Position numbers and translations under genes: made by a program. A stretch of DNA of 64,000 nucleotides from a virus (lineage: Duplodnaviria; Caudoviricetes): positions 7,257 to 71,256 of IMG/VR virus record IMGVR_UViG_3300009563_000549. One strand, given 5' to 3'. Numbering within the stretch: position 1 is the first letter of the stretch; each line of letters begins with the position of its first letter. Under the pieces are notes generated by a model. The model made no database searches, was not told the origin of the DNA, and was given only the letters and a program-made list of their open reading frames with translations. This document shows, in pieces, positions 1 through 64,000 of the stretch.

Positions 1-1128
1 AACTCCTTGTATGAGAGCTGCTCGAACATCTTTCCAACTTTCTTCACCATCGACAATGTCGTCGATCGTCCAATCAGGATTTTTCTTTCCCTTAGGACTG
101 TAAGTGAAAATATTGAGCTCTCTTGCCTTTTCTTCTGTCAGATATTGCATAATGAAATTTTCATCATTGCAAGTTTCTCTAGCAAGAAAACACTCTTCAA
201 GACCAAACCTTTTCTCGATGTCTTTGAAAATTTCAAATCCAAGATGGTAAGGATTGATCTTTAACCCCCAAGGACGAAGAACAGCATTATGCGTTTTTAA
301 GAACGGAAGATGATGCTCATCATCAAGTTGGAGGTCATGAAGAATTCTGTAGTGCCAGAATGAAGCCCAACCTTCATTCATGACTTTTGTTCTGATCTGC
401 GGCCAGAAATAATAAGATTCATCTCTAACAATCGAGATAACGTCTCTTTGCCAATCAGTCAATTTGTGATTATTTTCAAGAACGAACTGAAGAATATCAT
501 ATTCTGGCTCAAGCGGGAGCTTATCGATGTTGAAATTCTTCCACTCTTCTTTTTCATCGTTTTTGATGAGCTCAATGTATTTCTTGCGTAGCTCTTTCTC
601 TGTTGGCCTCGTTCTGCCTCTTCGGTCAACCTGATAATTGATTGCATGGCAAGCATCAAGAATCTTTTCTACTGCTTCAATTCCTATTGAAGGGTCTTCG
701 ATGTACCCTTTTATGCGCTTCGAAGCATTTCGAAATCTAATTGGAGCAGTTGCAGCATCAGTATCTTTAAATGTTCTGTTGTTCTTGAAAAAATCAGAGT
801 GACCGACACAGTGGGCCATGATCAAGATCTGAAGGTACAGTGGATTTTCAAGCATCAAATAGGCAATTGATGGGTCAGAGTTGATAATGAGCTCGTATGG
901 AAGGCCTTCTGCCCCTGCGTTATACATGAAGTGCGTTCTTTCGAAAGACTTACCATATGACCAGTGAGCATAGTGAGAAGGCATGCCGTGATATGACATA
1001 TGACCGATCATTTCTCGATAGTCACATGTTTCATATGCGATAGTGTACCAATCTAGACCGTAGCTTTTTGCAATTTCGCAAATTTTCTCATCCCAAACTT
1101 CAAGATCAGAAAGTGAATAATCACCCAT
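1..1128 (-). CDS. spoVR: SpoVR/YcgB family protein (truncated by window edge)
   Basis: Hand translation from ATG at 1128: MGDYSLSDLEVWDEKICEIA...GMPSHYAHWSYGKSFE...GLPYELIINSDP...IMAHCVGHSDFFKNN...TKVMNEGWASFWH. These are SpoVR hallmark motifs. Open to the left edge; TGATG-coupled to the DUF444 gene. Confidence 0.93.
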   Translation of the reverse strand, partial: MGDYSLSDLEVWDEKICEIAKSYGLDWYTIAYETCDYREMIGHMSYHGMPSHYAHWSYGKSFERTHFMYNAGAEGLPYELIINSDPSIAYLMLENPLYLQILIMAHCVGHSDFFKNNRTFKDTDAATAPIRFRNASKRIKGYIEDPSIGIEAVEKILDACHAINYQVDRRGRTRPTEKELRKKYIELIKNDEKEEWKNFNIDKLPLEPEYDILQFVLENNHKLTDWQRDVISIVRDESYYFWPQIRTKVMNEGWASFWHYRILHDLQLDDEHHLPFLKTHNAVLRPWGLKINPYHLGFEIFKDIEKRFGLEECFLARETCNDENFIMQYLTEEKARELNIFTYSPKGKKNPDWTIDDIVDGEESWKDVRAALIQGV

Positions 1129-2303
1129 CAATCACCTCCAAAAAATTTGTTGAACGTCGGCCAGATGTCTTCTTTTCTATGAATAAGAGATGTTTTAAGC
1201 GCTGGAGCCAAAGCCTGGAGCATCACAAACAGTTTTGAGCGATTGTCTGTTTTCCACTTTGGAACAATATCACTTGGCAAAATCTCACAATAACCTGTCA
1301 TTTGGCACTTCGAGGAAAGTTTTGCATACATGTCAAACGCTTTCGCATTATCAGTGTCCCAGTTGTCGCCATCAGTGCAATGGAATGAGTAGATGTTCCA
1401 AGATGACGAAGGATATCTTTTCCCAATAATTTCCAAAGCAAGCTCAGGAGCAGAAGAAATGTATGTTCCTCCTGATGATCCTCTCTTGAAGAACGAATCT
1501 TCATCGGTCTCGAAAGCTTCGGTTGTATGACCAATGAAAATGATCTCTGTCTTTTCGTATTTATGTCTAATGAACTGATAGAGCAAGAAGTAGAATGATC
1601 TTGCAATGAACTTAATGTCCTGAGACATCGACCCAGAGACGTCCATCATAAAAAAGATGACTGCATTCGTCGCTTCTTTAGGTTTCGAGCTAATATGATG
1701 ATATCTGAGATCGTTTTCATGAAATGGAAAAACTTCGTTTCCTTCTTCATCAACCTCGACAGTCCCAGCTCTCTTTGCAGCAGAAAGTCTTTTAATTCTT
1801 TGTATAGCTGACTCGCGTTTATCAAGTCTTGGAGGAATTCCTTTTGGTCTTGTGCCGTGACGCTTAGGTTTTTCCTCAAGAATGTTGCGAATTCTTTTCT
1901 TCTCAAGCTCTGGAAGGTTCAAAGCGGAGAAAAGATACTCAGCAAGTTCATCAAGAGTAATTTCAACTTCGTAAAACTCTTCACCTTTATCAGAACCGGC
2001 TTTTCTACCTGCTGACTGACCTTCATTCTTGCCTTTTTTTACAACTTGGCCTTGATGAATGTCGGTATTAGGCGCAGAACCTGCCTGTTTTTGACCTTCC
2101 GAGCTACCATAGACGAACTGCCACTCTTTCAGGCCTCTAACGGGAATTCGAATTTTTTTCTTCCCGTCTTGACCGATAATCGACTCTTCCGAGACAACAT
2201 CGGTTATTCCGTCTTTAATTGCTTTTTCGATTTTCTGCTTATGACGAGATCTATCATTCGCAGAGCGGTCAGCTGTTGTTTTGTGTTCTCTGAAGATGCT
2301 CAT
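1128..2303 (-). CDS. yeaH: YeaH/YhbH (DUF444) vWA-domain protein
   Basis: DRSANDRSRHKQKI, KKIRIPVRGLKEWQFVYG, FHENDLRY, FFMMDVSGSM (MIDAS), SSGGTYISSA, FHCTDGDNW. Confidence 0.93.
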   Translation of the reverse strand: MSIFREHKTTADRSANDRSRHKQKIEKAIKDGITDVVSEESIIGQDGKKKIRIPVRGLKEWQFVYGSSEGQKQAGSAPNTDIHQGQVVKKGKNEGQSAGRKAGSDKGEEFYEVEITLDELAEYLFSALNLPELEKKRIRNILEEKPKRHGTRPKGIPPRLDKRESAIQRIKRLSAAKRAGTVEVDEEGNEVFPFHENDLRYHHISSKPKEATNAVIFFMMDVSGSMSQDIKFIARSFYFLLYQFIRHKYEKTEIIFIGHTTEAFETDEDSFFKRGSSGGTYISSAPELALEIIGKRYPSSSWNIYSFHCTDGDNWDTDNAKAFDMYAKLSSKCQMTGYCEILPSDIVPKWKTDNRSKLFVMLQALAPALKTSLIHRKEDIWPTFNKFFGGD

Positions 2304-2355
2304 AGACTATATGTATTAAGAAATTGAGCTTAGTAACCAGTCAGAGTCATTGTTT

Positions 2356-2691
2356 TTAAACTCTTGAGAAATCATCTTCAAGTCTTACGACGTCATCAAG
2401 CTCAGGAGTCGAAACTTCTATAAGAACAGTTTGCAAAGAATCAGCTCCAAAGCGATGAATAACGCCAGGAGAAACATGAAAAATGTCACCCGGGACTAAA
2501 ATAGTCAAAGTTTTTTCATCACCGGTTTCAAGATGGAGTTCTCCTGATAGAACTCTAATTGTCTCTTCTTTTTTAAGATGATACTGTCTTGAGAGACGTT
2601 TTCCCGGATTGATTACCAAGTATTTCCCAACGTATTTGTCGGTTTGAGCCCAAATTTCTTCATGTCCCCAAGGTTTTTGGACAATTTTCAT
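2356..2691 (-). CDS. Cupin (mannose-6-phosphate isomerase type II C-terminal-like)
   Basis: KPWGHEEIWA...LSRQYHLKKEET...PGVIHRF...EVSTPELDDVVRLEDDF. Confidence 0.85.
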   Translation of the reverse strand: MKIVQKPWGHEEIWAQTDKYVGKYLVINPGKRLSRQYHLKKEETIRVLSGELHLETGDEKTLTILVPGDIFHVSPGVIHRFGADSLQTVLIEVSTPELDDVVRLEDDFSRV

Positions 2692-3194
2692 TTAATTTCT
2701 CTCATTGCTTTCACCAAGTCTGACGACGACTGGATTTTACCGCCACCCACGCCAAAGACGACGTTACATCCATTTGCTTTGCAAACATCAAATTCAGGAA
2801 CATTCTCAGCGGCGTCTCGATCACCACCCTTTGTGAACACAATTGGGCGAAGATGCTCAATTGCCCCTACAACTGTTTGACTTCCATCATCCCAGGGAAC
2901 AACATAATCGACTCCTTTCACGCAGGAAATAATTTCCATTCTCTCTTCAAGAGGCATAAAAGCATAGCCTTTTTTACGTAAAAGAAAGCCGTCACCATTT
3001 ACGATGACGGCAAGCTTTGCACGAATTCCAAGCTGTCTTGCTAATTTTGCTGACTCTACAAGACAGCGGAGATGACCAACATGCATTGGGTCAAATCCGC
3101 CTGATGTCAAAACAAGTCTCTCAGCCTGAATTTCGGTCTGAATTAAAAGTTCATTTATGTCTTTGAATATTTCGCCCATACGATAACTATACAA
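2688..3194 (-). CDS. Cytidylyltransferase (RfaE domain II/TagD-like)
   Basis: SGGFDPMHVGH (HxGH), VIVNGDGFLLRKKG, KGGDR, GGGKIQSSS. Confidence 0.88.
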   Translation of the reverse strand: MYSYRMGEIFKDINELLIQTEIQAERLVLTSGGFDPMHVGHLRCLVESAKLARQLGIRAKLAVIVNGDGFLLRKKGYAFMPLEERMEIISCVKGVDYVVPWDDGSQTVVGAIEHLRPIVFTKGGDRDAAENVPEFDVCKANGCNVVFGVGGGKIQSSSDLVKAMREIK

Positions 3195-3209
3195 AGAGTT
3201 TTTTAAATG

Positions 3210-4838
3210 TTATCCCTTGAGAGACTTTTTGAATCCTTCTGGAAAAAGACTCGAGTTTTTGTCAAAGAATCGGGTCCAATCTGCATCAAGAATGTAACTT
3301 ACCGCGTGATCATTTTGCGACCTAACCGAACGACCAACAGACTGAACAATAGTTTTTGCAGTCTGGAGAGGATACCACCAAGACCAACGATGCATCCGCT
3401 TCTTAACAATCTTGTCTCCAAGATAAGGATATGGAACTTTGCAAATAATCTGAAAACGAGAAAGATCATCCTTCAAATCTACTCCTTCTTGCATAGAAGG
3501 AGAAATAAGAACTGTTGGTTTTGAGGAAGACATATGCTCTTGAAGTTTTTGGACGCGGTCTTCACTTCCATGGACAAGAATCCTGCTTGACCGAATGTTA
3601 TCCTTCAGATATTTCGCAATTTTGTAAGTGTGAGCATGAATTACTCCCTTCTCTTTAGGGTGCTGAGCAAGAATTTCTTTCACAGCCGTGACAAGCTTGG
3701 GGAGGTCTTGGTCAATAGCAGCAGCTGTCATTCGAGCAACAGGATAAGCAAAAATTGGATGATTTTCTGGCGGGAATGGAGAGGGAATCGAGATAAATGC
3801 GCACTCCTCCTCCTTGATTCCAAGCATTTTGCAAAACCCTTCCTTGTTAAGAATGGTTGCAGACATAAGAAGAACGTTTTGACCATTTTTGAAAAGAATT
3901 TGCTCCGAGTACCCTGATACGTCGATTGGCTTGAATTCAAGCTTTCGCATTCCTCGACCTTCACCTTCTACAAGGTTGAAGACCCAATTATCTTCATTGT
4001 AAAGCTCAATAAATCGACGAACTTTGCAAGCATGCTTATCAAGCATTTCGAATTGCTTTGCAAGAGCAACGAAATCTGTCTTCATTCGGTCGGAAAGATC
4101 AAATTTTTCGATCATTTTTTCATAGTGACTCAAATGAGCAGATAGACGAGGCTCATATTCATCAGTGATCCATCTCCAAGCCTGCTTGTCAGTTGTAATG
4201 TTTGGCATTTCAATTTTAAGAGCAGTCTTTGCAAACCGCTCAGACATAGTAATTTCGATGAATCCGCTCAATTCAGTGTCAGCGTTGTGAGCTTCGTCAA
4301 GAATCAGCATCTGACGTGGTAAAAGCTTACCAGCATAATAGGTTTCTGCAAGAAAGTAACTAAAGTTTGTTACAGACTCTGTACATTGAATAAACGCACG
4401 CTTTTCTTCTTTGTAGGTGCAATTGTAGGAACAGACTTTGTGAAATTTTGATGTTGAATCATTCTCTGCTTTGAGCTGGCGCAAAGACTCTGCGCAAGTT
4501 TGACGTTTATGAAACTTGCAAGCGTAATTTGCTGACGACATTACCTGTCGCATTCTTCCGAATGGCTCACCGAAATCTTTGATGTACTGCTCTTGAAGAA
4601 GCTTTTGAGTTGTAAGGAAGTAAGCTCCCGGCTGATACTCACCAGCAGATGTATTGTGAGTCATATATCGAGCGATTGTGAGTCCGATCGCGGATTTTCC
4701 CCCACCTGTTCCGACTTCGCAAATGACAAATCGCTTTCCTGATTTGTAAGCATCAAGAGCAAAATTAATTGCTTTTTCTTGCTCTTCTCGAATAGACTCA
4801 AATGGAAAGTAATTTGACCACATTTCACGCGATGTCAT
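3210..4838 (-). CDS. DinG/XPD/YoaA-like SF2 helicase with Fe-S cysteines
   Basis: GTGGGKS (Walker A), DEAH, four Cys in NYAC..QTC..VCSYNC, SMQEGVDL, QSVGRSVRS. Confidence 0.9.
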   Translation of the reverse strand: MTSREMWSNYFPFESIREEQEKAINFALDAYKSGKRFVICEVGTGGGKSAIGLTIARYMTHNTSAGEYQPGAYFLTTQKLLQEQYIKDFGEPFGRMRQVMSSANYACKFHKRQTCAESLRQLKAENDSTSKFHKVCSYNCTYKEEKRAFIQCTESVTNFSYFLAETYYAGKLLPRQMLILDEAHNADTELSGFIEITMSERFAKTALKIEMPNITTDKQAWRWITDEYEPRLSAHLSHYEKMIEKFDLSDRMKTDFVALAKQFEMLDKHACKVRRFIELYNEDNWVFNLVEGEGRGMRKLEFKPIDVSGYSEQILFKNGQNVLLMSATILNKEGFCKMLGIKEEECAFISIPSPFPPENHPIFAYPVARMTAAAIDQDLPKLVTAVKEILAQHPKEKGVIHAHTYKIAKYLKDNIRSSRILVHGSEDRVQKLQEHMSSSKPTVLISPSMQEGVDLKDDLSRFQIICKVPYPYLGDKIVKKRMHRWSWWYPLQTAKTIVQSVGRSVRSQNDHAVSYILDADWTRFFDKNSSLFPEGFKKSLKG

Positions 4839-5642
4839 TCATTTACCTTTTTTGAAATTTTTAAATGAGTTTTCTAAAAAAACAACGTCCAAATCTTGAA
4901 GAGCGTCGTCAAATTTTAATTTTTTGAAATCATTCTCAGTAACTACAATAAACTTTAGTCCAAGTTGTTCAAAAAATTGATTTGCAAATTCACACTTTAA
5001 ATTTACTTCTTTTGTTTTTAATGCCCACGATTGCTTAACTTCATAAACAACGCTTTGCGATGGAACGTAAAAATCTATTGTGTATGTTCGTTTTGAACCA
5101 TTTTCTGCAATCCACGGAACCTTAAAACACTCATACTCAACGTCAGAAAGCGCAAGTCCAGAGTCTTCTAAATGTTTCATAAAACTAAGCTCTAAAAGAC
5201 TTCTGAAAAACTTACCTTTGTAGTAACCTTTTACTGATCTTCCTCCTCGTGTAATTTTTCCAAATGATGGATTTTTTTCACCTTTACGTGATTCTGATAA
5301 TTTTAGTTTAATTTCTTTTGCTTTTTCTTCTCCGTAAATTTCTTCTAAAGTTTTTCCTTTATTGCTTTTATTTCTTTCGCTAAAAACCAGTGAAGCAGTT
5401 TGTTTTTGATAAGACATGTCTGCTTTTTTGATTGATTTAGACATGTTTTCTTTGTAGAGTTCTTGTCTTCTGTTTGCTTCTTCTATTCCGTATTTTGTTA
5501 CCCACATTTCATAGTTTGAAATGTTTCTTTTAACAACTTTTCTTCCATTACTGTAGGCAAGTTTATTACCGCAAGAGCGTCCGCACGTTTTTGATTTACC
5601 TTTTTTGATAAATTCACACTTACAAATAACACAAACTTCCAT
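4839..5642 (-). CDS. Free-standing homing-type endonuclease: NUMOD3-like DNA-binding repeats plus TnsA-like PD-(D/E)xK domain
   Basis: GKTLEEIYGEEKAKEIKLKLSESRKGEKNP (NUMOD3-like); FRSLLELSF...YTIDFYV...YEVK. Confidence 0.7.
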   Translation of the reverse strand: MEVCVICKCEFIKKGKSKTCGRSCGNKLAYSNGRKVVKRNISNYEMWVTKYGIEEANRRQELYKENMSKSIKKADMSYQKQTASLVFSERNKSNKGKTLEEIYGEEKAKEIKLKLSESRKGEKNPSFGKITRGGRSVKGYYKGKFFRSLLELSFMKHLEDSGLALSDVEYECFKVPWIAENGSKRTYTIDFYVPSQSVVYEVKQSWALKTKEVNLKCEFANQFFEQLGLKFIVVTENDFKKLKFDDALQDLDVVFLENSFKNFKKGK

Positions 5643-5771
5643 ATCTACCTCCTGTTAAATAAGTATCTGTTTGTCGAGGTAGATACTGGTCTTGTTGTTA
5701 AATTATGCTGCTCCTGCACCAACTTCAATAATAAAATAAGAGACTCATCCAGAAATTTTTTCGAGAATCTC

Positions 5772-6128
5772 TTATCGATTGTGACAATGAGTAAGCAACT
5801 CATCAAGCGCAACACGCCGGGTAGACTCGTAGACCGCTACACCATACTCTTGAATGTAATAGACGGAATCTTGATTAAGAACCTTGTAAACGTAACGGGC
5901 CATCTCACAACTAACACGTCCTGGACTAACGCAATCGTGCTTTGCAATCGGCAGAGGGGAGAGGGTTCGAGTAGGAGGCGTCGGAGTGTAGTAGACAATA
6001 GGACCGCTAGCAATGCCTCCGTGGTGGGAGCAAGTTCCACGACCGCTGGAGGGGGATTCCCAACCATCAGCACAAGTGGTTGCATCGGCAGTGAAGATTG
6101 AAAGAATGAGAAGAAGAATGGGACGCAT
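5772..6128 (-). CDS. Secreted DUF3761-like protein
   Basis: Signal peptide followed by TCADGWESPSSGRGTCSHHGG. Confidence 0.65.
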   Translation of the reverse strand: MRPILLLILSIFTADATTCADGWESPSSGRGTCSHHGGIASGPIVYYTPTPPTRTLSPLPIAKHDCVSPGRVSCEMARYVYKVLNQDSVYYIQEYGVAVYESTRRVALDELLTHCHNR

Positions 6129-6182
6129 TGTGAGCTCCTTGCTATTTTGTTAAATAATTCGGTGGGAGAATCCTGTAAAGGA

Positions 6183-6527
6183 CTACTTACAGTACTTGCT
6201 AATTTTTAACTTAGTCTCTCCTACAAGGTAGTTGTATTTCCTCGCGCCAATCCTGTATTGGAATACGTGCTTGTAAGCTTTGAGATTCTCCTCTTTTGCA
6301 ATCCACTCTTTGCAAAGAGGCGATTGGGATGATTCAACAGCTTCTTTCTCTAAGAGAGGCACTGAGCATTCACCAAGGCGATTCACAATAGGAGAAGACT
6401 CAACGGCATCATCAACAGTAACCTGAAATGCGATGTAGCAAGTAAGAACAAGGTTGACAATAAGAAGAGGAAGCGTAAGAGATTTAGTGTTCATGATGTT
6501 CTCCATGTTAGTGTGAAACGATTCCAC
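6183..6527 (-). CDS. Hypothetical membrane-anchored protein
   Basis: ORF with N-terminal hydrophobic helix downstream of an ACCGAATTA promoter motif. Confidence 0.6.
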   Translation of the reverse strand: MESFHTNMENIMNTKSLTLPLLIVNLVLTCYIAFQVTVDDAVESSPIVNRLGECSVPLLEKEAVESSQSPLCKEWIAKEENLKAYKHVFQYRIGARKYNYLVGETKLKISKYCK

Positions 6528-6599
6528 GATGTCTAGTAATTCGGTGGGGGAAAAATGGACAGGTTATGCATAGAAAAAGTTGATGCATCAAAGCTCATA

Positions 6600-6929
6600 T
6601 CAGTTCCTTGGGTTTAGTTGAATTACGTTAGAGTCAGACTCAGAGTCATCGCAAAAATAGTCAATTTCATCAGGTCGTTTGCAAAAAAGCACGAAATCTT
6701 TTCGAGAAATAGAGAAAACCATTTCGGCATTTGTAACAGGCAAATAATGAACCGTTTTATCTGTTACTGAGTAAATCATCACTTCGCCAAAAAATGGAAC
6801 AACCCAAACTTGGCCTGGGAAAAGCGGCTTTTTAAGTGAAATCGTCTTTAAATGTGCTCGTAATAAAGACGAATAAAAGAAATCTGAAATCATGCTCAGT
6901 GTTGTAAGAAACATTTCTGATAATCGCAA
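6600..6929 (-). CDS. Hypothetical protein
   Basis: ORF in tightly packed minus-strand run. Confidence 0.55.
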   Translation of the reverse strand: MRLSEMFLTTLSMISDFFYSSLLRAHLKTISLKKPLFPGQVWVVPFFGEVMIYSVTDKTVHYLPVTNAEMVFSISRKDFVLFCKRPDEIDYFCDDSESDSNVIQLNPRN

Positions 6930-6930
6930 A

Positions 6931-7230
6931 TTACGATCCTCTTTTTTTGCGAGGGGGTTTTTCTCGATAAACGTCTTTAAGAGTCAAAAATCTCCACATG
7001 CCTTGCTCTCTATCCCAAATAGAGAAAGTAACATCATCATTAGCAGGCTGCGTGATTTCTTTGATTGTTCCGTGAGAGTATTTCGGAAGATTGATTGAAA
7101 CTCGATACCAAACAATGTCGTCAATTTTAAATTGATCAAAACTTTCTAATTTCGTTTCATTTCTTTCCGGCGGAGTATGAGTTGAAAGTGGTTGAAAGTC
7201 TCTTTTTGTCTTTGATGACTTCTTTCTCAT
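6931..7230 (-). CDS. Small SH3/KOW-like protein
   Basis: FKIDDIVWY...HGTIKEI pattern. Confidence 0.5.
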   Translation of the reverse strand: MRKKSSKTKRDFQPLSTHTPPERNETKLESFDQFKIDDIVWYRVSINLPKYSHGTIKEITQPANDDVTFSIWDREQGMWRFLTLKDVYREKPPRKKRGS

Positions 7231-7271
7231 AAAGAGATTGTATTTTGTTTGAATAAAAGTTCAAGTTTATT

Positions 7272-7553
7272 TTACTTTTGTTTCGACATTAATTTTCGTT
7301 GAATCTTCATCACTTGCTCTCTAGCCCAAAATTTTGCGCTAGACTCATCTGTGAAAAATCTAGAAGGCATATGATGATTAGCGGTGGAAATTGTTACATA
7401 CCACCCTCCTTGAGAAGGATGAGGGTTGATTTGAACCTCAACGCCGTCTGCATCTTGCCAGTCGTACATAACGTCAGTGATTCTTGGACTTTGAAAGTTT
7501 CTTCCAATTTCTTCTTGGATGAGCTCTTTGAGAATTTTTAGCGTAGTGTTCAT
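7272..7553 (-). CDS. Hypothetical protein with N-terminal LKILKELIQEEI helix
   Basis: ORF preceded by ATACTTA motif (7559-7565). Confidence 0.65.
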   Translation of the reverse strand: MNTTLKILKELIQEEIGRNFQSPRITDVMYDWQDADGVEVQINPHPSQGGWYVTISTANHHMPSRFFTDESSAKFWAREQVMKIQRKLMSKQK

Positions 7554-7574
7554 AAAATTAAGTATGAATCTAAA

Positions 7575-7608
7575 AACAAAAAAGCGCTTGCACCGAAATG
7601 CAAGCGCT
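7575..7608 (-). terminator. Intrinsic terminator after Hsp20 gene
   Basis: AGCGCTTGCA-ccgaaa-TGCAAGCGCT perfect 10 bp stem, U-tract on minus strand. Confidence 0.8.
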
Positions 7609-7627
7609 CATTTAGATTGAAAAGTTA

Positions 7628-8041
7628 TCAATCAATAGTGATTTTTAGCTTCTCTGTATTCATCGTAGGAACAAATAGCTCGAGAATACCAGCTTCGCAA
7701 CGAGCTGTAATTCCTTGGACTACAACATTCTCGCCAATCACCCAGGTGTTGAAATAGCTTACAGTGTTGTACTCGTCAACGACACGATTACCTACAACTG
7801 TAAGTAGTCCTGACTCTACATTTACATCAAGATCGCTTCGAGTTACGCCCGGCATCTCCACAGAGATTGAATAACCACGATCAGTCTTTCGTGTGTTTGA
7901 AACTGCACGACGGCGAACAGTCCGACTACGAGTAGAAGTCTTCTCATCTGTGTTATCAGTAGACCGATCACGAGAAGTAGTGCTAGAGTCAATGTTAGAG
8001 TCAAACCAAACAGCAACATTAGAGAGTGGGCCGAAGTACAT
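7628..8041 (-). CDS. Small heat-shock protein (Hsp20/alpha-crystallin)
   Basis: YSISVEMPGVTRSDLDVNVESGLLTVVG...ITARCEAGILELFVP. Confidence 0.85.
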   Translation of the reverse strand: MYFGPLSNVAVWFDSNIDSSTTSRDRSTDNTDEKTSTRSRTVRRRAVSNTRKTDRGYSISVEMPGVTRSDLDVNVESGLLTVVGNRVVDEYNTVSYFNTWVIGENVVVQGITARCEAGILELFVPTMNTEKLKITID

Positions 8042-8112
8042 TTTTTCTCCTTAGCGAGGGTGTTTCCCTCATGAAGTAATGATAATCACGTTGTTGCAAA
8101 TGAACATACATT

Positions 8113-8433
8113 CTACAACATTTTTTTTCTAACTACCCAAATTTTCCAATCTTCTTCTTCATACTCTTTACGAGAGACTCTTTTTGAGTGCAAGAATTCA
8201 CTCAACTGAGTTGGATCGCATCTTTCGCAACCTGCAAGATATGTTTTTTCGTTATCTTTATTGTCAACAATTCCAATAAAGCTCGACTGTTTTACTTCTT
8301 TTACGTGAAGCTTTACTAAAGGTCCTGCGTAGGTTCTAACATAGATTACGTCACCATTCCTAACAGTTTTATCATCACAAAAAGGAGCGCTATTTGAATT
8401 TGCAGCAGGTCTACGAATTGTTTTCGTCGTCAA
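8113..8433 (-). CDS. Hypothetical protein (SH3-like start VRNGDVIYV)
   Basis: ORF track; packed operon. Confidence 0.55.
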   Translation of the reverse strand: MTTKTIRRPAANSNSAPFCDDKTVRNGDVIYVRTYAGPLVKLHVKEVKQSSFIGIVDNKDNEKTYLAGCERCDPTQLSEFLHSKRVSRKEYEEEDWKIWVVRKKML

Positions 8434-8755
8434 CGTCTTTAATCGACTTGTTGTTGTTATAGATTTCTTTCAAAATTTGATTGTAAACTAACGTTTGTTT
8501 TTGCGAATTTGTTTTCACATTTTGAACGTTGGACCTTTTTCTAATTTTTTCTTTTAAGATTTTTCTGAGGATTTTTCTGAACTTTCTTTTTGACTTTTTT
8601 GCATCTTCATCCGAAAGACTTGAAAGCATTATGTTTAATGCTCCAATTTCTTCAAGATAAAGATACCTTGATGGGTGTATTAGACCCTTGTCGAGATAAA
8701 GCATATCAACAAGAAGCTTTGTTTTTTCTTTAGAAAGATAATCCATTTTTACCAA
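8411..8755 (-). CDS. Hypothetical basic protein
   Basis: ORF track; Lys-rich. Confidence 0.55.
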   Translation of the reverse strand: MVKMDYLSKEKTKLLVDMLYLDKGLIHPSRYLYLEEIGALNIMLSSLSDEDAKKSKRKFRKILRKILKEKIRKRSNVQNVKTNSQKQTLVYNQILKEIYNNNKSIKDVDDENNS

Positions 8756-9021
8756 AATGGTTACTAAAGAGCGTGAGCCGCGCTCTTATTCACCTGGACA
8801 AAAACTCGACTCGTCAGGACATCAGCTCAGAGTTCAAGAGCAGTTGGGTTCTGGTGTTGATAAAAATCCTGATTTTCAACATCCTTTATCGAGAATTTCT
8901 TCTCTCAAGTAAAAACTTGACCCGATTTTTTGTCCAACAAAATGAAGGACAAACAAATATTATCACGTTATGCCGAATTTTATAACGTTTTGTTCATAAT
9001 TACATTTATGTCGGAGACTAA

Positions 9022-9432
9022 ATGTCGCTAAATTGGCCAGCACCATCTCACAACTTTGTTGCCGAATACCAACAGTCAGGTATTCCATTCGTAACTTCAT
9101 CAGCAGAAAACGAAGTTACTGACACACCCATAGTGATTTCATTCCCATACGTAACTCGCTGGGTAACAGTATTCAATACTGACGGCGTTGCAAATGATTC
9201 AATCAGAGTGGGATTCACAAGAAACGGAGTAAATGCTGTTGTAGATGCAAACTACTTTGTTCTCTCAGGTTCTCAATCCACTGAAAGACTTGAAATAAAA
9301 TGCAAAGAAATTTGGATAAGAAGACATTCAAGCGGTAACGCAAGCTTCAGCGTTCTTGCTGGTCTTACTTCTGTTCCAGCAAACTCGTTCCCTGTTCTTA
9401 CAGGATCGAATGATGTTCTTGGTGTAGGGTAA
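9022..9432 (+). CDS. Probable virion/structural beta-rich protein
   Basis: Beta-strand-rich ORF, GGAG RBS, ATAATTA late-type motif at 8996-9002. Confidence 0.55.
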   Translation: MSLNWPAPSHNFVAEYQQSGIPFVTSSAENEVTDTPIVISFPYVTRWVTVFNTDGVANDSIRVGFTRNGVNAVVDANYFVLSGSQSTERLEIKCKEIWIRRHSSGNASFSVLAGLTSVPANSFPVLTGSNDVLGVG

Positions 9433-9462
9433 AAAAATCGACCAGAACTTAGTTCTGGTCGA
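9431..9462. terminator. Hairpin between convergent genes
   Basis: TCGACCAGAAC-tta-GTTCTGGTCGA 11 bp stem next to an A7 tract. Confidence 0.75.
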
Positions 9463-9483
9463 CCAGTCAGCTAAGCTGAAGCT

Positions 9484-9777
9484 TTACTGAGCTGGTGGCA
9501 CCTGCTCAGCAGCAGGCTCGGTGACTGTTCCGACAACTGGAGCATCAGCAGCTGGAGCAGTAGGTTCTACAACAGGAGTTGCTGCTGGATCAACTGGTGC
9601 AGGTGCATCAACTGGAGCAGCAGCCGCCTCTACTGGAGCATCAGTAGTAGGAGCATCAGGAGCAGGAACTGCAGCGTCACCCCAAAAGTCAAAGTAGAAG
9701 CTTGAAAGAGCTGCAATTAGAGCACCAACAAGAGCTGCAAAAAGCTTGTTTCGTCCGCTAGTAAGATTCTCACTCAT
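9484..9777 (-). CDS. Membrane-anchored Ala/Pro-rich protein
   Basis: One TM helix followed by PAPDAP/APVDAP repeats; RBS AAGGAG. Confidence 0.7.
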   Translation of the reverse strand: MSENLTSGRNKLFAALVGALIAALSSFYFDFWGDAAVPAPDAPTTDAPVEAAAAPVDAPAPVDPAATPVVEPTAPAADAPVVGTVTEPAAEQVPPAQ

Positions 9778-9794
9778 TTTTGTTGGCTCCTTAA

Positions 9795-9941
9795 TCAAAG
9801 GGTCTCGGCAGCGGTATCAACTGCCTCTGCTGTGTCGGTCTCACCAGCTGCGCCGGCGGTATCAGTTGCAGTATCGTCCTTGTCACCGCAACCGGTGAGT
9901 GCAAGAGCGAGTACGATAAAAGGTGTTACAAACTTAACCAT
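9795..9941 (-). CDS. 48 aa lipoprotein (not in ORF track)
   Basis: MVKFVTPFIVLALALTGC-GDKDDTATDTAGAAGETDTAEAVDTAAETL*; lipobox LTGC; RBS GGAG. Confidence 0.75.
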   Translation of the reverse strand: MVKFVTPFIVLALALTGCGDKDDTATDTAGAAGETDTAEAVDTAAETL

Positions 9942-10016
9942 TTTGTTTTTCTCCGGAATGCCTCATCAATCGAGGACAATCAAATGTATTAAGTTTGTAG
10001 AGTTGTATAACTGAAT

Positions 10017-10409
10017 TTAGTCGGTCAAAATTTGCTGCTTTTTTCCGCCATCATAAGGAACAGCATGACCAAGTCTAACAAGCTCTTCATTGCAACAAAG
10101 ACCTTCTTGCGTGTAGATCGTTCCAAGCCACCTGCCATACTTGTCTTGACCAGATGATTTTAAAAACACCTTTTGACCTAAACACACTTCACGAAGCCAG
10201 TCTCTTGCAATTATTGCTTTTTCTTTTAGCTCTTTGTTTTTTGAACGAATTTCAGCTGTGTCTATTCCGTCAAGTCTAACTTTAACACCTGCGAGTTGAA
10301 TGCTGAATCCGAGATCTACGTTCACGGTAATAGTGTCACCGTCATAAACACTAATAACAGTTGCAAGATAAAAGTATCTTCTATCTTTAAGAACATCAAG
10401 ATCAGTCAT
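10017..10409 (-). CDS. Thermonuclease (SNase-like)
   Basis: VYDGDTI, KVRLDGIDTAE, DKYGRWLG, NEELVRLGHAVPYDGG. Confidence 0.92.
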   Translation of the reverse strand: MTDLDVLKDRRYFYLATVISVYDGDTITVNVDLGFSIQLAGVKVRLDGIDTAEIRSKNKELKEKAIIARDWLREVCLGQKVFLKSSGQDKYGRWLGTIYTQEGLCCNEELVRLGHAVPYDGGKKQQILTD

Positions 10410-11008
10410 TTTTTTGCCATACTGTAAAAAATCATTTCTCTAATGACAGATTTCAAAATTTTTGTTTTGCTTTCTTTTAAAGATGTAATTTCTTTCAATT
10501 TGCGCCAATGTTCTTTAGATACTCCGTTAGGAATTCCGCCTGAGACTTTTTCAATTGCGACAAGGGCGGCGGCATATTTTGCTTTTTGTTTTGGTCCTGG
10601 TGAATGAGACAAATTATGAAGCATGTCAGCAAGCTTCACTCTTAAAACACGAGGCTTCTTAACAAGACCAATAACGTAATCTGTGTAATCTTGGTCTTTA
10701 GAATGGGTAAGCGACTTGACCGAGCTAATTACTTCGGCTGAAATCGAAGGATTGCTTATCGACCCTCTAATAAATTCTTCCATCTCCTCAGCGCTTTTTA
10801 CAGTTTTGCCAGGAGCGTCTTCAATTGTGTCATGAAGAAGAGCAACAAGCTGCGAAATTTTGTCACCTGGGTAGTATTTTCTGATGATGTCTCGAACAGC
10901 TGACGGATGTGTAAAGTATTCTTCACCGCTTCTTCTTTTTTGGCCTACGTGAGCCATTTGAGCTGTGCTATACACATCTTCAAAATCTTGTGCTGTTATT
11001 TTCGGCAT
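10406..11008 (-). CDS. RelA/SpoT-type HD hydrolase (small alarmone hydrolase-like)
   Basis: AHVGQKRRSGEEYFTHP, ALLHDTIED, VKLADMLHN. Confidence 0.88.
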   Translation of the reverse strand: MPKITAQDFEDVYSTAQMAHVGQKRRSGEEYFTHPSAVRDIIRKYYPGDKISQLVALLHDTIEDAPGKTVKSAEEMEEFIRGSISNPSISAEVISSVKSLTHSKDQDYTDYVIGLVKKPRVLRVKLADMLHNLSHSPGPKQKAKYAAALVAIEKVSGGIPNGVSKEHWRKLKEITSLKESKTKILKSVIREMIFYSMAKK

Positions 11009-11093
11009 AAAAAAATCTCCATTCAAATAAGTATGAATGGAGACGAAAAAAATAAAAAATCACACCGTTTTCACCTATTTATTATAGAGGTGA

Positions 11094-11810
11094 ATGATGA
11101 GATCTTTACTTCCGATCTTGGTTTTCTTAGGGAGTGCAAAACAGCAAGACAGAGAGTCTATCGGCTACCTAACCGTTAGTGAACTCATTCTTTCATGTGA
11201 TGGAAACGAAATCACAAACTGTGATGCAAAAGTAATAGAAGCTTCTGGAACAGCTACAAGAATAGCTTGGCAAGGAGAATTTTATTGGCTAACTGCGGGT
11301 CACGTCTGTGCGCCAATTGCAACAGGAAAAGAAATGACAATTTCAAGAACTGTTAAAATTACTCCTCTTGGAAAGGACAGTGAATCTTCTGAAAAAATGG
11401 AAAAAGCTGTTTATAGAGAAGACATTGACATCTGTTTGATGAAAGCTTCACCTGGACCAGCAAGAATTTTAAGAGAACAACACACTCAATTTGGCGAAAA
11501 CATTCATACCTTTGCTTTTCCAACAGGAATTTATCACCCTGAAATGTACCCTTACTATGAAGGCACTTACAACGGAAAAATTGACAACACAACTTGCATA
11601 ACGAACATACCAGTTGCGCCAGGGTCGTCAGGAGCCTCTGTCCTAAATGAGCAAGGTCAAATCTTAGGAGTAATTACTTCAGTAAGTAATTCTTTCAACC
11701 ACCTTTCAATGTTTTCTTGTAATGACGCAACAGTCTGGTTTGTTTCAGAAGCTTCAAAAACTTTACAAAAGTCAAGTTCTTCGCCAGAGGAGCTCTACTA
11801 CATTCCCTGA
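11094..11810 (+). CDS. Secreted trypsin-like serine protease
   Basis: Signal peptide; triad LTAGHVC, DIDICL, PGSSGASV. Confidence 0.85.
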   Translation: MMRSLLPILVFLGSAKQQDRESIGYLTVSELILSCDGNEITNCDAKVIEASGTATRIAWQGEFYWLTAGHVCAPIATGKEMTISRTVKITPLGKDSESSEKMEKAVYREDIDICLMKASPGPARILREQHTQFGENIHTFAFPTGIYHPEMYPYYEGTYNGKIDNTTCITNIPVAPGSSGASVLNEQGQILGVITSVSNSFNHLSMFSCNDATVWFVSEASKTLQKSSSSPEELYYIP

Positions 11811-12095
11811 TGGGTCTTTTAGATACTTTGAAAGTGTTCCGTCTCTATGAGTTTTTACATCATCGGGAGGCTTACTTTCCTGCAAGAAAGCAATGTGGTT
11901 TGGATGTTGAGAAGGCGTTACAAGCGCAATTCTTGTCCCACATTTGGTTTTTAACGAAGCCCAAGTCGGATCGATGCTTTCAATTTCACATTCGAAATTT
12001 TTGCAATACCAATCAACGTCTCTAAAAATGTCGGTTGATTTAATGGCAACATGATCAAATTTCAAAGCCGCATTTCCTCCCACTCTCCGTCCCAA
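11772..12095 (-). CDS. VOC/glyoxalase family protein
   Basis: FDHVAI...HIAF...YLKDPSGNVVEL. Confidence 0.8.
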   Translation of the reverse strand: MGRRVGGNAALKFDHVAIKSTDIFRDVDWYCKNFECEIESIDPTWASLKTKCGTRIALVTPSQHPNHIAFLQESKPPDDVKTHRDGTLSKYLKDPSGNVVELLWRRT

Positions 12096-12409
12096 TTGGT
12101 AAAACGAACCCTCTTAACACCAGAAAGCTTCAAAAAATTTTGACAATGAATGCAAGGCTTTGCCATAGTAGGAGTTCCATCGCTTCTAAAGCGAGCAACG
12201 TTAATCTTTTCAGGAACAGACTTGCATCGCAAAATCAAACTTGCTTCTGCATGAAGCTCGTGGTGAACGTCAATTGAGTTTTTATAGCGCTTTTTGTACT
12301 TAGAACTACAACGAGTTGAATTTACTCCAATCTCCCCGTTCTTAGTGAAAGCAGCAAGATGAAACTCACCGCCATTTGTAAGAGCCATTTCCTTAGCCTT
12401 GTAATACAC
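12062..12409 (-). CDS. Zinc-dependent deaminase (CDA fold)
   Basis: LHAE...AKPCIHC. Confidence 0.8.
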   Translation of the reverse strand: MYYKAKEMALTNGGEFHLAAFTKNGEIGVNSTRCSSKYKKRYKNSIDVHHELHAEASLILRCKSVPEKINVARFRSDGTPTMAKPCIHCQNFLKLSGVKRVRFTNWDGEWEEMRL

Positions 12410-12501
12410 TCGGCATAATAGCCACTCCTGTGAATGATTTACTTACACTTCCATAATAATTACAATTCTTGGAATTGAACACCATTAAAGGAATGTTTTT
12501 T

Positions 12502-14013
12502 ATGAAAATCGTAAAATTTCTTATCAAGGAAATCTTGGCAGAAGATGCCTACAAGAAAAAAACTGGGTTTCGATTTAATGAAGATATCAAAGCTGTTGCA
12601 AATTCTGTAAATAAACCCGGCTACTTTCTTCATTTCTCAGACGTTCCTAAAATTGGAATAAATCCATCTTCTGGTTATTTTCCCGGTCTCTACATGTATC
12701 CAAACACTCAGGAAATTTATGATTTTATTTTTTCTGACATTGGTAATTTCGTAGGTGCAGGCCGCGGGGCTCGCTACGTTTATCTTGTAAAGTTAAACCC
12801 AAACGTAAAAATTCTTGAAGGTTACGAAAACATTAAGCGAATTGTTGGTCAAGCACGCGCAAAAATTATGAAACCTCTTTTTGACGCAGGAGTTGATGCA
12901 GGGCTGACCGTTGATAAAAAAAGTCTGCAACAAGCAGCTCTTATGTCAGTTGGTTCAATGTCAAAGTCAAATATTTCTTTTGAATTTCCTTCATTAGAAG
13001 AAATGAAGGAAAACGGCCTTTTTGACATAATCAATGAAAAAAATGAAAGATATAACAATCTTTACAAAAGACTGAACACAAAAAATTTAAAATCAAATGA
13101 CGACATCATTCAATGGAACAAAGAAATAAAAGAAGTCATTGAAGGTCTTTCTATGAATTATTACAAATACCAGCTACCAGTTCTTAAAGAATACGACAAA
13201 AAGTATCTTACCAAAAAAATAAAAGAAATTGAAAAAGAGTTTTCTGCAAATTTCTTTTCTCTTCAAACAGACGACAATCTTAAAAAGTTTGAAGATTTTC
13301 TAAAAACAAACAAGCTTCCGGAATCTTGGTTGCAGCTTAAATTTCCGTTCATTATTGCTAGATCACTAATTAATGATCACTTGCTTGTTGAAGAAGCAAA
13401 CAAGTATTCTCAACTTGAGACAAAACATACAATAAAAATGTTTTTGTTTTTGAACGATTTAATTAAGCATCCAAAAGATTTGACTGTTAAAAGTAAGGAA
13501 GGCAAATTCTCGACTATAGATTCAAAAACAATAGCAGAAAGATGCATCGACGAAGCAAAAAAAGTAGCAGGAAAATATTCAAATTTCTTAATGAAAGCAA
13601 TTAAAGACATTGATGATGTGGGCGTGAATATCGCTCTTTCAATATCAGGGTTTGATGGAATAAATGATACATCAACTCTTTCCAAAGAAACAATTGATGA
13701 CATTAGATCTTCAAAAGTAAAATCTGACCGCATAACCTATCGATCACGTGCATTTTTCGGAATGGGTGATGGCAAAATGGGAATTTTGGGAAAGTATGAA
13801 TCTCAACAGTTGTTTATTTTCCCTCCGCTTCAAAGAAAATTTAAAATTGTCACAATGATTGATAGGTTCGAAGGCGACAAAAAAGATCCACCCGGATCTG
13901 CTACGCCCGATGTTGATTGGGACAGACGCCCAGCTGCTCTAAAAAAGAGAATCTACAAAGATCCTGACAATTTTAAAAATAGAGAAAAAGTCGATCGCTG
14001 GAAGGTAGAATAA
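12502..14013 (+). CDS. Large protein, putative ADP-ribosyltransferase-like fold with helical insertion
   Basis: FLHFSDVPKIGINP...PGLYMYP at N-terminus; GFDG..D...YESQQLFIFP at C-terminus; N-terminal KFLIKEILAE helix. Confidence 0.45.
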   Translation: MKIVKFLIKEILAEDAYKKKTGFRFNEDIKAVANSVNKPGYFLHFSDVPKIGINPSSGYFPGLYMYPNTQEIYDFIFSDIGNFVGAGRGARYVYLVKLNPNVKILEGYENIKRIVGQARAKIMKPLFDAGVDAGLTVDKKSLQQAALMSVGSMSKSNISFEFPSLEEMKENGLFDIINEKNERYNNLYKRLNTKNLKSNDDIIQWNKEIKEVIEGLSMNYYKYQLPVLKEYDKKYLTKKIKEIEKEFSANFFSLQTDDNLKKFEDFLKTNKLPESWLQLKFPFIIARSLINDHLLVEEANKYSQLETKHTIKMFLFLNDLIKHPKDLTVKSKEGKFSTIDSKTIAERCIDEAKKVAGKYSNFLMKAIKDIDDVGVNIALSISGFDGINDTSTLSKETIDDIRSSKVKSDRITYRSRAFFGMGDGKMGILGKYESQQLFIFPPLQRKFKIVTMIDRFEGDKKDPPGSATPDVDWDRRPAALKKRIYKDPDNFKNREKVDRWKVE

Positions 14014-14047
14014 GAAAAGGCGCTGTAGAAATAATCTACAGCGCCTT
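14014..14047. terminator. Bidirectional terminator between ORF 12502 and the tRNA genes
   Basis: AAGGCGCTGTAGA-aataa-TCTACAGCGCCTT 13 bp stem. Confidence 0.8.
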
Positions 14048-14052
14048 CAAAA

Positions 14053-14127
14053 TGGTAGGGGTGCCGGGACTCGAACCCAGAAAAGCGGAGTCAAAGTCCG
14101 CGGTGTTGCCAATTACACTACACCCCA
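14053..14127 (-). tRNA. tRNA-Gln(UUG)
   Basis: Cloverleaf, anticodon arm GCGGA-ctTTGac-TCCGC, encoded CCA; U1:U72 mismatch. Confidence 0.92.
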
Positions 14128-14132
14128 GTGAA

Positions 14133-14207
14133 TGGTACTCCCAACGGGAATCGAACCCGTGTTACCGGAGTGAAAATCCGGGATCCTGACCATTAGACGA
14201 TGGGAGC
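14133..14207 (-). tRNA. tRNA-Glu(UUC)
   Basis: CCGGA-ttTTCac-TCCGG, encoded CCA. Confidence 0.93.
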
Positions 14208-14210
14208 AAA

Positions 14211-14342
14211 CTAGTCACAAGCAAAATTCATGATTCTTTCATCTTCTGGTGAATTACAATCGATCGACCATGCTGCAACTGCAAAAGCAGGAATAAGAGC
14301 AAGAATGATCAGAAAAATTGACCTGTCAAGAAAGTTTATCAT
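14211..14342 (-). CDS. 43 aa membrane/secreted peptide (not in ORF track)
   Basis: MINFLDRSIFLIILALIPAFAVAAWSIDCNSPEDERIMNFACD*; RBS GAGG. Confidence 0.5.
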   Translation of the reverse strand: MINFLDRSIFLIILALIPAFAVAAWSIDCNSPEDERIMNFACD

Positions 14343-14357
14343 GATTACCTCACTATT

Positions 14358-14693
14358 TTAGGATAGAGAAAGATCTTTGTTAATAGAGATTACGTAATTT
14401 TCTACTGTTAGAATTCCGTGACGAATCATAGACAAAATTTTTCGATTAACATTTTTGTAAGTTCCGTCGTCAAGCTTGACATAAGCTTTTTGATAAATGC
14501 TATAATTAATTTTTCCTGCATAAACCCAGACAGAGGGCTTTGCAAGCTTAAAAAGCATTTCTAATTTCACTTCACGAAGTGAAGTAGGTCGCAAATAGCC
14601 GCTTACAGAAGTAGCAAAGATAAACTTTTTGTTTTTCCAAGAGTTAAGTAGTTCAAGTAGTTCTTTCTGCTTCTTAGTCATTTTCTTCTCCAA
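14358..14693 (-). CDS. Hypothetical protein
   Basis: ORF track. Confidence 0.55.
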   Translation of the reverse strand: MEKKMTKKQKELLELLNSWKNKKFIFATSVSGYLRPTSLREVKLEMLFKLAKPSVWVYAGKINYSIYQKAYVKLDDGTYKNVNRKILSMIRHGILTVENYVISINKDLSLS

Positions 14694-15492
14694 TTTGTTT
14701 TAATGCAAGATCGTAGTTTTTTCCGTATTCTGACATATTCACTTTTCCAATAAAAATGATCATGTCTTCTTTTTGAATTCGCTTTGAATAAGCAAGTTTT
14801 TTAATCGAATCTAATGCTCCTGCAATATGGAATTCTTTAAAATCTGGGAACGCACCATTTGCAGCTTTTACAAGCCAATCAACAAAAGCATCTTTTGAAG
14901 ACTCTTCAAAATCTTCAAGACCTTTAAAGTTGAAGTATTTAAAAAGACGATTGCCTAGAAACGGAGACTTTGTAGAGTTAATCCTGATCAACTTTTTGTC
15001 TTCAAGACGATGAAAGTCTTCGTTAAAGAAAACACTTTCACCATCAAAAGCAACCTGTGAATTAACCAAATCAAAATTCTGAAGAGTCTGCTCGATTGTA
15101 GGAAAGATTAGCTCTGGTGCATTCACAATTTGCACCACAAAACGAGAAAAATCAGCACCGACTGCGTTGCGGTAGTCTGTTACATTTGTTGCAAACTTCC
15201 CAAGACTTGGGGAGATACGAAAATCAGAACTAGAAGCAATAGTGTCTTCTGCACGATTAGCATCTTCTTTAGATCGGAAGAAGAAGTCAACATCACCGCG
15301 AGGCTCAGAAACGTTCGGAGAAAAATAGTTTTTGAGAGAATCGCCTCTTAAAAGGGCTCGAGCAAATCCGCCTGCAATAAATCCGTTGTTGTTAAAGCAA
15401 GCTTGAATTGATTCATTTTTCATAAACTCAAGAAAAAAGGAAGAGTTTGAAAAACTAGTTACAGACTTGGCAGGTACCTTTACAAATGTCAT
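14674..15492 (-). CDS. Nucleotidyltransferase (CCA/polyA-polymerase head-like)
   Basis: IAGGFARALL...RGDVDFFF; VVQIV; NFDLVNSQVAF. Confidence 0.7.
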   Translation of the reverse strand: MTFVKVPAKSVTSFSNSSFFLEFMKNESIQACFNNNGFIAGGFARALLRGDSLKNYFSPNVSEPRGDVDFFFRSKEDANRAEDTIASSSDFRISPSLGKFATNVTDYRNAVGADFSRFVVQIVNAPELIFPTIEQTLQNFDLVNSQVAFDGESVFFNEDFHRLEDKKLIRINSTKSPFLGNRLFKYFNFKGLEDFEESSKDAFVDWLVKAANGAFPDFKEFHIAGALDSIKKLAYSKRIQKEDMIIFIGKVNMSEYGKNYDLALKQIGEEND

Positions 15493-15503
15493 TTTTGTCT
15501 CGG

Positions 15504-15791
15504 TTAGTTGTTGGTAACTACAGGGATATAAACACAAGACATTGTTCTTGGGCTTCTTTCACGTGGAATCACGTAACACTCTACGTTTTCACGCGGGGAA
15601 AATTTTTCAACCCTTTCCGCATAGTATTCCTGATTTGCTACCTCGCGCTGTTTCTTTTTCGTCTCTTCCAACTCTTCTTTTTCCTGAGACGTAAGAACAT
15701 CGCTTGGGTTTTCTTTACAAGAGATTAATGCAATACAAGAGATTGATGCAAGAAAATGTAGAAAAAATACTGTAAGAATTGAATTTTTCAT
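15504..15791 (-). CDS. Putative lipoprotein
   Basis: Hydrophobic leader ending ALISC. Confidence 0.6.
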   Translation of the reverse strand: MKNSILTVFFLHFLASISCIALISCKENPSDVLTSQEKEELEETKKKQREVANQEYYAERVEKFSPRENVECYVIPRERSPRTMSCVYIPVVTNN

Positions 15792-15815
15792 TATTTTTGT
15801 CTCCTGCAAGGAATT

Positions 15816-16133
15816 TTAGCTGTCAAACACGCCACAACTGCAGCGGTGCCAATCTTCCCACCAGCCGCAATTGTTTTTATGTCTTTTCTTCTTGATTGCT
15901 TCGAGATCATTTTTCAAATGAGAATGAAAAGTGTCCTCATCGTCATCATCACTAAGAAGCCAATCGATCCTATGAACATATGCGAATGCTTCTTCCAAAA
16001 GGACTACTGCTTTCTTCATCTCCTCAAGAGTTTCAGGAGTGTAATCCTCTCGTTTGTCCCGTAGAACATGAGAGATCTGTTCAGCAATGTCTTCCATAAA
16101 GAATTGTTTGTACTCAAACTTCCCACCAGACAT
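15816..16133 (-). CDS. Hypothetical protein
   Basis: MSGGKFEYKQ...HRIDWLLSDDD. Confidence 0.6.
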   Translation of the reverse strand: MSGGKFEYKQFFMEDIAEQISHVLRDKREDYTPETLEEMKKAVVLLEEAFAYVHRIDWLLSDDDDEDTFHSHLKNDLEAIKKKRHKNNCGWWEDWHRCSCGVFDS

Positions 16134-16171
16134 TTTAGCTCCAGACAATAGCAAGTTTTTGTAATGAAAAG

Positions 16172-16255
16172 TGCCTTAGGCGGGACTCGAACCCGCACTC
16201 CTTTGAAGAAACCAGATTTTGAGTCTGGGGTGTCTACCAATTCCACCACTAAGGC
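16172..16255 (-). tRNA. tRNA-Leu(CAA)
   Basis: CCAGA-ctCAAaa-TCTGG, long variable arm, A73. Confidence 0.92.
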
Positions 16256-16265
16256 ATTACAAAAG

Positions 16266-16296
16266 TTTTTAATTCGGTTTGCAAAGCGTGTAAAGG
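16266..16296 (-). promoter_or_regulatory. Promoter upstream of tRNA-Leu
   Basis: TTTACA-cgctttgcaaACCGAAT-TAAAAA (17 nt spacer). Confidence 0.6.
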
Positions 16297-16320
16297 AACT
16301 TACTTGTTTTTGTAATAAAG

Positions 16321-16392
16321 TAGGACGCCCGGGATTCGAACCCGGAACCGAAGGATTAAGAGTCCTTTGCTCTGCCGTTGAGCTAGCGTCCT
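16321..16392 (-). tRNA. tRNA-Lys(CUU)
   Basis: AAGGA-ctCTTaa-TCCTT. Confidence 0.92.
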
Positions 16393-16395
16393 GTA

Positions 16396-16470
16396 TGGTG
16401 CCAAAAGAAGGATTCGAACCTACAACTACTCGCGTATGATACGAGTGCTCTACCGTTGAGCTATTTTGGC
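16396..16470 (-). tRNA. tRNA-CAU (elongator Met or Ile2)
   Basis: CTCGT-atCATac-GCGAG, encoded CCA; atypical A32/C38. Confidence 0.85.
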
Positions 16471-16476
16471 AAAAAG

Positions 16477-16549
16477 TCTGAGTAGCAGGACTCGAACCTG
16501 CGGCCTCCTGATCCCAAATCAGGCGCTCTACCAACTGAGCTACACCCAG
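16477..16549 (-). tRNA. tRNA-Pro(UGG)
   Basis: CCTGA-ttTGGga-TCAGG, C1:G72, A73. Confidence 0.92.
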
Positions 16550-16560
16550 AAATCAAAAAG

Positions 16561-16649
16561 TAGGAGAGGTGGGATTCGAACCCACAGTGTTTACCCGGAG
16601 GGAACGGATTTACAGTCCGTCGCTAGACCACCACCCTAGCAGCTCTCCT
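16561..16649 (-). tRNA. tRNA-Tyr(GUA)
   Basis: ACGGA-ctGTAaa-TCCGT, long variable arm. Confidence 0.9.
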
Positions 16650-16661
16650 AAAATTTTAAAG

Positions 16662-16733
16662 TGGGTTGCGTGGGATTCGAACCCACAACCGACGGATTAA
16701 AAGTCCGATGCTCTACCGTTGAGCTAGCAACCC
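16662..16733 (-). tRNA. tRNA-Lys(UUU)
   Basis: Anticodon loop ctTTTaa, standard D and T arms. Confidence 0.92.
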
Positions 16734-16741
16734 AAAAAAAG

Positions 16742-16815
16742 TCTCCCCACCAGGATTCGAACCTGGGACCTGCGGCTTAGAAGGCCGATGCTCTGTCCAG
16801 CTGAGCTATGGAGAG
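16742..16815 (-). tRNA. tRNA-Arg(UCU)
   Basis: Anticodon loop ctTCTaa. Confidence 0.92.
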
Positions 16816-16820
16816 AAAAG

Positions 16821-16894
16821 TAGGACGGGTGGGGGTTGAACCCACGTATCTTCAGGATATAAGCCTGACGCCTTCACCACTTGGCTACCGTCCT
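16821..16894 (-). tRNA. tRNA-Ile(UAU)
   Basis: TCAGG-ctTATat-CCTGA; acceptor AGGACGG/CCGTCCT, A73. Confidence 0.88.
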
Positions 16895-16925
16895 ACAAGG
16901 TAGATGTTGTTATCTTATCAAGATG

Positions 16926-17240
16926 TTAGAGATTGTTCAACTTTTCGATTAAATTTAAAACGCCTTTTTCTGAGGAACCAACCTGACTGTCAATAAGCAC
17001 TCCGTTGTGATAAGCTAAAACAGTTGGAATAGATAAAACATTCATTGAACGTGCAAATTCACTAGAATTTTCTATATCAACATAAGCAAATTGAATGTTA
17101 GCGTTAAGAGACGAAAAATTCTCCATCTTTGGTTTTAACATTTTGCAAGGACCGCACCACTCAGCTCCAAGCTGGAGGATGAGCTTTTGTGAAGTGCCAA
17201 TTTTGGCGGTTACTTCTGACGAAGATGCAATTTCTAACAT
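16926..17240 (-). CDS. trxA: Thioredoxin
   Basis: WCGPC, VLSIPT. Confidence 0.92.
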   Translation of the reverse strand: MLEIASSSEVTAKIGTSQKLILQLGAEWCGPCKMLKPKMENFSSLNANIQFAYVDIENSSEFARSMNVLSIPTVLAYHNGVLIDSQVGSSEKGVLNLIEKLNNL

Positions 17241-17276
17241 TTTAGATCCTGTTATACGTTTTTTATGATGAGAAAA

Positions 17277-17352
17277 TGGCGACGACAGCAGGACTCGAAC
17301 CTGCGACCAACGGATTAACAGTCCATCGCTCTACCAACTGAGCTATGTCGTC
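17277..17352 (-). tRNA. tRNA-Asn(GUU)
   Basis: Loop ctGTTaa, encoded CCA. Confidence 0.93.
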
Positions 17353-17356
17353 AAAT

Positions 17357-17431
17357 TGGAGCGGGAGACGGGACTCGAACCCGCAACAGTCAGCTTGGAA
17401 GGCTGAAGCTCTACCATTGAGCTACTCCCGC
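17357..17431 (-). tRNA. tRNA-Gly(UCC)
   Basis: TCAGC-ctTCCaa-GCTGA, U73, encoded CCA. Confidence 0.93.
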
Positions 17432-17444
17432 ATAGTAATAAAAG

Positions 17445-17529
17445 AGGAAGCGGAGGGATTCGAACCCTCGGAGCCTTTCGACTCGGCGGTTTTCAAGACC
17501 GCTGCCTTAAACCACTCGGCCACGCTTCC
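17445..17529 (-). tRNA. tRNA-Ser(UGA)
   Basis: GCGGT-ctTGAaa-ACCGC, long variable arm. Confidence 0.92.
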
Positions 17530-17532
17530 AAA

Positions 17533-17621
17533 TGGAGCCCGGAGTGGGATTCGAACCCACGATGCGGTATTACCCAACCGCCTTACAAGAGCGGTGCCTT
17601 CGACCTCTGGGCAATCCGGGC
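17533..17621 (-). tRNA. tRNA-Thr(UGU) with atypical long variable arm
   Basis: Acceptor GCCCGGA/TCCGGGC, U73, CCA; CCGCT-ctTGTaa-GGCGG; ~17 nt variable region; class II-type D arm. Confidence 0.85.
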
Positions 17622-17699
17622 AAATCAAGTGTTTTTTGTTTTTCCTTCCTGATTACTTGATGAATATAACCTGTTCTGCGAAAATGAACACCTAAATCT

Positions 17700-17909
17700 T
17701 CAATTATTTTGAACTTTTTTTATCCAAACAACTTTTTCTTTTTCATCTGTTATCCACAGATACGGGTCCCATTTGTCGACAGACACCCAGTTTAGCTTTT
17801 TTAGCTTTGAACCAGCTTGGATAATGAATCCGGGCGAATCTACATCAGGATAGTGAAACCTGTAGTGTCCTAAGATTGAATTTTTTGCAAGAATTGGCTT
17901 TGCAGTCAT
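17700..17909 (-). CDS. Hypothetical protein
   Basis: ORF track; RBS GGAGG. Confidence 0.55.
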   Translation of the reverse strand: MTAKPILAKNSILGHYRFHYPDVDSPGFIIQAGSKLKKLNWVSVDKWDPYLWITDEKEKVVWIKKVQNN

Positions 17910-17943
17910 TATCGACCCTCCTTCATAACATTAGGAATAGAGA

Positions 17944-19008
17944 CTAAGAAGTATAATCTCGAGTACTCACCCAGCTTCTCTTATCATCTATTCTGTTCGA
18001 TAAGGTAGAAATAAATCTACCTGCCATCTGAACATCCCCAGCAGCTACGTTGTCAAACATTTTAAGAAGACTTTTTGCTTCAGGTGGTGAAAAAAACGTT
18101 TTGAAGCCTGGTGTAAAACCTGCTGATGCTGCCTTTAAATAATTCACAACGTCAAGAACCATCCTGTCTTTAGATGGATCGACTGTTCCTTGAGCAACAC
18201 CTTGAAATCTTTCAACAATGCTTGAGTAGGGAATTCTCCTTTTACTTGATAGAATAGCAAATAGCGGAGCTTGAAGTTTTTGAAGGTCTGCATACGACTT
18301 CTCAGGAATTTTAAATCCTTTTGAAGCACCTGTTACGAAAATACCTTCTGGGCTTCCCCCAAAAATACTTTCACCAAATATCTCAACTAGAGCCTCAGAC
18401 ATTGAAGCTTCAATTTGCGTTTTTAAGTCTTTGCTTACTTTTTTGTTTGATAAAAGCTGTTCAAGAAAACTTTCCATTTGTTGTTTTCTCATAGCAGACA
18501 AAGGCATTGGTCTTTTTGTGATGTCTTCTTTTGTCAAGAATTTAAGTCTGCCTCTGCTTACTTTAGTCAAAATCGAAGCGTGATTTTTTTGAAGTTCTCC
18601 GCCAAATTCAACAACAAAGGTTGAATTTCCAATTGCGTAATCAATGTAATCAGGTCGATTTTCAGGCTTAAGAATTTCAAAAGAAAATTTACCGTTCTTC
18701 ACTATTGACGGGATAGGAGAATTTCTGATGGTGCTTGCAACTCCACTTAAATCGGCCCAAGAGCCTTTTTCTTTTCCCTTGTATTGTCCAAGAACTTCTT
18801 CATTTTCAATGTAGACAGTCAAATTTTGACCTGCAAGCTTTTCAGTGTATGATGCAAGAGGTTCTCTTCCGAGAATGTCTTCGATTACAAGAATAAGATC
18901 ATCTCTTGTAAGATCTGACAATCTTGGAGTTTTTGACTCATCAAGAAGACGTAGGTCGCTTCTAAGCATTTCAAAAATTAAATTGGAAAGAACAGAAAAT
19001 TTTCTCAT
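17944..19008 (-). CDS. Hypothetical protein, possible ligase-like nucleotidyltransferase fold
   Basis: SPEGIFV...KGFKI resembles ligase motifs IV-V; no clear KxDG. Confidence 0.4.
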   Translation of the reverse strand: MRKFSVLSNLIFEMLRSDLRLLDESKTPRLSDLTRDDLILVIEDILGREPLASYTEKLAGQNLTVYIENEEVLGQYKGKEKGSWADLSGVASTIRNSPIPSIVKNGKFSFEILKPENRPDYIDYAIGNSTFVVEFGGELQKNHASILTKVSRGRLKFLTKEDITKRPMPLSAMRKQQMESFLEQLLSNKKVSKDLKTQIEASMSEALVEIFGESIFGGSPEGIFVTGASKGFKIPEKSYADLQKLQAPLFAILSSKRRIPYSSIVERFQGVAQGTVDPSKDRMVLDVVNYLKAASAGFTPGFKTFFSPPEAKSLLKMFDNVAAGDVQMAGRFISTLSNRIDDKRSWVSTRDYTS

Positions 19009-19027
19009 AATTCCTCTAAATGAGCTT

Positions 19028-19807
19028 TTAAAGAAGCTCTCTGACTAGTTTTCTAATTAGGCTCTCAGCAGTCAAATTCCAATCTTTACGAGGGCACATT
19101 TTGATAGCAGATGTTGAAAGAACATCAAAGATTTCTTCAGCAATTCCTTTTGGAAGACTTGGGAGCATTGGAATGAATCCATTCTTGTCACCTGCGCAAA
19201 GCATTTCTCTCATTTTTGTTCCGCTAATTTGAACAGTTGCTGAGCGAGGAACTCCAAACTTTTTGATGATTGTCCCAAAACTACCAGGGTATTGCTTGTT
19301 CATCAATTCATTTTTGTAGTTGTTTTCGATGTCAACATCATCAGAATAAACGGTAGCTTCAACGTTTTGAGGGTCAATTGTTACATTCGTGAACGGAATA
19401 GTAACGCTTCTTTCTCCCTCTACTTTTGATTTGTGAATTGCTGAAAGAACGTTATGAACTGCAAGAACAGGTGAAGAAGGCGCTCCGTCTGACGGGCTTT
19501 TAATGAGAACATTTCGCGGAAGATTAAGATTTGGAATGAGTAGTTCATCCCAAATGTACTTCATATCACCGCCAAAAACAGGCGTTTCACCAGGAACAAT
19601 TCTTTCTTTTCCTCCTGACGTTTTGGTAGGAGGTTTCGTTCCTCTTGATGAGTGAGAGACAAAAACAAGCACCAGATCGTTGTCCGGTGCTTCGTTAATT
19701 GCAGAATTAGCAGCTTTGCCAAGCGCTGCTATCTCAACAAGCATATGGTGCCCGCGATGATAAGGTTTTGCAGACATAGGCACAAGCCCGATCTTAAACT
19801 TACTCAT
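19028..19807 (-). CDS. HxGH nucleotidyltransferase (cytidylyltransferase/NMNAT-like)
   Basis: PMSAKPYHRGHHMLVE; ISGTKMREML. Confidence 0.7.
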   Translation of the reverse strand: MSKFKIGLVPMSAKPYHRGHHMLVEIAALGKAANSAINEAPDNDLVLVFVSHSSRGTKPPTKTSGGKERIVPGETPVFGGDMKYIWDELLIPNLNLPRNVLIKSPSDGAPSSPVLAVHNVLSAIHKSKVEGERSVTIPFTNVTIDPQNVEATVYSDDVDIENNYKNELMNKQYPGSFGTIIKKFGVPRSATVQISGTKMREMLCAGDKNGFIPMLPSLPKGIAEEIFDVLSTSAIKMCPRKDWNLTAESLIRKLVRELL

Positions 19808-19827
19808 TTTCCCTCTAGAATAAGTAT

Positions 19828-20064
19828 CTATGGATCGAAGCGAATTGGAAAAAGATTGTTTACGTGAAAAAGAAGCATCTTCCCATAAATCAAAACTTTG
19901 ACAAGATTTTTTGATTCAAGTGAAATCACGACTCCAATGTCATTTGAACTTGGGACAAAAATGTTTACGCCATCTGTTGAAATCGCAGAAGAGAACCCAA
20001 GATCAAGGTCGTTCGTTTCGTTTGCTCTAAAATGGACCAAAGTCCCGGGCTCTAATTTCCCCAA
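19828..20064 (-). CDS. Small SH3/KOW-like protein
   Basis: LEPGTLVHF...IGVVI...VKVLI. Confidence 0.5.
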   Translation of the reverse strand: MGKLEPGTLVHFRANETNDLDLGFSSAISTDGVNIFVPSSNDIGVVISLESKNLVKVLIYGKMLLFHVNNLFPIRFDP

Positions 20065-20594
20065 TAGACTTTTTCCCCTCTTTTGTAAAATTGAAGATTT
20101 TTTTTGGAGTGCTCATTTGTGAAATGAGCGTCTTTGTAAATCACAAAATTATTTGGAAGTAAAGCAAACTGTCCGTTTTGCAAATGAAGTAAATTGAGAG
20201 GCTTGTGTTCCTCAGGATATCTGCTGTACCCATCAGACCAGTCAACCACAATCCCTGTATGACGTCCAGCTGATTTAAAATCTTTCAAAGTATTGCAAGA
20301 AAGACCTTCGAGGTATTTCGAGTGCCAAACGTCAAGATTTTCTCCCATTGATGCCCATGGCATTAGAAGACTATTGCAGACATCAAAGTTTTCGGTTGTT
20401 GAAATTGCATGAATAGGAAGCCCACTCCAATTTGCTCCTGACTCAAGAAGAACATGACACATTAGGGTTTGATTTTCTCTTGCATAGATTCCGTGCCAAA
20501 TTCCTCTTGTTACGCCAGCAGGCATCTGGGGACCGAGATGCTTGTTTTCTACATTTACGTAGAAATGAAATGGCAAATTTGAGTGCTTTCCCAT
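20052..20594 (-). CDS. Hypothetical phage protein
   Basis: CHVLLESGANWSGLPIHA...GQFALLPNN. Confidence 0.65.
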   Translation of the reverse strand: MGKHSNLPFHFYVNVENKHLGPQMPAGVTRGIWHGIYARENQTLMCHVLLESGANWSGLPIHAISTTENFDVCNSLLMPWASMGENLDVWHSKYLEGLSCNTLKDFKSAGRHTGIVVDWSDGYSRYPEEHKPLNLLHLQNGQFALLPNNFVIYKDAHFTNEHSKKNLQFYKRGEKVYWGN

Positions 20595-20606
20595 AATTTC
20601 TCCTGT

Positions 20607-21374
20607 TTAAAGACTTAGAATTTTTCTCATAACTCGAATAGAGTCCAACGCGCCATTTGAAGTTGACTCGTTATCAATGAAGCTTTTGATGTAGCTCTGG
20701 TAACCCTGGAGGTGGTCTGAGTTGACCCCAGAATTTGCTAATATGGTAACCAATCCTTCGAATGTAGTTGAATCTGAGGGCTTGCAGTGTAACCCCAGGG
20801 CATCCAGAATGGTCTGGGGTCGTTCATCCCTTTCGACAAGAGTTTTCCCATTTGATTTGATAGTCACTCCGCCCGGATAAGAAATAGTGATCTTTTTGCT
20901 TTTATCATTTGACTGAGATTTTGCAAGATACGAAAGCAAAAGATTTCTATAGACGCCTTTTACCTGTAAAGTTCCACCGGAAAGAAGCCAAGCGGTGTTC
21001 TGAGGATTCTCAGAAAGAATTACGTCAATTTGAACCTTTTCATTTTCACGACCGAAGATTGGAAACAGAACGGACACAAGCGAGCCTACAAGACTCGCCT
21101 TCCCGCGATTGTTTAAAGCTTTTTCAAACTTTTGCAAAAGGTCTTTTTTGGCAAAAGACCTCTTTTGCGAGGTCGACAAGTCAAAAGGACCAACAGCAAT
21201 GTCTACGTCGTTAGATAGAGGCTTCAAGCATGACGAACCTACAAGATGATAAGAAAAGATTCCTGAAGGTTCGAGAACATCTCTTTCAAAGAGATGCAAA
21301 GTAGGTAAAACTTCATCTTTTTTGATTTGCACCGACTCAGAAACAGACAAAGATTTGAAAACATTCCCTCCCAT
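20607..21374 (-). CDS. Pol beta-superfamily nucleotidyltransferase
   Basis: LVGSSCLKPLSNDVDIAV (GS...DxD), VQIDVI. Confidence 0.75.
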   Translation of the reverse strand: MGGNVFKSLSVSESVQIKKDEVLPTLHLFERDVLEPSGIFSYHLVGSSCLKPLSNDVDIAVGPFDLSTSQKRSFAKKDLLQKFEKALNNRGKASLVGSLVSVLFPIFGRENEKVQIDVILSENPQNTAWLLSGGTLQVKGVYRNLLLSYLAKSQSNDKSKKITISYPGGVTIKSNGKTLVERDERPQTILDALGLHCKPSDSTTFEGLVTILANSGVNSDHLQGYQSYIKSFIDNESTSNGALDSIRVMRKILSL

Positions 21375-21375
21375 C

Positions 21376-21774
21376 TTACTCTCCGCTAAAGTAGCTTTTG
21401 ATTTTATCTAAAAGCCCGGGTAGCAAATCAAGTCTTTGAGCTGTCTCGATTGTTTCCCAAGACATTTGATCATTTTCTAAGATTCCGTCTGTAAGTTTAA
21501 GACAAGGAGTGCCTGCCCAGCCTTCTGGAGGGCAAAAATAGTATTGAATGTGATTCGGGTCTTTTACTGGAACAAGAAGGGCGATGTTAATTGTTAGATC
21601 AACTTCTTCGAAAGTTTCGCGAATTGCTGCGTCAATCGAGGTTTCATTTTTTTCAATGGTTCCCCCTGGCAGACTCCATTTAAGCGGCATCCAGGGAGCT
21701 GTTGAGCTTCTTCGAACAAAGAGAATCTCTGACTTGTTGTTCAAAATGATAACAGCTGAAAATTTTGCTTGCAT
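21376..21774 (-). CDS. NUDIX hydrolase
   Basis: GGTIEKNETSIDAAIRETFEEVDL (Nudix box). Confidence 0.9.
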   Translation of the reverse strand: MQAKFSAVIILNNKSEILFVRRSSTAPWMPLKWSLPGGTIEKNETSIDAAIRETFEEVDLTINIALLVPVKDPNHIQYYFCPPEGWAGTPCLKLTDGILENDQMSWETIETAQRLDLLPGLLDKIKSYFSGE

Positions 21775-22973
21775 TAAATCATCCTTAGCGGATTTTTACC
21801 ATAACAGAATAATCCGCGAAGTTTATTAATAGGCGTGAAAACACCCGTAAGCTTGTAAAGCTCATTTTCCCATTTAAAAACGATCCCTTCAACAGGTTTT
21901 TCGAATGTTTGCGTATCAATCTTTGAAAGAAAAATTTCTGCTTTTTGCAAATCAGATCTGCTTCCACGAACCTCGCCGTCTGCAATTGCGCTTTTTACTT
22001 CATTAACAAAATCAATCAAAAATTTTGCATCGTTTGGATTGTTTGACGCAATTTTAAACTCTAAATTCTTAAAAACTGCCTGCGCAAGTTTGTGGAAAAG
22101 CATTTCAAAGTCTTTAAGTGCAATGTCTCTGAAATGGTTGTCTTCGAGCTTTTGGATGTCAAACCAAAGACGCGGGTTAATCTTTTGGGAACGAGCATAG
22201 GTGAAAAATTTAGGGCTTTCAAGAGCAATTCGACGACTAATTTCATCAATAACGTGATCTTGAAGGTAAAATTTGTCAAAAATCTTTGATGAAACAATCT
22301 CCTTCTTTACAAGAAAAGTTACTAAATCTCCAACAGTAGACCCGTCAGGTACAAGCTTGATAAAGCTTTCAAGAGAGTGACAAACCTCGCTTCTCAACAA
22401 ATCAGGAGCGGGATTGATGCAAAGTTTTGGAACTTTTCTAACAGGAATAGGCAATTTTGTCTTTGCAGCAGAATAAACAAATTCTTCGTATGCGTCAAAA
22501 TCAACATCACTAGCTTCTGGATCAAGCAAATGAGGAGAAAACAAACAGATGCAGTTAAAAGAATACGGAATTGTGTTTAAATTGTCGATTATTACAATTT
22601 CTGCATTGACTACAACTTTTCCGTTTTGAAAAAGTCTCTCCGACAAATTTGGAAATGCATTTACAAGAATTTGAAGTGATTTGCAGGCATCCAAAAATGC
22701 ATTTTTAACAGTTTCTTTGCCAGAGTAGGAGTTTTCGAGCATTTCGATTGTGTCTCCACCTTGAGACACTCGAGTCCAGGAAGCCCCTTTGTAGAATTTT
22801 TCGACTTTACCGTTTCTAACGGTAAATGTTAGATTTTGTCCATCAATTTTTTCTTCAACAAGAGGGAAATTTCCCTCAAGCAAAGAAAAAAATGCGCTTT
22901 TTAGAGATGAAAGTGGGAGGTCAAAATTTTCATAAAAGTTTAAAATGTGTGATTTTGGAGCATTCGAGACCAA
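21774..22973 (-). CDS. ATP-dependent RNA/DNA ligase-fold protein (DUF6267-like)
   Basis: EEKIDGQN (motif I KxDG), NAEIV, EGIVFK (motif IV), YKLTG (motif V). Confidence 0.7.
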   Translation of the reverse strand: MVSNAPKSHILNFYENFDLPLSSLKSAFFSLLEGNFPLVEEKIDGQNLTFTVRNGKVEKFYKGASWTRVSQGGDTIEMLENSYSGKETVKNAFLDACKSLQILVNAFPNLSERLFQNGKVVVNAEIVIIDNLNTIPYSFNCICLFSPHLLDPEASDVDFDAYEEFVYSAAKTKLPIPVRKVPKLCINPAPDLLRSEVCHSLESFIKLVPDGSTVGDLVTFLVKKEIVSSKIFDKFYLQDHVIDEISRRIALESPKFFTYARSQKINPRLWFDIQKLEDNHFRDIALKDFEMLFHKLAQAVFKNLEFKIASNNPNDAKFLIDFVNEVKSAIADGEVRGSRSDLQKAEIFLSKIDTQTFEKPVEGIVFKWENELYKLTGVFTPINKLRGLFCYGKNPLRMI

Positions 22974-22991
22974 ATCAACCTCCTCGCACCA

Positions 22992-23522
22992 TCAGGTGAT
23001 CTTAATTGACTTCAAAGAAAGCTGACAGGATGTTACCCAAGGCTCACCATTTCCAAGTTCCATTTCGCCTGCTGCAAGAGCAACGGGGGTTGCAATAGCT
23101 TCCCATCTCTCAATTTCTTGCATTAGGTGGTTTGCAACAATCATCTGCATCTTTCTCTCAATTGGTTTCTGTAGCCAATTGAAAAGAGCAGAATTGACAC
23201 CAGGCGCAGACGTAAATTCACAAACAATCTGACACGTGTTGTTATCAAATGCAGTGAATTTTGTTCCAATTGTTTGCATTAAAGGAAGTTTGTCAATGAG
23301 AATCTCCCAATGAGGAGAAAGATCTTCATCCTCTTCAGGCGCGTCCTCAACTTCTGGTTCAACAGAAGGCTCGCTAGCTTGCTGGGGCTCAGGTAAAGCA
23401 ACAATTCCACTTTTATTTACAAGATTATCAACTGATAGAAACTCTTGAGATTCTTTGTTTTCGGTAGGTGCTGCGCTGTTGTTTTCTAGCTCAAGCTTCT
23501 TTCGACGAATTTTCATAGTCAC
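22992..23522 (-). CDS. Hypothetical protein
   Basis: ORF track. Confidence 0.6.
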   Translation of the reverse strand: MTMKIRRKKLELENNSAAPTENKESQEFLSVDNLVNKSGIVALPEPQQASEPSVEPEVEDAPEEDEDLSPHWEILIDKLPLMQTIGTKFTAFDNNTCQIVCEFTSAPGVNSALFNWLQKPIERKMQMIVANHLMQEIERWEAIATPVALAAGEMELGNGEPWVTSCQLSLKSIKIT

Positions 23523-23709
23523 TTCCTTGATTTAATTGTTGAGAAATTGCGCTTTGAAACTCTCTTTGGGCACGTTCATTGTCCCAAACAGAAACTCCCC
23601 AAGCTTTCATCAAGATTTTCTTGATGTCATCATCAAATTCGATTTTAATTTCAGCAGTTCCATCTTCTTTTTGAAGGATTTCAGTTACCGTAATAGGGAC
23701 TTTCATCAA
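23491..23709 (-). CDS. Hypothetical protein
   Basis: ORF track; RBS GGAGG. Confidence 0.55.
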   Translation of the reverse strand: MMKVPITVTEILQKEDGTAEIKIEFDDDIKKILMKAWGVSVWDNERAQREFQSAISQQLNQGSDYENSSKEA

Positions 23710-23743
23710 ACCTCCAAAATGATTTTATCACAAAAATTGATTA

Positions 23744-24505
23744 TTACACGCTTTTTTTAGCCTTCTTTTTACGAGGAGGCTTAACCGCTGGTTTAAGAGA
23801 ATCAATTTTTACTTTAACAACATCACCATCTTTCAATACGTTGACAAACACTCCGAGGTTATCAATGAAGCGATCTTCTAAAACAAGACAAATTTTACCA
23901 TCGTGATTTTGCAAGGTTCCAGCAATCTCATTTGCAAGGTTCCAAGCTTCCATTTGCTTCTTATAGACAGAATTGAGAAAACCCCAATTTTCAGAATCAA
24001 TTTCAAGTGTATCGGACTTTACGTTGAAATGTTTGTTAAAGATTTGACTCAACCGGTTGTAGGTGGATGCTCTGTGCTGCCAGTAGTAGTGGTTTTTAAA
24101 CCGAAAAGATTCAAAAATTCCATCAATCCACTCACAATCGCTTTTGCTAAGAGCGTAATACTGGGTAGGAATGTCAGCAGTGTCAATAATCTTACGTGCA
24201 AGAGCAATCTGTTTGTCGCTAATAGCGTAACCGTTCTTAATGTTCTTCACAATAGACTGAAGAGTCTCTAATTTCTCACCTGTCAGCTTTTCAAAACAAA
24301 ACCTTGCTTCAACAAAAAGACTCCAGTTAGGCCAGCTTTCAGGAGGACCCTTTTTAAGGAGATCATCTAGAATTGAAAGGCCACGACCGCGAGGCAAAGT
24401 CTCATTTTCAGAAATTGAGTTCAAAAAACCGCCAGCCCAGGTGTCAGCCAGGCCGGCGGCGGAGTATGCAGCTGCAAGATCAAAAACCTGCTTCATATCC
24501 ATCAT
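23744..24505 (-). CDS. Hypothetical protein
   Basis: ORF track; RBS GAGGTGA. Confidence 0.65.
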   Translation of the reverse strand: MMDMKQVFDLAAAYSAAGLADTWAGGFLNSISENETLPRGRGLSILDDLLKKGPPESWPNWSLFVEARFCFEKLTGEKLETLQSIVKNIKNGYAISDKQIALARKIIDTADIPTQYYALSKSDCEWIDGIFESFRFKNHYYWQHRASTYNRLSQIFNKHFNVKSDTLEIDSENWGFLNSVYKKQMEAWNLANEIAGTLQNHDGKICLVLEDRFIDNLGVFVNVLKDGDVVKVKIDSLKPAVKPPRKKKAKKSV

Positions 24506-24582
24506 TCACCTCAAATTGAATTTAATCTACTTTTGGTAGGAATGGAAGGAATTTTCAATCAAATTTTTGATTTTTGCCAATT

Positions 24583-24813
24583 TTAATCAAGAGACTCTTT
24601 GGCAACAAGAGCAGCAAGTCTAAAAATCGAGGCTCGAATTGCCCTCGCCTCGGCTCGCGTAATCCTCTTTTCTTCGCCTTCTTCCGTTTTTAGTGCAGAA
24701 GCGATTTCTCTTACTACTGCTTCTATCTCTGGAGCAAGACTGACAATCTCATCTAGCGTAAGTTTTCCCATTTCAGAGTCCTCCTTTGGGAGCGGTGTTT
24801 CCGCGTTACCCAA
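24583..24813 (-). CDS. Hypothetical small helical protein
   Basis: ORF behind ATACTTA motif. Confidence 0.55.
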   Translation of the reverse strand: MGNAETPLPKEDSEMGKLTLDEIVSLAPEIEAVVREIASALKTEEGEEKRITRAEARAIRASIFRLAALVAKESLD

Positions 24814-24875
24814 TTTTAAGTATCAAGTACTCTGAATGTGTGACAACTTTTATGCTAAATGAGACACAAAATTGC

Positions 24876-25427
24876 TTACTTCATTTTAATTTCTACATCT
24901 TTTTCAACTTCATCACCCCAGACAGCCCAGCCGGGAGCAGATTTTCGAGCAAAAAGTTCAATTTTTGACTGTGTTGGAAACATTTCTTCGATTCTGTTTC
25001 TTACCTCAATAGGCTTTGCAGAGTGTCGTCCTCGAAGCTCTGACACTAGCTGCCTTACATTTCGAGATCCACGAGGCTGAGGGATTTTTCCTCGCTTTCC
25101 AATAAGGCATAGCTCAACCTGAGACATGGTGTAGAACCCAGGATTGACGCGCTGTTTGTCCCAAGCAAATCCTACTGTTGCCCAACTAAACCCCCAAGCT
25201 TTCATAAGATCAATTGCTTGATCAAGATGAGGGCTTGACGACCACATAAAAAGAAGACAATCTTTTTCGCAAATTGAAGGAATGTCAAGACGTTTTAGCT
25301 CGTTGAGCTTCATTGTTGAGTAGTGGCTAATTGCTCCGCCCGACTCAGTTCCATTTTTGCCAGTGTGTTGAACCTGACCTTTGTAATCCCACGGAGGGTC
25401 AGCATAAATAATGCTAAATTTACTCAT
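24876..25427 (-). CDS. MT-A70 family adenine methyltransferase
   Basis: IIYADPPW, LFMW, ELCLIGKRG, HSAKP, KIELFAR, GWAVWG. Confidence 0.92.
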   Translation of the reverse strand: MSKFSIIYADPPWDYKGQVQHTGKNGTESGGAISHYSTMKLNELKRLDIPSICEKDCLLFMWSSSPHLDQAIDLMKAWGFSWATVGFAWDKQRVNPGFYTMSQVELCLIGKRGKIPQPRGSRNVRQLVSELRGRHSAKPIEVRNRIEEMFPTQSKIELFARKSAPGWAVWGDEVEKDVEIKMK

Positions 25428-25818
25428 TTGCGAAATCCTTCAGGTCGCGAATCTTTTGACGAATGTAGTCAAGAATCAAAGGGGCACGCTGCGGAAGCTG
25501 AGACAAGCCTGTCCCAAGCCCGTCAGCCGGGAAAACAACATTACGACCCGCGCTAATGTGATCTTTGAGCTGACGGAAGTCTTCATCAAAAACCGTGGAA
25601 ACATTTTTCAAGTCTTTATCAGTGAAAAAATCACTTTCACGCATACCCGGAGACCACTTGGTGGGAATTCCAAAAGCATTTGGTTCTCCTCGCATCGCGC
25701 CTGCCTGACCGCCGTAACCAGTCTCTTGCATGTTGTCTCCAAATACATAGACAGTATTTGGGTTGTTAGTAAGATCACTACGCTCAATCCACTTTTGAAC
25801 AAGAACCTTGCCTTTCAT
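25420..25818 (-). CDS. Phage protein with macrodomain-like glycine loop (DUF7831-like)
   Basis: VYVFGDN...GYGGQAGAMRGEPNAFGIPTK...DGLGTGLSQLP. Confidence 0.6.
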   Translation of the reverse strand: MKGKVLVQKWIERSDLTNNPNTVYVFGDNMQETGYGGQAGAMRGEPNAFGIPTKWSPGMRESDFFTDKDLKNVSTVFDEDFRQLKDHISAGRNVVFPADGLGTGLSQLPQRAPLILDYIRQKIRDLKDFANE

Positions 25819-25873
25819 TTTACCTCCGTGTTACTCATTTAATTCAAATTTTAGTGTTTAAAAAGGAAATTTG

Positions 25874-27205
25874 TTAGGAATTTTGACCGTTTTCTTTCCA
25901 CAAATCATAAGCTGCAATGATCTTTGGATCAACATCGGACTGATCGCGAAACCTGCAAAACACTGGAAATCGCATTGCTCCGGTATTTGTAAAGGGTGGT
26001 TGATGCTCACATTCCGCAATTTTTCCAATCCAAGAATCAGGATCGTTGTTGATCTCTTCCTTTAGCTTGTCAGTGTAGCCTCCACCAACCCGTGTAATCG
26101 AGCCATTCGAAGTAAGAATTTTGAATCCACCAAAAGAACCAGCTCTCTTTGTAGCCTTGTTTGCTTCATACCAGCCTACAATTACGCCCTCTTCGGTCGC
26201 AACAGGCTTGAGCTTCAAGATTGAATTTGAGCGCTTCCAGATGTAAGGAGCTTTCATATCCTTGAGCATTACGCCCTCGTAACCTTCAGAAAGACATTCT
26301 TCGTAAAAGTCACGAAGACAACTTTCTTTGATACAAACCTTACTTTTGACAAATTTGAAACAGCTTTTTTCATCAAGAGCGTCTTTTCCAATGCAAGAAT
26401 GAAGCAAATAAAGACGCTCGGAGTAAGTCAAACTAGTGGTTTGCTCTTGCCAATGACTAAGAGGGACATAATCAAAAATGTGATAGACCATAGACGAATC
26501 ATCTTTCTTTGACTTTGAAGACATAATCACTGAAGCTGATTCATTCCAGTCGCGTCCCATAACCTCGCCGTCAAAAACGAAATCATCAGAACCAAGAGAC
26601 TCAATTGCAGTCTTAATTGAGGGAAGCGTTTCAAGAATTGTTCCATTTCGAGTGTAAAGAGTAACTTCGCTGTTGTGTTTTACAGCAATTACACGAAGAC
26701 CATCAAGCTTTGCTTCAACTCGAACAGGATACTGAACCTGATCAACAATTTCAAAGCTTCCGTTTACGCCTTTGGTCGAAAGCGAGCTAGCAAGAGCAAC
26801 AGAAAACGGAACAATAGTGTTGGGCCAAACCTTATTCACGGTAGAATGAGAAACTCCGCAACGAAGATTTCGCCAAAGAAGACGCTCAAGCCACTTTTGT
26901 GCGAGCTCGTCGCCTTCTGAAATGAGAGCTCCAACAGCATCACGAGCAGCATTACCAGTCAGGTTTCTAGAGTTAAGAGACTCAAGAAGATCAAGAAACC
27001 GAGCAAGAAGCTCATCACTGTGACCAGAAGAACCTTCAGTCAAAGGCTTGTCATACTTGCTTACGCCCCAATTCTTCCAAGGGTCAAATGCAAGAAAAAA
27101 CGTTCGATGCAAAAGACTGTTTTCTCGATGCTTAGCAAGAATCTTTTCCTTGTAAAGACGAGAATTATCAGACTCAAGAGTTTCAAGAATTTCAATAACT
27201 TGCAT
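25874..27205 (-). CDS. lig: ATP-dependent DNA ligase
   Basis: EAKLDGLR, FDGEV, EGVMLK, LKLKP, RFPVF. Confidence 0.95.
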   Translation of the reverse strand: MQVIEILETLESDNSRLYKEKILAKHRENSLLHRTFFLAFDPWKNWGVSKYDKPLTEGSSGHSDELLARFLDLLESLNSRNLTGNAARDAVGALISEGDELAQKWLERLLWRNLRCGVSHSTVNKVWPNTIVPFSVALASSLSTKGVNGSFEIVDQVQYPVRVEAKLDGLRVIAVKHNSEVTLYTRNGTILETLPSIKTAIESLGSDDFVFDGEVMGRDWNESASVIMSSKSKKDDSSMVYHIFDYVPLSHWQEQTTSLTYSERLYLLHSCIGKDALDEKSCFKFVKSKVCIKESCLRDFYEECLSEGYEGVMLKDMKAPYIWKRSNSILKLKPVATEEGVIVGWYEANKATKRAGSFGGFKILTSNGSITRVGGGYTDKLKEEINNDPDSWIGKIAECEHQPPFTNTGAMRFPVFCRFRDQSDVDPKIIAAYDLWKENGQNS

Positions 27206-27328
27206 TATGTCTCCATTTTTTAGAGGTTACAATCAATAATAACACACTTTTTAGTTTATGAACACACAAACAGCAATAAAATTGCGAACATTTTTTTTGA
27301 GAGTGCTACTTATGATTGGGAGGTTGTC

Positions 27329-27835
27329 GTGAAGAGCAAGAAAAAAGTCGAGCCTAAAATTGAGCCACAGCCAGAGCCTGTTCTTGATTTTCAAGAAGAA
27401 ATTACAGAGGAGATCATAGAGGCACCCGTAATAGCTCATGAAGAAATTCATACTGAGCCTGTATCACTAAGCGTTGAAATGCAACCATCAGGATCAGCTA
27501 CTCAAACAAAAGAATTCCCGAGTCTTTATGACACGATTCCTACAACTTTTGGTGCAATTGTTTTAGGAGGAATTGTAATTGGAGCAATCCAGCTTGTTGT
27601 AAAGAAAATCTTTGACCGCGAAAAGAAAGAACACAGAGCTTTGACGCAATTTGTTACGTCAATGTTTGCTCTTATTGTTGGAATCTGGATTGCTGACAAG
27701 CTTATTGCAGGCCCAACAACTGATCTTCTTTTTGAGCAGGAAAGCAGAGACGTCCTTGTATTTATCAAAGACATTACTCTGATGGTCTTTTCTTACTACT
27801 TTGGAGTAAAAGCGCAGGCGCCTAAAGAAGACTAA
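27329..27835 (+). CDS. Membrane protein with three TM helices (holin-like C-terminus)
   Basis: Three hydrophobic segments ending VFSYYFG. Confidence 0.5.
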   Translation: MKSKKKVEPKIEPQPEPVLDFQEEITEEIIEAPVIAHEEIHTEPVSLSVEMQPSGSATQTKEFPSLYDTIPTTFGAIVLGGIVIGAIQLVVKKIFDREKKEHRALTQFVTSMFALIVGIWIADKLIAGPTTDLLFEQESRDVLVFIKDITLMVFSYYFGVKAQAPKED

Positions 27836-27853
27836 AATTTTGATCAAGGGATG

Positions 27854-28045
27854 TTAGTCTAAAACAAGCATCCCTTGATCTTCTGCTTCTTGCAAAGCTC
27901 TTAAAATTTCTTGGCTTATTTCAAGCGGAATGTTTTTGTCTTGATCATTTCTGTTTCTGCATTCGTTAAAATTAAATCTAATCACGACAGACACAAGACC
28001 GTCATTGTCTGGTGTGTTAGTTTGCCATTCAAACCAGGATTTCAT
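27854..28045 (-). CDS. Hypothetical protein
   Basis: ORF track; RBS GGAG. Confidence 0.5.
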   Translation of the reverse strand: MKSWFEWQTNTPDNDGLVSVVIRFNFNECRNRNDQDKNIPLEISQEILRALQEAEDQGMLVLD

Positions 28046-28090
28046 TATCTACTCCCTTGAGGCATTCTTAACAATCTTAGTTTTTTGAGT

Positions 28091-28828
28091 CTAAGACAGC
28101 TTTACAACTCCGTATTTTATTTGGACTTCAGTAGTCCCTCCAGTTGTTGCTATTGCTCCATTTGAGCCAACACCAATAAAAAGAGACAATTGATCAGTTG
28201 TTGCAATGTTCCAAACTCCTCCATCCTGCCTGTTTCCTATTTGAGCTAATACGTCTGAGGTTGCTGTAAATGCACATCCACCTTTTACTCTGTATGGCCC
28301 ACCGCCAAATACACAGCTCCCATTCCCAGAAACCATAGACGCAACAGTTGCAAGTGACGATAAATTTGAAGCCCAACCCCCTACGCCTATTGTTCCTGTT
28401 GAAGTTACAGCGCAATAAATACCGCTTCCTCTTAAATTTCCAAGAACTGTGCTTGTTGGGTTTTGCACAACACCTGTGCAATAAAGATAAGATCTAGTTA
28501 AATCTGGAGAAAAATTTGTGTATCTAACCAATAAATGAAATGCATCACCAGCCAAAACAGGACTGCCATCTGAGTATGTTAGTGGAGTTGTCCATTTTGG
28601 TCCTGTGAAATTAGCAGATGTTATGAAGCTATAGGTTTCATTTCCAACAGCTATTGTATTTGTTTCAAATGTATGAATGTCAGTGCTTTCATTGTACGAA
28701 TACGCAGACAAAATACCCGCTGTGTCAGTAAATGTGTAAGAAGCACCATTCAGATTACCAGGCGTCCTCATTTCAGTTTGAGGTAAGATCGTTATAGTGT
28801 CATTTGTTCTTACTAATTTTGATGTCAT
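28091..28828 (-). CDS. Probable virion structural/tail protein
   Basis: Thr/Gly/Ser-rich beta protein coupled by ATGA to the upstream tail-like gene. Confidence 0.55.
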   Translation of the reverse strand: MTSKLVRTNDTITILPQTEMRTPGNLNGASYTFTDTAGILSAYSYNESTDIHTFETNTIAVGNETYSFITSANFTGPKWTTPLTYSDGSPVLAGDAFHLLVRYTNFSPDLTRSYLYCTGVVQNPTSTVLGNLRGSGIYCAVTSTGTIGVGGWASNLSSLATVASMVSGNGSCVFGGGPYRVKGGCAFTATSDVLAQIGNRQDGGVWNIATTDQLSLFIGVGSNGAIATTGGTTEVQIKYGVVKLS

Positions 28829-30687
28829 ACGTAACTCATAATGTACCAGTTGTATGAAGAACCGCTCAAACCAGCAATCAAAGATACCGACCCTGAAACG
28901 GTGCCAAGCTTTAGCTCGGTTGCTCCATCAATCTTATTAGGCAAAGATGCCGTGATCACGAAAGGGTTTGTTGCGCAATTACCTCCAACATCTTTCACAA
29001 AGTATGTTCTCCCAATGTACTCACCTGCAATAACGGGCAGCGTTCCTGTGTAAGAAGAAAGAGTAGTATCTACTCCAATGAAAGACTGTGAGGTAAAGTT
29101 AAAGTTTGAAAAATCATTCGAGAAATTTTGACTAAGACTACCAGAGTTAAAAATTCCTCCATTTGCTTGAAGACGCCCAGAAAATTTTGACGTGCTATTC
29201 ACAAGAAGGTTTGATCCGGTAATCCCTCCGGTGACCGTTAAAGAGGGAGTCGTTTTATTGAAAACAAAATTTGAGCTTCCCCCAAACACTCCTCCGTCGT
29301 TAAACTGAACTTGCGTGTCTGAGCCTCCTGGACTTGTTGTCCCTCCTCCGCCTCCGCCTCCGCCTCCGACACCGGCACCTCTAAAAAGATTTGCTTGAGT
29401 AATTTTCGCATTAGTTGTGTTTGTTAAATCAGTTTCGTTTCCTTTAACCGTTACAACTCCAACAAATACCGCTGCGTTCGCAGTGTTTGCACCTTCTTGA
29501 AAGTTTTCGGTTGAAATACCTCCAATAGCGTCATCAAATGTTGCGAATTTTTGTGTTCCATAATAAACGAAGAGTGCTCTATTCACCGAGTTAGGAAACC
29601 AATAGACTCTTTGATTTGTCCAGTCATTGTTTCCGACGGCCCCGAGTGTTCCTCCATTGTTGTATTGAGATGGATCAATAACACTGTAGCCAGTGCCGCC
29701 GTTATTCAAAATTACGGGGTCACCATTTGCGTCAGTGTATTCCCTGAATATCTTTGAATTAACAAGCTCAGGGTCTGACGATGCAAGAACCAGATTTGGA
29801 GAGTTTGGATTTACAGTATAGTTTCTTCCCTCTGCATAAGAATCGCCAGCAGTTTTTATTAGACCTAATGTTCCTGCGCCACCTGAACTTGAAGCTGCCA
29901 AAACATGTCCGCTTATCTTTAAAGGCCCAAAAGCTCTTTGAAAAGTTAGACTGTTCTCCCCAAGACCGTAGGATATTGCAGGGCTAGTAATCGACCCATT
30001 TGTAACAGAGCTTGCTTGATGAAGAATTCTTCCTAATGAAATATTTGATTCTTTTTGAGAAACTGTAAGTGGGTTAGGAGTTTGGTTTATCACACCAGAA
30101 GAATCAACGTAAATATACGTGATTTGATTGGTAGAAACATAATCAAGCGAACGACTTACAACATTTTGCCAACCAACTCTTTTAATTGTTGGAAATGGTT
30201 CTTCTCCAAGAGAAGCATTTTGTGCAACAATTATTCCTGAACCTGACAGGACAGAAAAAGTTGTTGTTCCATTTTGAGTAGAAAGAGTTCCGCCATTTAA
30301 AAGACCTGTTGTGAGTATTGATTCAAGCCAACGAAGACGTGTTGTGTTTGTATAATCACCATTGTATTGAGTAAAATACAAGTCATTGTCAGACCCTGAC
30401 GTGTAAATGTAGCTCGATGTTGTGTTTGCTGGTATCCTAAGACTGCCAACAGGTTTCAATTGAAGATACGAGTCAGTTCCGATAGCTCCTGATACAAAAG
30501 TATCTCCGCCAAAAAGAGAACTTGGAGAATCAGACCCTATATCAGTCTTTGTACCAGAAACAAAAAATTTAACGCCTGCCTGCAGTGATGGAAATCGACT
30601 AAGTGGCTCATCTGCAATGATGAGAGAGCCAGAAATAGCAGTTGTTGAAGTTCCATTACTTCCAGAAATTGTCCCTACAAGAGCCAC
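28825..30687 (-). CDS. Tail fibre/virion structural protein
   Basis: 620 aa S/T/G/N-rich; poly-Gly linker then PGGSDTQVQFNDGGVFGG; GTG start, ATACTTA motif at 30706-30712. Confidence 0.65.
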   Translation of the reverse strand: MALVGTISGSNGTSTTAISGSLIIADEPLSRFPSLQAGVKFFVSGTKTDIGSDSPSSLFGGDTFVSGAIGTDSYLQLKPVGSLRIPANTTSSYIYTSGSDNDLYFTQYNGDYTNTTRLRWLESILTTGLLNGGTLSTQNGTTTFSVLSGSGIIVAQNASLGEEPFPTIKRVGWQNVVSRSLDYVSTNQITYIYVDSSGVINQTPNPLTVSQKESNISLGRILHQASSVTNGSITSPAISYGLGENSLTFQRAFGPLKISGHVLAASSSGGAGTLGLIKTAGDSYAEGRNYTVNPNSPNLVLASSDPELVNSKIFREYTDANGDPVILNNGGTGYSVIDPSQYNNGGTLGAVGNNDWTNQRVYWFPNSVNRALFVYYGTQKFATFDDAIGGISTENFQEGANTANAAVFVGVVTVKGNETDLTNTTNAKITQANLFRGAGVGGGGGGGGGTTSPGGSDTQVQFNDGGVFGGSSNFVFNKTTPSLTVTGGITGSNLLVNSTSKFSGRLQANGGIFNSGSLSQNFSNDFSNFNFTSQSFIGVDTTLSSYTGTLPVIAGEYIGRTYFVKDVGGNCATNPFVITASLPNKIDGATELKLGTVSGSVSLIAGLSGSSYNWYIMSYV

Positions 30688-30716
30688 AACTTCACCTCTT
30701 GTAGGTAAGTATCTTT

Positions 30717-31358
30717 CTAAAGAAGAAACAGCATCTTATTTTTGATTTCAGAAGAAATTTCAAAATCATCAAGATTTAGTTCATAATCTTTCAAAGCTTT
30801 AATTGAAGACTTTGAGATTCGTTCGACAGGATCAACAAATTTAACACCGCAAAGACGAAAGAAATCTTCTTCTTCACGAACAATGATTGTACGACCATCA
30901 GGAAGCGTAGGGTAACCATTAGTCATTTTCCCGCCGCCGCTAACCTTCTTCCAGCGAGAGAACATTCCGGGAATAAACCCTCTCATAGGATTCCCGTCAG
31001 GACCGACACCTGAACCTGTCCTCATTGCAAAAAGAACGCCCCAATTTTCCGGAGATGTGATGAAAAGATCCAGCTTCACCCCTTCCTTTAGCATCATTCT
31101 CAGGTATCGGGCACCTTCCTTTGGAGGCCACGGAATGACGTCAGGACAGCCGGGTTTGATAAATTCGCCCCATTGTTCAAGTGACGAAAAAAGACTTTGC
31201 CAATCGCTTACCTGAGCAACAATTTCTACATCTTTGACATTTTCTTTTCGACGTCGAATAGAGCCTGCAACCTCTGCGCGCAAGCAATGAGGACGAATCG
31301 ATTCAACGATAAGAGTTGAAAGAGTAACAGCAGAATCAATGTCCATTAAAGCCTCCAA
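30717..31358 (-). CDS. polX: Minimal X-family DNA polymerase (catalytic and thumb domains)
   Basis: VAGSIRRRKENVKDVEIV, KLDLF, RTGS, EEDFFRLCGVKFVDPVER. Confidence 0.85.
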   Translation of the reverse strand: MEALMDIDSAVTLSTLIVESIRPHCLRAEVAGSIRRRKENVKDVEIVAQVSDWQSLFSSLEQWGEFIKPGCPDVIPWPPKEGARYLRMMLKEGVKLDLFITSPENWGVLFAMRTGSGVGPDGNPMRGFIPGMFSRWKKVSGGGKMTNGYPTLPDGRTIIVREEEDFFRLCGVKFVDPVERISKSSIKALKDYELNLDDFEISSEIKNKMLFLL

Positions 31359-31405
31359 AGACCTTTTAATTCAAACCCAGAAAAAGAAAATGATTTTCTA
31401 AGGAT

Positions 31406-32068
31406 TTAGGCAACTTTCACAGCCATCAAGAAACTATTTTTAAAGTACACTTGATTTTGCTCTTTGCACTTAACGTAAGCAAGAAGAGATTCTGGACTTG
31501 AACCCATCCAGTAAACAATAAGGTTGTCGTCGTTTTTGCAAATTTTGATGTTCAAACCGGGGTGAGATTTCCAAACGTCAATGCACGAACACAACGCGCT
31601 TCTGAGGTAGTTTGATGCGTAGGTGTTTTTTTGACAAGTGATTAGTGCAATAATTCGACCAGATTGGTACGTAAACATTTCTTTTTGCCGATTAGCAAGC
31701 TCTCTGTTTACACGCTGAAGCTCTTCCCTTCCGTCATTGGTTGCGATGTATCTCTCAAGCTCAGTCTTACGATAAGTAAGGTTATCCACTTGGCAGGTCA
31801 AAGCCTGGATACTTTTCAATTTTTCTTGCTCTGCAATCTTCGCTTCTTCAATTTTTCTATGAAAATGAGCAAGTTCTTCATTTACCTTTGACACTGAATT
31901 GAGAGCAATCTCTTCTCGTCGAGCAATACTGTTTTCGGCCTTTGCACGATTCAAATCTATGTTTTTGAGAATCTGCTTACTACGATGATTTTGCCCAAAA
32001 CTGTAAGTGATCAAAAGAAGCGACAAGGCGGAGTACAAATAAAAAGCTGCAGATTCAAAAAAGACCAT
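31406..32068 (-). CDS. Membrane-anchored coiled-coil protein
   Basis: N-terminal TM helix followed by heptad-rich region. Confidence 0.6.
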   Translation of the reverse strand: MVFFESAAFYLYSALSLLLITYSFGQNHRSKQILKNIDLNRAKAENSIARREEIALNSVSKVNEELAHFHRKIEEAKIAEQEKLKSIQALTCQVDNLTYRKTELERYIATNDGREELQRVNRELANRQKEMFTYQSGRIIALITCQKNTYASNYLRSALCSCIDVWKSHPGLNIKICKNDDNLIVYWMGSSPESLLAYVKCKEQNQVYFKNSFLMAVKVA

Positions 32069-32295
32069 GTGGGTGTCTCCTTTAGAGCCATTTACATGAA
32101 TCTATTAATTTCTTTTTAGCTATTTGAAAAGGTAGTTTTACAACAAAATCGTAAAAAATAGCGCCACTCTCATCCGATAATCGCGTCAACCTGGTGAAAC
32201 AAAGCACATTGGAAGGGGTTGCGATGCAGCGATGGAGTGGCGCCACTTCTATGTATGAAGCTCATTGTGAGTATTCATACGTTTTTGAAAATACT

Positions 32296-32670
32296 TTATT
32301 GTTGACTATTCTTGTGAATGTGCTCACAAACAAGAGCAAGAATTTCTAAAGCAACAAGTTTGTCTGAGTCATTTGAGTGAATGTCTGTTCGTCTTTTAGC
32401 AAAGAAGTTGATGTCATCTCGAAATGAACAAAGAGAAGCGCCTTCGTTGGTCAATGACCAGTTTTCTGCTCCTGAAATTCCTGCTTCAACAGCAATTCTA
32501 CTTGCTTCACGAAGAATTTTCGTAGGATTGTATGGAACAAGCCTGTGAATCACATACTCAAGCTCACTTCCTTTTACAAGAGGTTGTACGTTTTCTTTGA
32601 TTCCGTTTTTGTGAAAGAAATCGATTCTGTTTAGGATTGAGAAGTAATCTTTTGATGACACTGGCTTCAT
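32296..32670 (-). CDS. Hypothetical protein
   Basis: ORF track. Confidence 0.55.
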   Translation of the reverse strand: MKPVSSKDYFSILNRIDFFHKNGIKENVQPLVKGSELEYVIHRLVPYNPTKILREASRIAVEAGISGAENWSLTNEGASLCSFRDDINFFAKRRTDIHSNDSDKLVALEILALVCEHIHKNSQQ

Positions 32671-32906
32671 TTTTTGTCACTTTTGTTTAGAGATTTTGAG
32701 CGTTCATTCTTGATTTGTCTATCAAGATACCATCTTGCTTTTTCAAGATCTTCAAGAATTTTTTCTGGATTCTTTTTGCCTGCCCTGCTAATGTATTTTA
32801 CAACATTTCCAAGACAAAACCCAAGACCCCAAGCTTCAATAACATCGATTGCTTCATGTCCAGTGTCTTTTAGATAATGACTTGGATGATCCACTTGCTC
32901 TTTCAT
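32667..32906 (-). CDS. DUF3310 protein
   Basis: VDHPSHY...AIDVIE...FCLGNVVKYISRAGKK...EDLEKARWYL. Confidence 0.88.
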   Translation of the reverse strand: MKEQVDHPSHYLKDTGHEAIDVIEAWGLGFCLGNVVKYISRAGKKNPEKILEDLEKARWYLDRQIKNERSKSLNKSDKK

Positions 32907-33112
32907 TACTTCTCCACTTTAATTAGTTTTCGACTAAGAAACCACCCGCTTGAACCATCAACAGGAAAGCGAACGTATGATTGCTCTCCATCAATAGACG
33001 GAGAAGGTCTTACCTCCATAATGATCCCATACACCCCAGCAAGTGCAGGTTCTTTTCCTGCAAAATGCTTCAATGGAAGATAAACAAGATCACCAATTTT
33101 TAGCGAAGACAT
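32906..33112 (-). CDS. Small SH3/KOW-like protein
   Basis: LKIGDLVYL...YGIIMEV. Confidence 0.55.
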   Translation of the reverse strand: MSSLKIGDLVYLPLKHFAGKEPALAGVYGIIMEVRPSPSIDGEQSYVRFPVDGSSGWFLSRKLIKVEK

Positions 33113-34482
33113 TTTGCTACTTGCTCACGTAGCGTAACAAGATCGTTTTTGTAGAACTCTTTTGGAGTTGTTTTCTCAATTTGAGAGCGCTCTCGCTTCT
33201 TTTGTGAAAGTTTCTTTTGAAGTTCATTGTATTTTTCAAAGGTCAAAGACCAGATTGGCATTCCTAAAAGGAAATCATAACTACCATCCTGCTTTTGAAT
33301 ACCTTCATTTTCAATCGAGACAATAATTTCTGACTTTTTCTTGTTTGCTACCTCAATTCTTCCTTGAATAACAGCATCTACAAATTTTGACTTTGCGTCA
33401 AGAATGTTGATTTCATTATCAAGCTCCGATAGAAGTCGCTGCTTTCGTTTTCCATAGTAGTCAAGTCTGAAATTTACGAAATACTTGACGATGCTCTCTG
33501 CACTTTCAAAAATTTTGAGGTTTCCGTTTTCATCGAGAGTTGTAAGATTTTCTCCCTCATTTTCACGCATCTTCAGAAGATCGCCGAGTTTGTCCTTCTT
33601 GAGGATGTCTGCGAGCGTTGCTCTCGGAAACTTCAAAATGTAACAAATTCTGTCAGATGAGTGATCGTCGTATGAAGACAAAACACCTTTTTCTACAAGA
33701 CTGTCAAGAAGCGCTTCATACTTCTCGTATGTAAAAGAAGGTGGAATCTCGTGAATTTCAACAGTCGAAGTATTCTTTACTTCCCACTTTCCTTTGAAAG
33801 ACCACGACTTAGTTGTTCCATCAACTTGATCAATGTCGCCGTAAAAGCCTCTGACCCAAGGACGAAGAAGACCTACGTCTCCTTCATCAAGCAAGGAAAT
33901 GCAAGCATCTACAAGGTCTAAAGGGTGCCTGTTAAGAATCTTTGTTGCAAATCCTACAGCAATCCCAGAACCACCGTTGAGCAAAACAGTGGGAATGATA
34001 GGCAAGAAAAAATGAGGCTCAATTTCTTCACCTTCTTCATACTTTGGAGTGGTTAGCTCAAAGTCTTTGTAAAGAAGCTTGAAGTTTTCGTTGAATTTGA
34101 CGCCAATGTATCGAGGCGCACCTGCAACAGGAGAGCGCAAAGAACCAAACTGACCGATTCCTTGGAAAATCGGCATTGAGTTTTTGAAATCTTGAGTCAT
34201 ACCAATAATGGTACTGTCAAGAGACCCATGATGAAAGAAAGAAATCGCAGCAGCTTGACCACCAAGCTGGAAAACCTTCATAGGCTTTTCATTGCCAGTT
34301 TTCCAAAGACGGTTTGCAGCATAAGCAATTTTTCTTTGAGACGGTTTAAAACCGTCAATCACTGAAGGGATTGCTCTTGACGAAATTGTGTAAAGAGCGT
34401 AGTCTCTGTATTCAGTGTCAAAGAAGTCTTCGACGCTACGAACAGGAATCTGGTTGCTATCCAAATTAGCCTCCTGATGCAT
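33100..34482 (-). CDS. DNA topoisomerase II, GyrA/gp52-like subunit
   Basis: RAIPSVIDGFKPSQRK, FHHG, AGAPRYI (catalytic Tyr), GIAVGFAT. Confidence 0.95.
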   Translation of the reverse strand: MHQEANLDSNQIPVRSVEDFFDTEYRDYALYTISSRAIPSVIDGFKPSQRKIAYAANRLWKTGNEKPMKVFQLGGQAAAISFFHHGSLDSTIIGMTQDFKNSMPIFQGIGQFGSLRSPVAGAPRYIGVKFNENFKLLYKDFELTTPKYEEGEEIEPHFFLPIIPTVLLNGGSGIAVGFATKILNRHPLDLVDACISLLDEGDVGLLRPWVRGFYGDIDQVDGTTKSWSFKGKWEVKNTSTVEIHEIPPSFTYEKYEALLDSLVEKGVLSSYDDHSSDRICYILKFPRATLADILKKDKLGDLLKMRENEGENLTTLDENGNLKIFESAESIVKYFVNFRLDYYGKRKQRLLSELDNEINILDAKSKFVDAVIQGRIEVANKKKSEIIVSIENEGIQKQDGSYDFLLGMPIWSLTFEKYNELQKKLSQKKRERSQIEKTTPKEFYKNDLVTLREQVAKCLR

Positions 34483-34512
34483 TATAATAACAAATTGACG
34501 TTATGAACACAA
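34482..34512 (-). promoter_or_regulatory. Sigma70-like early promoter of the topoisomerase gp52-like gene
   Basis: TGTTCA-17 nt-TATAAT. Confidence 0.65.
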
Positions 34513-34540
34513 CAAACAATCAAATTGTTAATTTGAAATG

Positions 34541-35719
34541 TTACGCAATTTTGCTTAGAAGGTGCGGAGGAATTTTTTTCTTGTTGTAACTGTAAGAAAC
34601 GTAAATTTTACCGCCAATCTCTGCGTCATCTGGTATGATGGTGGTGTGATCGTTTTGCATGTACAAGTTGCCGCGAACTTTAAGTCTTTGAGGAAGTGAC
34701 TCAAGATTTCTACAAGAGCTTACCATAAGATCTTGTCCCACTTTAAGACCGTCAGGTAGTTTTTTAATTTGCGTATGACGAAGATCCAGCAATCCTTGGA
34801 CTTCAAAATTTTGAGGAAGATTGATAATGCTTGAATAGGCTGCAAATAAGTCACCAAGAATCTTGGTTCCTGATGGAATTGACATCACATTTTGGTCTGT
34901 GATGTCAATACTAAAACGAACAATTCTTTTATCAGTGGGCAGATTTTCTAGACTTTTTAGAACCTTTACATCATTTGATGAATACTTTTCTTCTTCAAAT
35001 TCACCACCAGCAGACTTTCTAAGTGATGATGATGATGCAATTCTCTTTTTGTCAACAGGTGTCCAATCACTCCAAATTACTCTTTTTGCGCCTTCTCTTT
35101 GAGCAGTTTTCCAAGCAATGGGAATAGCTGTTGATGGGTCATAAACAACAACAACGTGACCGTCATTTTCTCCTGTGAAAACAAGACCTTTTACTTTTGA
35201 CTTAATAAAGTCACTTGCAAAAAGAGCTGCGTCGGAAGTAAAACCGCTTTCTTGCTTTTTTTCTTTTGCTTTTTCAAGCACATTTACAATGTTTTTGCCA
35301 AGACCAAGTTTTTTTGCTTGATCAACAGGAGAAAGATTCTCTTTGTAAACCTTACGAGCGATTGCTTCATCAAAAATGATGTAACCATTGAGGTTCACTT
35401 TAAGTTTTAGAATGTTTAAACCGTAGCTTCCTCTATGCGTAGGTGAATCTTTCCTTGAAAGAAGCTCATCATCGGAAGGGGAAAAATTAATTGATCCCCC
35501 GGGCAATTCAGCAGCTTTCTTTAGATCGTAAACGCAATAAAGACCTGGTCCATACAGCATTCCTGAACCTTTACCTGCTCTAAACGTGTCACTTAAAATC
35601 CAATTTGTGACCGAATCAGGATCTGATTTTGTTCCGTGATAGACGATTGCCTGAGCGCCAAAGACTTCTTCAAGAAGAAGTGCTTCGCGAATAAAAGAGC
35701 GTAGAAGTAAATTATTCAT
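34541..35719 (-). CDS. ADP-ribosyltransferase-like domain fused to C-terminal LRR-like repeats
   Basis: VYHGT...GMLYGPGLY (H-Y-type ART signature); C-terminal LPxxLxVxGxLxL repeats. Confidence 0.6.
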   Translation of the reverse strand: MNNLLLRSFIREALLLEEVFGAQAIVYHGTKSDPDSVTNWILSDTFRAGKGSGMLYGPGLYCVYDLKKAAELPGGSINFSPSDDELLSRKDSPTHRGSYGLNILKLKVNLNGYIIFDEAIARKVYKENLSPVDQAKKLGLGKNIVNVLEKAKEKKQESGFTSDAALFASDFIKSKVKGLVFTGENDGHVVVVYDPSTAIPIAWKTAQREGAKRVIWSDWTPVDKKRIASSSSLRKSAGGEFEEEKYSSNDVKVLKSLENLPTDKRIVRFSIDITDQNVMSIPSGTKILGDLFAAYSSIINLPQNFEVQGLLDLRHTQIKKLPDGLKVGQDLMVSSCRNLESLPQRLKVRGNLYMQNDHTTIIPDDAEIGGKIYVSYSYNKKKIPPHLLSKIA

Positions 35720-35733
35720 ACAGCTATTTATTC

Positions 35734-37584
35734 TTAGTCCTGCTCAGAATTTTCTGCTGTTTGCATAATTTTCACCTTTCGAGGAGCAGAGTCATGAGCA
35801 AACCAAGTCTCCAATGTCTGACGAAGACCATCACCACCAGAAATCGAAAACATTTTTGGGCTTTTGATAATGTCTTGGTAGTCCTGATCTTCAAGAGCTG
35901 CGAGACCCTTTTTGTACCCTACGTCCCACTTTTTGATGTCTTTTGTTGAAGAGAGCCAAGCTTCAAATTCTTCGTTTGTGTAGAAAGCAATTCTTTCGCC
36001 ACCCTTTTGCGCAACAACAAGCGGAGTCATCACTCTGCAAATTCGACCTTGCTCAAAAAGCTCAGGCCAGTATTTCCCAAAGAAGTTGATAAGAAGTCCT
36101 GCAATGCTATCACCGTCCGGGTCTGCGTCCGAATAGATGAGAATCTTACCATAACGAAGGTCTTTTGGTTCCTCACCCATTTTTAGACCAATCGCAATAA
36201 GAAGATCTTTTACTTCCTGGTTTTGGATAACTCGCGTGTTTGCAAGCTCCATTACGTTGATGAACTTTCCGCGTAGAGGAAATGCTCCTTGGAAAGTAGG
36301 GTCACGAAACTTTCTGAATGCAGAAGATGCAGAATCTCCCTCGAAAAGACTCAAAGTGCAAACATCACGGTCTCGACCCTTTGCATCAATTAGCTTGAGG
36401 ACCTTTCCCTTCGCGACATTTTTGTTGAGCTCTCGAAGCTGCTTACGTTCATCAGCAAGCGCCTTTTGCTGAGCCCAGTCAAGAATTCGCTGAACGACTT
36501 CTGACGCAAGGACAGCTTTCAAAGTCTTTTCACTAAACTCAAACTTTGAGCCAAACTCTCGAGAGTCAGTGATAAGCTTCTCTTTTGTTTGAGAAGAGAA
36601 TGCAGGATTGACAATGTCAGACTGAACCATCACAAAGAAATGGTTCTTTAGCTCAGAAGGACGAAGATCAATTTTGTGCTTCTTTCGAATCTTTTCACGA
36701 ATCCATTCAACTACCTGACTCGTGACATGATCAACATGAGTTCCACCGTCGCGAGTCTCTACCGAATTGACAAATGAAATTTGCGAAAATGAACCTTCCG
36801 AAGCAGAGACAGCAACCTTCCAGCGATCACTTTCTTCATAAGCAAAAGAGTCTGAATAAAGGGAGCAGTAGTCTTTGAAGGTTGGAAACTTGTAGATTTC
36901 GTTGTTGAAAGTGATAGTGAGCTTAGGATTACATGCTGCAAGATCAACGCAACGCTTACGCATCATTTCAATGTGATGAGAATCAATTTCAGTCATTTCG
37001 AACCGTTCGAGATCTGGCTCAAACTGAATCTCAGTAAACCCGTGCTTCCACTTTACAATTTTAGCTTCTGACCTGTCTCGCATGTTGTTAGTGAAAGTTT
37101 GCTGAAATGCATTCTTTTTATCACCAGTTCTAATACGAAACCGCTTTGAAAAGATGTTGGTCAAAGTTGAACCGACACCGTTCGTACCAGCAACAAGTCG
37201 CTCTTCTTCATCATTGAAGTTTGAGCCCGACTTTAGATTGCTGAAAATCATTTCAGGAATCCATTCATCATACTCAGCATGTTTAACAACTGGAATTCCA
37301 CCGTTGTCGTGAATTGTAATTGTCCCAGAAGCAGGATCAACGGTTACTTTGATCTCGTTCAATTTTGGATTGCGTCGATGTTCATCAACAGAGTTTGACA
37401 CAATCTCGTCAAAGATTTTGAGAAATGCAGGGTTGTAAGTAACAGGAAGCTTCTTCAGCTTACCTTCATGAAGAAGAAACACATCCTCATCACGAGTTTT
37501 TGTCGAACCGACATACATACCCGGCCTAAGCAAGACATGCTCAATGTCAGTAAGTTTTCTGTATTTCTCTTCAACCGACTTCAT
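35734..37584 (-). CDS. DNA topoisomerase II, GyrB/gp39+60-like subunit
   Basis: HVLLRPGMYVG, EIVSNSVDE, DNGGIP, GTNGVG, FEGDSA, PLRGK, DADPDG, YKKGL. Confidence 0.96.
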   Translation of the reverse strand: MKSVEEKYRKLTDIEHVLLRPGMYVGSTKTRDEDVFLLHEGKLKKLPVTYNPAFLKIFDEIVSNSVDEHRRNPKLNEIKVTVDPASGTITIHDNGGIPVVKHAEYDEWIPEMIFSNLKSGSNFNDEEERLVAGTNGVGSTLTNIFSKRFRIRTGDKKNAFQQTFTNNMRDRSEAKIVKWKHGFTEIQFEPDLERFEMTEIDSHHIEMMRKRCVDLAACNPKLTITFNNEIYKFPTFKDYCSLYSDSFAYEESDRWKVAVSASEGSFSQISFVNSVETRDGGTHVDHVTSQVVEWIREKIRKKHKIDLRPSELKNHFFVMVQSDIVNPAFSSQTKEKLITDSREFGSKFEFSEKTLKAVLASEVVQRILDWAQQKALADERKQLRELNKNVAKGKVLKLIDAKGRDRDVCTLSLFEGDSASSAFRKFRDPTFQGAFPLRGKFINVMELANTRVIQNQEVKDLLIAIGLKMGEEPKDLRYGKILIYSDADPDGDSIAGLLINFFGKYWPELFEQGRICRVMTPLVVAQKGGERIAFYTNEEFEAWLSSTKDIKKWDVGYKKGLAALEDQDYQDIIKSPKMFSISGGDGLRQTLETWFAHDSAPRKVKIMQTAENSEQD

Positions 37585-37881
37585 TTTTACCTCACAAAAC
37601 CATTTAATTCCAATTAGAAAAATTGGACACATCTAATAGAGAATTTCTTTTAGATGTAAGTTAGTTGAATTGACTAATTGAGAATTAAATTAGAGAATTA
37701 AATTAGAATGTTCAAGTTTTTGTATCACCATCTCAAGTTAAGTAAAGGATCTGTCTAAGGTAGAGGCTTGTCATACTCTCTGATAACACCAGATAGACTC
37801 AGATTTACCCTGAGTTGTTGTATGATGGAATACCTTACAGGTTAAGAGAGGGTCACCAGTGTTATCCAGTGACCCTCAGGG

Positions 37882-38115
37882 TTAAAGAACTTCGATTTTA
37901 GAAACAGGCATCCAGGAGTTTGGTAATGTAGAAGTTGAGTTTTCTTCTCTTACCTTTACCTCCCATTGAATGGACGGTCGCTCACCTTCATTTTGGGAAG
38001 GGTAAGAGACGATTCCGATTGCATCGACAACACCAGTTACAGAGTCTGTGTCCTTTACAAAGGAACAGCGTGACCCAAGATAAATTCGTGCACCGTTTTT
38101 ATCATAGCAAATCAT
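37882..38115 (-). CDS. Small SH3-like protein
   Basis: IYLGSRCSF...GVVDAI...WMPVSKIEVL. Confidence 0.5.
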   Translation of the reverse strand: MICYDKNGARIYLGSRCSFVKDTDSVTGVVDAIGIVSYPSQNEGERPSIQWEVKVREENSTSTLPNSWMPVSKIEVL

Positions 38116-38729
38116 AGTTTAACCTCTGGCATTTTTTCCATTGTTTCATTAAATTCATCTTCGCCTTTTAAAAAGCAAATTTGACAAGCAAGCATTTCAT
38201 ACTCCCACTTTTTTAGTGAAAGATAATTTCTTAATTTTTCTAAAGCATAGACAGCATTTTCAGCAGCTACTTTGTTCAAAGAATCAACATTTTCTAAAGT
38301 AGAGATTCCTTTTCGAATTACCAAAATTTCTTTATCAAGAAAAGCTCGAGGTCCTAATGTAGATTTTGCAATAGTTCGAGCTTCATTTTCTGTGCTTGCA
38401 AGCACCCAACCAAGAGTTGAAAAAGAGCTAGAGTGAGGGTAAAAATTTTCAAAACCCTTTTTTGCCTTGTAGTAAGTATGAGTTACTTTCCAAAGACTGT
38501 TTGGAATTACTTGCGATGGAGGCACAAACCTTACTTCTTCGCAAAGCTTATTAATTTTATTGGTTCTTAGAGTAATCCCGTTCTTTTTAAGATCAACCCA
38601 ACGATTTTTTACGTATTTCTCAACATCATCTTTGCGATCAAAACCAAAAGTGCAAACCTCTTCGTACGTAGGGACAGACTTCTTTGCAAGCCAAGAATCA
38701 ACAGTTTCATCGATGTTAAGCATTTTCAC
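38112..38729 (-). CDS. Hypothetical protein
   Basis: ORF track. Confidence 0.55.
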   Translation of the reverse strand: MKMLNIDETVDSWLAKKSVPTYEEVCTFGFDRKDDVEKYVKNRWVDLKKNGITLRTNKINKLCEEVRFVPPSQVIPNSLWKVTHTYYKAKKGFENFYPHSSSFSTLGWVLASTENEARTIAKSTLGPRAFLDKEILVIRKGISTLENVDSLNKVAAENAVYALEKLRNYLSLKKWEYEMLACQICFLKGEDEFNETMEKMPEVKL

Positions 38730-38730
38730 C

Positions 38731-39051
38731 TCAAAACAAAACTGCGGAGAAGAATGTAATTGTGCTCATAGCAAATCGAAAAATAGAATGAGTTCCTTTG
38801 AAAAATGAACGGACCACATTTTCAGGGCTTCCACTTGCATAAAGCAACGCACCGTTTAGAAGTGTAAAGAATGAAAGCGTGTAATTAAAGAAAAGAAAAA
38901 GAAAGTATGCTTCGTGTTTCAAAAACAGAAACGATGTGAAGTACGAAAAAACAACATACAAAAAATCAGAAGGAGAAAATTCATTGTTCCGAAAAAACGG
39001 AGCCCAAACAAGACTCAAATAAAACAAAAACCAAATAACGTAAGGGGTCAT
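38731..39051 (-). CDS. Hypothetical membrane protein
   Basis: Phe-rich TM segments. Confidence 0.5.
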   Translation of the reverse strand: MTPYVIWFLFYLSLVWAPFFRNNEFSPSDFLYVVFSYFTSFLFLKHEAYFLFLFFNYTLSFFTLLNGALLYASGSPENVVRSFFKGTHSIFRFAMSTITFFSAVLF

Positions 39052-39064
39052 TGTAGTCCTTTTG

Positions 39065-39481
39065 TTAGGAGAAGTTGCCTTTAATCAAATCCCAAGTTCC
39101 TTCACCGTGACCGATGCAATCATCGCCAATTTTAGATCTAGCAAGGTTATGCGGCCCTTGAATGGCATCATTTTTTTTGTACATTTCATTGCTACGCTCG
39201 CTGCTAAAAGATCTTTTGGCAATGATAGAGTACATTTCTTCAAATGAAATTTCTTTATTGTATTCATCGATGATGACTCGGTCATCATCAAAAAAGTAAG
39301 GAACCCACCCTGTAATGTCACAAATCCCATGATCAGGAATGACGTGCAAAGCAAAGCACCAGCCCATAGAACTCTTTCCGATATGAAGACACATAGGGTC
39401 GTTGCTTCGTTCATAATTCGTAGAATAAAAAAGGTCTTTAGAAACTGAGTAAAAATTCGTTCCCATTTTGCCCCCTTTCAT
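39065..39481 (-). CDS. Hypothetical phage protein
   Basis: MGTNFY...LHIGKSSMGWCFALH. Confidence 0.65.
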   Translation of the reverse strand: MKGGKMGTNFYSVSKDLFYSTNYERSNDPMCLHIGKSSMGWCFALHVIPDHGICDITGWVPYFFDDDRVIIDEYNKEISFEEMYSIIAKRSFSSERSNEMYKKNDAIQGPHNLARSKIGDDCIGHGEGTWDLIKGNFS

Positions 39482-39532
39482 ATTTTCCTATTAATTCATT
39501 TTAAAAATCTGAACATAGGAAATGTCGAATTT

Positions 39533-39850
39533 TTATTTTTTTTCTGTGTAGGCAGCTGCTTCTGGAGAATCTTTAAAGTATTGACAGTCACTAGCAGTCC
39601 ATTTTAGACGACCCATTGAACGTTTTTTGCGTTTTAGAGAATGCTCTGCTTTTAGAGCTTCTGATCTTGAACAATAAGGGCCGTAAACTCTACCAAGAGT
39701 CCACGGCCTTGACATTCTTGTGCATTTTGCACCGCCTCTTATTTCTCCGTTGTGCTGTCTTAAACGTCTGCACGGGTCAGTTGTTGATCCTACATAAGTC
39801 GGACCATTCGCAGAAATAATAACATACACCCACCATAAAGAGGCTTTCAT
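39533..39850 (-). CDS. GIY-YIG endonuclease (Slx1-like)
   Basis: WVYVI...TYVGSTTDPCRRLRQHNGEIRGGAKCT...ALKAE. Confidence 0.9.
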   Translation of the reverse strand: MKASLWWVYVIISANGPTYVGSTTDPCRRLRQHNGEIRGGAKCTRMSRPWTLGRVYGPYCSRSEALKAEHSLKRKKRSMGRLKWTASDCQYFKDSPEAAAYTEKK

Positions 39851-39853
39851 AAT

Positions 39854-40165
39854 CTAGCGATTGTCTCCTGAGCCTTGAAGGGTTCCTCTCTCAAGTCTTG
39901 AATTTAGCTTGTCTAAGTTAGATTGGGCAACTTCTTCTAAAGAAAATCCAAGATCGGATGAGAGAGCGCTAATGTACCAAAGAACATCTCCAAGCTCTTT
40001 CATCAAAAGACTCTTGTCAAGTTTTCCGTCTCTAATAAACTTTTTGACTTTTTCTGCAACTTCACCGGATTCACCAGAAAGACCAAGAGCAGGATAAACA
40101 ATTTTGTATTGCTCTGGATAAATGGCAGTTTTGCTTGCTTGACTTTGGTATTCATTGAAATTCAT
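39854..40165 (-). CDS. mazG: MazG-like NTP pyrophosphohydrolase
   Basis: FNEYQ...LGLSGESGEVAEKVKK...ELGDVLWY...NLDKL. Confidence 0.92.
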   Translation of the reverse strand: MNFNEYQSQASKTAIYPEQYKIVYPALGLSGESGEVAEKVKKFIRDGKLDKSLLMKELGDVLWYISALSSDLGFSLEEVAQSNLDKLNSRLERGTLQGSGDNR

Positions 40166-40169
40166 AGAG

Positions 40170-40403
40170 CTAACCTCCCTCTGTAAAATTACATTTGACA
40201 TCTTCAGGCCAAACCCATCCATAAAAATTTGTGGATGGAACCCAAATTTCGTACTCTGTTCCAAAAAAAGAATACAAATTTGCGCACACTTTTACAACAA
40301 GAGCAAAAGTGTTGTTGTCGCTAATAAACGATTTTTGGCGGTCTTTGCAGTCTACAATACGACTATTTTGCTTTAGAAGAATTAGATCGCCGTTTTTAGC
40401 CAT
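40170..40403 (-). CDS. Small SH3/KOW-like protein
   Basis: KNGDLILL...ALVVKV...GWVWPEDV. Confidence 0.55.
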   Translation of the reverse strand: MAKNGDLILLKQNSRIVDCKDRQKSFISDNNTFALVVKVCANLYSFFGTEYEIWVPSTNFYGWVWPEDVKCNFTEGG

Positions 40404-40417
40404 TTGAATTTTTGTTT

Positions 40418-41188
40418 TTAGACTTTGATTCTATCATCAAATTTGATGAGACCTAATTTCTTTAGCCTGTCTATCACAGGAGTTCCATTTTTTGTGTAAG
40501 CTTTTGTTAGCGGACTCGATAAAAGCTTTTCCTTGTAGCCGGGGTTGCGACCATAGAATTCTTCTTTTTCTTTGTCAAATGAAGATCTAAAATTAACAGG
40601 ATCTTTCCTTAAAAGATCTTGTCTTTTTGTTTCAAAGCTATCGTACAAATCATTTGTTAAGTCGTCGTCAAGAGTTGCTGTCCACCAACAATCATCCATT
40701 GGGTCAACAGGTGTAAGCGTGCCCAGAGTATCATCAAGCTGTCTAGAGTTCACGTCGGTTCGTTTATTTAGATAATAAGACCAAACTCTTAAAGCATCAT
40801 CAGAAACTGATGATCTGTCTGCTGCTAGACCTTGCTCTCCTGTCATTTCAATTGCAACATCATACAAAAGAGGTCCAGCACCATCAACTTCTTGATCAAC
40901 AGAAGACTCATAGATTACATACGCGCCGCCGCAGGGGCCTGACTCTGATCCTGCTGAGGGCTTGTAAATTTTCACAAACCCAACACTTTCCGAGGAGGGC
41001 TCCAATTCTACGCCGTATTTGTCAAGAACTTCATCGTATTGTGGGTTCATCTTAATACGATGAAGTTCAATTGACAGCATGTTACTTTTTCCCAATTTTT
41101 TGACAAAAATTTGATAATTTTTCCCAAGTCGTTCGGGTGTCCATGCAGCTTCTGCAAGTAGCATTTCTCGTATAAGTTGTCTAATCAT
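40418..41188 (-). CDS. GNAT-like paralog family, copy 1
   Basis: GPCGGAY...GAGPLLYDVAIE...LAADRSSVSDDALRVWSYY...QLDD; similar to 48074 and 50026. Confidence 0.55.
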   Translation of the reverse strand: MIRQLIREMLLAEAAWTPERLGKNYQIFVKKLGKSNMLSIELHRIKMNPQYDEVLDKYGVELEPSSESVGFVKIYKPSAGSESGPCGGAYVIYESSVDQEVDGAGPLLYDVAIEMTGEQGLAADRSSVSDDALRVWSYYLNKRTDVNSRQLDDTLGTLTPVDPMDDCWWTATLDDDLTNDLYDSFETKRQDLLRKDPVNFRSSFDKEKEEFYGRNPGYKEKLLSSPLTKAYTKNGTPVIDRLKKLGLIKFDDRIKV

Positions 41189-41205
41189 TAGTTCCTCAAA
41201 ACTAA

Positions 41206-41895
41206 TTATTCAGACATTTTAGAAACTTCAAGAATGTTACCTACTGAGGTTATCTTTTCCATAACTCCGTCATGACAGCAAGATCCGTTGCTGAAAACAG
41301 TTTTAAGACCAAGCATAGTTCTTGTTCCGTTGTTTTGCAGGTCTCCGTCAGAATGAACATGACCAAAAAGATGCGCCTCAAGCCTCAGCGCCATAACCCT
41401 CTTTTGAAGAGCCCTGCAACCAACAAGCTCGATGTCATTTTGACGACTGTATGTTGCATCAAGACAAGAGAAGGGAGGTCCATGAGTAACGAGAACATCT
41501 GTGTCTTCAGGAATGTTTTGCCACTTTTTGTTTAGCGATCCTCGACCAACCATCCAAGCCCATTCACCATAGCGTGGAACCCAAGGAGAGCCCCAAATTT
41601 TGATTCCGCTAATTTCTGTTCCTGAATCTACAAGAGGTGTAATACCCAAATCAATGAGCTCGTCTTTTCTTACAAGGTTGCGCTCAAATGATGTTTCATG
41701 ATTTCCGGGAACAAAAATTTTGTGAGGAATAGAAAGATTTGAAAACCAAGCAAGAAAATTACGGAATTCTTTTTCGTTGATGTAAGGGTTTTTATTGTTT
41801 GAAGCATCTCCGCTATGGACAACGACCTCAACATCGTTGGGAACAGGAAGTTGTTCATGTAATCCGTGAGTGTCAGAAATGTGCCAAAGCTTCAT
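41206..41895 (-). CDS. Metallophosphoesterase (calcineurin-like)
   Basis: ISDTH, HSGD, PGNHE, LVTHGPP, FGHVH. Confidence 0.92.
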   Translation of the reverse strand: MKLWHISDTHGLHEQLPVPNDVEVVVHSGDASNNKNPYINEKEFRNFLAWFSNLSIPHKIFVPGNHETSFERNLVRKDELIDLGITPLVDSGTEISGIKIWGSPWVPRYGEWAWMVGRGSLNKKWQNIPEDTDVLVTHGPPFSCLDATYSRQNDIELVGCRALQKRVMALRLEAHLFGHVHSDGDLQNNGTRTMLGLKTVFSNGSCCHDGVMEKITSVGNILEVSKMSE

Positions 41896-41906
41896 GTTAC
41901 CTACTG

Positions 41907-42089
41907 TTAGCAATCAGCGATTACGTAGTCTTCTTCAAAAGCCTGAAAAATAAGAGCCCAATGGTCATCAGACCTCTCACCTCTCGAGATTTCATTCGCA
42001 ATTTTTTCCGAAGCCATTTTAAGAGTGATGCCCTTAAAAAGATCGTAGGAGTTGTTTGCGTTCTTTTCGAAAGGTCCTTGAACAGTCAT
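41907..42089 (-). CDS. Hypothetical protein
   Basis: Short ORF behind ACCGAATTA promoter, RBS GAGG. Confidence 0.55.
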   Translation of the reverse strand: MTVQGPFEKNANNSYDLFKGITLKMASEKIANEISRGERSDDHWALIFQAFEEDYVIADC

Positions 42090-42149
42090 TTTGCCTCTCT
42101 GGTTAGTGACAAAACTATTTAATTCGGTTTTAAAAAACTGAACACATTT

Positions 42150-42665
42150 TTAGTGGTGTTTTTTCATCATAAGCTGGATTTTTCGAAATGCTTCTGCGTT
42201 TCCTTTTGCGTCATTCACAGGATTGTGATCATGAGCTGTTTCACGCAAATGATGCCACTTTGCACGCATGTTACCCACAGCTCCACAATACAGATCACCA
42301 ATTCTACGAGCAGAATACCCAAAAGGGTTTTCGCCTAAGTAGAGATGAAAGTAGTAGTTGATCCACTGCCAATCAAAAGCAGGATTATCTGAGATAAAAA
42401 TTGGACGTGACCCTCCGTTTGTCTCCAAAATCCAATCTTTAAAATCGAACATTGCTTTATGAGGGTCACCGTATTTTTCATGAGTTGCCCTGTCAGGACA
42501 AGAAATTTTTAAAGCCTCCAGCTTATAGTTGGGAGTGATTGGGCGCGTTTCTCTGTAAAAGGTTGTCTCAAGGTTTTCGTCAAATTTTACTGCACCAAAA
42601 CTTACCATTGAAAAAAGACCAGGACAAGGACCGTCAGATTCTACATCTACAAAATAGTAGCTCAT
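42150..42665 (-). CDS. DEDDh 3'-5' exoribonuclease (Rv2179c-like)
   Basis: FVDVESDG, NPAFDWQW, HDHNPVNDA. Confidence 0.85.
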   Translation of the reverse strand: MSYYFVDVESDGPCPGLFSMVSFGAVKFDENLETTFYRETRPITPNYKLEALKISCPDRATHEKYGDPHKAMFDFKDWILETNGGSRPIFISDNPAFDWQWINYYFHLYLGENPFGYSARRIGDLYCGAVGNMRAKWHHLRETAHDHNPVNDAKGNAEAFRKIQLMMKKHH

Positions 42666-42668
42666 AAT

Positions 42669-43112
42669 TTAATTACTCCGATTTGTGTTGTTTTGTTCTT
42701 CGATTGCATCCTGCAAAAATGAAATGAGCTTTTCTCCTTCTGAGAGAGAGATAGAAGCACTATCCCAATGTCCATATCTTGAATTGTATCCGAAAAAATA
42801 CTTAATTGCAATCCAAGCTCTCTTCCACCAGGGCCGCCAGTCATTTAGAAAGATAGAAACCCAAACAAGCTCTCCATCGTCCATTGAATCGGGAATGTGA
42901 CTAAATCTGATTGTATGCTCTGGTGAGCTACAAGAACATACAACATGATGCATTTTCAGAATGTCAGACACTTTCTTTCTCATCAGATTTTTGCAAAGGT
43001 TCTGGAATCGACTTTGAAGATGAGTATGTATGACCATTTTCGCATTTATCATCTCCGTTAAATCCGCGCTCGCGGAAGATTCCTTTACCTTGGCAAAGAG
43101 GACAATAACCAT
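42669..43112 (-). CDS. Hypothetical protein (start uncertain)
   Basis: CSCSSPEH...WWKRAWIAIKYFFGY. Confidence 0.55.
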   Translation of the reverse strand: MVIVLFAKVKESSASADLTEMINAKMVIHTHLQSRFQNLCKNLMRKKVSDILKMHHVVCSCSSPEHTIRFSHIPDSMDDGELVWVSIFLNDWRPWWKRAWIAIKYFFGYNSRYGHWDSASISLSEGEKLISFLQDAIEEQNNTNRSN

Positions 43113-43118
43113 ACACTT

Positions 43119-43445
43119 TCATAAGTATTTTTCTCCAAAAAGAACGTGCTCATCGACATAATGCGTAACAGATACACTCGTTATAGAGTGTATTCTATGC
43201 TCACCTTGCGGACAAAGCTCGTTAAAAATTTCAATTTGCTCTTGTGTTAAAAGCCCTGCGTAAAGCTCTGCCGGTTCAGGGCTGCTGCAATATTCGTTTA
43301 AGTTCCAATTATGTCTTTTCTTCAAGACATCTACAACAGGTTTGACAACATCTTCAAGATCTTCATCCGAAATCTTTGAAACACTCGTGACGTAATCAGC
43401 GTCATTTGTGTCACCAACGATTGTAAGTCTATAGTAATTTGTCAT
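43119..43445 (-). CDS. Hypothetical phage protein
   Basis: IVGDTNDADYVT. Confidence 0.6.
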   Translation of the reverse strand: MTNYYRLTIVGDTNDADYVTSVSKISDEDLEDVVKPVVDVLKKRHNWNLNEYCSSPEPAELYAGLLTQEQIEIFNELCPQGEHRIHSITSVSVTHYVDEHVLFGEKYL

Positions 43446-43497
43446 TTGTTTATCCTTTACTTTTCAAATCAGAATATTGTTTTGTATTTTTTAGGAA

Positions 43498-43800
43498 TCA
43501 ATCAATCAAATGTATTTGTTGACTACCATCGAACACATTCAAATTCACGGTTTTCAGGTAGTCTATAATGATATTACCGAGTCCTTCCTTTTTGTTGATG
43601 CTTATAAAACTCAAAATTGGCCAATAACAACCGATTTTTTCTGTCTCAATAAATTTAAAGTCGATTTCAGAAAAATCGCTTACTCCATACAATTCCAAGA
43701 ATAGGCTCTCGTTGTAGTCATCCTCAGCTTCCTTATGCTTCCTAAGAAGCTGGAGAATGTTTTGGCGGTAGGGTTCAACTTCGTCTATTCCGTAGATCAT
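43498..43800 (-). CDS. Hypothetical protein
   Basis: ORF track; RBS GAGG. Confidence 0.55.
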   Translation of the reverse strand: MIYGIDEVEPYRQNILQLLRKHKEAEDDYNESLFLELYGVSDFSEIDFKFIETEKIGCYWPILSFISINKKEGLGNIIIDYLKTVNLNVFDGSQQIHLID

Positions 43801-44114
43801 TTTTTTACCTCAAAGAAGAATTTGTTCGTCAACATATGGTGTTATTGTTATGCTATCAACACTTAGTATACATAGAAATTAACATCCCAACCTTCGTGTT
43901 CATCTATACGTCTTAAGGTATTCACACGCCCTTTTCAGGGTCTCAACATTTCCAAATGCATTCTCATTATGAGAACACCATCTCCATTTTAAATCGTGTG
44001 GATCATTAGACCATAAACAAACTTTCCCAATAAAAGTATTGTCATCATCCAAAACAAGGTAGCCTTTGCTGTACTGGATTTTACATCTTATTTTTTCATG
44101 TGGATACCCGCATA

Positions 44115-44687
44115 TTATTCATGTTCCATCATAAGAGCGCATGAGTCATCATCTGCATCTTCTTTTGCTTTTTCTATGTAAGATCTAACTGCGCTGATAA
44201 CGATAGCCGGATCTTTGCAAAGATCAAAGTGCGTCAGCTCTCCGTCGTAACCCGATGCAAGCTTCTCAATTTCCCGAAGAGCAGAATACATTCTTTCTGT
44301 CAAAGTGTCAGGCTGCTTTTTGTAAAGCATGTTCAAGAGCCATCCCATCCATCTTTCTTCTACTGCTGTCTCTGTTACTGAAATTACAGTATGCGGGACC
44401 GCCAGCTCAGCGAGGATTTGTGAAACTAACTTTGCCGCAGGGTGATTTGCGGAAGAAACGCATACAGGAACGTTGCGAGGCCCCAAGACCTCCTGGGCAT
44501 AATGCTGCCCATTCCAGACAGGCATGTCGTGGTCGAGCATGACAGCAAACACCTTCCCGCTGTCCAAAAGAATTTCAGCAGCATCAGGTGACTGCACGCA
44601 ACACACGATTACATCGTGTTCTAGCAATAGGTTTGCAATGTGCGAATATCTTGCTGCGTCATCATCAATTGCAAGTAAAACTTTCAT
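44115..44687 (-). CDS. Receiver-like domain protein (cyclic-phosphate-processing receiver type)
   Basis: LAIDDDAARY...VMLDHDM...SSAN. Confidence 0.6.
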   Translation of the reverse strand: MKVLLAIDDDAARYSHIANLLLEHDVIVCCVQSPDAAEILLDSGKVFAVMLDHDMPVWNGQHYAQEVLGPRNVPVCVSSANHPAAKLVSQILAELAVPHTVISVTETAVEERWMGWLLNMLYKKQPDTLTERMYSALREIEKLASGYDGELTHFDLCKDPAIVISAVRSYIEKAKEDADDDSCALMMEHE

Positions 44688-44699
44688 TTTATCTCCTAT

Positions 44700-45056
44700 T
44701 CAAATTGAGCATTTTGACGGCGTGACTGTAACTGTTTGACGACCGAACCTCTTTGCAGACTCTTTAGATTTTAAGAGAAGATCGACTCTGTTTCCCTTAA
44801 TGTCTCCGCCCACGTCAGCAGCAAGATAAACTGTGCTGTGACCATCAGCAAATTTTACTCTGTAACACTTACCGAGTGTAAGAACTTTTGGATCAACTGC
44901 CATGATTTTTGCAGACCAAGGATCAGCTACAATCCCAATTTTTGTTATTCCGGTGCAACCTACACAATCCGCAGTGTAAGCCGTTGCAACAAATTTACGT
45001 CCAGAGTCAGCAGTTGCGGATGCAAAAGCAAAGAACATAAGAAAGAAAATTTTCAT
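44700..45056 (-). CDS. Secreted 3D-domain (peptidoglycan-modifying) protein
   Basis: Signal peptide; ATAYT...AVDPKV...AADVGGDIKGNRVDL. Confidence 0.85.
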   Translation of the reverse strand: MKIFFLMFFAFASATADSGRKFVATAYTADCVGCTGITKIGIVADPWSAKIMAVDPKVLTLGKCYRVKFADGHSTVYLAADVGGDIKGNRVDLLLKSKESAKRFGRQTVTVTPSKCSI

Positions 45057-45138
45057 AAATCACTTTTTGTTATGAACCGATGTAGTCTTTTAATTCGGTT
45101 TTTGTTAGTTGAACACCTTTTTTTGAAGAAGAATTTGC

Positions 45139-45414
45139 TTAAAATTTAAGAGTGCTTAAAGTGTTTGCTTTCAAATGATAATGCGACGGAATACCGCTTC
45201 CGTCACCGTCTTCTTCTCCGAAAAGGAATAATCGACCATCACCCCACCCATCGCCTGGGATTATGTGATCGCTATAACGATAGCCGTCTCCGTACCCATC
45301 TTCTCCACCTACCTCAAAACCTTGCCCGTGGCCATTACCATTTGTCAATGAGCCGTGACAAAAATTTAGAGCAATTTCTTCATCAGTGTAGATGGAGAAA
45401 AAAATCCAATTCAA
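45139..45414 (-). CDS. Orphan member of the W-F-CxG Gly-rich family
   Basis: MNWIFFSIYTDEEIALNFCHGSLTNGNGHGQG...GDGWGDG. Confidence 0.8.
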   Translation of the reverse strand: MNWIFFSIYTDEEIALNFCHGSLTNGNGHGQGFEVGGEDGYGDGYRYSDHIIPGDGWGDGRLFLFGEEDGDGSGIPSHYHLKANTLSTLKF

Positions 45415-45462
45415 CGAGCTATACTCCTATAGTAATCTTGCTCTGTGAATTTACAAGCACGA

Positions 45463-45630
45463 CTAACCATCTTTGACAAGAGATCTTTGCAAAAGTGTTA
45501 TTGCTTCTTCAATGTCTCTTTTGGCTTTTAAAATAAGAGGGTCATCATCAAAAACATGACGAACATCAGTCAAAGATTCTTTCAGTTTTTTAACAGTTCT
45601 CAAAATTCTGATTTTGTCATTTTCTCTCAT
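45463..45630 (-). CDS. Hypothetical small helical protein
   Basis: MRENDKIRILRTVKKLKESL. Confidence 0.45.
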   Translation of the reverse strand: MRENDKIRILRTVKKLKESLTDVRHVFDDDPLILKAKRDIEEAITLLQRSLVKDG

Positions 45631-45982
45631 CGTTCCCTCTGATTTCATCCTGGGCCGCAGCAACTCGCTCAGCTTTGACAAGCCCAACAGGATCGTCGGG
45701 GTCAATGTCAAATTCAGAACCCGTGTCTTCATAAGGGTTGCTGAAATAAGTTGATCGAGTCGAGTATGTTGTCTCATTGATCTCTCTCAAGATTTCTCTA
45801 ATTGTCATTCTAACTATTGACTCTTTCGGACCTTCAATTGCTGCAATTTGACCTTGAGCCTTTTTTCTAGATGTGTGACAATTAGAGTGTTTCTTTCCTT
45901 TTTTGTCTGTATAAGAAAGAACATACTCACCTTTTTTGCCTGATGACTGTTTGCATGAACGTTTTCTAATGTTGTAAGGCAT
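45617..45982 (-). CDS. Hypothetical protein
   Basis: MPYNIRKRSCKQSSGKKGEYVL...HTSRKKAQGQIAAIE. Confidence 0.6.
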   Translation of the reverse strand: MPYNIRKRSCKQSSGKKGEYVLSYTDKKGKKHSNCHTSRKKAQGQIAAIEGPKESIVRMTIREILREINETTYSTRSTYFSNPYEDTGSEFDIDPDDPVGLVKAERVAAAQDEIRGNDERK

Positions 45983-47163
45983 TAGAAAGAACCTTTTGTT
46001 TTTGGATTACTAAAAATCTTATTCATTAGAATTTTGTACTCAACAAAAACGTCATTTTTTTGTGAATTTTTATTTAACCAGATTACGCTTTCTTTTTTCT
46101 TTTTTTCAACGTATCCGTTAGGAAACAGTCCAATTCTTACACCGGAAATTCCTAAGTTACTTCGATCACTAGCGTTTCTTGCAACAAGAACAGGTTTCCA
46201 ATTGTCGTCTCTGATAATTTCATCTTTAAACCATAAATTATCACCAGAAAAATTGTAGAACCCGCCTCTTGGCTCAAGTTTAATCGGTGTCATTGAAGCA
46301 ATGATAATGTCGCAGTTTTCGTTTGAACTTACATCATTTTTGTAATCAACACCCCAAGTGGACCTTTTTGCAAGGTCAGAATCAGAATCTAATTCTGACG
46401 CTAGAACTTGTCCGCGCTCCAATTCATTGCCTGATTTAAAAAAATCTTTTACTTTATCAACAAAATCATCTATTTCTTTGCTGTATTGTCCGTTTCCATC
46501 GGGCTTTTTTGTAACACCCGCCCATTGCTGCATTCTAGCAGGATCTTTTGCTGCTTTAAGAGAGATATACGCAACAGCTACACCGTCTTTGTTGAGAAGC
46601 TCTGTATCAGCTTTTGAGCCTGATCCTCCTATTCTTTTGGCAGATGCAACTTTCACAAGTCTTGGTGTTGAGTTGGGGTTGTTTAGATTAATTAAAATCT
46701 CCTTTTCCCCTTTTTTAAATGATTCAATTTGCGATTGAATTTGTTCAAATTGCTTCATTTCTGCTTTTTGAGAACCTCCAGCCCCTTTTCCACCGAAATC
46801 TTTGGTTTTCTTTAAGCTGGAAGATTTTATCGGTTTCAGATATCTTGAGCCAAAAGTATCATAAGCAACAACAAGGTTTTTTGAAAAGGCTTTATTGTAT
46901 GAATCTACGCTTCCATCTTCACCAATTTCTTTTAGAGCGTTGATCAATGTCAAGTTTTCGTCTTTTGGGAAGACAACCAAATCCCCGTCGCGCCGACCAT
47001 CAACATCGTATAATTCAAAAGGTTCGCCTTTTTCAATTTTTTGAAGAAAAGTGCTCCATCTTTCCCCTTTTTTAATTTCAAAACCGCTAAGATTTGAAGC
47101 TTCAAACAAAAGACCTAAAAGATTTTTTGTTTCTTGAATTTTTGTTTTGTTGCTACGTTTCAT
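45982..47163 (-). CDS. Putative PD-(D/E)xK nuclease-fold protein
   Basis: SKADTEL...YISLK; ATAATTA motif upstream (47169-47175). Confidence 0.5.
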   Translation of the reverse strand: MKRSNKTKIQETKNLLGLLFEASNLSGFEIKKGERWSTFLQKIEKGEPFELYDVDGRRDGDLVVFPKDENLTLINALKEIGEDGSVDSYNKAFSKNLVVAYDTFGSRYLKPIKSSSLKKTKDFGGKGAGGSQKAEMKQFEQIQSQIESFKKGEKEILINLNNPNSTPRLVKVASAKRIGGSGSKADTELLNKDGVAVAYISLKAAKDPARMQQWAGVTKKPDGNGQYSKEIDDFVDKVKDFFKSGNELERGQVLASELDSDSDLAKRSTWGVDYKNDVSSNENCDIIIASMTPIKLEPRGGFYNFSGDNLWFKDEIIRDDNWKPVLVARNASDRSNLGISGVRIGLFPNGYVEKKKKESVIWLNKNSQKNDVFVEYKILMNKIFSNPKTKGSF

Positions 47164-47179
47164 ACGACTAATTATTCAT

Positions 47180-47572
47180 CTAATAACTAAATTTATCATT
47201 AAGCAACAAAACTTTTGTCACCTCTTTAGTTGTGATTTCTCCGCAGGTTACATTAAAAAGACGAAATTCTGCTTCCCAAAGAGTTCCGCATTCTGTATCA
47301 GTTGTATGAAGAATTCCTTCAAGAGGAAAGTCGTCTAGCCTTTCAAGCCTTACACTCACAGAGTCATATTCTTCATCCCAGTCAGGAACTTGAACACTAA
47401 CAATCATTTGTCCAGTGAAAAATTGATCATCTTCACAAGAAAAAACATCGGAATTGAAGCAATCAGCTCCTGATGTATCGTATTTTTGATTTTCGTTTTT
47501 GCAAGCAGAATTTAGAAAGATTGAAGTCAAAAAAGAAAGAAGAATTGAATTGCTCATTTTTGTTTCCCGCAA
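47180..47572 (-). CDS. Putative lipoprotein
   Basis: Hydrophobic leader ending LNSAC. Confidence 0.6.
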   Translation of the reverse strand: MRETKMSNSILLSFLTSIFLNSACKNENQKYDTSGADCFNSDVFSCEDDQFFTGQMIVSVQVPDWDEEYDSVSVRLERLDDFPLEGILHTTDTECGTLWEAEFRLFNVTCGEITTKEVTKVLLLNDKFSY

Positions 47573-47632
47573 AATGCGCTAGTGACGATTACAAGACTTG
47601 TAACGCCCCACAAAAGTGAAAGCTTCATAAGG

Positions 47633-47995
47633 TCAAAGCTTTCCTTTGTGGTTAGGGTTTCCACCCCACTCACCAATCTTTTTTGCGCCGAGAGTGTCCA
47701 TTGAAATAGTCGTTGTGTTCCCAATTTGGCAAGACTTCCCTTTGTTGTAACCAGTTGAATGACGCCAAGCTTTCATGTAAGCTGCTGCGTTTTCTCGATT
47801 GTCAAATCGAAGAATTGTCACACCGGCAACTTTTCCATCACCAGCCATTACACCAATAAGAGCAGGTGCAGTCTCAGTCCCAAGCTCCTCTACGCAAGAG
47901 GGACACTCGTTAATGAACCCACCAACTCGACGCTTTTGAGAAGAAAGATGATCGAAGATTTCGCCGCAATGCTTACACTCTTTCATTTTCACCAT
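47633..47995 (-). CDS. Zn-ribbon protein
   Basis: CKHC...CPSC. Confidence 0.6.
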   Translation of the reverse strand: MVKMKECKHCGEIFDHLSSQKRRVGGFINECPSCVEELGTETAPALIGVMAGDGKVAGVTILRFDNRENAAAYMKAWRHSTGYNKGKSCQIGNTTTISMDTLGAKKIGEWGGNPNHKGKL

Positions 47996-48073
47996 TTGCG
48001 TAAGATCGTGAAGTAAGTTTCACAAATCATTATAACACTAATTGATGAAAACGAACACAGGTTAATTCAATTT

Positions 48074-49222
48074 TTATGCCTTTTCTATTTTAACCTGATG
48101 ATCTCTTTTCAGCCATGTAGAAAAAGCAACGTCAGCGTCAGGTATTGGACTGTCATCAGGTAGTCTTTCAACACCTTGCGCATAGTCTTTTATGAAATCA
48201 TCTTCAACTTTTGCATCAACAACATCTGCAATATTTGGGTCTATGCTAAGAATGTCCCAAAGAGGAGAATTCTTTTTTGCTTTGGGGTCAATGCTTCTAA
48301 CAGTGTCAATAACATCTTTGATTTCTGCGCCTGCTTCAATCGCAGTAGCCAAAGTTCCTCCGCCAGGAATCAATCCAAGAGCTGCTTTTAACCCCAAGAA
48401 ACCAGCTTTTTTAGCATAGGCGTCGGCTACGTTTTTAACTTTTTGTCCTCGTGCAGCTTGCAAAGCTTTTTTTAATTCGCCTACTGATTTTATTCGACCA
48501 TCATCTTCTTTAAGAACTTTTTTGACAAAACTACGTATTTTTGCTTCTGTCATATTTTGGTTCGGTAATGACAGACCGCCTGGAAGATCGCTGTCAGGAT
48601 GAACAAGCCCTTTCATAAGAAGTTCATCAATTATTGGGGAATTTTTCTTTTTGTACGCTTTTGAAAGAGAAGTTTCATTCCAGTCAATTCCTTCTTCATC
48701 TGCGAGTTCATATGAAGAAACCTGAATGCAATCATCATCAGGATAGTCAGGAGTTAGAGAACCGTCTTTGTTATCAAGCTGAACTTTCTCAACGTCAGAT
48801 CTTTGTTTGTCATAATAGTTCCAGACAGACTTTGCACTTGAGCTCACAGACCTCCTGTCTGACATAAGAGCAAAACCTTCTAAACTTGCAATTTCCATTG
48901 CAATATCATACAAAAAAGGGCCAAGACCTCTCATTTGTGAAAGTGACCAAACTACTTCATATGAATTTTCGCAAGACCCTGGTGATGATTGACGAATTGC
49001 AATAATTCCAAAATCACTAACAGACTTTAAAGAACCAAGAGAACCAAATACAGAGTCAGACTTTTTGTCAATCTTGTCGACACATTCAATAGTCCAACCT
49101 TTCGCTCCTGATGCGCTTTTTGAGTTTCTTTTAATTTTAATCAAAAGATTTTGATCTTGAAGATCAACAGGAGTAAGAGCTCCTTCAAAAAGCTTTTTCT
49201 TTGATGTTGGTCCGCGCTTCAT
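48074..49222 (-). CDS. GNAT-like paralog family, copy 2, with extra C-terminal domain
   Basis: GLGPFLYDIAME...LMSDRRSVSSSAKSVWNYY...QLDNKDGSLTPDYPDDDC. Confidence 0.55.
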   Translation of the reverse strand: MKRGPTSKKKLFEGALTPVDLQDQNLLIKIKRNSKSASGAKGWTIECVDKIDKKSDSVFGSLGSLKSVSDFGIIAIRQSSPGSCENSYEVVWSLSQMRGLGPFLYDIAMEIASLEGFALMSDRRSVSSSAKSVWNYYDKQRSDVEKVQLDNKDGSLTPDYPDDDCIQVSSYELADEEGIDWNETSLSKAYKKKNSPIIDELLMKGLVHPDSDLPGGLSLPNQNMTEAKIRSFVKKVLKEDDGRIKSVGELKKALQAARGQKVKNVADAYAKKAGFLGLKAALGLIPGGGTLATAIEAGAEIKDVIDTVRSIDPKAKKNSPLWDILSIDPNIADVVDAKVEDDFIKDYAQGVERLPDDSPIPDADVAFSTWLKRDHQVKIEKA

Positions 49223-49241
49223 ATTTGCTCCGATTTATTGC

Positions 49242-49763
49242 TTACTTTTCTTTTTTAGACTTTGCTAATTTTGAAAAGCCTTTTTTAAGAGCTTCAACAA
49301 CAGTTGGGATAAAAGAGTAGTTTCCAATTTCATCTTCTGAAATCCACTCGTATTTATCATTTTCTGCAATTCCGTGAGTTTCTACAAGCTTAACTTCGCC
49401 GCTCCACTCACCTGGCATTGTTATGAAAAACGCCGCCGACCATTTTTCTTTTTCGTAATTGATTACTGCAAGAGGAGAAATTTTTCCAATTTTCAACGTC
49501 GTTTCTTCCGACGCTTCTCTCTTTGCAGCTTTCATAGCGCTTTCTCCTTCGTCAATGCTTCCACCTGGAAGACTCCATTTTCCAGGCATCCAAGGAGCAG
49601 TAGGTCCTCTTCGAAGGATTAGCACTTTACGATCTTTGTTAAGAACAACGGTCGCGGCTGAACTTGGCTCATACTTACCTGATGCTTCTTGAAGAGAACC
49701 ATTACGTTCTAATCTTAGCATTTCACGAATGATTAATCTTAAAGCTAGATTTTTATCAAGCAT
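49242..49763 (-). CDS. NUDIX hydrolase (paralog of 21376)
   Basis: TAPWMPGKWSLPGGSIDEGESAMKAAKREASEET. Confidence 0.9.
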   Translation of the reverse strand: MLDKNLALRLIIREMLRLERNGSLQEASGKYEPSSAATVVLNKDRKVLILRRGPTAPWMPGKWSLPGGSIDEGESAMKAAKREASEETTLKIGKISPLAVINYEKEKWSAAFFITMPGEWSGEVKLVETHGIAENDKYEWISEDEIGNYSFIPTVVEALKKGFSKLAKSKKEK

Positions 49764-49767
49764 GACA

Positions 49768-50016
49768 TCAAAATCCTTGATCAAATTTTTCTTGATCTTT
49801 TTTAAATTCTGCGTAAAAGCCGTCAATTACACTCATCATTTCATCATATGCACTGTCGACGTCACCGCCATTTTCATTCATCCAATTTTCAAGCCACTCA
49901 TAAACTGCAAGATCAAGACTTGAATTTGCTTTTGGTGGAGACGGATAAGACCCTCCCATCTCTTTAATGATTTGTTTTGAAATAACTCTACGAAGAGAAG
50001 ATTCAGTAATTTTCAT
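49768..50016 (-). CDS. Small protein with MKITESSLRRVI N-terminus
   Basis: ORF track. Confidence 0.6.
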   Translation of the reverse strand: MKITESSLRRVISKQIIKEMGGSYPSPPKANSSLDLAVYEWLENWMNENGGDVDSAYDEMMSVIDGFYAEFKKDQEKFDQGF

Positions 50017-50025
50017 TTTAGCCTC

Positions 50026-50658
50026 TTATTTAATCTTTAAATCAAGAATTCCAAGTGAATTTAATTCGTCAAGAATAGGTGTCGATTTTTTCATAAATGC
50101 TCTTGACAATGAAACATCATTCCATTTTTTTGAACCACCAGAGTCTGCTGATACGGACCTTGACATAAATTGGTTACAGTCATCATCAGGATAGTCGGGA
50201 GTTAGATCACCGTCTTCATTATCAAGTTGAATTTTTTCGACATCACCTCTTTCCGTATCATAGAAATCCCAAATTTTCTGAGCCTTGTCACTTACTTCAT
50301 CACGGTCAGATGCAAGTGAGAGTCCTTTTAAAGAAAGAATTTCCATTGCAATATCATAGATAAGTGGTCCAAGTCCTTTGACTCTTGCAGAAGACCATGT
50401 TACTTCCCAAGCCTTTGAACAGGGACCACCAGCTTGTAAGTTGTAGTACGGTTTTTCAAATCTTATTTCAGCAGCACGTTCAACTTCGCCGGAGTCTTTG
50501 TTCGTTATGTAAATGTTTACATTACCGTTTGATTTTAAACATTTAGCAACGACATCAACATCACCAAGAGACATAAGGTCAGACGGAGTAAGAGCAGCTT
50601 CATTAAGTAAAAGCTGCTCTCTAATGAGACTTCTTAGAAGTGTCTCAAATTGTCTCAT
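50026..50658 (-). CDS. GNAT-like paralog family, copy 3
   Basis: GGPCSKAW...GLGPLIYDIAME...LASDRDEVSDKAQKIWDFY...QLDNEDGDLTPDYPDDDC. Confidence 0.55.
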   Translation of the reverse strand: MRQFETLLRSLIREQLLLNEAALTPSDLMSLGDVDVVAKCLKSNGNVNIYITNKDSGEVERAAEIRFEKPYYNLQAGGPCSKAWEVTWSSARVKGLGPLIYDIAMEILSLKGLSLASDRDEVSDKAQKIWDFYDTERGDVEKIQLDNEDGDLTPDYPDDDCNQFMSRSVSADSGGSKKWNDVSLSRAFMKKSTPILDELNSLGILDLKIK

Positions 50659-50928
50659 TTAGTATCTTCTGTACCTTGAGCTGCTTGATCCAAACCCATA
50701 GCCTCTCGAGTATCCTCCTCGAGAACCGCTGTCGTATGCTACACCGTCTCCATCATCGAGCAAACCGTGTGATTCTGGATCGTCATCAAAATACTCTTCG
50801 TTTCCTTCATCATCGACAAGATACGTCTCATTCCCTCTACGAATAAGAGCACGCTCAGACTCCATTAGTCTTTTTGCTTCTTCTCGAACAATTTGACGTA
50901 GCTTGCTTTCTGTAAGTCTCATAATCAC
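50659..50928 (-). CDS. Small protein with MRLTESKLRQIVREE N-terminus and G/S/R/Y low-complexity tail
   Basis: Ends GSRGGYSRGYGFGSSSSRYRRY. Confidence 0.65.
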   Translation of the reverse strand: MIMRLTESKLRQIVREEAKRLMESERALIRRGNETYLVDDEGNEEYFDDDPESHGLLDDGDGVAYDSGSRGGYSRGYGFGSSSSRYRRY

Positions 50929-51003
50929 TCCTGCATAAAATGCTTAAATTTATTTATCTCTTACGAAGAAAAAAAGTAAGTAAAATTGAATGAATCTCAG
51001 ATT

Positions 51004-51360
51004 TCACAAATACTTTAAGCTCTGCCCGTCGCCCTCTTCATTTCCGTAAGTCGAGGAATCTCCATTGTTAGGATCGTAATTGTCTATTTCTCCGAGTGAT
51101 TCTCCTTCTCCTGTTATGAAGAGACAATACTCACCGTTTCCGTATCCACCACCAGCCGATCTAGAAACAGGAGTGTATTCATGTTCTGGTTTAGAAGCGT
51201 CATTTTCCGACTGCGAACAATCACCACCTCCAAACCCTCCGCCGTCATAATAACCATAAGCTTGACTATAACCGTAGCCGTCACCTTTGTGTAGATTTCC
51301 TGCACAAAAATGTAAGCTATCTTTCTCTTTAGTTGTTATTCCAACAAATTTCCAGGTCAT
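51004..51360 (-). CDS. Gly-rich array member
   Basis: MTWKFVGITTKEKDSLHFCAGNLHKGDGYG. Confidence 0.85.
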   Translation of the reverse strand: MTWKFVGITTKEKDSLHFCAGNLHKGDGYGYSQAYGYYDGGGFGGGDCSQSENDASKPEHEYTPVSRSAGGGYGNGEYCLFITGEGESLGEIDNYDPNNGDSSTYGNEEGDGQSLKYL

Positions 51361-51611
51361 TTTGGACTCCCACCGTCACCGGTCCTGATAGTAAACCAAT
51401 TTTCGTTCTCATTTTTTGCGCCACCAGCGCCCCCGCCGCCGCAACCTTCTCCACAACCGTTTCTGTATCCGTAACCGAATCCTGTTCCTCCGCCGTTGTC
51501 TGCGCCCAGTTTATCATAGGTGCCCAAACCATCGCCTTCAGAAAGTGTAGCTCCACAATAACGTGAAAGTTTTTGGTCGAAGGTTTCCATTCCAATAAAT
51601 TGCCAAGTCAT
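51357..51611 (-). CDS. Gly-rich array member
   Basis: MTWQFIGMETFDQKLSRYCGATLSEGDG. Confidence 0.88.
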   Translation of the reverse strand: MTWQFIGMETFDQKLSRYCGATLSEGDGLGTYDKLGADNGGGTGFGYGYRNGCGEGCGGGGAGGAKNENENWFTIRTGDGGSPK

Positions 51612-51859
51612 TGTTCGTCTCCACCATCACCCCAGCCATCGCCGTCGTCGCCGTCACCTTTGCCATCACCGGCTTGGGCGGCGTAGCCGCAACCAAACCC
51701 GTGTCCATCTCCTATTCCATTTCCGTAGAGGTCTCCATCACCATCTCCCCAACTACGACCATTTTTGACTCCAAATCCTTTTCCTGAAGTCAAAGTCCCG
51801 TGACAAAAATTAAGAGCTTTCCTCTCAGTAGACTCCATTCCAACAAAGTGCCAAGTCAT
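51608..51859 (-). CDS. Gly-rich array member
   Basis: MTWHFVGMESTERKALNFCHGTLTSG...GDEQ. Confidence 0.88.
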   Translation of the reverse strand: MTWHFVGMESTERKALNFCHGTLTSGKGFGVKNGRSWGDGDGDLYGNGIGDGHGFGCGYAAQAGDGKGDGDDGDGWGDGGDEQ

Positions 51860-51861
51860 TT

Positions 51862-52140
51862 TTAATCTCCGTTGTCACCGCCTCCATCTCCATAATTGCA
51901 ACCGTCACCCCAGCCTTCCCCTGAATAATAGTGATCTACATATTCGTTGTAATAAGGAACGCTATTGACATTGATAACGTAGGTAGTATCTCTGCAACCG
52001 CTACCGTTACCTTTTTTATCACCATAAAAGAGTCCATCACCGCGTCCGTTAATGTGACCTTGATTATTGTCTGGAAAGCCGTGACAAATTGACAAAACTT
52101 TTTCCTCGATTGTTTCCATTCCAATAAATTGCCAGGTCAT
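51862..52140 (-). CDS. Gly-rich array member
   Basis: MTWQFIGMETIEEKVLSICHG. Confidence 0.88.
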   Translation of the reverse strand: MTWQFIGMETIEEKVLSICHGFPDNNQGHINGRGDGLFYGDKKGNGSGCRDTTYVINVNSVPYYNEYVDHYYSGEGWGDGCNYGDGGGDNGD

Positions 52141-52349
52141 TGTTCGTCTCCACCATCACCCCAGCCATCACCGCTTTCATATCCGTATCCGCAACCCCAT
52201 CCGTATCCAGGATTGTGTTCATCTTCGTATGCGGACCTGTTCCCCCATTCGAGTCCGTTTCCCATTCCGTCTCCTGACGTTAAAGTTCCTCCACAAAGAT
52301 AAAGAGCTTTCTCGTCAGGAGAGTCCATTTCGACAAAGTGCCAGGTCAA
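52137..52349 (-). CDS. Gly-rich array member
   Basis: MTWHFVEMDSPDEKALYLCGGTLTSG...GDEQ. Confidence 0.88.
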   Translation of the reverse strand: MTWHFVEMDSPDEKALYLCGGTLTSGDGMGNGLEWGNRSAYEDEHNPGYGWGCGYGYESGDGWGDGGDEQ

Positions 52350-52615
52350 TTTACGCCCCAGCCGTCGCCGTCATTTTCATAATCTGAATACTCTATTAAT
52401 TGTTCATCAATTGAGTAGTTTCCCCACTGAGATCCGTCTCCATCAATAGATTGACAATAAAAGCAGGAGCTTCCATTGCCGTATCCATCACCGTCAGTTG
52501 CGATGGATGCGTATTCTTCGCTAATCCCAGTCCCATCGCCAAATTCAGATCCTGTTTGGCAATTATGAAGAGCGCTTTTTTCTTGTGATTCCATTCCAAC
52601 AAAGCGCCAAGTCAT
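52346..52615 (-). CDS. Gly-rich array member
   Basis: MTWRFVGMESQEKSALHNCQTG. Confidence 0.88.
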   Translation of the reverse strand: MTWRFVGMESQEKSALHNCQTGSEFGDGTGISEEYASIATDGDGYGNGSSCFYCQSIDGDGSQWGNYSIDEQLIEYSDYENDGDGWGVN

Positions 52616-52836
52616 TCTGAACTCCTGCCATCACCGGTTATGTCTACGTCTACGTATCCCCACCCGTGTCCGTCTCCCCGTCCATCTCTGTATCCTTGTC
52701 CGTCTCCGTATCCCCGTCCGTATCCGTATCCCCGTCCGTCTCCGTCTCCAAATCCGTTTCCTGACGTCAAAGTTCCACCACAAATACAAAGAGTTTCCTC
52801 TTCAGGAGAGTTTGCTCTAACAAAGCGCCAAGTCAT
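52612..52836 (-). CDS. Gly-rich array member
   Basis: MTWRFVRANSPEEETLCICGGTLTSG...GRSSE. Confidence 0.88.
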   Translation of the reverse strand: MTWRFVRANSPEEETLCICGGTLTSGNGFGDGDGRGYGYGRGYGDGQGYRDGRGDGHGWGYVDVDITGDGRSSE

Positions 52837-53075
52837 TCTGAACTCCTGCCATCACCGGTTATATCTCCGTATCCGTATTCCCATCCGCTTCCGTTTCCGT
52901 CTCCACCTCCGTCTCCGTATCCGTATCCGTATCCGTATCCTCGTCCGTCTGCGTATCCACGTCCGTATCCCCGTCCATATCCGTCTCCCCTGCTGTAGGC
53001 CGACGTCATAGTTCCGCCACAAATGACCAAAACTTTCTCATAAGGAGACTTCATTCCGACAAATTTCCAGGTCAT
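52833..53075 (-). CDS. Gly-rich array member
   Basis: MTWKFVGMKSPYEKVLVICGGTMTS...GRSSE. Confidence 0.88.
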   Translation of the reverse strand: MTWKFVGMKSPYEKVLVICGGTMTSAYSRGDGYGRGYGRGYADGRGYGYGYGYGDGGGDGNGSGWEYGYGDITGDGRSSE

Positions 53076-53175
53076 GCTGCGCTCCTGAAAGACGTGACAT
53101 AACCTATTAATTCATTTGAGCAAAAGTAGAAGGTGAGTTTTGAAAAAAAGCTCAATTTAAAGTCCCTAAAGTACT

Positions 53176-53421
53176 CTAAAAATTATTCACTCCATCGCCA
53201 TATGATCGACCGTATTCGCTACCATAACCATATCCATCTCCTAAGCCTAATGCATCACCATAACCCTCATAGACACCGTCACCCCAACCTTCTCCTTCCT
53301 CACCGCCGCCGTATCCGCGACCAGAACCGTCACCCCAACCTTCTCCCTCTGATAAGGATGCACCACAAAATTCAATAATTTTTGATTCAAAAGTTTCTAT
53401 CTCAACAAAGTGCCAAATCAT
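53176..53421 (-). CDS. Gly-rich array member
   Basis: MIWHFVEIETFESKIIEFCGASLSEG. Confidence 0.88.
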   Translation of the reverse strand: MIWHFVEIETFESKIIEFCGASLSEGEGWGDGSGRGYGGGEEGEGWGDGVYEGYGDALGLGDGYGYGSEYGRSYGDGVNNF

Positions 53422-53663
53422 TTTTGCTGACCTTTGAATTTAAATCCGCCTCCACGACCGTCACCGGTAGAGATGCTGTCTTTGGTTAAGCTTCCATACC
53501 CAAACATAGCTCCGTCTCCACGCCTTAAAGAAGACCCATAACCCCAGCCATCTCCTTTATAACCGTCTCCTTCTCCGTATCCGTCTCCTGAAGAGAGCGT
53601 TCCTTCGCAAAGATAAAGAACTTTTAACTCAGGGGGTTCCATTCCGACAAAGTGCCAAATCAT
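53418..53663 (-). CDS. Gly-rich array member
   Basis: MIWHFVGMEPPELKVLYLCEGTLSSG. Confidence 0.88.
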   Translation of the reverse strand: MIWHFVGMEPPELKVLYLCEGTLSSGDGYGEGDGYKGDGWGYGSSLRRGDGAMFGYGSLTKDSISTGDGRGGGFKFKGQQK

Positions 53664-53929
53664 CCTATGTCCCTTTTAAGTCCGTATCCGTCTCCGTTTT
53701 CATATCCGTGTCCGCAACCGAACCCGCTTCCGCTTCCATCTGCATACACAGGTGAGTCTCCGCTGCCGTCTCCATCGAAGTCTTCGCCCTCAAAGATGCC
53801 CCCGCCATCGCCGCATGCGTCGCCATATTCAAATCCGTCTCCATATCCAAATTTTGACGCCGAGCCTACGCAGCAAACGTCCAAAGCTTTCTCCTCAGGA
53901 GACTTAATTTCAACAAAGTGCCAAGTCAT
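53660..53929 (-). CDS. Gly-rich array member
   Basis: MTWHFVEIKSPEEKALDVCCVG. Confidence 0.88.
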   Translation of the reverse strand: MTWHFVEIKSPEEKALDVCCVGSASKFGYGDGFEYGDACGDGGGIFEGEDFDGDGSGDSPVYADGSGSGFGCGHGYENGDGYGLKRDIG

Positions 53930-54150
53930 GCTGAGCTCTCTCCATCACCGGTTATGTATCCGCTTCCGCTTCCGTTTTCGTATCCGTTTCCGTTTCCGTT
54001 TCCGTTTCCGTGCCCGTATCCGTCTCCCCATCCGTATCCGTGTCTGTGTCCAAATCCAAATCCGTTTCCATTTCCTGACGTTAAAGTTCCGTCACAAAGA
54101 TTAAGAGCTTTCTCGTTAGGAGAGTCCATTCCGATAAAGTGCCAAGTCAT
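53926..54150 (-). CDS. Gly-rich array member
   Basis: MTWHFIGMDSPNEKALNLCDGTLTSG...GESSA. Confidence 0.88.
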   Translation of the reverse strand: MTWHFIGMDSPNEKALNLCDGTLTSGNGNGFGFGHRHGYGWGDGYGHGNGNGNGNGYENGSGSGYITGDGESSA

Positions 54151-54395
54151 TTTGGACTCTCTCCGTCGCCGTCACCGTCACCGTCACCGTCTCCCCATCC
54201 GTCACCGTCACCGTCACCGTCTCCCCATCCGTCTCCGTCTCCGTATCCATATCCCTGTCCGTATCCGCATCCGTTTCCCCGTCCGTATCCCCGTCCATAT
54301 CCGTCTCCCCATCCGTTTCCTGACGTCAAAGTTCCGCCACAAAGATAAAGAGCTTTCTCATCAGTAGTGTCCATTTCGACAAAGTGCCAGGTCAT
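54147..54395 (-). CDS. Gly-rich array member
   Basis: MTWHFVEMDTTDEKALYLCGGTLTSG...GESPK. Confidence 0.88.
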   Translation of the reverse strand: MTWHFVEMDTTDEKALYLCGGTLTSGNGWGDGYGRGYGRGNGCGYGQGYGYGDGDGWGDGDGDGDGWGDGDGDGDGDGESPK

Positions 54396-54628
54396 GCTGA
54401 GCTCTCTCCATCACCGCGAGAGGTGCCATAATCGAATCCGTCTCCTACTCCATTTCCTTCTTGACCCCAGTATCCGCTCCCCCATCCGTACCCGCACCCC
54501 AGTCCGTCTCCGTCTCCATCTATGTCTCCCCATCCATAACCCTCTCCGTCTCCCGATGTCAAAGTTCCGCCGCAAATGCGAAGAGTTTCCTCTTCAGGAG
54601 GGTCTGCTCTAACAAAGTGCCAAGTCAT
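54392..54628 (-). CDS. Gly-rich array member
   Basis: MTWHFVRADPPEEETLRICGGTLTSG...GESSA. Confidence 0.88.
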   Translation of the reverse strand: MTWHFVRADPPEEETLRICGGTLTSGDGEGYGWGDIDGDGDGLGCGYGWGSGYWGQEGNGVGDGFDYGTSRGDGESSA

Positions 54629-54637
54629 GCTGAGCTC

Positions 54638-54850
54638 CTATCGCTTATCGTATCCGTGTCCGTCTCCGCATCCGCCTCCGTATCCGCTTCCATATCCGTT
54701 TCCGCTTCCGTATCCGTCTCCGTTTCCACCTCCGTCTCCGTCTCCGTTTCCGCTTCCGTATCCTAATCCGTTTCCTGACGTTAAAGTTCCGCCACAAAGA
54801 TAAAGAGCTTTCTCATCAGGAGTGTCCATTTCGACAAAGTGCCAGGTCAT
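54638..54850 (-). CDS. Gly-rich array member
   Basis: MTWHFVEMDTPDEKALYLCGGTLTSG...GYDKR. Confidence 0.88.
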   Translation of the reverse strand: MTWHFVEMDTPDEKALYLCGGTLTSGNGLGYGSGNGDGDGGGNGDGYGSGNGYGSGYGGGCGDGHGYDKR

Positions 54851-55095
54851 TTTGGACACTCTCCATCGCCGTTATTGAAACCGTAAAGACTACGATCATC
54901 ATATTCATTTCCGCCGTCTCCATCACCGAAGCCGTCACCCCAACCGTCACCTCTCCAGTTTCCGTAATTACAACTGATGCCATTGCCGTCCCACACCAGA
55001 CCGCCGCTGCGTCCATCATTGATGGTAAGAGACCCACAACAGTAGGATAGAGCAACAACATCAGCAGCGTCCATTCCAATAAAGCACCAGGTCAT
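54847..55095 (-). CDS. Gly-rich array member
   Basis: MTWCFIGMDAADVVALSYCCGSLT. Confidence 0.88.
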   Translation of the reverse strand: MTWCFIGMDAADVVALSYCCGSLTINDGRSGGLVWDGNGISCNYGNWRGDGWGDGFGDGDGGNEYDDRSLYGFNNGDGECPK

Positions 55096-55352
55096 TCTGG
55101 ACTCTCTCCGTTGCCGTTATCAAAACCGTAAAGACAATTGCTTTGATGCCCACCATTGCCGTATCCGTCACCGCAGCCGTCACCCCAGCCGTCACCAGCA
55201 GAGTTTCCGTAAGGGCAACCGGTGCCGTTACCATTCCACTCCATGCCGGTGCCGGGCAGCGAGCCGTGTCCATCATCGGCAGTAAGAGACCTATAGCAAC
55301 GGAATGAAGCAATAGCATCAGCAGCGTCCATTCCAACAAAGTGCCAAGTCAT
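55092..55352 (-). CDS. Gly-rich array member
   Basis: MTWHFVGMDAADAIASFRCYRSLT. Confidence 0.88.
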   Translation of the reverse strand: MTWHFVGMDAADAIASFRCYRSLTADDGHGSLPGTGMEWNGNGTGCPYGNSAGDGWGDGCGDGYGNGGHQSNCLYGFDNGNGESPE

Positions 55353-55361
55353 GCTGAGCTC

Positions 55362-55499
55362 CTATCGCTTATCGTATCCGTATCCGAATCCGTATCCCCA
55401 TCCATCTCCTGACGTTCCTGCCCTTGTTAATGTTTTATTGTAACAACAATCAAGAGCTTTTTCCTCAAAAAGTTCCATTCCGACAAAGTGCCAAGTCAC
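55362..55499 (-). CDS. Gly-rich array member (GTG start, 45 aa)
   Basis: VTWHFVGMELFEEKALDCCYNKTLT...GYDKR; GTGA overlap with upstream stop. Confidence 0.82.
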   Translation of the reverse strand: MTWHFVGMELFEEKALDCCYNKTLTRAGTSGDGWGYGFGYGYDKR

Positions 55500-55750
55500 A
55501 ATGAACTTTCCCCGTCGCCGCCGCCGAAGTAGGGGAGGTCTTCGTACAAGCATTCACCACAACCAAATCCAAAGTTGTAGTCGCCACCATCTACGTTACC
55601 GGCACCTGTGCAAAGTGTCAGAGTTTCTTCACTGTCACCTTCACCATCGCCATATCCGTCACCGTATCCGTATCCATTCGTTAGGGTCCCATGGCAAAAA
55701 TTTGCAATTTTTTCTTCGATCGTCTCAAATCCGATAAACCGCCAGTTCAT
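55496..55750 (-). CDS. Gly-rich array member (first transcribed)
   Basis: MNWRFIGFETIEEKIANFCHGTLTNGYG. Confidence 0.88.
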   Translation of the reverse strand: MNWRFIGFETIEEKIANFCHGTLTNGYGYGDGYGDGEGDSEETLTLCTGAGNVDGGDYNFGFGCGECLYEDLPYFGGGDGESSL

Positions 55751-55811
55751 TTTGCATCCCTGGTTCAATTTAACTTCTTTTGGCACGTTTTGTTAGGAAA
55801 TTAAATTAATA

Positions 55812-55840
55812 AACAAAAAAAGCGTCGGCCCAGGCGACGC
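55812..55840 (-). terminator. Terminator upstream of the array
   Basis: GCGTCG/CGACGC stem followed by T7 on minus strand. Confidence 0.65.
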
Positions 55841-56001
55841 AAGTGGGTTTTGCTGGATGTCACCAGTGACACTTGAAGACTTGCAGTTAGTGTGTCATAG
55901 GTTCCTATTTACGACTCTTGTCGTAGTCTCTCGTGTCAAACAGAGAACCCACAGAGGTGTCGAGATCTGCTTTTGGAAACTATCATTATCAATCATTGAG
56001 T

Positions 56002-56586
56002 TTAAATAAACCGACCCTCACCTTTGGGAATAAAAACTTCGTATTCATCTTTTGAGAATTTAGACTTGATGTCTTTGTAACTTGGAGTCTCTTTGTCTCC
56101 CCAAAACATTTTCCTCTTATCAGGTGCAGCAGCAGAAGCAAAACGATCATTCTCATAACGACCGTGAACATACTTTCGAAGATTATCAGCATCAACACGC
56201 GCCCATCCAGGAGCTGTTGGGTCGATCTCTGCTCCCGGAACATTTGGAATACGTGTGTAGAGACTACCTACGTATCGGGCACGTTTTAGTGAAAGACTTG
56301 GGTCCGCGCGTTTGTTCGCTTTCATAAGCTCGTATCGACTACGACGAGTCCCGCTAACAATTCCTGATGAATCTGTTGATCCAACAAGGAATGGTTCAAA
56401 GTGGGGAAAAATAAATGCCCAAACTCCAGGTCCTGGAGCTGTACCCTTCTCTTGTGGAACGGAAGACCACCCGCCAAGGCGCGTAACAACAATACCAGGG
56501 CCTTTTCTGTAATTTTCTGTACTTGCAATTTCAGAAATAATTTGAGCTCTTATGAGAGACCGAAGATGTGATTCTGTAATTTTCAT
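56002..56586 (-). CDS. Hypothetical protein with MKITESHLRSLIR N-terminus
   Basis: ATAAATA motif at 56601-56607, RBS GGAG/GAGG. Confidence 0.7.
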   Translation of the reverse strand: MKITESHLRSLIRAQIISEIASTENYRKGPGIVVTRLGGWSSVPQEKGTAPGPGVWAFIFPHFEPFLVGSTDSSGIVSGTRRSRYELMKANKRADPSLSLKRARYVGSLYTRIPNVPGAEIDPTAPGWARVDADNLRKYVHGRYENDRFASAAAPDKRKMFWGDKETPSYKDIKSKFSKDEYEVFIPKGEGRFI

Positions 56587-56620
56587 TTTAACCTCTCTCC
56601 TATTTATTCAAGGAGAGTCT

Positions 56621-56842
56621 TTATTTAAGGAGAGAGTCTTTTTTGTTTTCAAAAAATTGAAGCTCGTAAATGTTGAATTGACATCTCATTCCGTCAATGA
56701 AGACAACAATTGGATTTGCAAGGTACTCTTCATCAATTGTCTCAAAGAAGATTCCGGCTTTTCCATTGTGAGGAGAAGAGCTTACAACTTTTACAAGATC
56801 GCCAGGCTTCAATAAAGAGGCCACCAGATTTTTTTTGCACAT
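56621..56842 (-). CDS. Small SH3/KOW-like protein
   Basis: LKPGDLVKV...GKAGI. Confidence 0.6.
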   Translation of the reverse strand: MCKKNLVASLLKPGDLVKVVSSSPHNGKAGIFFETIDEEYLANPIVVFIDGMRCQFNIYELQFFENKKDSLLK

Positions 56843-57018
56843 GATACAATCTTTCCGTGAGTGAAAACAACATCACCGGCGTATTTGCCATTTTTATCAG
56901 TCTGGCCAACGTAGACGCCAATTGAGTTGCACGGAATACTAAAAAATTCACCTGTTAGAGTATCAAGACCTGGGTAAATAGGCCACCCTTTGAGGATGAC
57001 AAGATCGCCAGGTTTCAT
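56809..57018 (-). CDS. Small SH3/KOW-like protein
   Basis: MKPGDLVIL...IGVYVG. Confidence 0.6.
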   Translation of the reverse strand: MKPGDLVILKGWPIYPGLDTLTGEFFSIPCNSIGVYVGQTDKNGKYAGDVVFTHGKIVSCAKKIWWPLY

Positions 57019-57042
57019 GGCAATCTTACCTTTCATTCTTTT

Positions 57043-57327
57043 CTATTCCTCGAAATCCGCTGAGTATTCAAAGATTTGCCAGCGCAACGACCGGATCATG
57101 GTTTGCCTGGCGCCCCAGCGCTCTTCCATGGCATCAACGATCTTCGAGGCAGATTTGGTGTCATCAGACTCCAACGCCGTGCGGACATCGCAAACCATCT
57201 TGAGGAATTCATCGTTCGTCAGACGAACAGCCTCTGCCATGTCGGGTGGCACGGGAATTTTGCCGAAAACCTCGCTAACAACGTACACAAAATCGCCTTT
57301 GACACAGATCTCAACATCGTAGTACAT
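57043..57327 (-). CDS. Hypothetical protein
   Basis: ORF track; RBS AGGAG. Confidence 0.6.
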   Translation of the reverse strand: MYYDVEICVKGDFVYVVSEVFGKIPVPPDMAEAVRLTNDEFLKMVCDVRTALESDDTKSASKIVDAMEERWGARQTMIRSLRWQIFEYSADFEE

Positions 57328-57376
57328 AACTAGCTCCTATAGGTTTAGTGTGCTAAAGTGATCCAACTGCCTGTTC

Positions 57377-57640
57377 TCAGATAAACGAGAATCTGGGTTC
57401 TTCGATTGAATTCACGATTTTTAGGTGCTCTTCTACACAACGCCGGGTGAGCTCGAGATCATTGACATCTTTCCATACACCATCAGTAGATGATTCCACC
57501 CACATAATGTATCGGCGGCGGACACCTTCATGACCACCGTCTGGCTCACCTGTAACAGGATCATAAGAGAGGCACATCCAAGTGATGTATGTCGGTGTCT
57601 GCCAAAGTTCTACCCCTTCACATGTGAGGTTCATAGACAT
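57377..57640 (-). CDS. Hypothetical phage protein
   Basis: LWQTPTYITWMCL; RBS AAGGAG. Confidence 0.65.
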   Translation of the reverse strand: MSMNLTCEGVELWQTPTYITWMCLSYDPVTGEPDGGHEGVRRRYIMWVESSTDGVWKDVNDLELTRRCVEEHLKIVNSIEEPRFSFI

Positions 57641-57963
57641 TTGCGCTCCTTACTGTCATTGTGTTTTACCACACAATCATTTACAAATTCTCGATACTTC
57701 TCAAGTGTAGGATGAGACCCTTCTTTGTCAAGAGGGCTGCGTGTTGCATCCACCATTTTGACATACCCTTCAAGAACGCTCCACAGTTCAACAATTGCCT
57801 CTTCGAGTACCTCTCGTACCGAATTATTACCCTCAGATCGAACGTCAACAGGATCGATGTGTTCTAAGTTTCTCATAAGCTCTCCTTGTCTAAGAATCAA
57901 ACCTATACCATCAGGAAGACGCATGTTTGGTAAGCGTTTCACAACGATGTCACCGGACTTCAT
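57631..57963 (-). CDS. Hypothetical protein (SH3-like N-terminus)
   Basis: MKSGDIVVK...GIGLIL. Confidence 0.5.
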   Translation of the reverse strand: MKSGDIVVKRLPNMRLPDGIGLILRQGELMRNLEHIDPVDVRSEGNNSVREVLEEAIVELWSVLEGYVKMVDATRSPLDKEGSHPTLEKYREFVNDCVVKHNDSKERKCL

Positions 57964-58165
57964 TAACCACCAAAATCGTAGGGTCTGGTTCTTGCCGGTC
58001 ACGATAATAACCGAAGCCCAGTCTTAGCTGTCCATCGACAATGGCGTCGAAATAGAAATCGCCCCATCCTCTGGACCGCACCGCTGTGACGAGGCCGATC
58101 CGGCCTGCCAAGACGGGGGGCCAGTGTCCATTGTCTGGGAATTGAACGAGGTCACCGATCTTCAT
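57950..58165 (-). CDS. Small SH3/KOW-like protein
   Basis: MKIGDLVQF...RIGLVTAV. Confidence 0.65.
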   Translation of the reverse strand: MKIGDLVQFPDNGHWPPVLAGRIGLVTAVRSRGWGDFYFDAIVDGQLRLGFGYYRDRQEPDPTILVVNEVR

Positions 58166-58349
58166 TAATCACCTTAATCCTTGAAGAATGAATGTCCTCA
58201 ATGGTTCCCGCTATCATGACCGCAAAGCATCCATATTCGTGACCTTTTGCGTCGCGAGCCGGACCCAAGACCAAACCTAACTCACCTTTATGGATGTATC
58301 TGGAGCCGTTCATCGCGCACGTGGTGGTGACGAGATCACCTGGTTTCAT
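58152..58349 (-). CDS. Small SH3/KOW-like protein
   Basis: MKPGDLVTT...ELGLVLG. Confidence 0.65.
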   Translation of the reverse strand: MKPGDLVTTTCAMNGSRYIHKGELGLVLGPARDAKGHEYGCFAVMIAGTIEDIHSSRIKVINEDR

Positions 58350-58584
58350 CAATTGCTTTGCTATTGTCAAAGATGTAAACCTGACTCAGACTATCCGTGA
58401 TCCCACCGTCGATCTCTAAGATCTTCCAAAGAATCTCACCTCGGTTTCGACCTCCCCACCCAAGTTCTGGTCGAACTGTGCTGCGATCGATCCATGAGCT
58501 AACTGTTAGGAACATACTTCCTAAAGACCCGTCTCTGTTCACCCACTGACGAACTTGTCCCTTCTTTACTCGAGGGCGTTTCAT
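58336..58584 (-). CDS. Hypothetical protein
   Basis: MKRPRVKKGQVRQW; RBS AAGGAG. Confidence 0.55.
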   Translation of the reverse strand: MKRPRVKKGQVRQWVNRDGSLGSMFLTVSSWIDRSTVRPELGWGGRNRGEILWKILEIDGGITDSLSQVYIFDNSKAIDETR

Positions 58585-58717
58585 CTCTTTGCACTCCTTA
58601 CTTAGGTATTTTACCACTGCTAGACCAGGTTTACACTCAATCCATGCAAATGGAGGCGATCCCAACGGGACGGACATGTTCTTTTAATTCGGTGATCTAT
58701 CAATGAAAAGGACAGTT

Positions 58718-58999
58718 TTAAACAAAAACAATTTCATCAGCTGTTTTAGATACCGTCCTGCCTCCATCTACGGTCCCCTCCGGAACATCAAAATAGAAGA
58801 CCAACCGCCAGCAGCTATTGATCATGTCAATATCAACAGCCACCACAGGAGCCTCGAACGTATGCGACCGATAAGTAAACCGCCCCACCTTACCAAGATA
58901 CTTAGAGGCACGTGAACATTCATCATCAATGATTCGATCGATTGCTTTGTCGATTTCGTTGGAGACGTCTATCTCCTGAGAGCGAATTTCTTTTTGCAT
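58718..58999 (-). CDS. Hypothetical protein
   Basis: RBS GAGGAG. Confidence 0.6.
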   Translation of the reverse strand: MQKEIRSQEIDVSNEIDKAIDRIIDDECSRASKYLGKVGRFTYRSHTFEAPVVAVDIDMINSCWRLVFYFDVPEGTVDGGRTVSKTADEIVFV

Positions 59000-59254
59000 C
59001 TTCTGCTCCTCGCTTAGGTATTTACGACTGTTAGATTAAGTTACATTCTTCTTCAAAAGAAGATCTGTCAATCGCTCAATTCAAAGAAGATTTTTTTAAG
59101 TACAGCAAAAAGAGTTGTTATCATAAATACGAATACCGCCATGTTAAAAACATAGTCTAGATCAAGCATTTGTGTATCCTATTTTGTTATTCCGGTGCAG
59201 CCTACACACTTCCCGCTCGTTGGGAATCTGAGGCTCGAGTGAGCCGATCACACC

Positions 59255-59728
59255 TCAGTAGTCCACGGACGGGCAGGCTTCGCAGCAGGTCTCCCACCAC
59301 GCCTCTTCCTGGTCATCCAACCCGCAAAGGATGGACGACGCGGTAGTGTGATAGTCCTTTCCGCAGACGGCAAGAGCTTCAAGCCGGGCGCCCGCTTCGG
59401 CCGGAGCCATAGCCTTTAGCTCCTGGGTGAAGAGGTCCAAGTCCATGACCTCATTCGGACCCTTGTCGCCAAAAGTATACCTACCGAAATCTCGAATGGC
59501 GTCGTCGGTGGCTTCCATCACCTTGGTCGCCCACTCATGAACCTCTTTCGGGGCGGCGGCAAACCCTGGAGGGCGCTTTGTCGCGGTCGGGGCCTCCAAC
59601 AGCGCGTCGAGTTTCCGAAGGAACTCTTGGTGTTGGGTTTCTGTCGGAGCACCTCCGACAGAGGCGACATACTTCTGCACGAGTTCGACGATGCGTTCGC
59701 GTTCCGCGATCTTCTTTCGAGGGTTCAT
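59255..59728 (-). CDS. Hypothetical protein (GC-rich region)
   Basis: ORF track; RBS GAGG. Confidence 0.65.
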   Translation of the reverse strand: MNPRKKIAERERIVELVQKYVASVGGAPTETQHQEFLRKLDALLEAPTATKRPPGFAAAPKEVHEWATKVMEATDDAIRDFGRYTFGDKGPNEVMDLDLFTQELKAMAPAEAGARLEALAVCGKDYHTTASSILCGLDDQEEAWWETCCEACPSVDY

Positions 59729-59729
59729 G

Positions 59730-60062
59730 TTAGACCTCATCAATATCAGCCATGTGAATGATCTCGTGCTCTGGCACGGGCCCGGGTTTCAAACTCGCGT
59801 AGAACTCCTCCGTCGCACGCTCATCGGCCGCATCGAGTTCTTCGATGGTCCAACCGAGAGGTGCCAAAGCATCAGCGAGTTCTTTCCGGTACCAATCCCA
59901 AGCTTTGTCGCGAGCTTGTTTGGACGAATATCCACACGAAGGACTGTAAGTCCTGTCCTCTGCATTCCAGGTAAGGTTTTTCTCGAGATCCCCGGATTTG
60001 TAGAGGAGCTCGCTTGAAATTGCACTGACTTCTTCGTAACTTGCGCGCTGAGACATAATCAT
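59730..60062 (-). CDS. Hypothetical protein
   Basis: Behind ACCGAATTAAAGGATCATGTCC cassette, RBS AGGAG. Confidence 0.65.
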   Translation of the reverse strand: MIMSQRASYEEVSAISSELLYKSGDLEKNLTWNAEDRTYSPSCGYSSKQARDKAWDWYRKELADALAPLGWTIEELDAADERATEEFYASLKPGPVPEHEIIHMADIDEV

Positions 60063-60208
60063 TTGTTCTCCTATGCGTGGGACCATTCCTATCGGACATG
60101 ATCCTTTAATTCGGTGAGGGAGAGGAGGGAAGGAACTTTGGGAAGAAACTCTAAATTCTTTTCTATAGAGATAGAAGAATTTTCATCGAAATATTCTCTT
60201 TCTATGAA

Positions 60209-60979
60209 TCAATACTTTGGTTTGACACATTCGTATCTTGGGCTGTTTGCTCCATGATAATAGTCGTGCAAGCCAGCCTTCCAAATCCTGTAGTTATTAG
60301 CCTCGATTGCATCCATCCTTGCCTGGTGAGCCCAGGGAGCCTCATCATACCCTGAATCGCTTTCTTTTCTGCTAGGCCCGCTGTAGCGGCGGGCCGCAGC
60401 CTCATTGCGAGAGGCGTTCGCCCTCGCTGCATCGGGAGAGAATTCGTTTGCTGGATCGTAAGGGTCCCTTCCAGCCAAAATCTCACTTGCACCAAAAAGA
60501 GGCAAGTGCGGGTCGCTATCCCAGATAACTTTCAGCTTGGCCTCATGCGTCCACTGATCGCACTTTTTCTGCCACCATTCTGAGTAGTAGCTTTCTTTCC
60601 GAGCCGACGTTGCATGAAGCTCTCTAATCTCATTCAAGATGCGGGCTGCCTTATCAAGGCCCGCCGACAGTTTCTGGAGGATACGAGCATCAGTCTCATT
60701 CTGATCCTTGCTGAGGATGTCCAAGATGCTCAGGGGTAGGCCAGTGAATGCCTCCCAAACCTCGGACTTTCCACCTCCAGGTGGGATTTCTCTATGCCCT
60801 TTACCACTCTTTTCGATGGCATGCGGGACCAACATATAGTGGCCGGTCGACGACCCGTTCGACTGACATTGAATTGTAACCACATACTCTTTTCGTTGGA
60901 TAGCTTTTAGCCGCTCATTGGCGTCATGGCATACGTTAAGCTGGTGCATCAATTGGCGCGCGATCTCTGAGTTGCTCAT
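60209..60979 (-). CDS. Hypothetical protein
   Basis: Behind CCGAATTAAAGGATCATGTCC cassette. Confidence 0.65.
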   Translation of the reverse strand: MSNSEIARQLMHQLNVCHDANERLKAIQRKEYVVTIQCQSNGSSTGHYMLVPHAIEKSGKGHREIPPGGGKSEVWEAFTGLPLSILDILSKDQNETDARILQKLSAGLDKAARILNEIRELHATSARKESYYSEWWQKKCDQWTHEAKLKVIWDSDPHLPLFGASEILAGRDPYDPANEFSPDAARANASRNEAAARRYSGPSRKESDSGYDEAPWAHQARMDAIEANNYRIWKAGLHDYYHGANSPRYECVKPKY

Positions 60980-61168
60980 CGTGTGAATCCTTGTTGGAGG
61001 GGTTATCGTCCCTACCGGACATGATCCTTTAATTCGGCGATCCATCAATGAAAAGGACAATTGATAAAGTTTTCAAATTTTGACGAGAAATTTTTGCAAC
61101 CGCCTTAGCAGGAGGCCCGACGCGCGTAAGAAAAACAATTCATCACAACGCGCGGGCCCGCAGGCTTT

Positions 61169-61840
61169 CTACCAGCCGTGAATATCTCGATGATCCTGAT
61201 ATCTCTTCTCTTCGTCAGGAGTTAATTCTCTACGCACAAGTTTCCCAGTTTTTCTATCGCGAATTACTGAAACTGGATTGTTCATGTCAGACCAATCCGT
61301 GCTTGTCCCTGAGATTGTTCCACCCTTTCTTGGAGAAATTTCAGTATCCTTCTCAGGACCAGGTCTACATGAGTGAAATGCGGGACTATATGGAACACGC
61401 AGACGTGCTCGGGCCTTATTCCATTCTTGCCGACCGAGCATTGCTCTTCCCCAGAGGCCCATCGCGTTCGGTCTAAAAAAATGGCTTAGATAGTAAGCGA
61501 ATTCCCCGTATTCTTCTCTCATCGCCTTTGGATCTTCGAAGTTAGGATACTTCTGCTTCATCTTCCCCAGAATTTTTTTGTACTCTTCAACTGGAACGTA
61601 TTCTATACCAGCCTCCAATTTCAAATTGGTAGCCTCCTCCGATGAATCAACTGCATCCGCTATCATGCTATAGAAGCTACAATTTTTCTCTATACGTTCT
61701 TCAATGTGCTCAAGCATATGAAGAATTGCATCACCGCGAAGATCAGGTGGGTGGGGCGACCCCTGCCAAACCTCAGAGATCATATTTTTGCTAATTTCTT
61801 CTCTGATAATTTGACGAAGTTTGTTTTCGGTAAGTCTCAT
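61169..61840 (-). CDS. Hypothetical protein with MRLTENKLRQIIREEI N-terminus
   Basis: AT-rich gene within the GC-richer end region. Confidence 0.7.
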   Translation of the reverse strand: MRLTENKLRQIIREEISKNMISEVWQGSPHPPDLRGDAILHMLEHIEERIEKNCSFYSMIADAVDSSEEATNLKLEAGIEYVPVEEYKKILGKMKQKYPNFEDPKAMREEYGEFAYYLSHFFRPNAMGLWGRAMLGRQEWNKARARLRVPYSPAFHSCRPGPEKDTEISPRKGGTISGTSTDWSDMNNPVSVIRDRKTGKLVRRELTPDEEKRYQDHRDIHGW

Positions 61841-61865
61841 TTTTCTTCCTTTAGAGTAGGATTTA

Positions 61866-62099
61866 TTATTTATCTTGATCTAAAGGTCCAACGTATCCCA
61901 GGTAGAAATTTTGTCTTTCACCGCGAATGAGCAGTTCAACCACAGGACTCCAGCCATCAAGACTGACGACAAGACCCAACTCACCAGGAGAGAAAACGGG
62001 TCCACCACCCCACCCGACGATGCGGCGGTTGACAGCAACGACATCACCAATTCGAGGGACGTAGGGAGCTTCACCGCTCTCAACACTCATAAAATTCAC
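61866..62099 (-). CDS. Small SH3/KOW-like protein
   Basis: PRIGDVVAV...ELGLVVS...VVELLI. Confidence 0.6.
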   Translation of the reverse strand: MNFMSVESGEAPYVPRIGDVVAVNRRIVGWGGGPVFSPGELGLVVSLDGWSPVVELLIRGERQNFYLGYVGPLDQDK

Positions 62100-62181
62100 A
62101 CCTACTTGAAATTAGATTTTTTCCGAAAAATTTTGAGCGCCCGCGGCGACCGGAGGCGCGGCTCGCGCAAGAAAACAACCC

Positions 62182-62466
62182 TCAGCCGCCGACGTGCTGG
62201 GCTTCTACCTGCTGTGTAAAATGGAAGTCGATCTCGTCGCTGTCCATCCCTTCAGCAATCATCCATTCGATTGCGGTGTCCTCATCACGAAAGGTCAGGT
62301 GGATTTCCCGGCAGTTCGGGTAGCACCAAGTTGTAGGGCAATTCCCGACCACGACCGCACCGAGCGGTCCGGGGCCGCCCTCCCCGTCTACCGGGAAGAA
62401 GTCCGAAACATCATCCCCCATTTCAGTAGCGCGTTCGAGATCGAACTCGAAGGCAATCTTGATCAT
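62182..62466 (-). CDS. Hypothetical protein, paralog of 63701
   Basis: MIKIAFEFDL...HLTFRDEDTAIEWMIAEGMD. Confidence 0.65.
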   Translation of the reverse strand: MIKIAFEFDLERATEMGDDVSDFFPVDGEGGPGPLGAVVVGNCPTTWCYPNCREIHLTFRDEDTAIEWMIAEGMDSDEIDFHFTQQVEAQHVGG

Positions 62467-62549
62467 GGAGAACTCCATGTGTTTTTCTAAAAGGTGCGCG
62501 CCGGAGGCCCGATCGGCGCGCGGAATGAAGGTCACGGGCGACCCGTGAG

Positions 62550-62771
62550 TTACTGCCAGCCGCCGTTGCAGCCGTATGCAGGATCATCGGTCGTAGACGT
62601 GACCGACTCTACAGTGCATTCTGCAAAGTTTGTGATAGCTAAGATGATGGCTAGAACGGTACTCATTGTTGTCTCCAAGCCCTGTTGGTTAGCACGTCGC
62701 CGGTGGGCAAGGTCGGCGGCGAGGGGATGAAGCGATAAAACCAGTGTAAGATGTCTGTTTTGCGAGTACAT
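62550..62771 (-). CDS. Hypothetical protein
   Basis: RBS GAGAGG; weak. Confidence 0.4.
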   Translation of the reverse strand: MYSQNRHLTLVLSLHPLAADLAHRRRANQQGLETTMSTVLAIILAITNFAECTVESVTSTTDDPAYGCNGGWQ

Positions 62772-63117
62772 TGGACCCTCTCAAAAGGATCTAGTCGGAA
62801 AGCACCAACTATGTAATTATAGCAGTGCTCTTAAAGTTTTCAAATTCTCTCGGGAAAATTTTTGACGCGGAGGTCGAGCGGACTCACGAGACTCACGAAA
62901 AAACGAGATTTTCCATCTCCACGAGTCTCTATGAGGAACACGAGGGTCTCCAAAAAGTCTCGAGAAAAAAAATTACACGGGCTTAGCCCGCAGCGCGCCC
63001 CAGCAGCCATCAGAGTATAGGCCTCTGGATAGGCCTCAGAAGGGGCCTAAAATGGGGCCTCTTTCCGGGGCCTCGTAGGGGACCCGAGAACCCCTACCCG
63101 CCTGGCCTATCCGGCAC

Positions 63118-63360
63118 TCACGCCGGAGCCCCGCCCCCTTCAGCGGGATGAGCCGGGAAACTCGCGCACCACTCCACGGCAGCCCGCCAGCTCCCGAACC
63201 GCCCCGTCTCCACCGAGCACCCGTCACCCGGCGGCCGGTCGGGTCCAATCCCGAAGTACTTCGAATCGAGGTGATGACCCCGTCGTTCGCCACGGAGAAT
63301 CTTCCACCCGAGCCGACGGCCCTCGTGAAGGGTCACAAACGCGGTGCATCCGTCTTCCAT
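63118..63360 (-). CDS. Hypothetical protein
   Basis: Behind repeated leader GGTCCCTCAACAAGGAGTAAGAATG. Confidence 0.7.
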   Translation of the reverse strand: MEDGCTAFVTLHEGRRLGWKILRGERRGHHLDSKYFGIGPDRPPGDGCSVETGRFGSWRAAVEWCASFPAHPAEGGGAPA

Positions 63361-63401
63361 TCTTACTCCTTGTTGAGGGACCGTCCTACCCGGTCGGGTG
63401 C

Positions 63402-63596
63402 TTAGTTCGTGCGGTGCCCGGCTCGGGCGGCCCGGTGGCAGGTGGGGTCATCACACACACCGACATGGATCGTGTAGACATCACGGCACTCGATCACCTG
63501 CTTCTGAGCCTTCAGGCACCGGCGCCGATGGGGGCCGGTGGTGCCGTACTTGTTCACTTTGAAGACGAGTGCCTGGCAGCGAGAACGAGTAGCCAT
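63402..63596 (-). CDS. Small Cys/His-containing protein
   Basis: Behind repeated promoter/leader cassette; RCQA...HRRRC...CDDPTCH. Confidence 0.7.
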   Translation of the reverse strand: MATRSRCQALVFKVNKYGTTGPHRRRCLKAQKQVIECRDVYTIHVGVCDDPTCHRAARAGHRTN

Positions 63597-63652
63597 TCTT
63601 TACTCCTTGTTGAGGGACCGTCCGAACCACCGGACATGATCTATTAATTCGG
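63597..63652 (-). promoter_or_regulatory. Repeated promoter-leader-RBS cassette
   Basis: ACCGAATTAATAGATCATGTCCGGTGGTTCGGACGGTCCCTCAACAAGGAGTAAAGA-ATG; near copy at 63944-64000. Confidence 0.75.
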
Positions 63653-63700
63653 TGGGAAGGAAAAGGGAAGGAGAAAAGATGAAGAATTTTGAAGTTTGTT

Positions 63701-63943
63701 CTACTCCTCTTTCAACTCGATCGCTTCTTGCTCGAGGTCGAGACCCTCTCCATCGAACCACGCGAGGGCTTGGCCCTTGTCAAGGAAGGTGAGCTCGACA
63801 ACCGATGCGCTCAGGGCACCACCGGGCTCGAGCACCACCGCCGAGTAGGGCGAGACATAGTTGGCGACGTAGTAGGCGACGTCCATGCCCTTCAGCACGG
63901 GGGAGTCAAGGTCGAGGTCGAGCTCGAGGGTGGTCTTGAACAT
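63701..63943 (-). CDS. Hypothetical protein, paralog of 62182
   Basis: MFKTTLELDL...ELTFLDKGQALAWFDGEGLD; behind repeated cassette. Confidence 0.72.
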   Translation of the reverse strand: MFKTTLELDLDLDSPVLKGMDVAYYVANYVSPYSAVVLEPGGALSASVVELTFLDKGQALAWFDGEGLDLEQEAIELKEE

Positions 63944-64000
63944 TCTTTACTCCTTGTTGAGGGACCGGCTGCACCACCGGACATGATCTTATAATTCGGT
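63944..64000 (-). promoter_or_regulatory. Repeated promoter-leader-RBS cassette
   Basis: ACCGAATTATAAGATCATGTCCGGTGGTGCAGCCGGTCCCTCAACAAGGAGTAAAGA-ATG. Confidence 0.75.

Follow-up and report, generated by a model that had tools for sequence, protein, structure and literature searches.

A fragment of a very large aquatic phage carries 20 copies of a small gene, 19 of them in a translationally coupled array, and each copy encodes an N-terminal head of 27 residues followed by a disordered, mostly acidic, glycine-rich tail. The family is genuine, extremely rare and matches nothing characterized, so that any function assigned to it is inferred from sequence alone. The window, i.e., the whole 64,000-nucleotide stretch analyzed, comes from a 71-kb record (IMGVR_UViG_3300009563_000549; about 17% complete) of a huge phage with a T4-like replisome from aquatic metagenomes. 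No family in Pfam, PHROG, NCBIfam or PADLOC fits these proteins, the only hits being low-complexity matches. A profile of the head scored against 1.84 billion proteins finds only this family, whereas a full-length profile finds 53 small proteins, and every contig examined among these carries them in coupled arrays. The family has so far been found only on phage-like metagenome contigs.

The original prediction of 19 consecutive minus-strand genes of 45–118 amino acids at 51004–55750, in two blocks with a constant head and a variable tail, is confirmed by the sequence. The first block (55750–53176) comprises 11 genes: member 1 (55496–55750; 84 aa, ATG at 55750, with the head M-N-W-R-F-I-G), member 2 (55362–55499; 45 aa, the shortest, with a GTG start at 55499 and a GTGA overlap with member 1, and identical to a protein returned by the profile search), member 3 (55092–55352; 86 aa), member 4 (54847–55095; 82 aa), member 5 (54638–54850; 70 aa from the ATG at 54850), member 6 (54392–54628; 78 aa), member 7 (54147–54395; 82 aa, with the most regular Gly-X tail), member 8 (53926–54150; 74 aa, the first row of the alignment used for structure prediction), member 9 (53660–53929; 89 aa), member 10 (53418–53663; 81 aa, the only one with a net-basic tail) and member 11 (53176–53421; 81 aa). 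The tail-end/head junction of member 6 duplicates that of members 2/3, with 85% identity. A spacer of 100 nucleotides (53076–53175), the only long non-coding gap in the array, separates this block from the second (53075–51004), which comprises 8 genes: member 12 (52833–53075; 80 aa), member 13 (52612–52836; 74 aa), member 14 (52346–52615; 89 aa), member 15 (52137–52349; 70 aa, with a TTG start at 52349 and a TTGA overlap), member 16 (51862–52140; 92 aa), member 17 (51608–51859; 83 aa), member 18 (51357–51611; 84 aa) and member 19 (51004–51360; 118 aa). The remaining 17 genes start with ATG. In addition, we found a 20th, solitary member that was missing from the original prediction (45139–45414, minus strand; 91 aa, TTG start), located 5.6 kb downstream of the array. 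Just upstream of the array, a terminator-like hairpin with a T-run (55822–55840, minus strand), which is a consensus match only, separates it from the gene at 56002–56586.

Of the 18 junctions in the array, 14 are 4-nucleotide start/stop overlaps (12 ATGA, one GTGA and one TTGA), two are gaps of 9 nucleotides, one is a gap of 2 nucleotides, and one is the 100-nucleotide spacer. A Shine-Dalgarno-like tetramer lies at −16 to −6 in 18 of the 20 genes, and in the coupled genes it sits inside the last codons of the previous gene, as had been predicted. The coupling is ancestral, in that overlapping starts and stops, together with a C-terminal G-[DG]-G-x-S motif that encodes GGAG, recur in every foreign array.

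The head follows the pattern M-x-W-x-F-[VI]-G-x-[ED]-...-E-x-K-A-L-x-x-C-x-G-[TS]-L-[TS]-x-G, in which M1, W3, F5 and C19 are invariant and G28 is nearly so. The conserved residues use several synonymous codons (five codons for L23, and TGT 13 times and TGC 6 times for C19), and across pairs of paralogous heads pN is 0.36 against a pS of 0.59, indicative of position-specific purifying selection at the protein level. However, between near-identical strains the head dN/dS, which the original prediction had proposed as a test, is about 0.8 on only 13 substitutions, and recent constraint on the heads is therefore not demonstrated. All 20 heads in the record carry Gly-X tails, as do all true hits of the head profile among the 1.84 billion proteins, so that the head is never seen on a protein without such a tail.

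The tails, of 18–91 residues, contain 34% Gly, 12% Asp, 9% Tyr, 6% Ser, 5% Glu and 5% Asn, with aromatic residues making up about 14% and a net charge of about −12 per 100 residues; 18 of the 20 tails are net acidic. Strict (G-X)n≥3 runs cover 7–95% of a tail, so the predicted Gly-X character holds for most tails but not for all. Amino-acid composition correlates at r = 0.98 between three lineages (about 0.90 without Gly), compared with 0.28 against ordinary proteins of this phage, whereas tail identity between paralogues is 35%, against 30% for shuffled tails. On the Gly-X scaffold, Asp/Asn alternates with Tyr/Trp/Phe more than Gly-preserving shuffles predict (z = 4–7). AlphaFold2, given an alignment of 38 sequences, returned a pLDDT of 46 and predicts no stable fold, and the Atlas model of member 7 has a pLDDT of 0.37. 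The constant N-terminal module joined to a polymorphic, Gly-rich, low-complexity, Asp/Asn-containing tail recalls the PE_PGRS proteins of mycobacteria, and the disordered acidic tail used as a handle recalls the Gly-rich acidic linkers of SSB type, but there is no sequence relationship, and the proteins here are tiny, phage-encoded and arrayed, with a Gly-X dipeptide repeat containing aromatics.

The interpretation offered in the original prediction, a deliberately diversified peptide repertoire with hypervariable tails, is only partly supported. A protein-level-constrained family with a constant head, which is the specific part, and a variable tail, absent from the curated libraries, is borne out, but deliberate diversification and hypervariability are not supported. 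The tail differences are between old paralogues, as orthologues in a closely related strain (contig L016, which carries orthologues of members 16, 18 and 19 but lacks member 17) are about 90–97% identical, with a tail dN/dS of about 0.49. The record contains no reverse transcriptase (no RVT_1 hit) of the kind that drives variability in diversity-generating retroelements, so the tails are not hypermutated. Variation keeps the reading frame, as in a population variant of member 7 with an in-frame 30-nucleotide deletion at 54169 in a GDG repeat, and in the gain or loss of a whole member. What is conserved in the tails is composition and patterning, not sequence, which looks like relaxed sequence constraint on a disordered region plus repeat slippage and gene gain or loss, not a designed repertoire. 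None of the roles suggested in the original prediction could be shown; precursors for modifying enzymes encoded elsewhere remain a live alternative, whereas decoy, condensate and metal-binding roles remain inferences.

What the analysis establishes is the two-part architecture, with a selectively constrained head and a tail conserved in composition and patterning but not in sequence or length, and an array whose overlapping starts and stops and embedded ribosome-binding sites are built for translation as a chain. Beyond this, we infer, tentatively, that the proteins act collectively, as many roughly equimolar copies of a head-anchored, disordered, aromatic polyanion. In this view, the head would dock every copy onto one common phage-encoded partner or assembly, or would be the handle of a processing enzyme, whereas the tail would be the bulk working part, a flexible, acidic, cation-binding or nucleic-acid-like filler or brush, most plausibly acting in virion assembly or as virion cargo. 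High copy number would serve dosage, and paralogue differences would reflect drift under a compositional constraint, not a designed set of specificities. Expression, binding and packaging are all inferred, no partner has been identified, and the bulk role rests on composition alone; moreover, an acidic chain inside a DNA-filled capsid is not an obvious need.

The genomic context gives this reading some support. Genes on both sides of the array share another N-terminal tag beginning [IL]-T-E-S, the [IL]-x-E of which matches the T4 prohead-protease site. The T4 internal-protein locus, with its capsid-targeting sequence, likewise has phage genes in tandem that share a short N-terminal module followed by divergent sequence. 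However, the array heads lack a conserved [LI]-x-E site, as position 9 is Glu in 7, Asp in 7 and other residues in 5 of the 19 heads tallied, with Gly at P3, and no other conserved [LI]-x-E is present in the head. In addition, the tails are of one low-complexity type rather than unrelated cargo, and the flanking genes have an upstream ATAAATA motif that the array does not. In two foreign lineages the arrays adjoin an orthologous MoxR AAA+ ATPase, which is embedded in the arrays of contigs L014, L015 and L026; in contig L027 the ATPase (AAA_5) is followed by a metallopeptidase-vWA protein (DUF2201_N/DUF2201). This same gene pair, found in group 2.2 jumbo phages, has been proposed to act in virion assembly and processing (PMC7824862). 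The pair adjoins arrays in some lineages only, is absent from the 71-kb record, and occurs without adjacent arrays in related phages (L031 and L032), so the linkage may be plain synteny, and a client relationship is pure inference.

The main alternative, possible but less likely, is a RiPP-like precursor array, in which the head would be a leader peptide recognized by a maturase encoded elsewhere in the largely unsequenced genome, and the tail a core that is cross-linked, for example by three-residue cyclophanes on aromatic-x-Asp/Asn motifs, and/or cleaved from the leader. The architecture of a conserved leader plus a variable core in many tandem copies fits this reading, as does the invariant Cys of the head, and a metallopeptidase-vWA protein and an FGE-sulfatase-domain protein lie near arrays in some lineages. 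The tails weakly resemble TIGR04260, the GrrA/OscA1 cyclophane precursor family, which also has a conserved N-terminal part followed by a Gly-rich repeat region rich in aromatic-x-Asn/Asp triplets. Five of 38 members match, with a best E-value of 0.0096, but the scores are far below the cut-off (9.9 against 31 bits for the first member), the match covers only the Gly-rich part (profile positions 72–115), and the head is unrelated to the GrrA leader. Aromatic-G-[DN] triplets, the substrates of rSAM cyclophane synthases (OscB links Trp to Asn/Asp, and YxdB links Tyr to Asp; PMC11002830), are about twice as frequent as Gly-preserving shuffles predict (39 against 22, and 38 against 17.5; z = 4–6), but the reverse order, [DN]-G-aromatic, is enriched too, and five of 38 members have no such triplet. 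RiPP precursors normally sit beside their maturase, yet the 71-kb record, which is only about 17% of the genome, has no radical-SAM, GrrM-type (TIGR04261), C39-peptidase, Asp-hydroxylase (Asp_Arg_Hydrox) or 2OG-oxygenase (2OG-FeII_Oxy_3) gene, and no Radical_SAM hit appears in the precomputed Pfam tables of about 60 kb of foreign flanks. Strongly acidic cores of 45–90 residues are also atypical, and the tails here are much more acidic and longer than those of GrrA/OscA1, on phage genes in arrays of up to about 20 coupled copies. Prochlorosin-type arrays similarly combine, in one genome, many ProcA paralogues with one conserved leader and hypervariable cores, but the tails here are all of one compositional type rather than free-form Cys/Ser/Thr peptides, the genes are translationally coupled, and Pfam searches gave no Nif11/NHLP leader and no LanM-type enzyme. 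A double-glycine leader of the bacteriocin/microcin type is likewise not present, as G20 occurs in only 8 of the 19 heads tallied, with no bacteriocin Pfam hit and no Peptidase_C39 in the record.

A role as host-takeover or anti-defence decoys is doubtful. Each member would be a flexible polyanion whose Asp carboxylates and aromatic rings imitate nucleic acid or another acidic ligand and titrate host DNA/RNA-binding or defence proteins, with the paralogues covering different targets. The proteins are small, acidic and cytoplasmic-looking, with no signal peptide or hydrophobic segment, and many phage anti-restriction and DNA-mimic proteins are small and acidic; the array lies downstream of a region of many small genes, and the paralogues are diverse. 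However, no PADLOC model (which cover defence systems only) or other library matches, conservation of composition but not sequence argues against target-specific interfaces, no fold is predicted, and a pure mimic leaves the conserved head and its invariant Cys unexplained.

Self-assembly into fibres, a beta-roll-like or silk-like stack, or a condensate that organizes the infection or decorates the particle, possibly with Ca2+/Mg2+ bound by D-G-D-G-D-G-type loops, is unlikely. The composition of Gly spacers and aromatic stickers, the 22 D-G-D triplets in the window tails and the short tail strands in the low-confidence AlphaFold2 model are in its favour, and translational coupling suits co-assembling subunits. 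On the other hand, there is no HemolysinCabind/RTX hit (at E ≤ 1) or other repeat-family hit, the repeat unit is a Gly-X dipeptide without the nonapeptide periodicity of GGxGxDxUx repeats, no confident fold is predicted, and the strong net negative charge disfavours homotypic association without counter-ions.

Least likely of all is that the ORFs have no protein function, are not meaningfully translated and are a by-product of a DNA- or RNA-level repeat or of a neutral or selfish expansion. In its favour, low-complexity repeats keep several frames open, head dN/dS between near-identical strains is close to 1 on few substitutions, and copy number varies between strains. Against it, no Rfam family matches, conserved residues vary in their synonymous codons, start/stop overlaps with correctly spaced Shine-Dalgarno sequences are conserved in 18 of 20 genes and across lineages that share no nucleotide similarity, tail composition is conserved, and indels keep the frame.

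The minus strand of positions 51004-55750 holds 19 consecutive ORFs of 45-118 aa, arranged as two blocks of 11 and 8 genes that are separated by a 100-nt spacer. Of the 18 junctions, 14 are 4-nt start/stop overlaps (12 ATGA, one GTGA and one TTGA), two have 9-nt gaps and one has a 2-nt gap. A search of the record with one member revealed a 20th, solitary copy at 45139-45414 (-), next to which, at 44115-45056 (-), lie a secreted 3D-domain protein (with peptidase/lytic-transglycosylase-like PHROG hits) and a response-regulator-receiver-like protein. Eighteen of the 20 genes have an SD-like tetramer at -16..-6, which in the coupled genes lies inside the last codons of the preceding gene and explains the recurrent C-terminal ending of the G-D-G-E-S type. 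A terminator-like hairpin at 55840-55822 precedes the array. The original prediction, which described 19 coupled mini-genes with a conserved W-F-Cys head and Gly-X tails, is therefore correct in almost every detail.

Alignment of the members gives invariant M1, W3, F5 and C19 and a near-invariant G28, and the head consensus is M-T-W-H-F-V-G-M-x-x-x-E-E-K-A-L-x-x-C-x-G-T-L-T-S-G. From residue 28 onwards, the tails are 34% Gly, 12% Asp, 9% Tyr and about 14% aromatic, carry a net charge of about -12 per 100 residues (18 of 20 tails are acidic), and are free of any hydrophobic segment or signal peptide. Strict (G-X)n runs cover 7-95% of individual tails.

The 71-kb IMG/VR record, of which the window is 64 kb, is rated 17% complete by CheckV. 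The window encodes T4-type topoisomerase II subunits, a DNA ligase, a helicase and 14 tRNAs, and the nearest topoisomerase relatives, at 53-54% identity, are the 635-642-kb 'uncultured phage' genomes LR745206 and LR756502; this is therefore a fragment of a huge phage. The tRNA genes are clustered at 14053-17621 (-) and include Gly(UCC), Tyr(GUA) and Asn(GUU). The array tails prefer GGA (52%, against 38% in large ORFs), but the effect is modest and not discriminating. Public runs that contain the array at 95% identity or more are aquatic metagenomes of one study. Two metatranscriptome runs contain most of the array; however, their contigs cover the array and 6-7 kb of both flanks alike, such that transcription cannot be told apart from carried-over phage DNA.

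No Pfam, PHROG, NCBIfam or PADLOC family matches beyond low-complexity noise, and TrAA12 Pfam hits of up to 34.7 bits were judged to be low-complexity matches to a Gly-rich stretch of that model. A 30-column head profile, scored against every one of 1.84 billion representative proteins, found 19 proteins, i.e., window members, three near-orthologues and about seven foreign relatives, and all true hits carry Gly-X tails. A full-length profile found 53 small proteins in a collection of 5.8 billion, including a large subfamily with the head M-[N/VD]-W-[HK]-[FL]-[CY]-I-D-S-P-x-x-R-A-L-x-x-C-x-G-S. Two relatives, P0064 (186 aa, on a 70.9-kb contig) and P0067 (97 aa), keep only the second half of the head (helix plus G-S-[FL]-T-x-G-D-G) before the Gly-X stretch, and P0064 continues into a globular C-terminal domain with no Pfam match. 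Almost every metagenome contig that could be opened (L012-L016, L018 and L025-L029) carries several members head to tail with overlapping stops and starts, with up to about 17 in a row on L027, whereas the 514-nt contig L017 holds a single member.

The three complete huge-phage genomes closest to this one (LR756502, LR745206 and LR756504) contain no family member with either profile, and no near-identical DNA was found in cultured or complete phages. DNA patterns of the head had no match in IMG/VR and gave six chance hits to unrelated proteins in JGI metagenome contigs; a word-indexed search with residues 1-40 found nothing; and no longer fused forms were found, which is weak evidence. Sequence searches of the PDB with the family profile returned nothing meaningful, and the ESM Atlas returned only unnamed viral clusters with no family lead. 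The family is rare and lineage-restricted, but clearly not an artefact of one assembly.

Within the heads, conserved residues are written with different synonymous codons (L23 with five codons, C19 with TGT and TGC), and paralogue pairs show pN of 0.36 against pS of 0.59, which is protein-level constraint. Against a near-identical strain represented by L016 and L017, orthologues are about 90-97% identical, with dN/dS of about 0.8 for the head (13 substitutions) and about 0.49 for the tail (26 substitutions). Although these numbers are small (39 substitutions in total), they show that the tails are not hypermutated, and the record contains no reverse transcriptase. The reading offered with the original prediction is only partly supported: a protein-level-constrained family with a constant head and a variable tail is supported, whereas a 'deliberately diversified' repertoire with 'hypervariable' tails is not. 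The strain of L016 has members 16, 18 and 19 in a row (window 51004-52140) but lacks member 17, indicating that whole genes are gained or lost. One population variant, a contig of a public run (X2), lacks 30 nt in frame within the GDG repeat of member 7 (window 54169), a length polymorphism of a tail in the natural population, and tail-end/head junctions are duplicated within the array. Tail amino-acid composition is almost identical in three divergent lineages (r = 0.98, or about 0.90 without Gly), compared to r = 0.28 against ordinary proteins of the phage, whereas tail sequences are hardly more alike than shuffles (35% against 30%). Asp/Asn and aromatic residues alternate more often than G-preserving shuffles predict (z = 4-7).

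AlphaFold2 with the 38-sequence alignment gives pLDDT of 46 and shows only a weak helix at residues 11-18 and low-confidence strands in the tail, and the Atlas model of member 7 has pLDDT of 0.37. Homo-oligomer prediction with four heads gave no verdict and is not evidence either way. The tails are best described as intrinsically disordered, and the head probably folds only on a partner.

In the window, the array sits between genes whose products start with a different shared tag, M-[KR]-[IL]-T-E-S...L-R-x-x-I-R. Five such flanking genes, at 49242-50928 and 56002-56586 (-), follow the broader form M-[KR]-[IL/Q]-[T/F]-E-[ST]...L-R-x-x-I-[RS], including a NUDIX hydrolase at 49242-49826, and the [IL]-T-E-S start resembles a T4-type prohead-protease site. 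Directly downstream of the array, the 89-aa product of 50659-50928 (-) combines this tag with an acidic stretch and a basic Gly/Tyr/Ser-rich C-terminus, a second kind of low-complexity tail. An ATAAATA motif lies 15-25 nt upstream of the genes on either side of the array, starting at 56586 and 50928, and of three other genes, starting at 35719, 61840 and 11026, but not upstream of the array itself.

In foreign lineages, a 362-aa AAA_5 (MoxR-like) ATPase is embedded in or abuts the arrays, and the copies on contigs L014 and L027 are 61% identical although the adjacent heads belong to different subtypes. On L027 the ATPase is followed by a DUF2201_N + DUF2201 protein, a metallopeptidase-vWA fusion; Iyer et al. 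describe exactly this pair in T4-like jumbo phages and propose for it a role in virion assembly and processing (PMC7824862). However, the same pair occurs on contigs L031 and L032 without Gly-X arrays and is not present in the 71-kb record, and we treat the linkage as a lead only. A highly conserved 90-aa non-Gly gene (p90; 92-100% identical between contigs) opens sub-blocks of the arrays on L018 (238-510), L027 (3442-3723 and 4761-5024) and L029 (10671-10943). It has no Pfam, PHROG or meaningful PDB match, is absent from the record studied here, and gave an unusable AlphaFold2 model (pLDDT 39). An FGE-sulfatase-domain gene lies three genes upstream of the first array member on L029.

Among known systems, the precursors of GrrA/OscA1 triceptides are the nearest named thing. 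The tails give a weak TIGR04260 match (best E-value of 0.0096, far under the cut-off) and are rich in aromatic-G-Asp/Asn triplets, which published rSAM enzymes cross-link (PMC11002830). However, the head is unrelated, the reverse triplet is enriched too, and no radical-SAM/SPASM gene is found in the record or in the precomputed Pfam tables of about 60 kb of foreign flanks. Double-glycine bacteriocins, RTX repeats, DGR targets and Gly-Asp tails linked to an Asp-hydroxylase each fail a defining feature. The T4 internal proteins with a capsid-targeting sequence resemble the family in design only; the heads lack a conserved [LI]-x-E site.

The data establish a two-part protein with a selected head and a compositionally selected, disordered, acidic-aromatic tail, translationally coupled arrays that are ancestral to the family, and drift in copy number and length; expression and function are matters of inference. 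In the mechanism we consider most likely, the products would work as a collective, in which the head docks all copies to one partner or assembly, or serves as the handle of a processing enzyme, the tail supplies a bulk physical property (a flexible polyanion with aromatic stickers), and high gene number gives dosage. We tentatively favour an assembly- or virion-associated role, because of the tagged neighbours and the MoxR/vWA-peptidase linkage elsewhere, but our confidence in this is low.

Of the alternatives, RiPP-like leader-core precursors survive best, although we regard them as doubtful, and nucleic-acid-mimic or anti-defence decoys are only slightly less plausible. About as unlikely as the decoys, but not excluded, is that the arrays encode a new class of phage leader-core peptides: the 27-residue head would be the handle for a still unrecognised processing machine, for example the MoxR/vWA-metallopeptidase pair that adjoins arrays in other lineages, or an unseen cross-linking enzyme, and the released or modified acidic Gly-aromatic chains would then be loaded into or onto the giant virion as a new kind of disordered polyanionic cargo or coat. 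A self-assembling or cation-dependent material is less likely still, and an absence of protein function is the least likely.

No described family or system fits, literature searches found no description of such arrays, and by sequence and by architecture this is a new kind of phage gene array, as judged from a record covering about 17% of the genome. Huge phages are full of lineage-specific small genes whose logic is unknown, and this family provides a clean, testable case, having a short conserved head that must recognise something, a disordered tail that is selected for composition rather than sequence, and a gene architecture, with overlapping stop/start codons and an SD inside the C-terminus of the previous gene, that would enforce chain translation of up to about 20 paralogues. 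If the products are virion cargo or an assembly matrix, they would be a new physical component of giant capsids; if they are modified peptides, they would extend RiPP-like biosynthesis to phages. The family is also a natural example of dual coding, where C-terminal residues double as the ribosome-binding site, and of compositional selection on intrinsically disordered proteins.

We note that arrays of small paralogues seem to be a habit of this phage group. Small paralogous genes with a K-[PR]-G-D-L-V motif (SH3/KOW-like look) lie at 56621-57036 (-) in the window, and L031, from a related phage, has a long array of them at 7100-10860. On L029, runs of about 57-aa mini-ORFs at 5060-5644 and 8003-8303 repeat the first 50 or so residues of the FGE-sulfatase-domain protein at 8314-9054, forming another series of mini-genes with a shared head.

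Follow-up and report, generated by a model that had tools for sequence, protein, structure and literature searches.

How a row of small phage genes came to share near-identical DNA across gene boundaries, within paralogues that are otherwise diverged, is the question raised by a minus-strand array in the window, by which we mean the whole 64,000-nt stretch analysed here. The array lies on a genome fragment from an uncultured phage of very large size, obtained as a contig of a short-read metagenome assembly, and the 71-kb record from which the window is taken represents only ~17% of the phage genome.

An array of 19 paralogous mini-genes

Open reading frames and their translations delineated 19 small back-to-back genes on the minus strand between positions 51004 and 55750, numbered g01 to g19 in the order of transcription:

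55496-55750, minus strand, g01
55362-55499, minus strand, g02 (GTG start)
55092-55352, minus strand, g03
54847-55095, minus strand, g04
54638-54850, minus strand, g05
54392-54628, minus strand, g06
54147-54395, minus strand, g07
53926-54150, minus strand, g08
53660-53929, minus strand, g09
53418-53663, minus strand, g10
53176-53421, minus strand, g11
52833-53075, minus strand, g12
52612-52836, minus strand, g13
52346-52615, minus strand, g14
52137-52349, minus strand, g15 (TTG start)
51862-52140, minus strand, g16
51608-51859, minus strand, g17
51357-51611, minus strand, g18
51004-51360, minus strand, g19

Each gene encodes a conserved head of ~28 residues followed by a Gly/Asp/Tyr hexamer-repeat tail. 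In the head alignment, M1, W3, F5 and C19 are invariant, and codon differences are commonest at position 3 and rarest at position 2. The tails are coded as (Gly-X)n in imperfect GGA-NAC hexamers, and the microsatellite noticed there in the preliminary description is real, with a periodicity of 6, 12, 18, 24 and 30. Outside the array, we located a further copy of the gene and a hairpin that parts the array from the preceding gene:

45139..45414, minus strand, twentieth member of the family, dispersed 6 kb away from the array (TTG start, 91 aa, head MNWIFFSIYTDEEIALNFCHGSLTNG)
55822..55840, minus strand, terminator-like hairpin and T run, ~70 nt upstream of g01

The family is viral and comprises about 98 clusters at 50% identity, and its metagenome relatives have the same gene boundaries as the array.

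The joints as translational-coupling cassettes

Stop and start codons overlap by 4 nt (ATGA) at 14 of the 18 joints, and 16 of the 19 genes are preceded by GGAG or GGGA 6-10 nt upstream of the start. This Shine-Dalgarno sequence is positioned inside the last codons of the upstream gene, with GGAG in the GDG-x-Ser codons, and the C-terminal GDG-x-S-[SPA] motif is retained in distant family members. A start codon is present in all 19 copies, and frames and starts are unbroken at all 18 joints. With the Shine-Dalgarno site inside the last codons of the upstream gene and the ATGA overlap, the joint amounts to a translational-coupling cassette, and the 19 genes would form a translationally coupled operon in which every gene supplies, at its end, the ribosome-binding site for its successor. 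The cassette had been overlooked in the preliminary description.

Near-identical blocks straddle the gene joints

Four pairs of duplicated junctions had been claimed, and all were reproduced at their coordinates: 51583-51640 and 52112-52169 (58 nt, 1 mismatch), 52598-52641 and 52819-52862 (44 nt, 0 mismatches), 53908-53950 and 54374-54416 (43 nt, 2 mismatches), and 54611-54657 and 55335-55381 (47 nt, 0 mismatches). The accompanying claim that the blocks cross gene boundaries also held, as every block straddles the stop/start joint of two minus-strand genes. BLAST extended the 54611/55335 pair to 52 nt with 1 mismatch, and the blocks were delimited as follows:

51583..51640, minus strand, junction block of g17 tail and g18 start, probable conversion recipient from the g15/g16 joint
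52112..52169, minus strand, junction block of g15 tail and g16 start, probable donor
52598..52641, minus strand, junction block of g13 tail and g14 start, 44 nt identical to 52819-52862
52819..52862, minus strand, junction block of g12 tail and g13 start
53907..53950, minus strand, junction block of g08 tail and g09 start, 44 nt, 95.5% identical to 54373-54416
54373..54416, minus strand, junction block of g06 tail and g07 start
54611..54662, minus strand, junction block of g05 tail and g06 start, 52 nt, 98% identical to 55335-55386
55335..55386, minus strand, junction block of g02 tail and g03 start

Within the g05/g06 block lie a TAG stop codon and 9 nt of non-coding spacer. Exact direct repeats reached 47 nt in the array, compared with at most 15 nt in 50 dinucleotide resamplings and at most 16 nt in 50 hexamer-block shuffles.

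Paired blocks were 95-100% identical, and their flanks dropped to about 38-60% identity within 60 nt on most sides. On the head-body side, the next 60 nt held 37, 35, 24 and 33 mismatches in the four pairs (Fisher p from 2e-5 to 1e-13 for the collapse), and on the side of the preceding tail the corresponding counts were 40, 17, 31 and 32 of 60. The exception was the tail side of the g12/g13 pair, where ~72% identity persisted (17/60 mismatches); here the two tails form a 148-nt match at 84% (52819-52966 against 52598-52739), of which the 44-nt block is the 3′ end.

Heads, joints and tails have conflicting histories

The head and tail combinations quoted in the preliminary description were likewise correct: the EMD..DEKALYLCGGTLTSG head occurs with three tails, ending in GDEQ, GESPK and GYDKR, and the RA..PEEETL.ICGGTLTSG head follows MTWR in one gene but MTWH in a second. 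Two near-identical or closely similar head modules were delimited:

54766..54850, minus strand, g05 head module (ATG to +84), 97.6% identical to the g07 head (54311-54395)
54545..54639, minus strand, g06 head module (-11 to +83), 87% identical to the g13 head (52753-52847)

The g05 module is also 95% identical to the g15 head (52266-52348), and the DNA on either side of this shared module is unrelated among g05, g07 and g15. The joint upstream of g06 matches that of g03, not that of g13: g03 and g06 are 91% identical in the joint and 47% in the head, and head identity reaches 73% between g03 and g04 and 82% between g06 and g13. Across the array, the similarity matrices of junction blocks and head bodies were uncorrelated (Mantel r=0.07, p=0.29).

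Recombination detection, which the preliminary description had called for, revealed significant mosaicism by both AU and 3SEQ-type tests. For clades picked after the similarity matrices had been seen, the AU test rejected (g03,g06) on head data (p=0.0006) and rejected (g03,g04) (p=0.005) and (g06,g13) (p=1.6e-44) on junction data; it was non-significant for (g16,g18) (p=0.49), (g13,g14) (p=0.14) and (g05,g07,g15) (p=0.20). The exact 3SEQ-type test, its triplets picked in the same way, returned 37 of 4076 triplets at Bonferroni p<0.01 and flagged 7 of 17 units as mosaic. In five of these units a breakpoint lay at +5 to +18 (g05, g06, g07, g13 and, for the g03 tract, its 3′ end), and the g16/g18 tract extended from -38 to +44. 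The breakpoints define two zones: one, +5 to +28 relative to the ATG, comes directly after the TGGCANTTTGT stretch, and the other, +79 to +84, is where the hexamer-repeat tail begins. Ends of near-identical blocks fell at -5..+30 in 12 of 46 cases (15% expected) and at +75..+90 in 9 of 46 (6.6% expected), counts that are mutually non-independent. The array is mosaic, and its adjacent segments have conflicting histories.

A recent change at the g18 joint

Two g18 orthologues at 92% identity, P0057 and P0141 (ENA contigs of 861 and 544 nt), start with MTWHFVGMET, whereas g18 starts with MTWQFIGMET, like g16; the differing residues, 4 and 6, are exactly those at which g18 equals g16, its paralogue. 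P0058, an orthologue of g16, begins with MTWNFIGMET, which is of the g16 type, and the F-I-G form is therefore old in the g16 lineage. Judged from three short proteins, the g18 joint appears to have been converted, in one event, after the split from its relative. Collectively, the collapse of the flanks, the uncorrelated matrices, the AU and 3SEQ-type tests and the g18 orthologues support recombinational mosaicism.

Elsewhere, related-locus scans and an IMG/VR DNA pattern scan found no related locus in IMG/VR, JGI metagenomes or GTDB genomes, the JGI metagenome locus L010 being a spurious match. Searches with tblastn against GenBank phages gave no match to the family, the three huge phages nearest by topoisomerase II (~640 kb) are without it, and searches for orthologues of g14 and g17 were negative.

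Origin of the mosaic array

With a probability of roughly 75%, we favour a coupled operon of paralogues that grew by tandem duplication and was repeatedly patched by homologous exchange. The later patching would have proceeded through ectopic gene conversion, unequal crossing-over or replicative template switching between paralogues, with exchange points in the most conserved DNA, which covers ~28 nt from the start of the head, and also within the hexamer tails or at their edge. Both kinds of exchange site preserve the reading frame, and hybrid genes therefore stay intact. Since the conserved homology is made up of the coupling cassette and the head start, what is exchanged often spans the boundary between two genes. 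The junction blocks, of 44-58 nt, and the ~85-nt head modules that are nearly identical would be the footprints of the latest events, presumably produced by general phage or host recombination with no dedicated enzyme, and the resulting variety may be of benefit to the phage. A host-interaction role of the array proteins under diversifying pressure is a guess that we hold with low confidence.

The preliminary description had regarded the array as a combinatorial diversifier. Its shuffling was borne out, with a mosaic structure and breakpoints near TGGCANTTTGT and the hexamer tails; a working diversifier was not, and the pattern is one that ordinary ectopic gene conversion or unequal exchange among tandem paralogues would produce. 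We consider it unlikely that the array is a standing combinatorial library, in which heads, tails and copy number are reshuffled at high frequency in an arms race with the host. In such a library, the general recombination machinery of the phage would use the frame-preserving homology of the cassette and hexamer tails, and the phage population would carry many versions of the acidic, disordered Gly-X protein set, for example as decoys or anti-defence factors. Frequent exchange within populations would make the array a simple, enzyme-free diversification device; if exchange is infrequent, it would be textbook concerted evolution in a phage operon.

Slightly less likely again is out-of-register tandem duplication followed by divergence only, each duplicated joint being the remnant of a duplicated unit with boundaries inside genes, and hexamer slippage and fast protein evolution accounting for the diverged flanks with no later exchange. 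The tails are indeed slippage-prone hexamer repeats, and the g12/g13 pair fits a one-unit duplication too, because its tails are 84% identical over 148 nt, continuous with the identical 44-nt joint. However, shared blocks also connect non-adjacent genes up to 2.5 kb apart, adjacent blocks of one unit have different closest relatives in the significant AU and 3SEQ-type results, a fall from 98-100% to ~40% identity within a few bases is incompatible with a single age of divergence, and the orthologues in relatives show recent change at the g18 joint.

An assembly chimaera of co-occurring strain variants, joined at the short repeats of paralogues, is improbable. The contig was assembled from a metagenome and its phage is uncultured, and variant orthologues of g01, g16 and g18 occur in other assemblies; yet the repeats do not exceed 85-102 nt, which is below both the usual read length and the largest k-mers used in assembly, frames, starts and Shine-Dalgarno sites are intact at all 18 joints, and a second (Logan) assembly contains exact copies of the g01, g18 and g19 proteins.

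We assign a very low probability to selection alone, that is, nucleotide-level constraint on the coupling cassette and N-terminus with no copying. The joint is functional DNA, with GGAG and ATGA at nearly all joints and a C-terminal motif conserved in distant relatives, and its role as a coupling cassette explains why joints are conserved as classes, but leaves the pair-specific identity unexplained: there are at least 5 joint classes, arbitrary pairs average ~40% joint identity, and pair-specific identity reaches wobble positions and the 9-nt non-coding g03/g06 spacer. Equally improbable is a dedicated machine acting on the array, whether a diversity-generating retroelement (known from huge phages, and ~17% of this genome is in the record), an invertase shufflon or pilE/pilS-type cassettes, as the 71-kb record holds neither an RVT_1 (reverse transcriptase) match nor a RecA-type gene, no meaningful inverted repeats surround the array (three weak ones only, 0 at joints, with the genes co-oriented), and 19/19 copies have a start codon and 16/19 a Shine-Dalgarno site.

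Comparison with known systems

Localized homologous recombination diversifies bacteriocins, adhesins and capsule loci (bioRxiv 10.1101/2020.03.09.984088). The array resembles ectopic gene conversion and concerted evolution in tandem families in that near-identical tracts link specific, otherwise diverged paralogues, the phylogenies of adjacent segments conflict, exchange occurs in conserved stretches and no dedicated enzyme is required; it is unlike those cases in its setting, an operon of a huge phage in which mini-genes are chained by translation. In Neisseria pilE/pilS and Borrelia vlsE, silent donor cassettes serve a single expression site by segmental gene conversion. These systems have in common with the array that segments are copied between repeated cassettes with short conserved stretches, but all array copies are co-oriented and each has a start and a ribosome-binding site to itself, an arrangement that has no place for an expression site with silent cassettes.

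PeSL (promoter-early stem-loop) cassettes mediate modular shuffling of small ORFs in T4-type phages (Arbiol et al. 2010, PMC2839356), and here too short conserved regulatory DNA between small, non-essential phage genes serves as a recombination substrate for reshuffling. PeSL combines a sigma-70-type promoter and a terminator hairpin between unrelated ORFs, whereas the array joint is a Shine-Dalgarno/ATGA coupling site within the coding DNA of paralogues; promoter-like sites (8 against 7.5 expected) and terminator-like sites (3 against 3.4) were not enriched over shuffled sequence and did not recur at joints, and PeSL was rejected. Like prochlorosin (ProcA) precursors, the array has many paralogues whose N-terminal part is constant and whose C-terminal part is hypervariable; for both, recombination has been suggested as a diversifier, although prochlorosin diversity has been put down to indels, not module swapping (bioRxiv 10.1101/2020.03.09.984088). 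Unlike prochlorosin, the window contains no Nif11/NHLP leader match or modifying enzyme, and the array tails are Gly/Asp/Tyr repeats, as opposed to Cys/Ser/Thr-rich cores. On the favoured reading of duplication and patching, a huge phage keeps a mini-gene family diverse with coupling cassettes and codon-repeat tails that double as in-frame recombination substrates.

Annotation of the protein family

Pfam and PHROGs searches with the array proteins yielded only low-complexity or marginal matches (TrAA12, phrog_10432, phrog_33993); phrog_33993 matches the dispersed copy only, also has matches in control genomes, and was rejected. The ESM Atlas returned viral hypothetical clusters only, and a description of the family was absent from the full-text literature searched. 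A Gly-X repeat module with an Sm-like DUF6948 (PF22253) gene and a DUF6745 (PF20530)-associated mini-gene library were discarded, as neither gave a match at E<=1 in the record and the Atlas similarity of the latter was only 0.78. Regarding a RiPP precursor array, no Pfam leader family, including Nif11/NHLP, was matched, and radical-SAM, LanM, YcaO and protease matches were absent among 30 neighbouring proteins, in a record covering ~17% of the genome; an Asp/Asn hydroxylase was also absent from the 71-kb record. Conserved RNA structure was rejected as well: the g15 head can form a 10-bp hairpin, but this is not conserved, and RNAalifold predicted no pairs over the 19 heads. The process is probably ordinary recombination between gene copies, and the protein family itself is undescribed, which brings to notice a widespread viral family without annotation. 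The array proteins are small, acidic and probably disordered, and an AlphaFold2 model of g17 from an 88-sequence alignment had a pLDDT of 48. Upstream of the array lie five small MKPGDLV beta-rich paralogues, for which a fold model had a pLDDT of 49.

Organization of the array and its protein family

The window covers bases 7257-71256 of a 71,256-nt IMG/VR virus record. Given that this record is approximately 17% complete according to CheckV, carries 14 tRNA genes and encodes a topoisomerase II large subunit 53-54% identical to that of uncultured phages of 634-642 kb, the contig is part of the genome of a very large phage. Its array genes, numbered g01 to g19 in transcription order, and a dispersed relative are located as follows:

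51004-55750, minus strand, array of 19 small genes, g01 to g19
45139-45414, minus strand, dispersed twentieth family member

The dispersed member, 6 kb off the array, starts at TTG; its head (MNWIFFSIY...) is diverged, and its neighbours are a 3D-domain protein (44700-45056) and one that is receiver-domain-like (44115-44687). Within the array, the sole sizeable non-coding stretch is a 100-nt gap (53076-53175) that divides g01-g11 from g12-g19; at g12, the sequence around the Shine-Dalgarno and the start (caggagcgcagcATG) is similar to the gagctcagcATG joint class, yet without a family tail in front.

The array proteins share a head of about 28 residues, in which M1, W3, F5 and C19 are invariant, followed by a Gly-, Asp-, Tyr- and Trp-rich tail. 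The heads differ chiefly at the third codon position and least at the second, the pattern to be expected of real coding sequence. The tail DNA is an imperfect hexamer repeat (period 6/12/18/24/30), and GGA accounts for 55% of the array's Gly codons versus 38% in other long genes. The proteins are acidic (net charge -1 to -15) and predicted to be disordered (AlphaFold2 pLDDT 48, ESMFold 0.33). The phage tRNAs (14053-17621, minus strand) include Gly(UCC), Tyr(GUA) and Asn(GUU), which read GGA, TAC and AAC, the dominant codons of the array tails.

At E<=0.001, profile searches recovered 54 family proteins from the representatives of 90%-identity clusters and, at the 50%-identity level, 98 cluster representatives, all 45-118 aa long and none with a name or Pfam domain, save one weak match carrying PF26059. 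Several occur as pairs, from contigs equal in length, and the closest ESM Atlas clusters are viral hypotheticals throughout. The family was absent from GenBank phages, including the three closest genomes of ~640 kb, and scans of IMG/VR, JGI metagenomes and GTDB returned no related locus.

Duplicated blocks at the joints exceed what translational coupling explains

Four duplicated blocks had been reported in the preliminary description, and all were recovered exactly as described: 58 nt with one mismatch (g17/g18 and g15/g16 joints), 44 nt with none (g13/g14 and g12/g13), 43 nt with two (g08/g09 and g06/g07) and 47 nt with none (g05/g06 and g02/g03). Each covers the stop of one gene plus the start of the following gene, and the head/tail combinations quoted with them proved correct on the translations. 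Beyond the blocks, mismatches rose to 24-37 of 60 nt in the adjoining head body and 17-40 of 60 nt further up the preceding tail (Fisher p 3e-5 to 3e-15 for the drop in identity from block to flank). Exact repeats within the array reached 47 nt; in 100 shuffles they reached no more than 15-16 nt.

We considered whether the function of the joints, each comprising the stop of one array gene and its successor's start, accounts for this identity. Fourteen of the 18 internal joints have a 4-nt overlap (ATGA, plus one GTGA and one TTGA), and GGAG or GGGA lies 6-10 nt ahead of 16 of the 19 starts. The codons for the C-terminal GDG-x-Ser motif contain the Shine-Dalgarno; thus, the tail end of each gene doubles as the ribosome-binding site of the next, and the joints are accordingly conserved as a class. 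The motif is also kept in distant family members, whose protein ends are consistent with overlapping starts. However, coupling fails to explain the pair-specific identity, because arbitrary joint pairs are only ~40% identical and fall into at least five classes. A chimaeric assembly of the array joins is unlikely, considering that the repeats are short, every joint is intact, and a second assembly has yielded identical g01, g18 and g19 proteins.

The array is a recombinational mosaic

We compared the joint (-45 to -1 relative to the ATG), head start (0 to 26) and head body (27 to 86) as separate segments. Their identity matrices were uncorrelated (Mantel r 0.07-0.21, not significant). g03 and g06 are 91% identical in the joint and 47% in the head body, where their partners differ: g04 for g03 (73%) and g13 for g06 (82%). 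The head-body data rejected the clade (g03,g06) (AU test, p=0.0006), and the junction data rejected (g03,g04) (p=0.005) and (g06,g13) (p=1.6e-44); three other clades were not rejected (p=0.14-0.49) because their rows are long branches. Self-BLAST revealed near-identical modules of two kinds: head modules spanning the ATG to +84 (g05/g07 97.6%, g05/g15 95%, g07/g15 93%) and junction modules running from -21 to -34 through to +17 to +28. Block ends were enriched at -5 to +30 and +75 to +90, a descriptive result given that the HSPs are not independent. Furthermore, a purpose-written 3SEQ-type test with exact hypergeometric-walk p-values returned 37 of 4076 triplets at Bonferroni p<0.01, flagging g03, g05, g06, g07, g13, g16 and g18 as mosaics with breakpoints mostly 5-18 nt past the ATG. 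That the array is a recombinational mosaic is well supported.

An exhaustive protein search identified orthologues from other assemblies: P0058, 93% identical to g16 (ENA contig of 861 nt), and P0057 and P0141, both 92% identical to g18 (861 and 544 nt). P0057 and P0141 start with MTWHFVGMET, versus MTWQFIGMET in g18 of the window; the latter is exactly the start of the paralogue g16, with which g18 shares 58 nt with one mismatch. P0058 starts with MTWNFIGMET, and the F-I-G form therefore belongs to the g16 lineage. On this protein-level comparison of one event, the simplest reading is that, in the lineage of the window, the g17/g18 joint was overwritten with the g15/g16 one after the split from these relatives.

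Separately, g01 (55496-55750) differs from P0007, its 93%-identical orthologue in another assembly, at six residues, five of them within nine tail positions, where g01 reads GDSEETLTLCTG and P0007 reads GDGKRTLTLFAG; such clustering suggests that a short patch was replaced and that the changes are not dispersed substitutions.

Possible routes of exchange and known parallels

Exchange points fall where arbitrary paralogues have their longest stretches of identity in common, namely exact runs of 23-28 nt in the head start, plus the hexamer repeats; exchange at either would preserve the reading frame. Sequence sharing joins neighbours as well as genes 2.5 kb apart. The tails of g12 and g13, 84% identical over 148 nt and continuing into an identical joint, look like the product of a one-unit unequal crossover, and the 44-58-nt patches resemble short conversion tracts or template switches. 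Searches of the record (~17% of the genome) found neither a reverse transcriptase nor a RecA-type gene, and at the array no inverted repeat was associated with a joint and no promoter/terminator cassette recurred. On these negatives, general recombination is the likely agent. The earlier proposal that shuffling needs no dedicated enzyme is reasonable, with 83% of the genome unseen; its description of the array as a combinatorial diversifier is unproven, as is any shuffling that would be ongoing, frequent or selected.

The closest known parallels are found in tandem families that undergo concerted evolution and ectopic gene conversion. Within phages, the closest is the modular shuffling of PeSL cassettes (PMC2839356); the array is not one of these, since its joint is a coupling site, whereas PeSL is a promoter-terminator cassette. 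No RiPP-type enzyme was found among 30 neighbouring proteins, nor any leader family, and DUF6948 and DUF6745 are both absent from the record.

Neighbouring genes

A 10-bp perfect hairpin in the g15 head coding region (52270-52322), in which an anti-SD-like CUCCU pairs with an SD-like AGGAG, was rejected as a conserved structure: close paralogues retain it only in part, and the 19 heads show no consensus structure. Downstream of the array region lie three enzyme genes:

49242-49826, minus strand, NUDIX hydrolase
42150-42665, minus strand, Rv2179c-like 3'-5' exoribonuclease
41206-41913, minus strand, calcineurin-like phosphoesterase

Genes flanking the array on both sides begin with a similar helix-like N-terminus, M-K/R-I/L-T-E-S-x-L-R-x-x-I/V-R:

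56002-56586, minus strand
50659-50928, minus strand
50026-50658, minus strand
49768-50016, minus strand

The preliminary description had termed this start a 'cargo helix'; it may be a common targeting or packaging signal. Directly upstream of the array, five small paralogous genes (56621-58370, minus strand; 71-123 aa) share an N-terminal MKPGDLV motif and are a candidate partner family for it. Their products are predicted to be all-beta, with marginal SH3/beta-barrel hints (E about 0.1) and a poor fold model.
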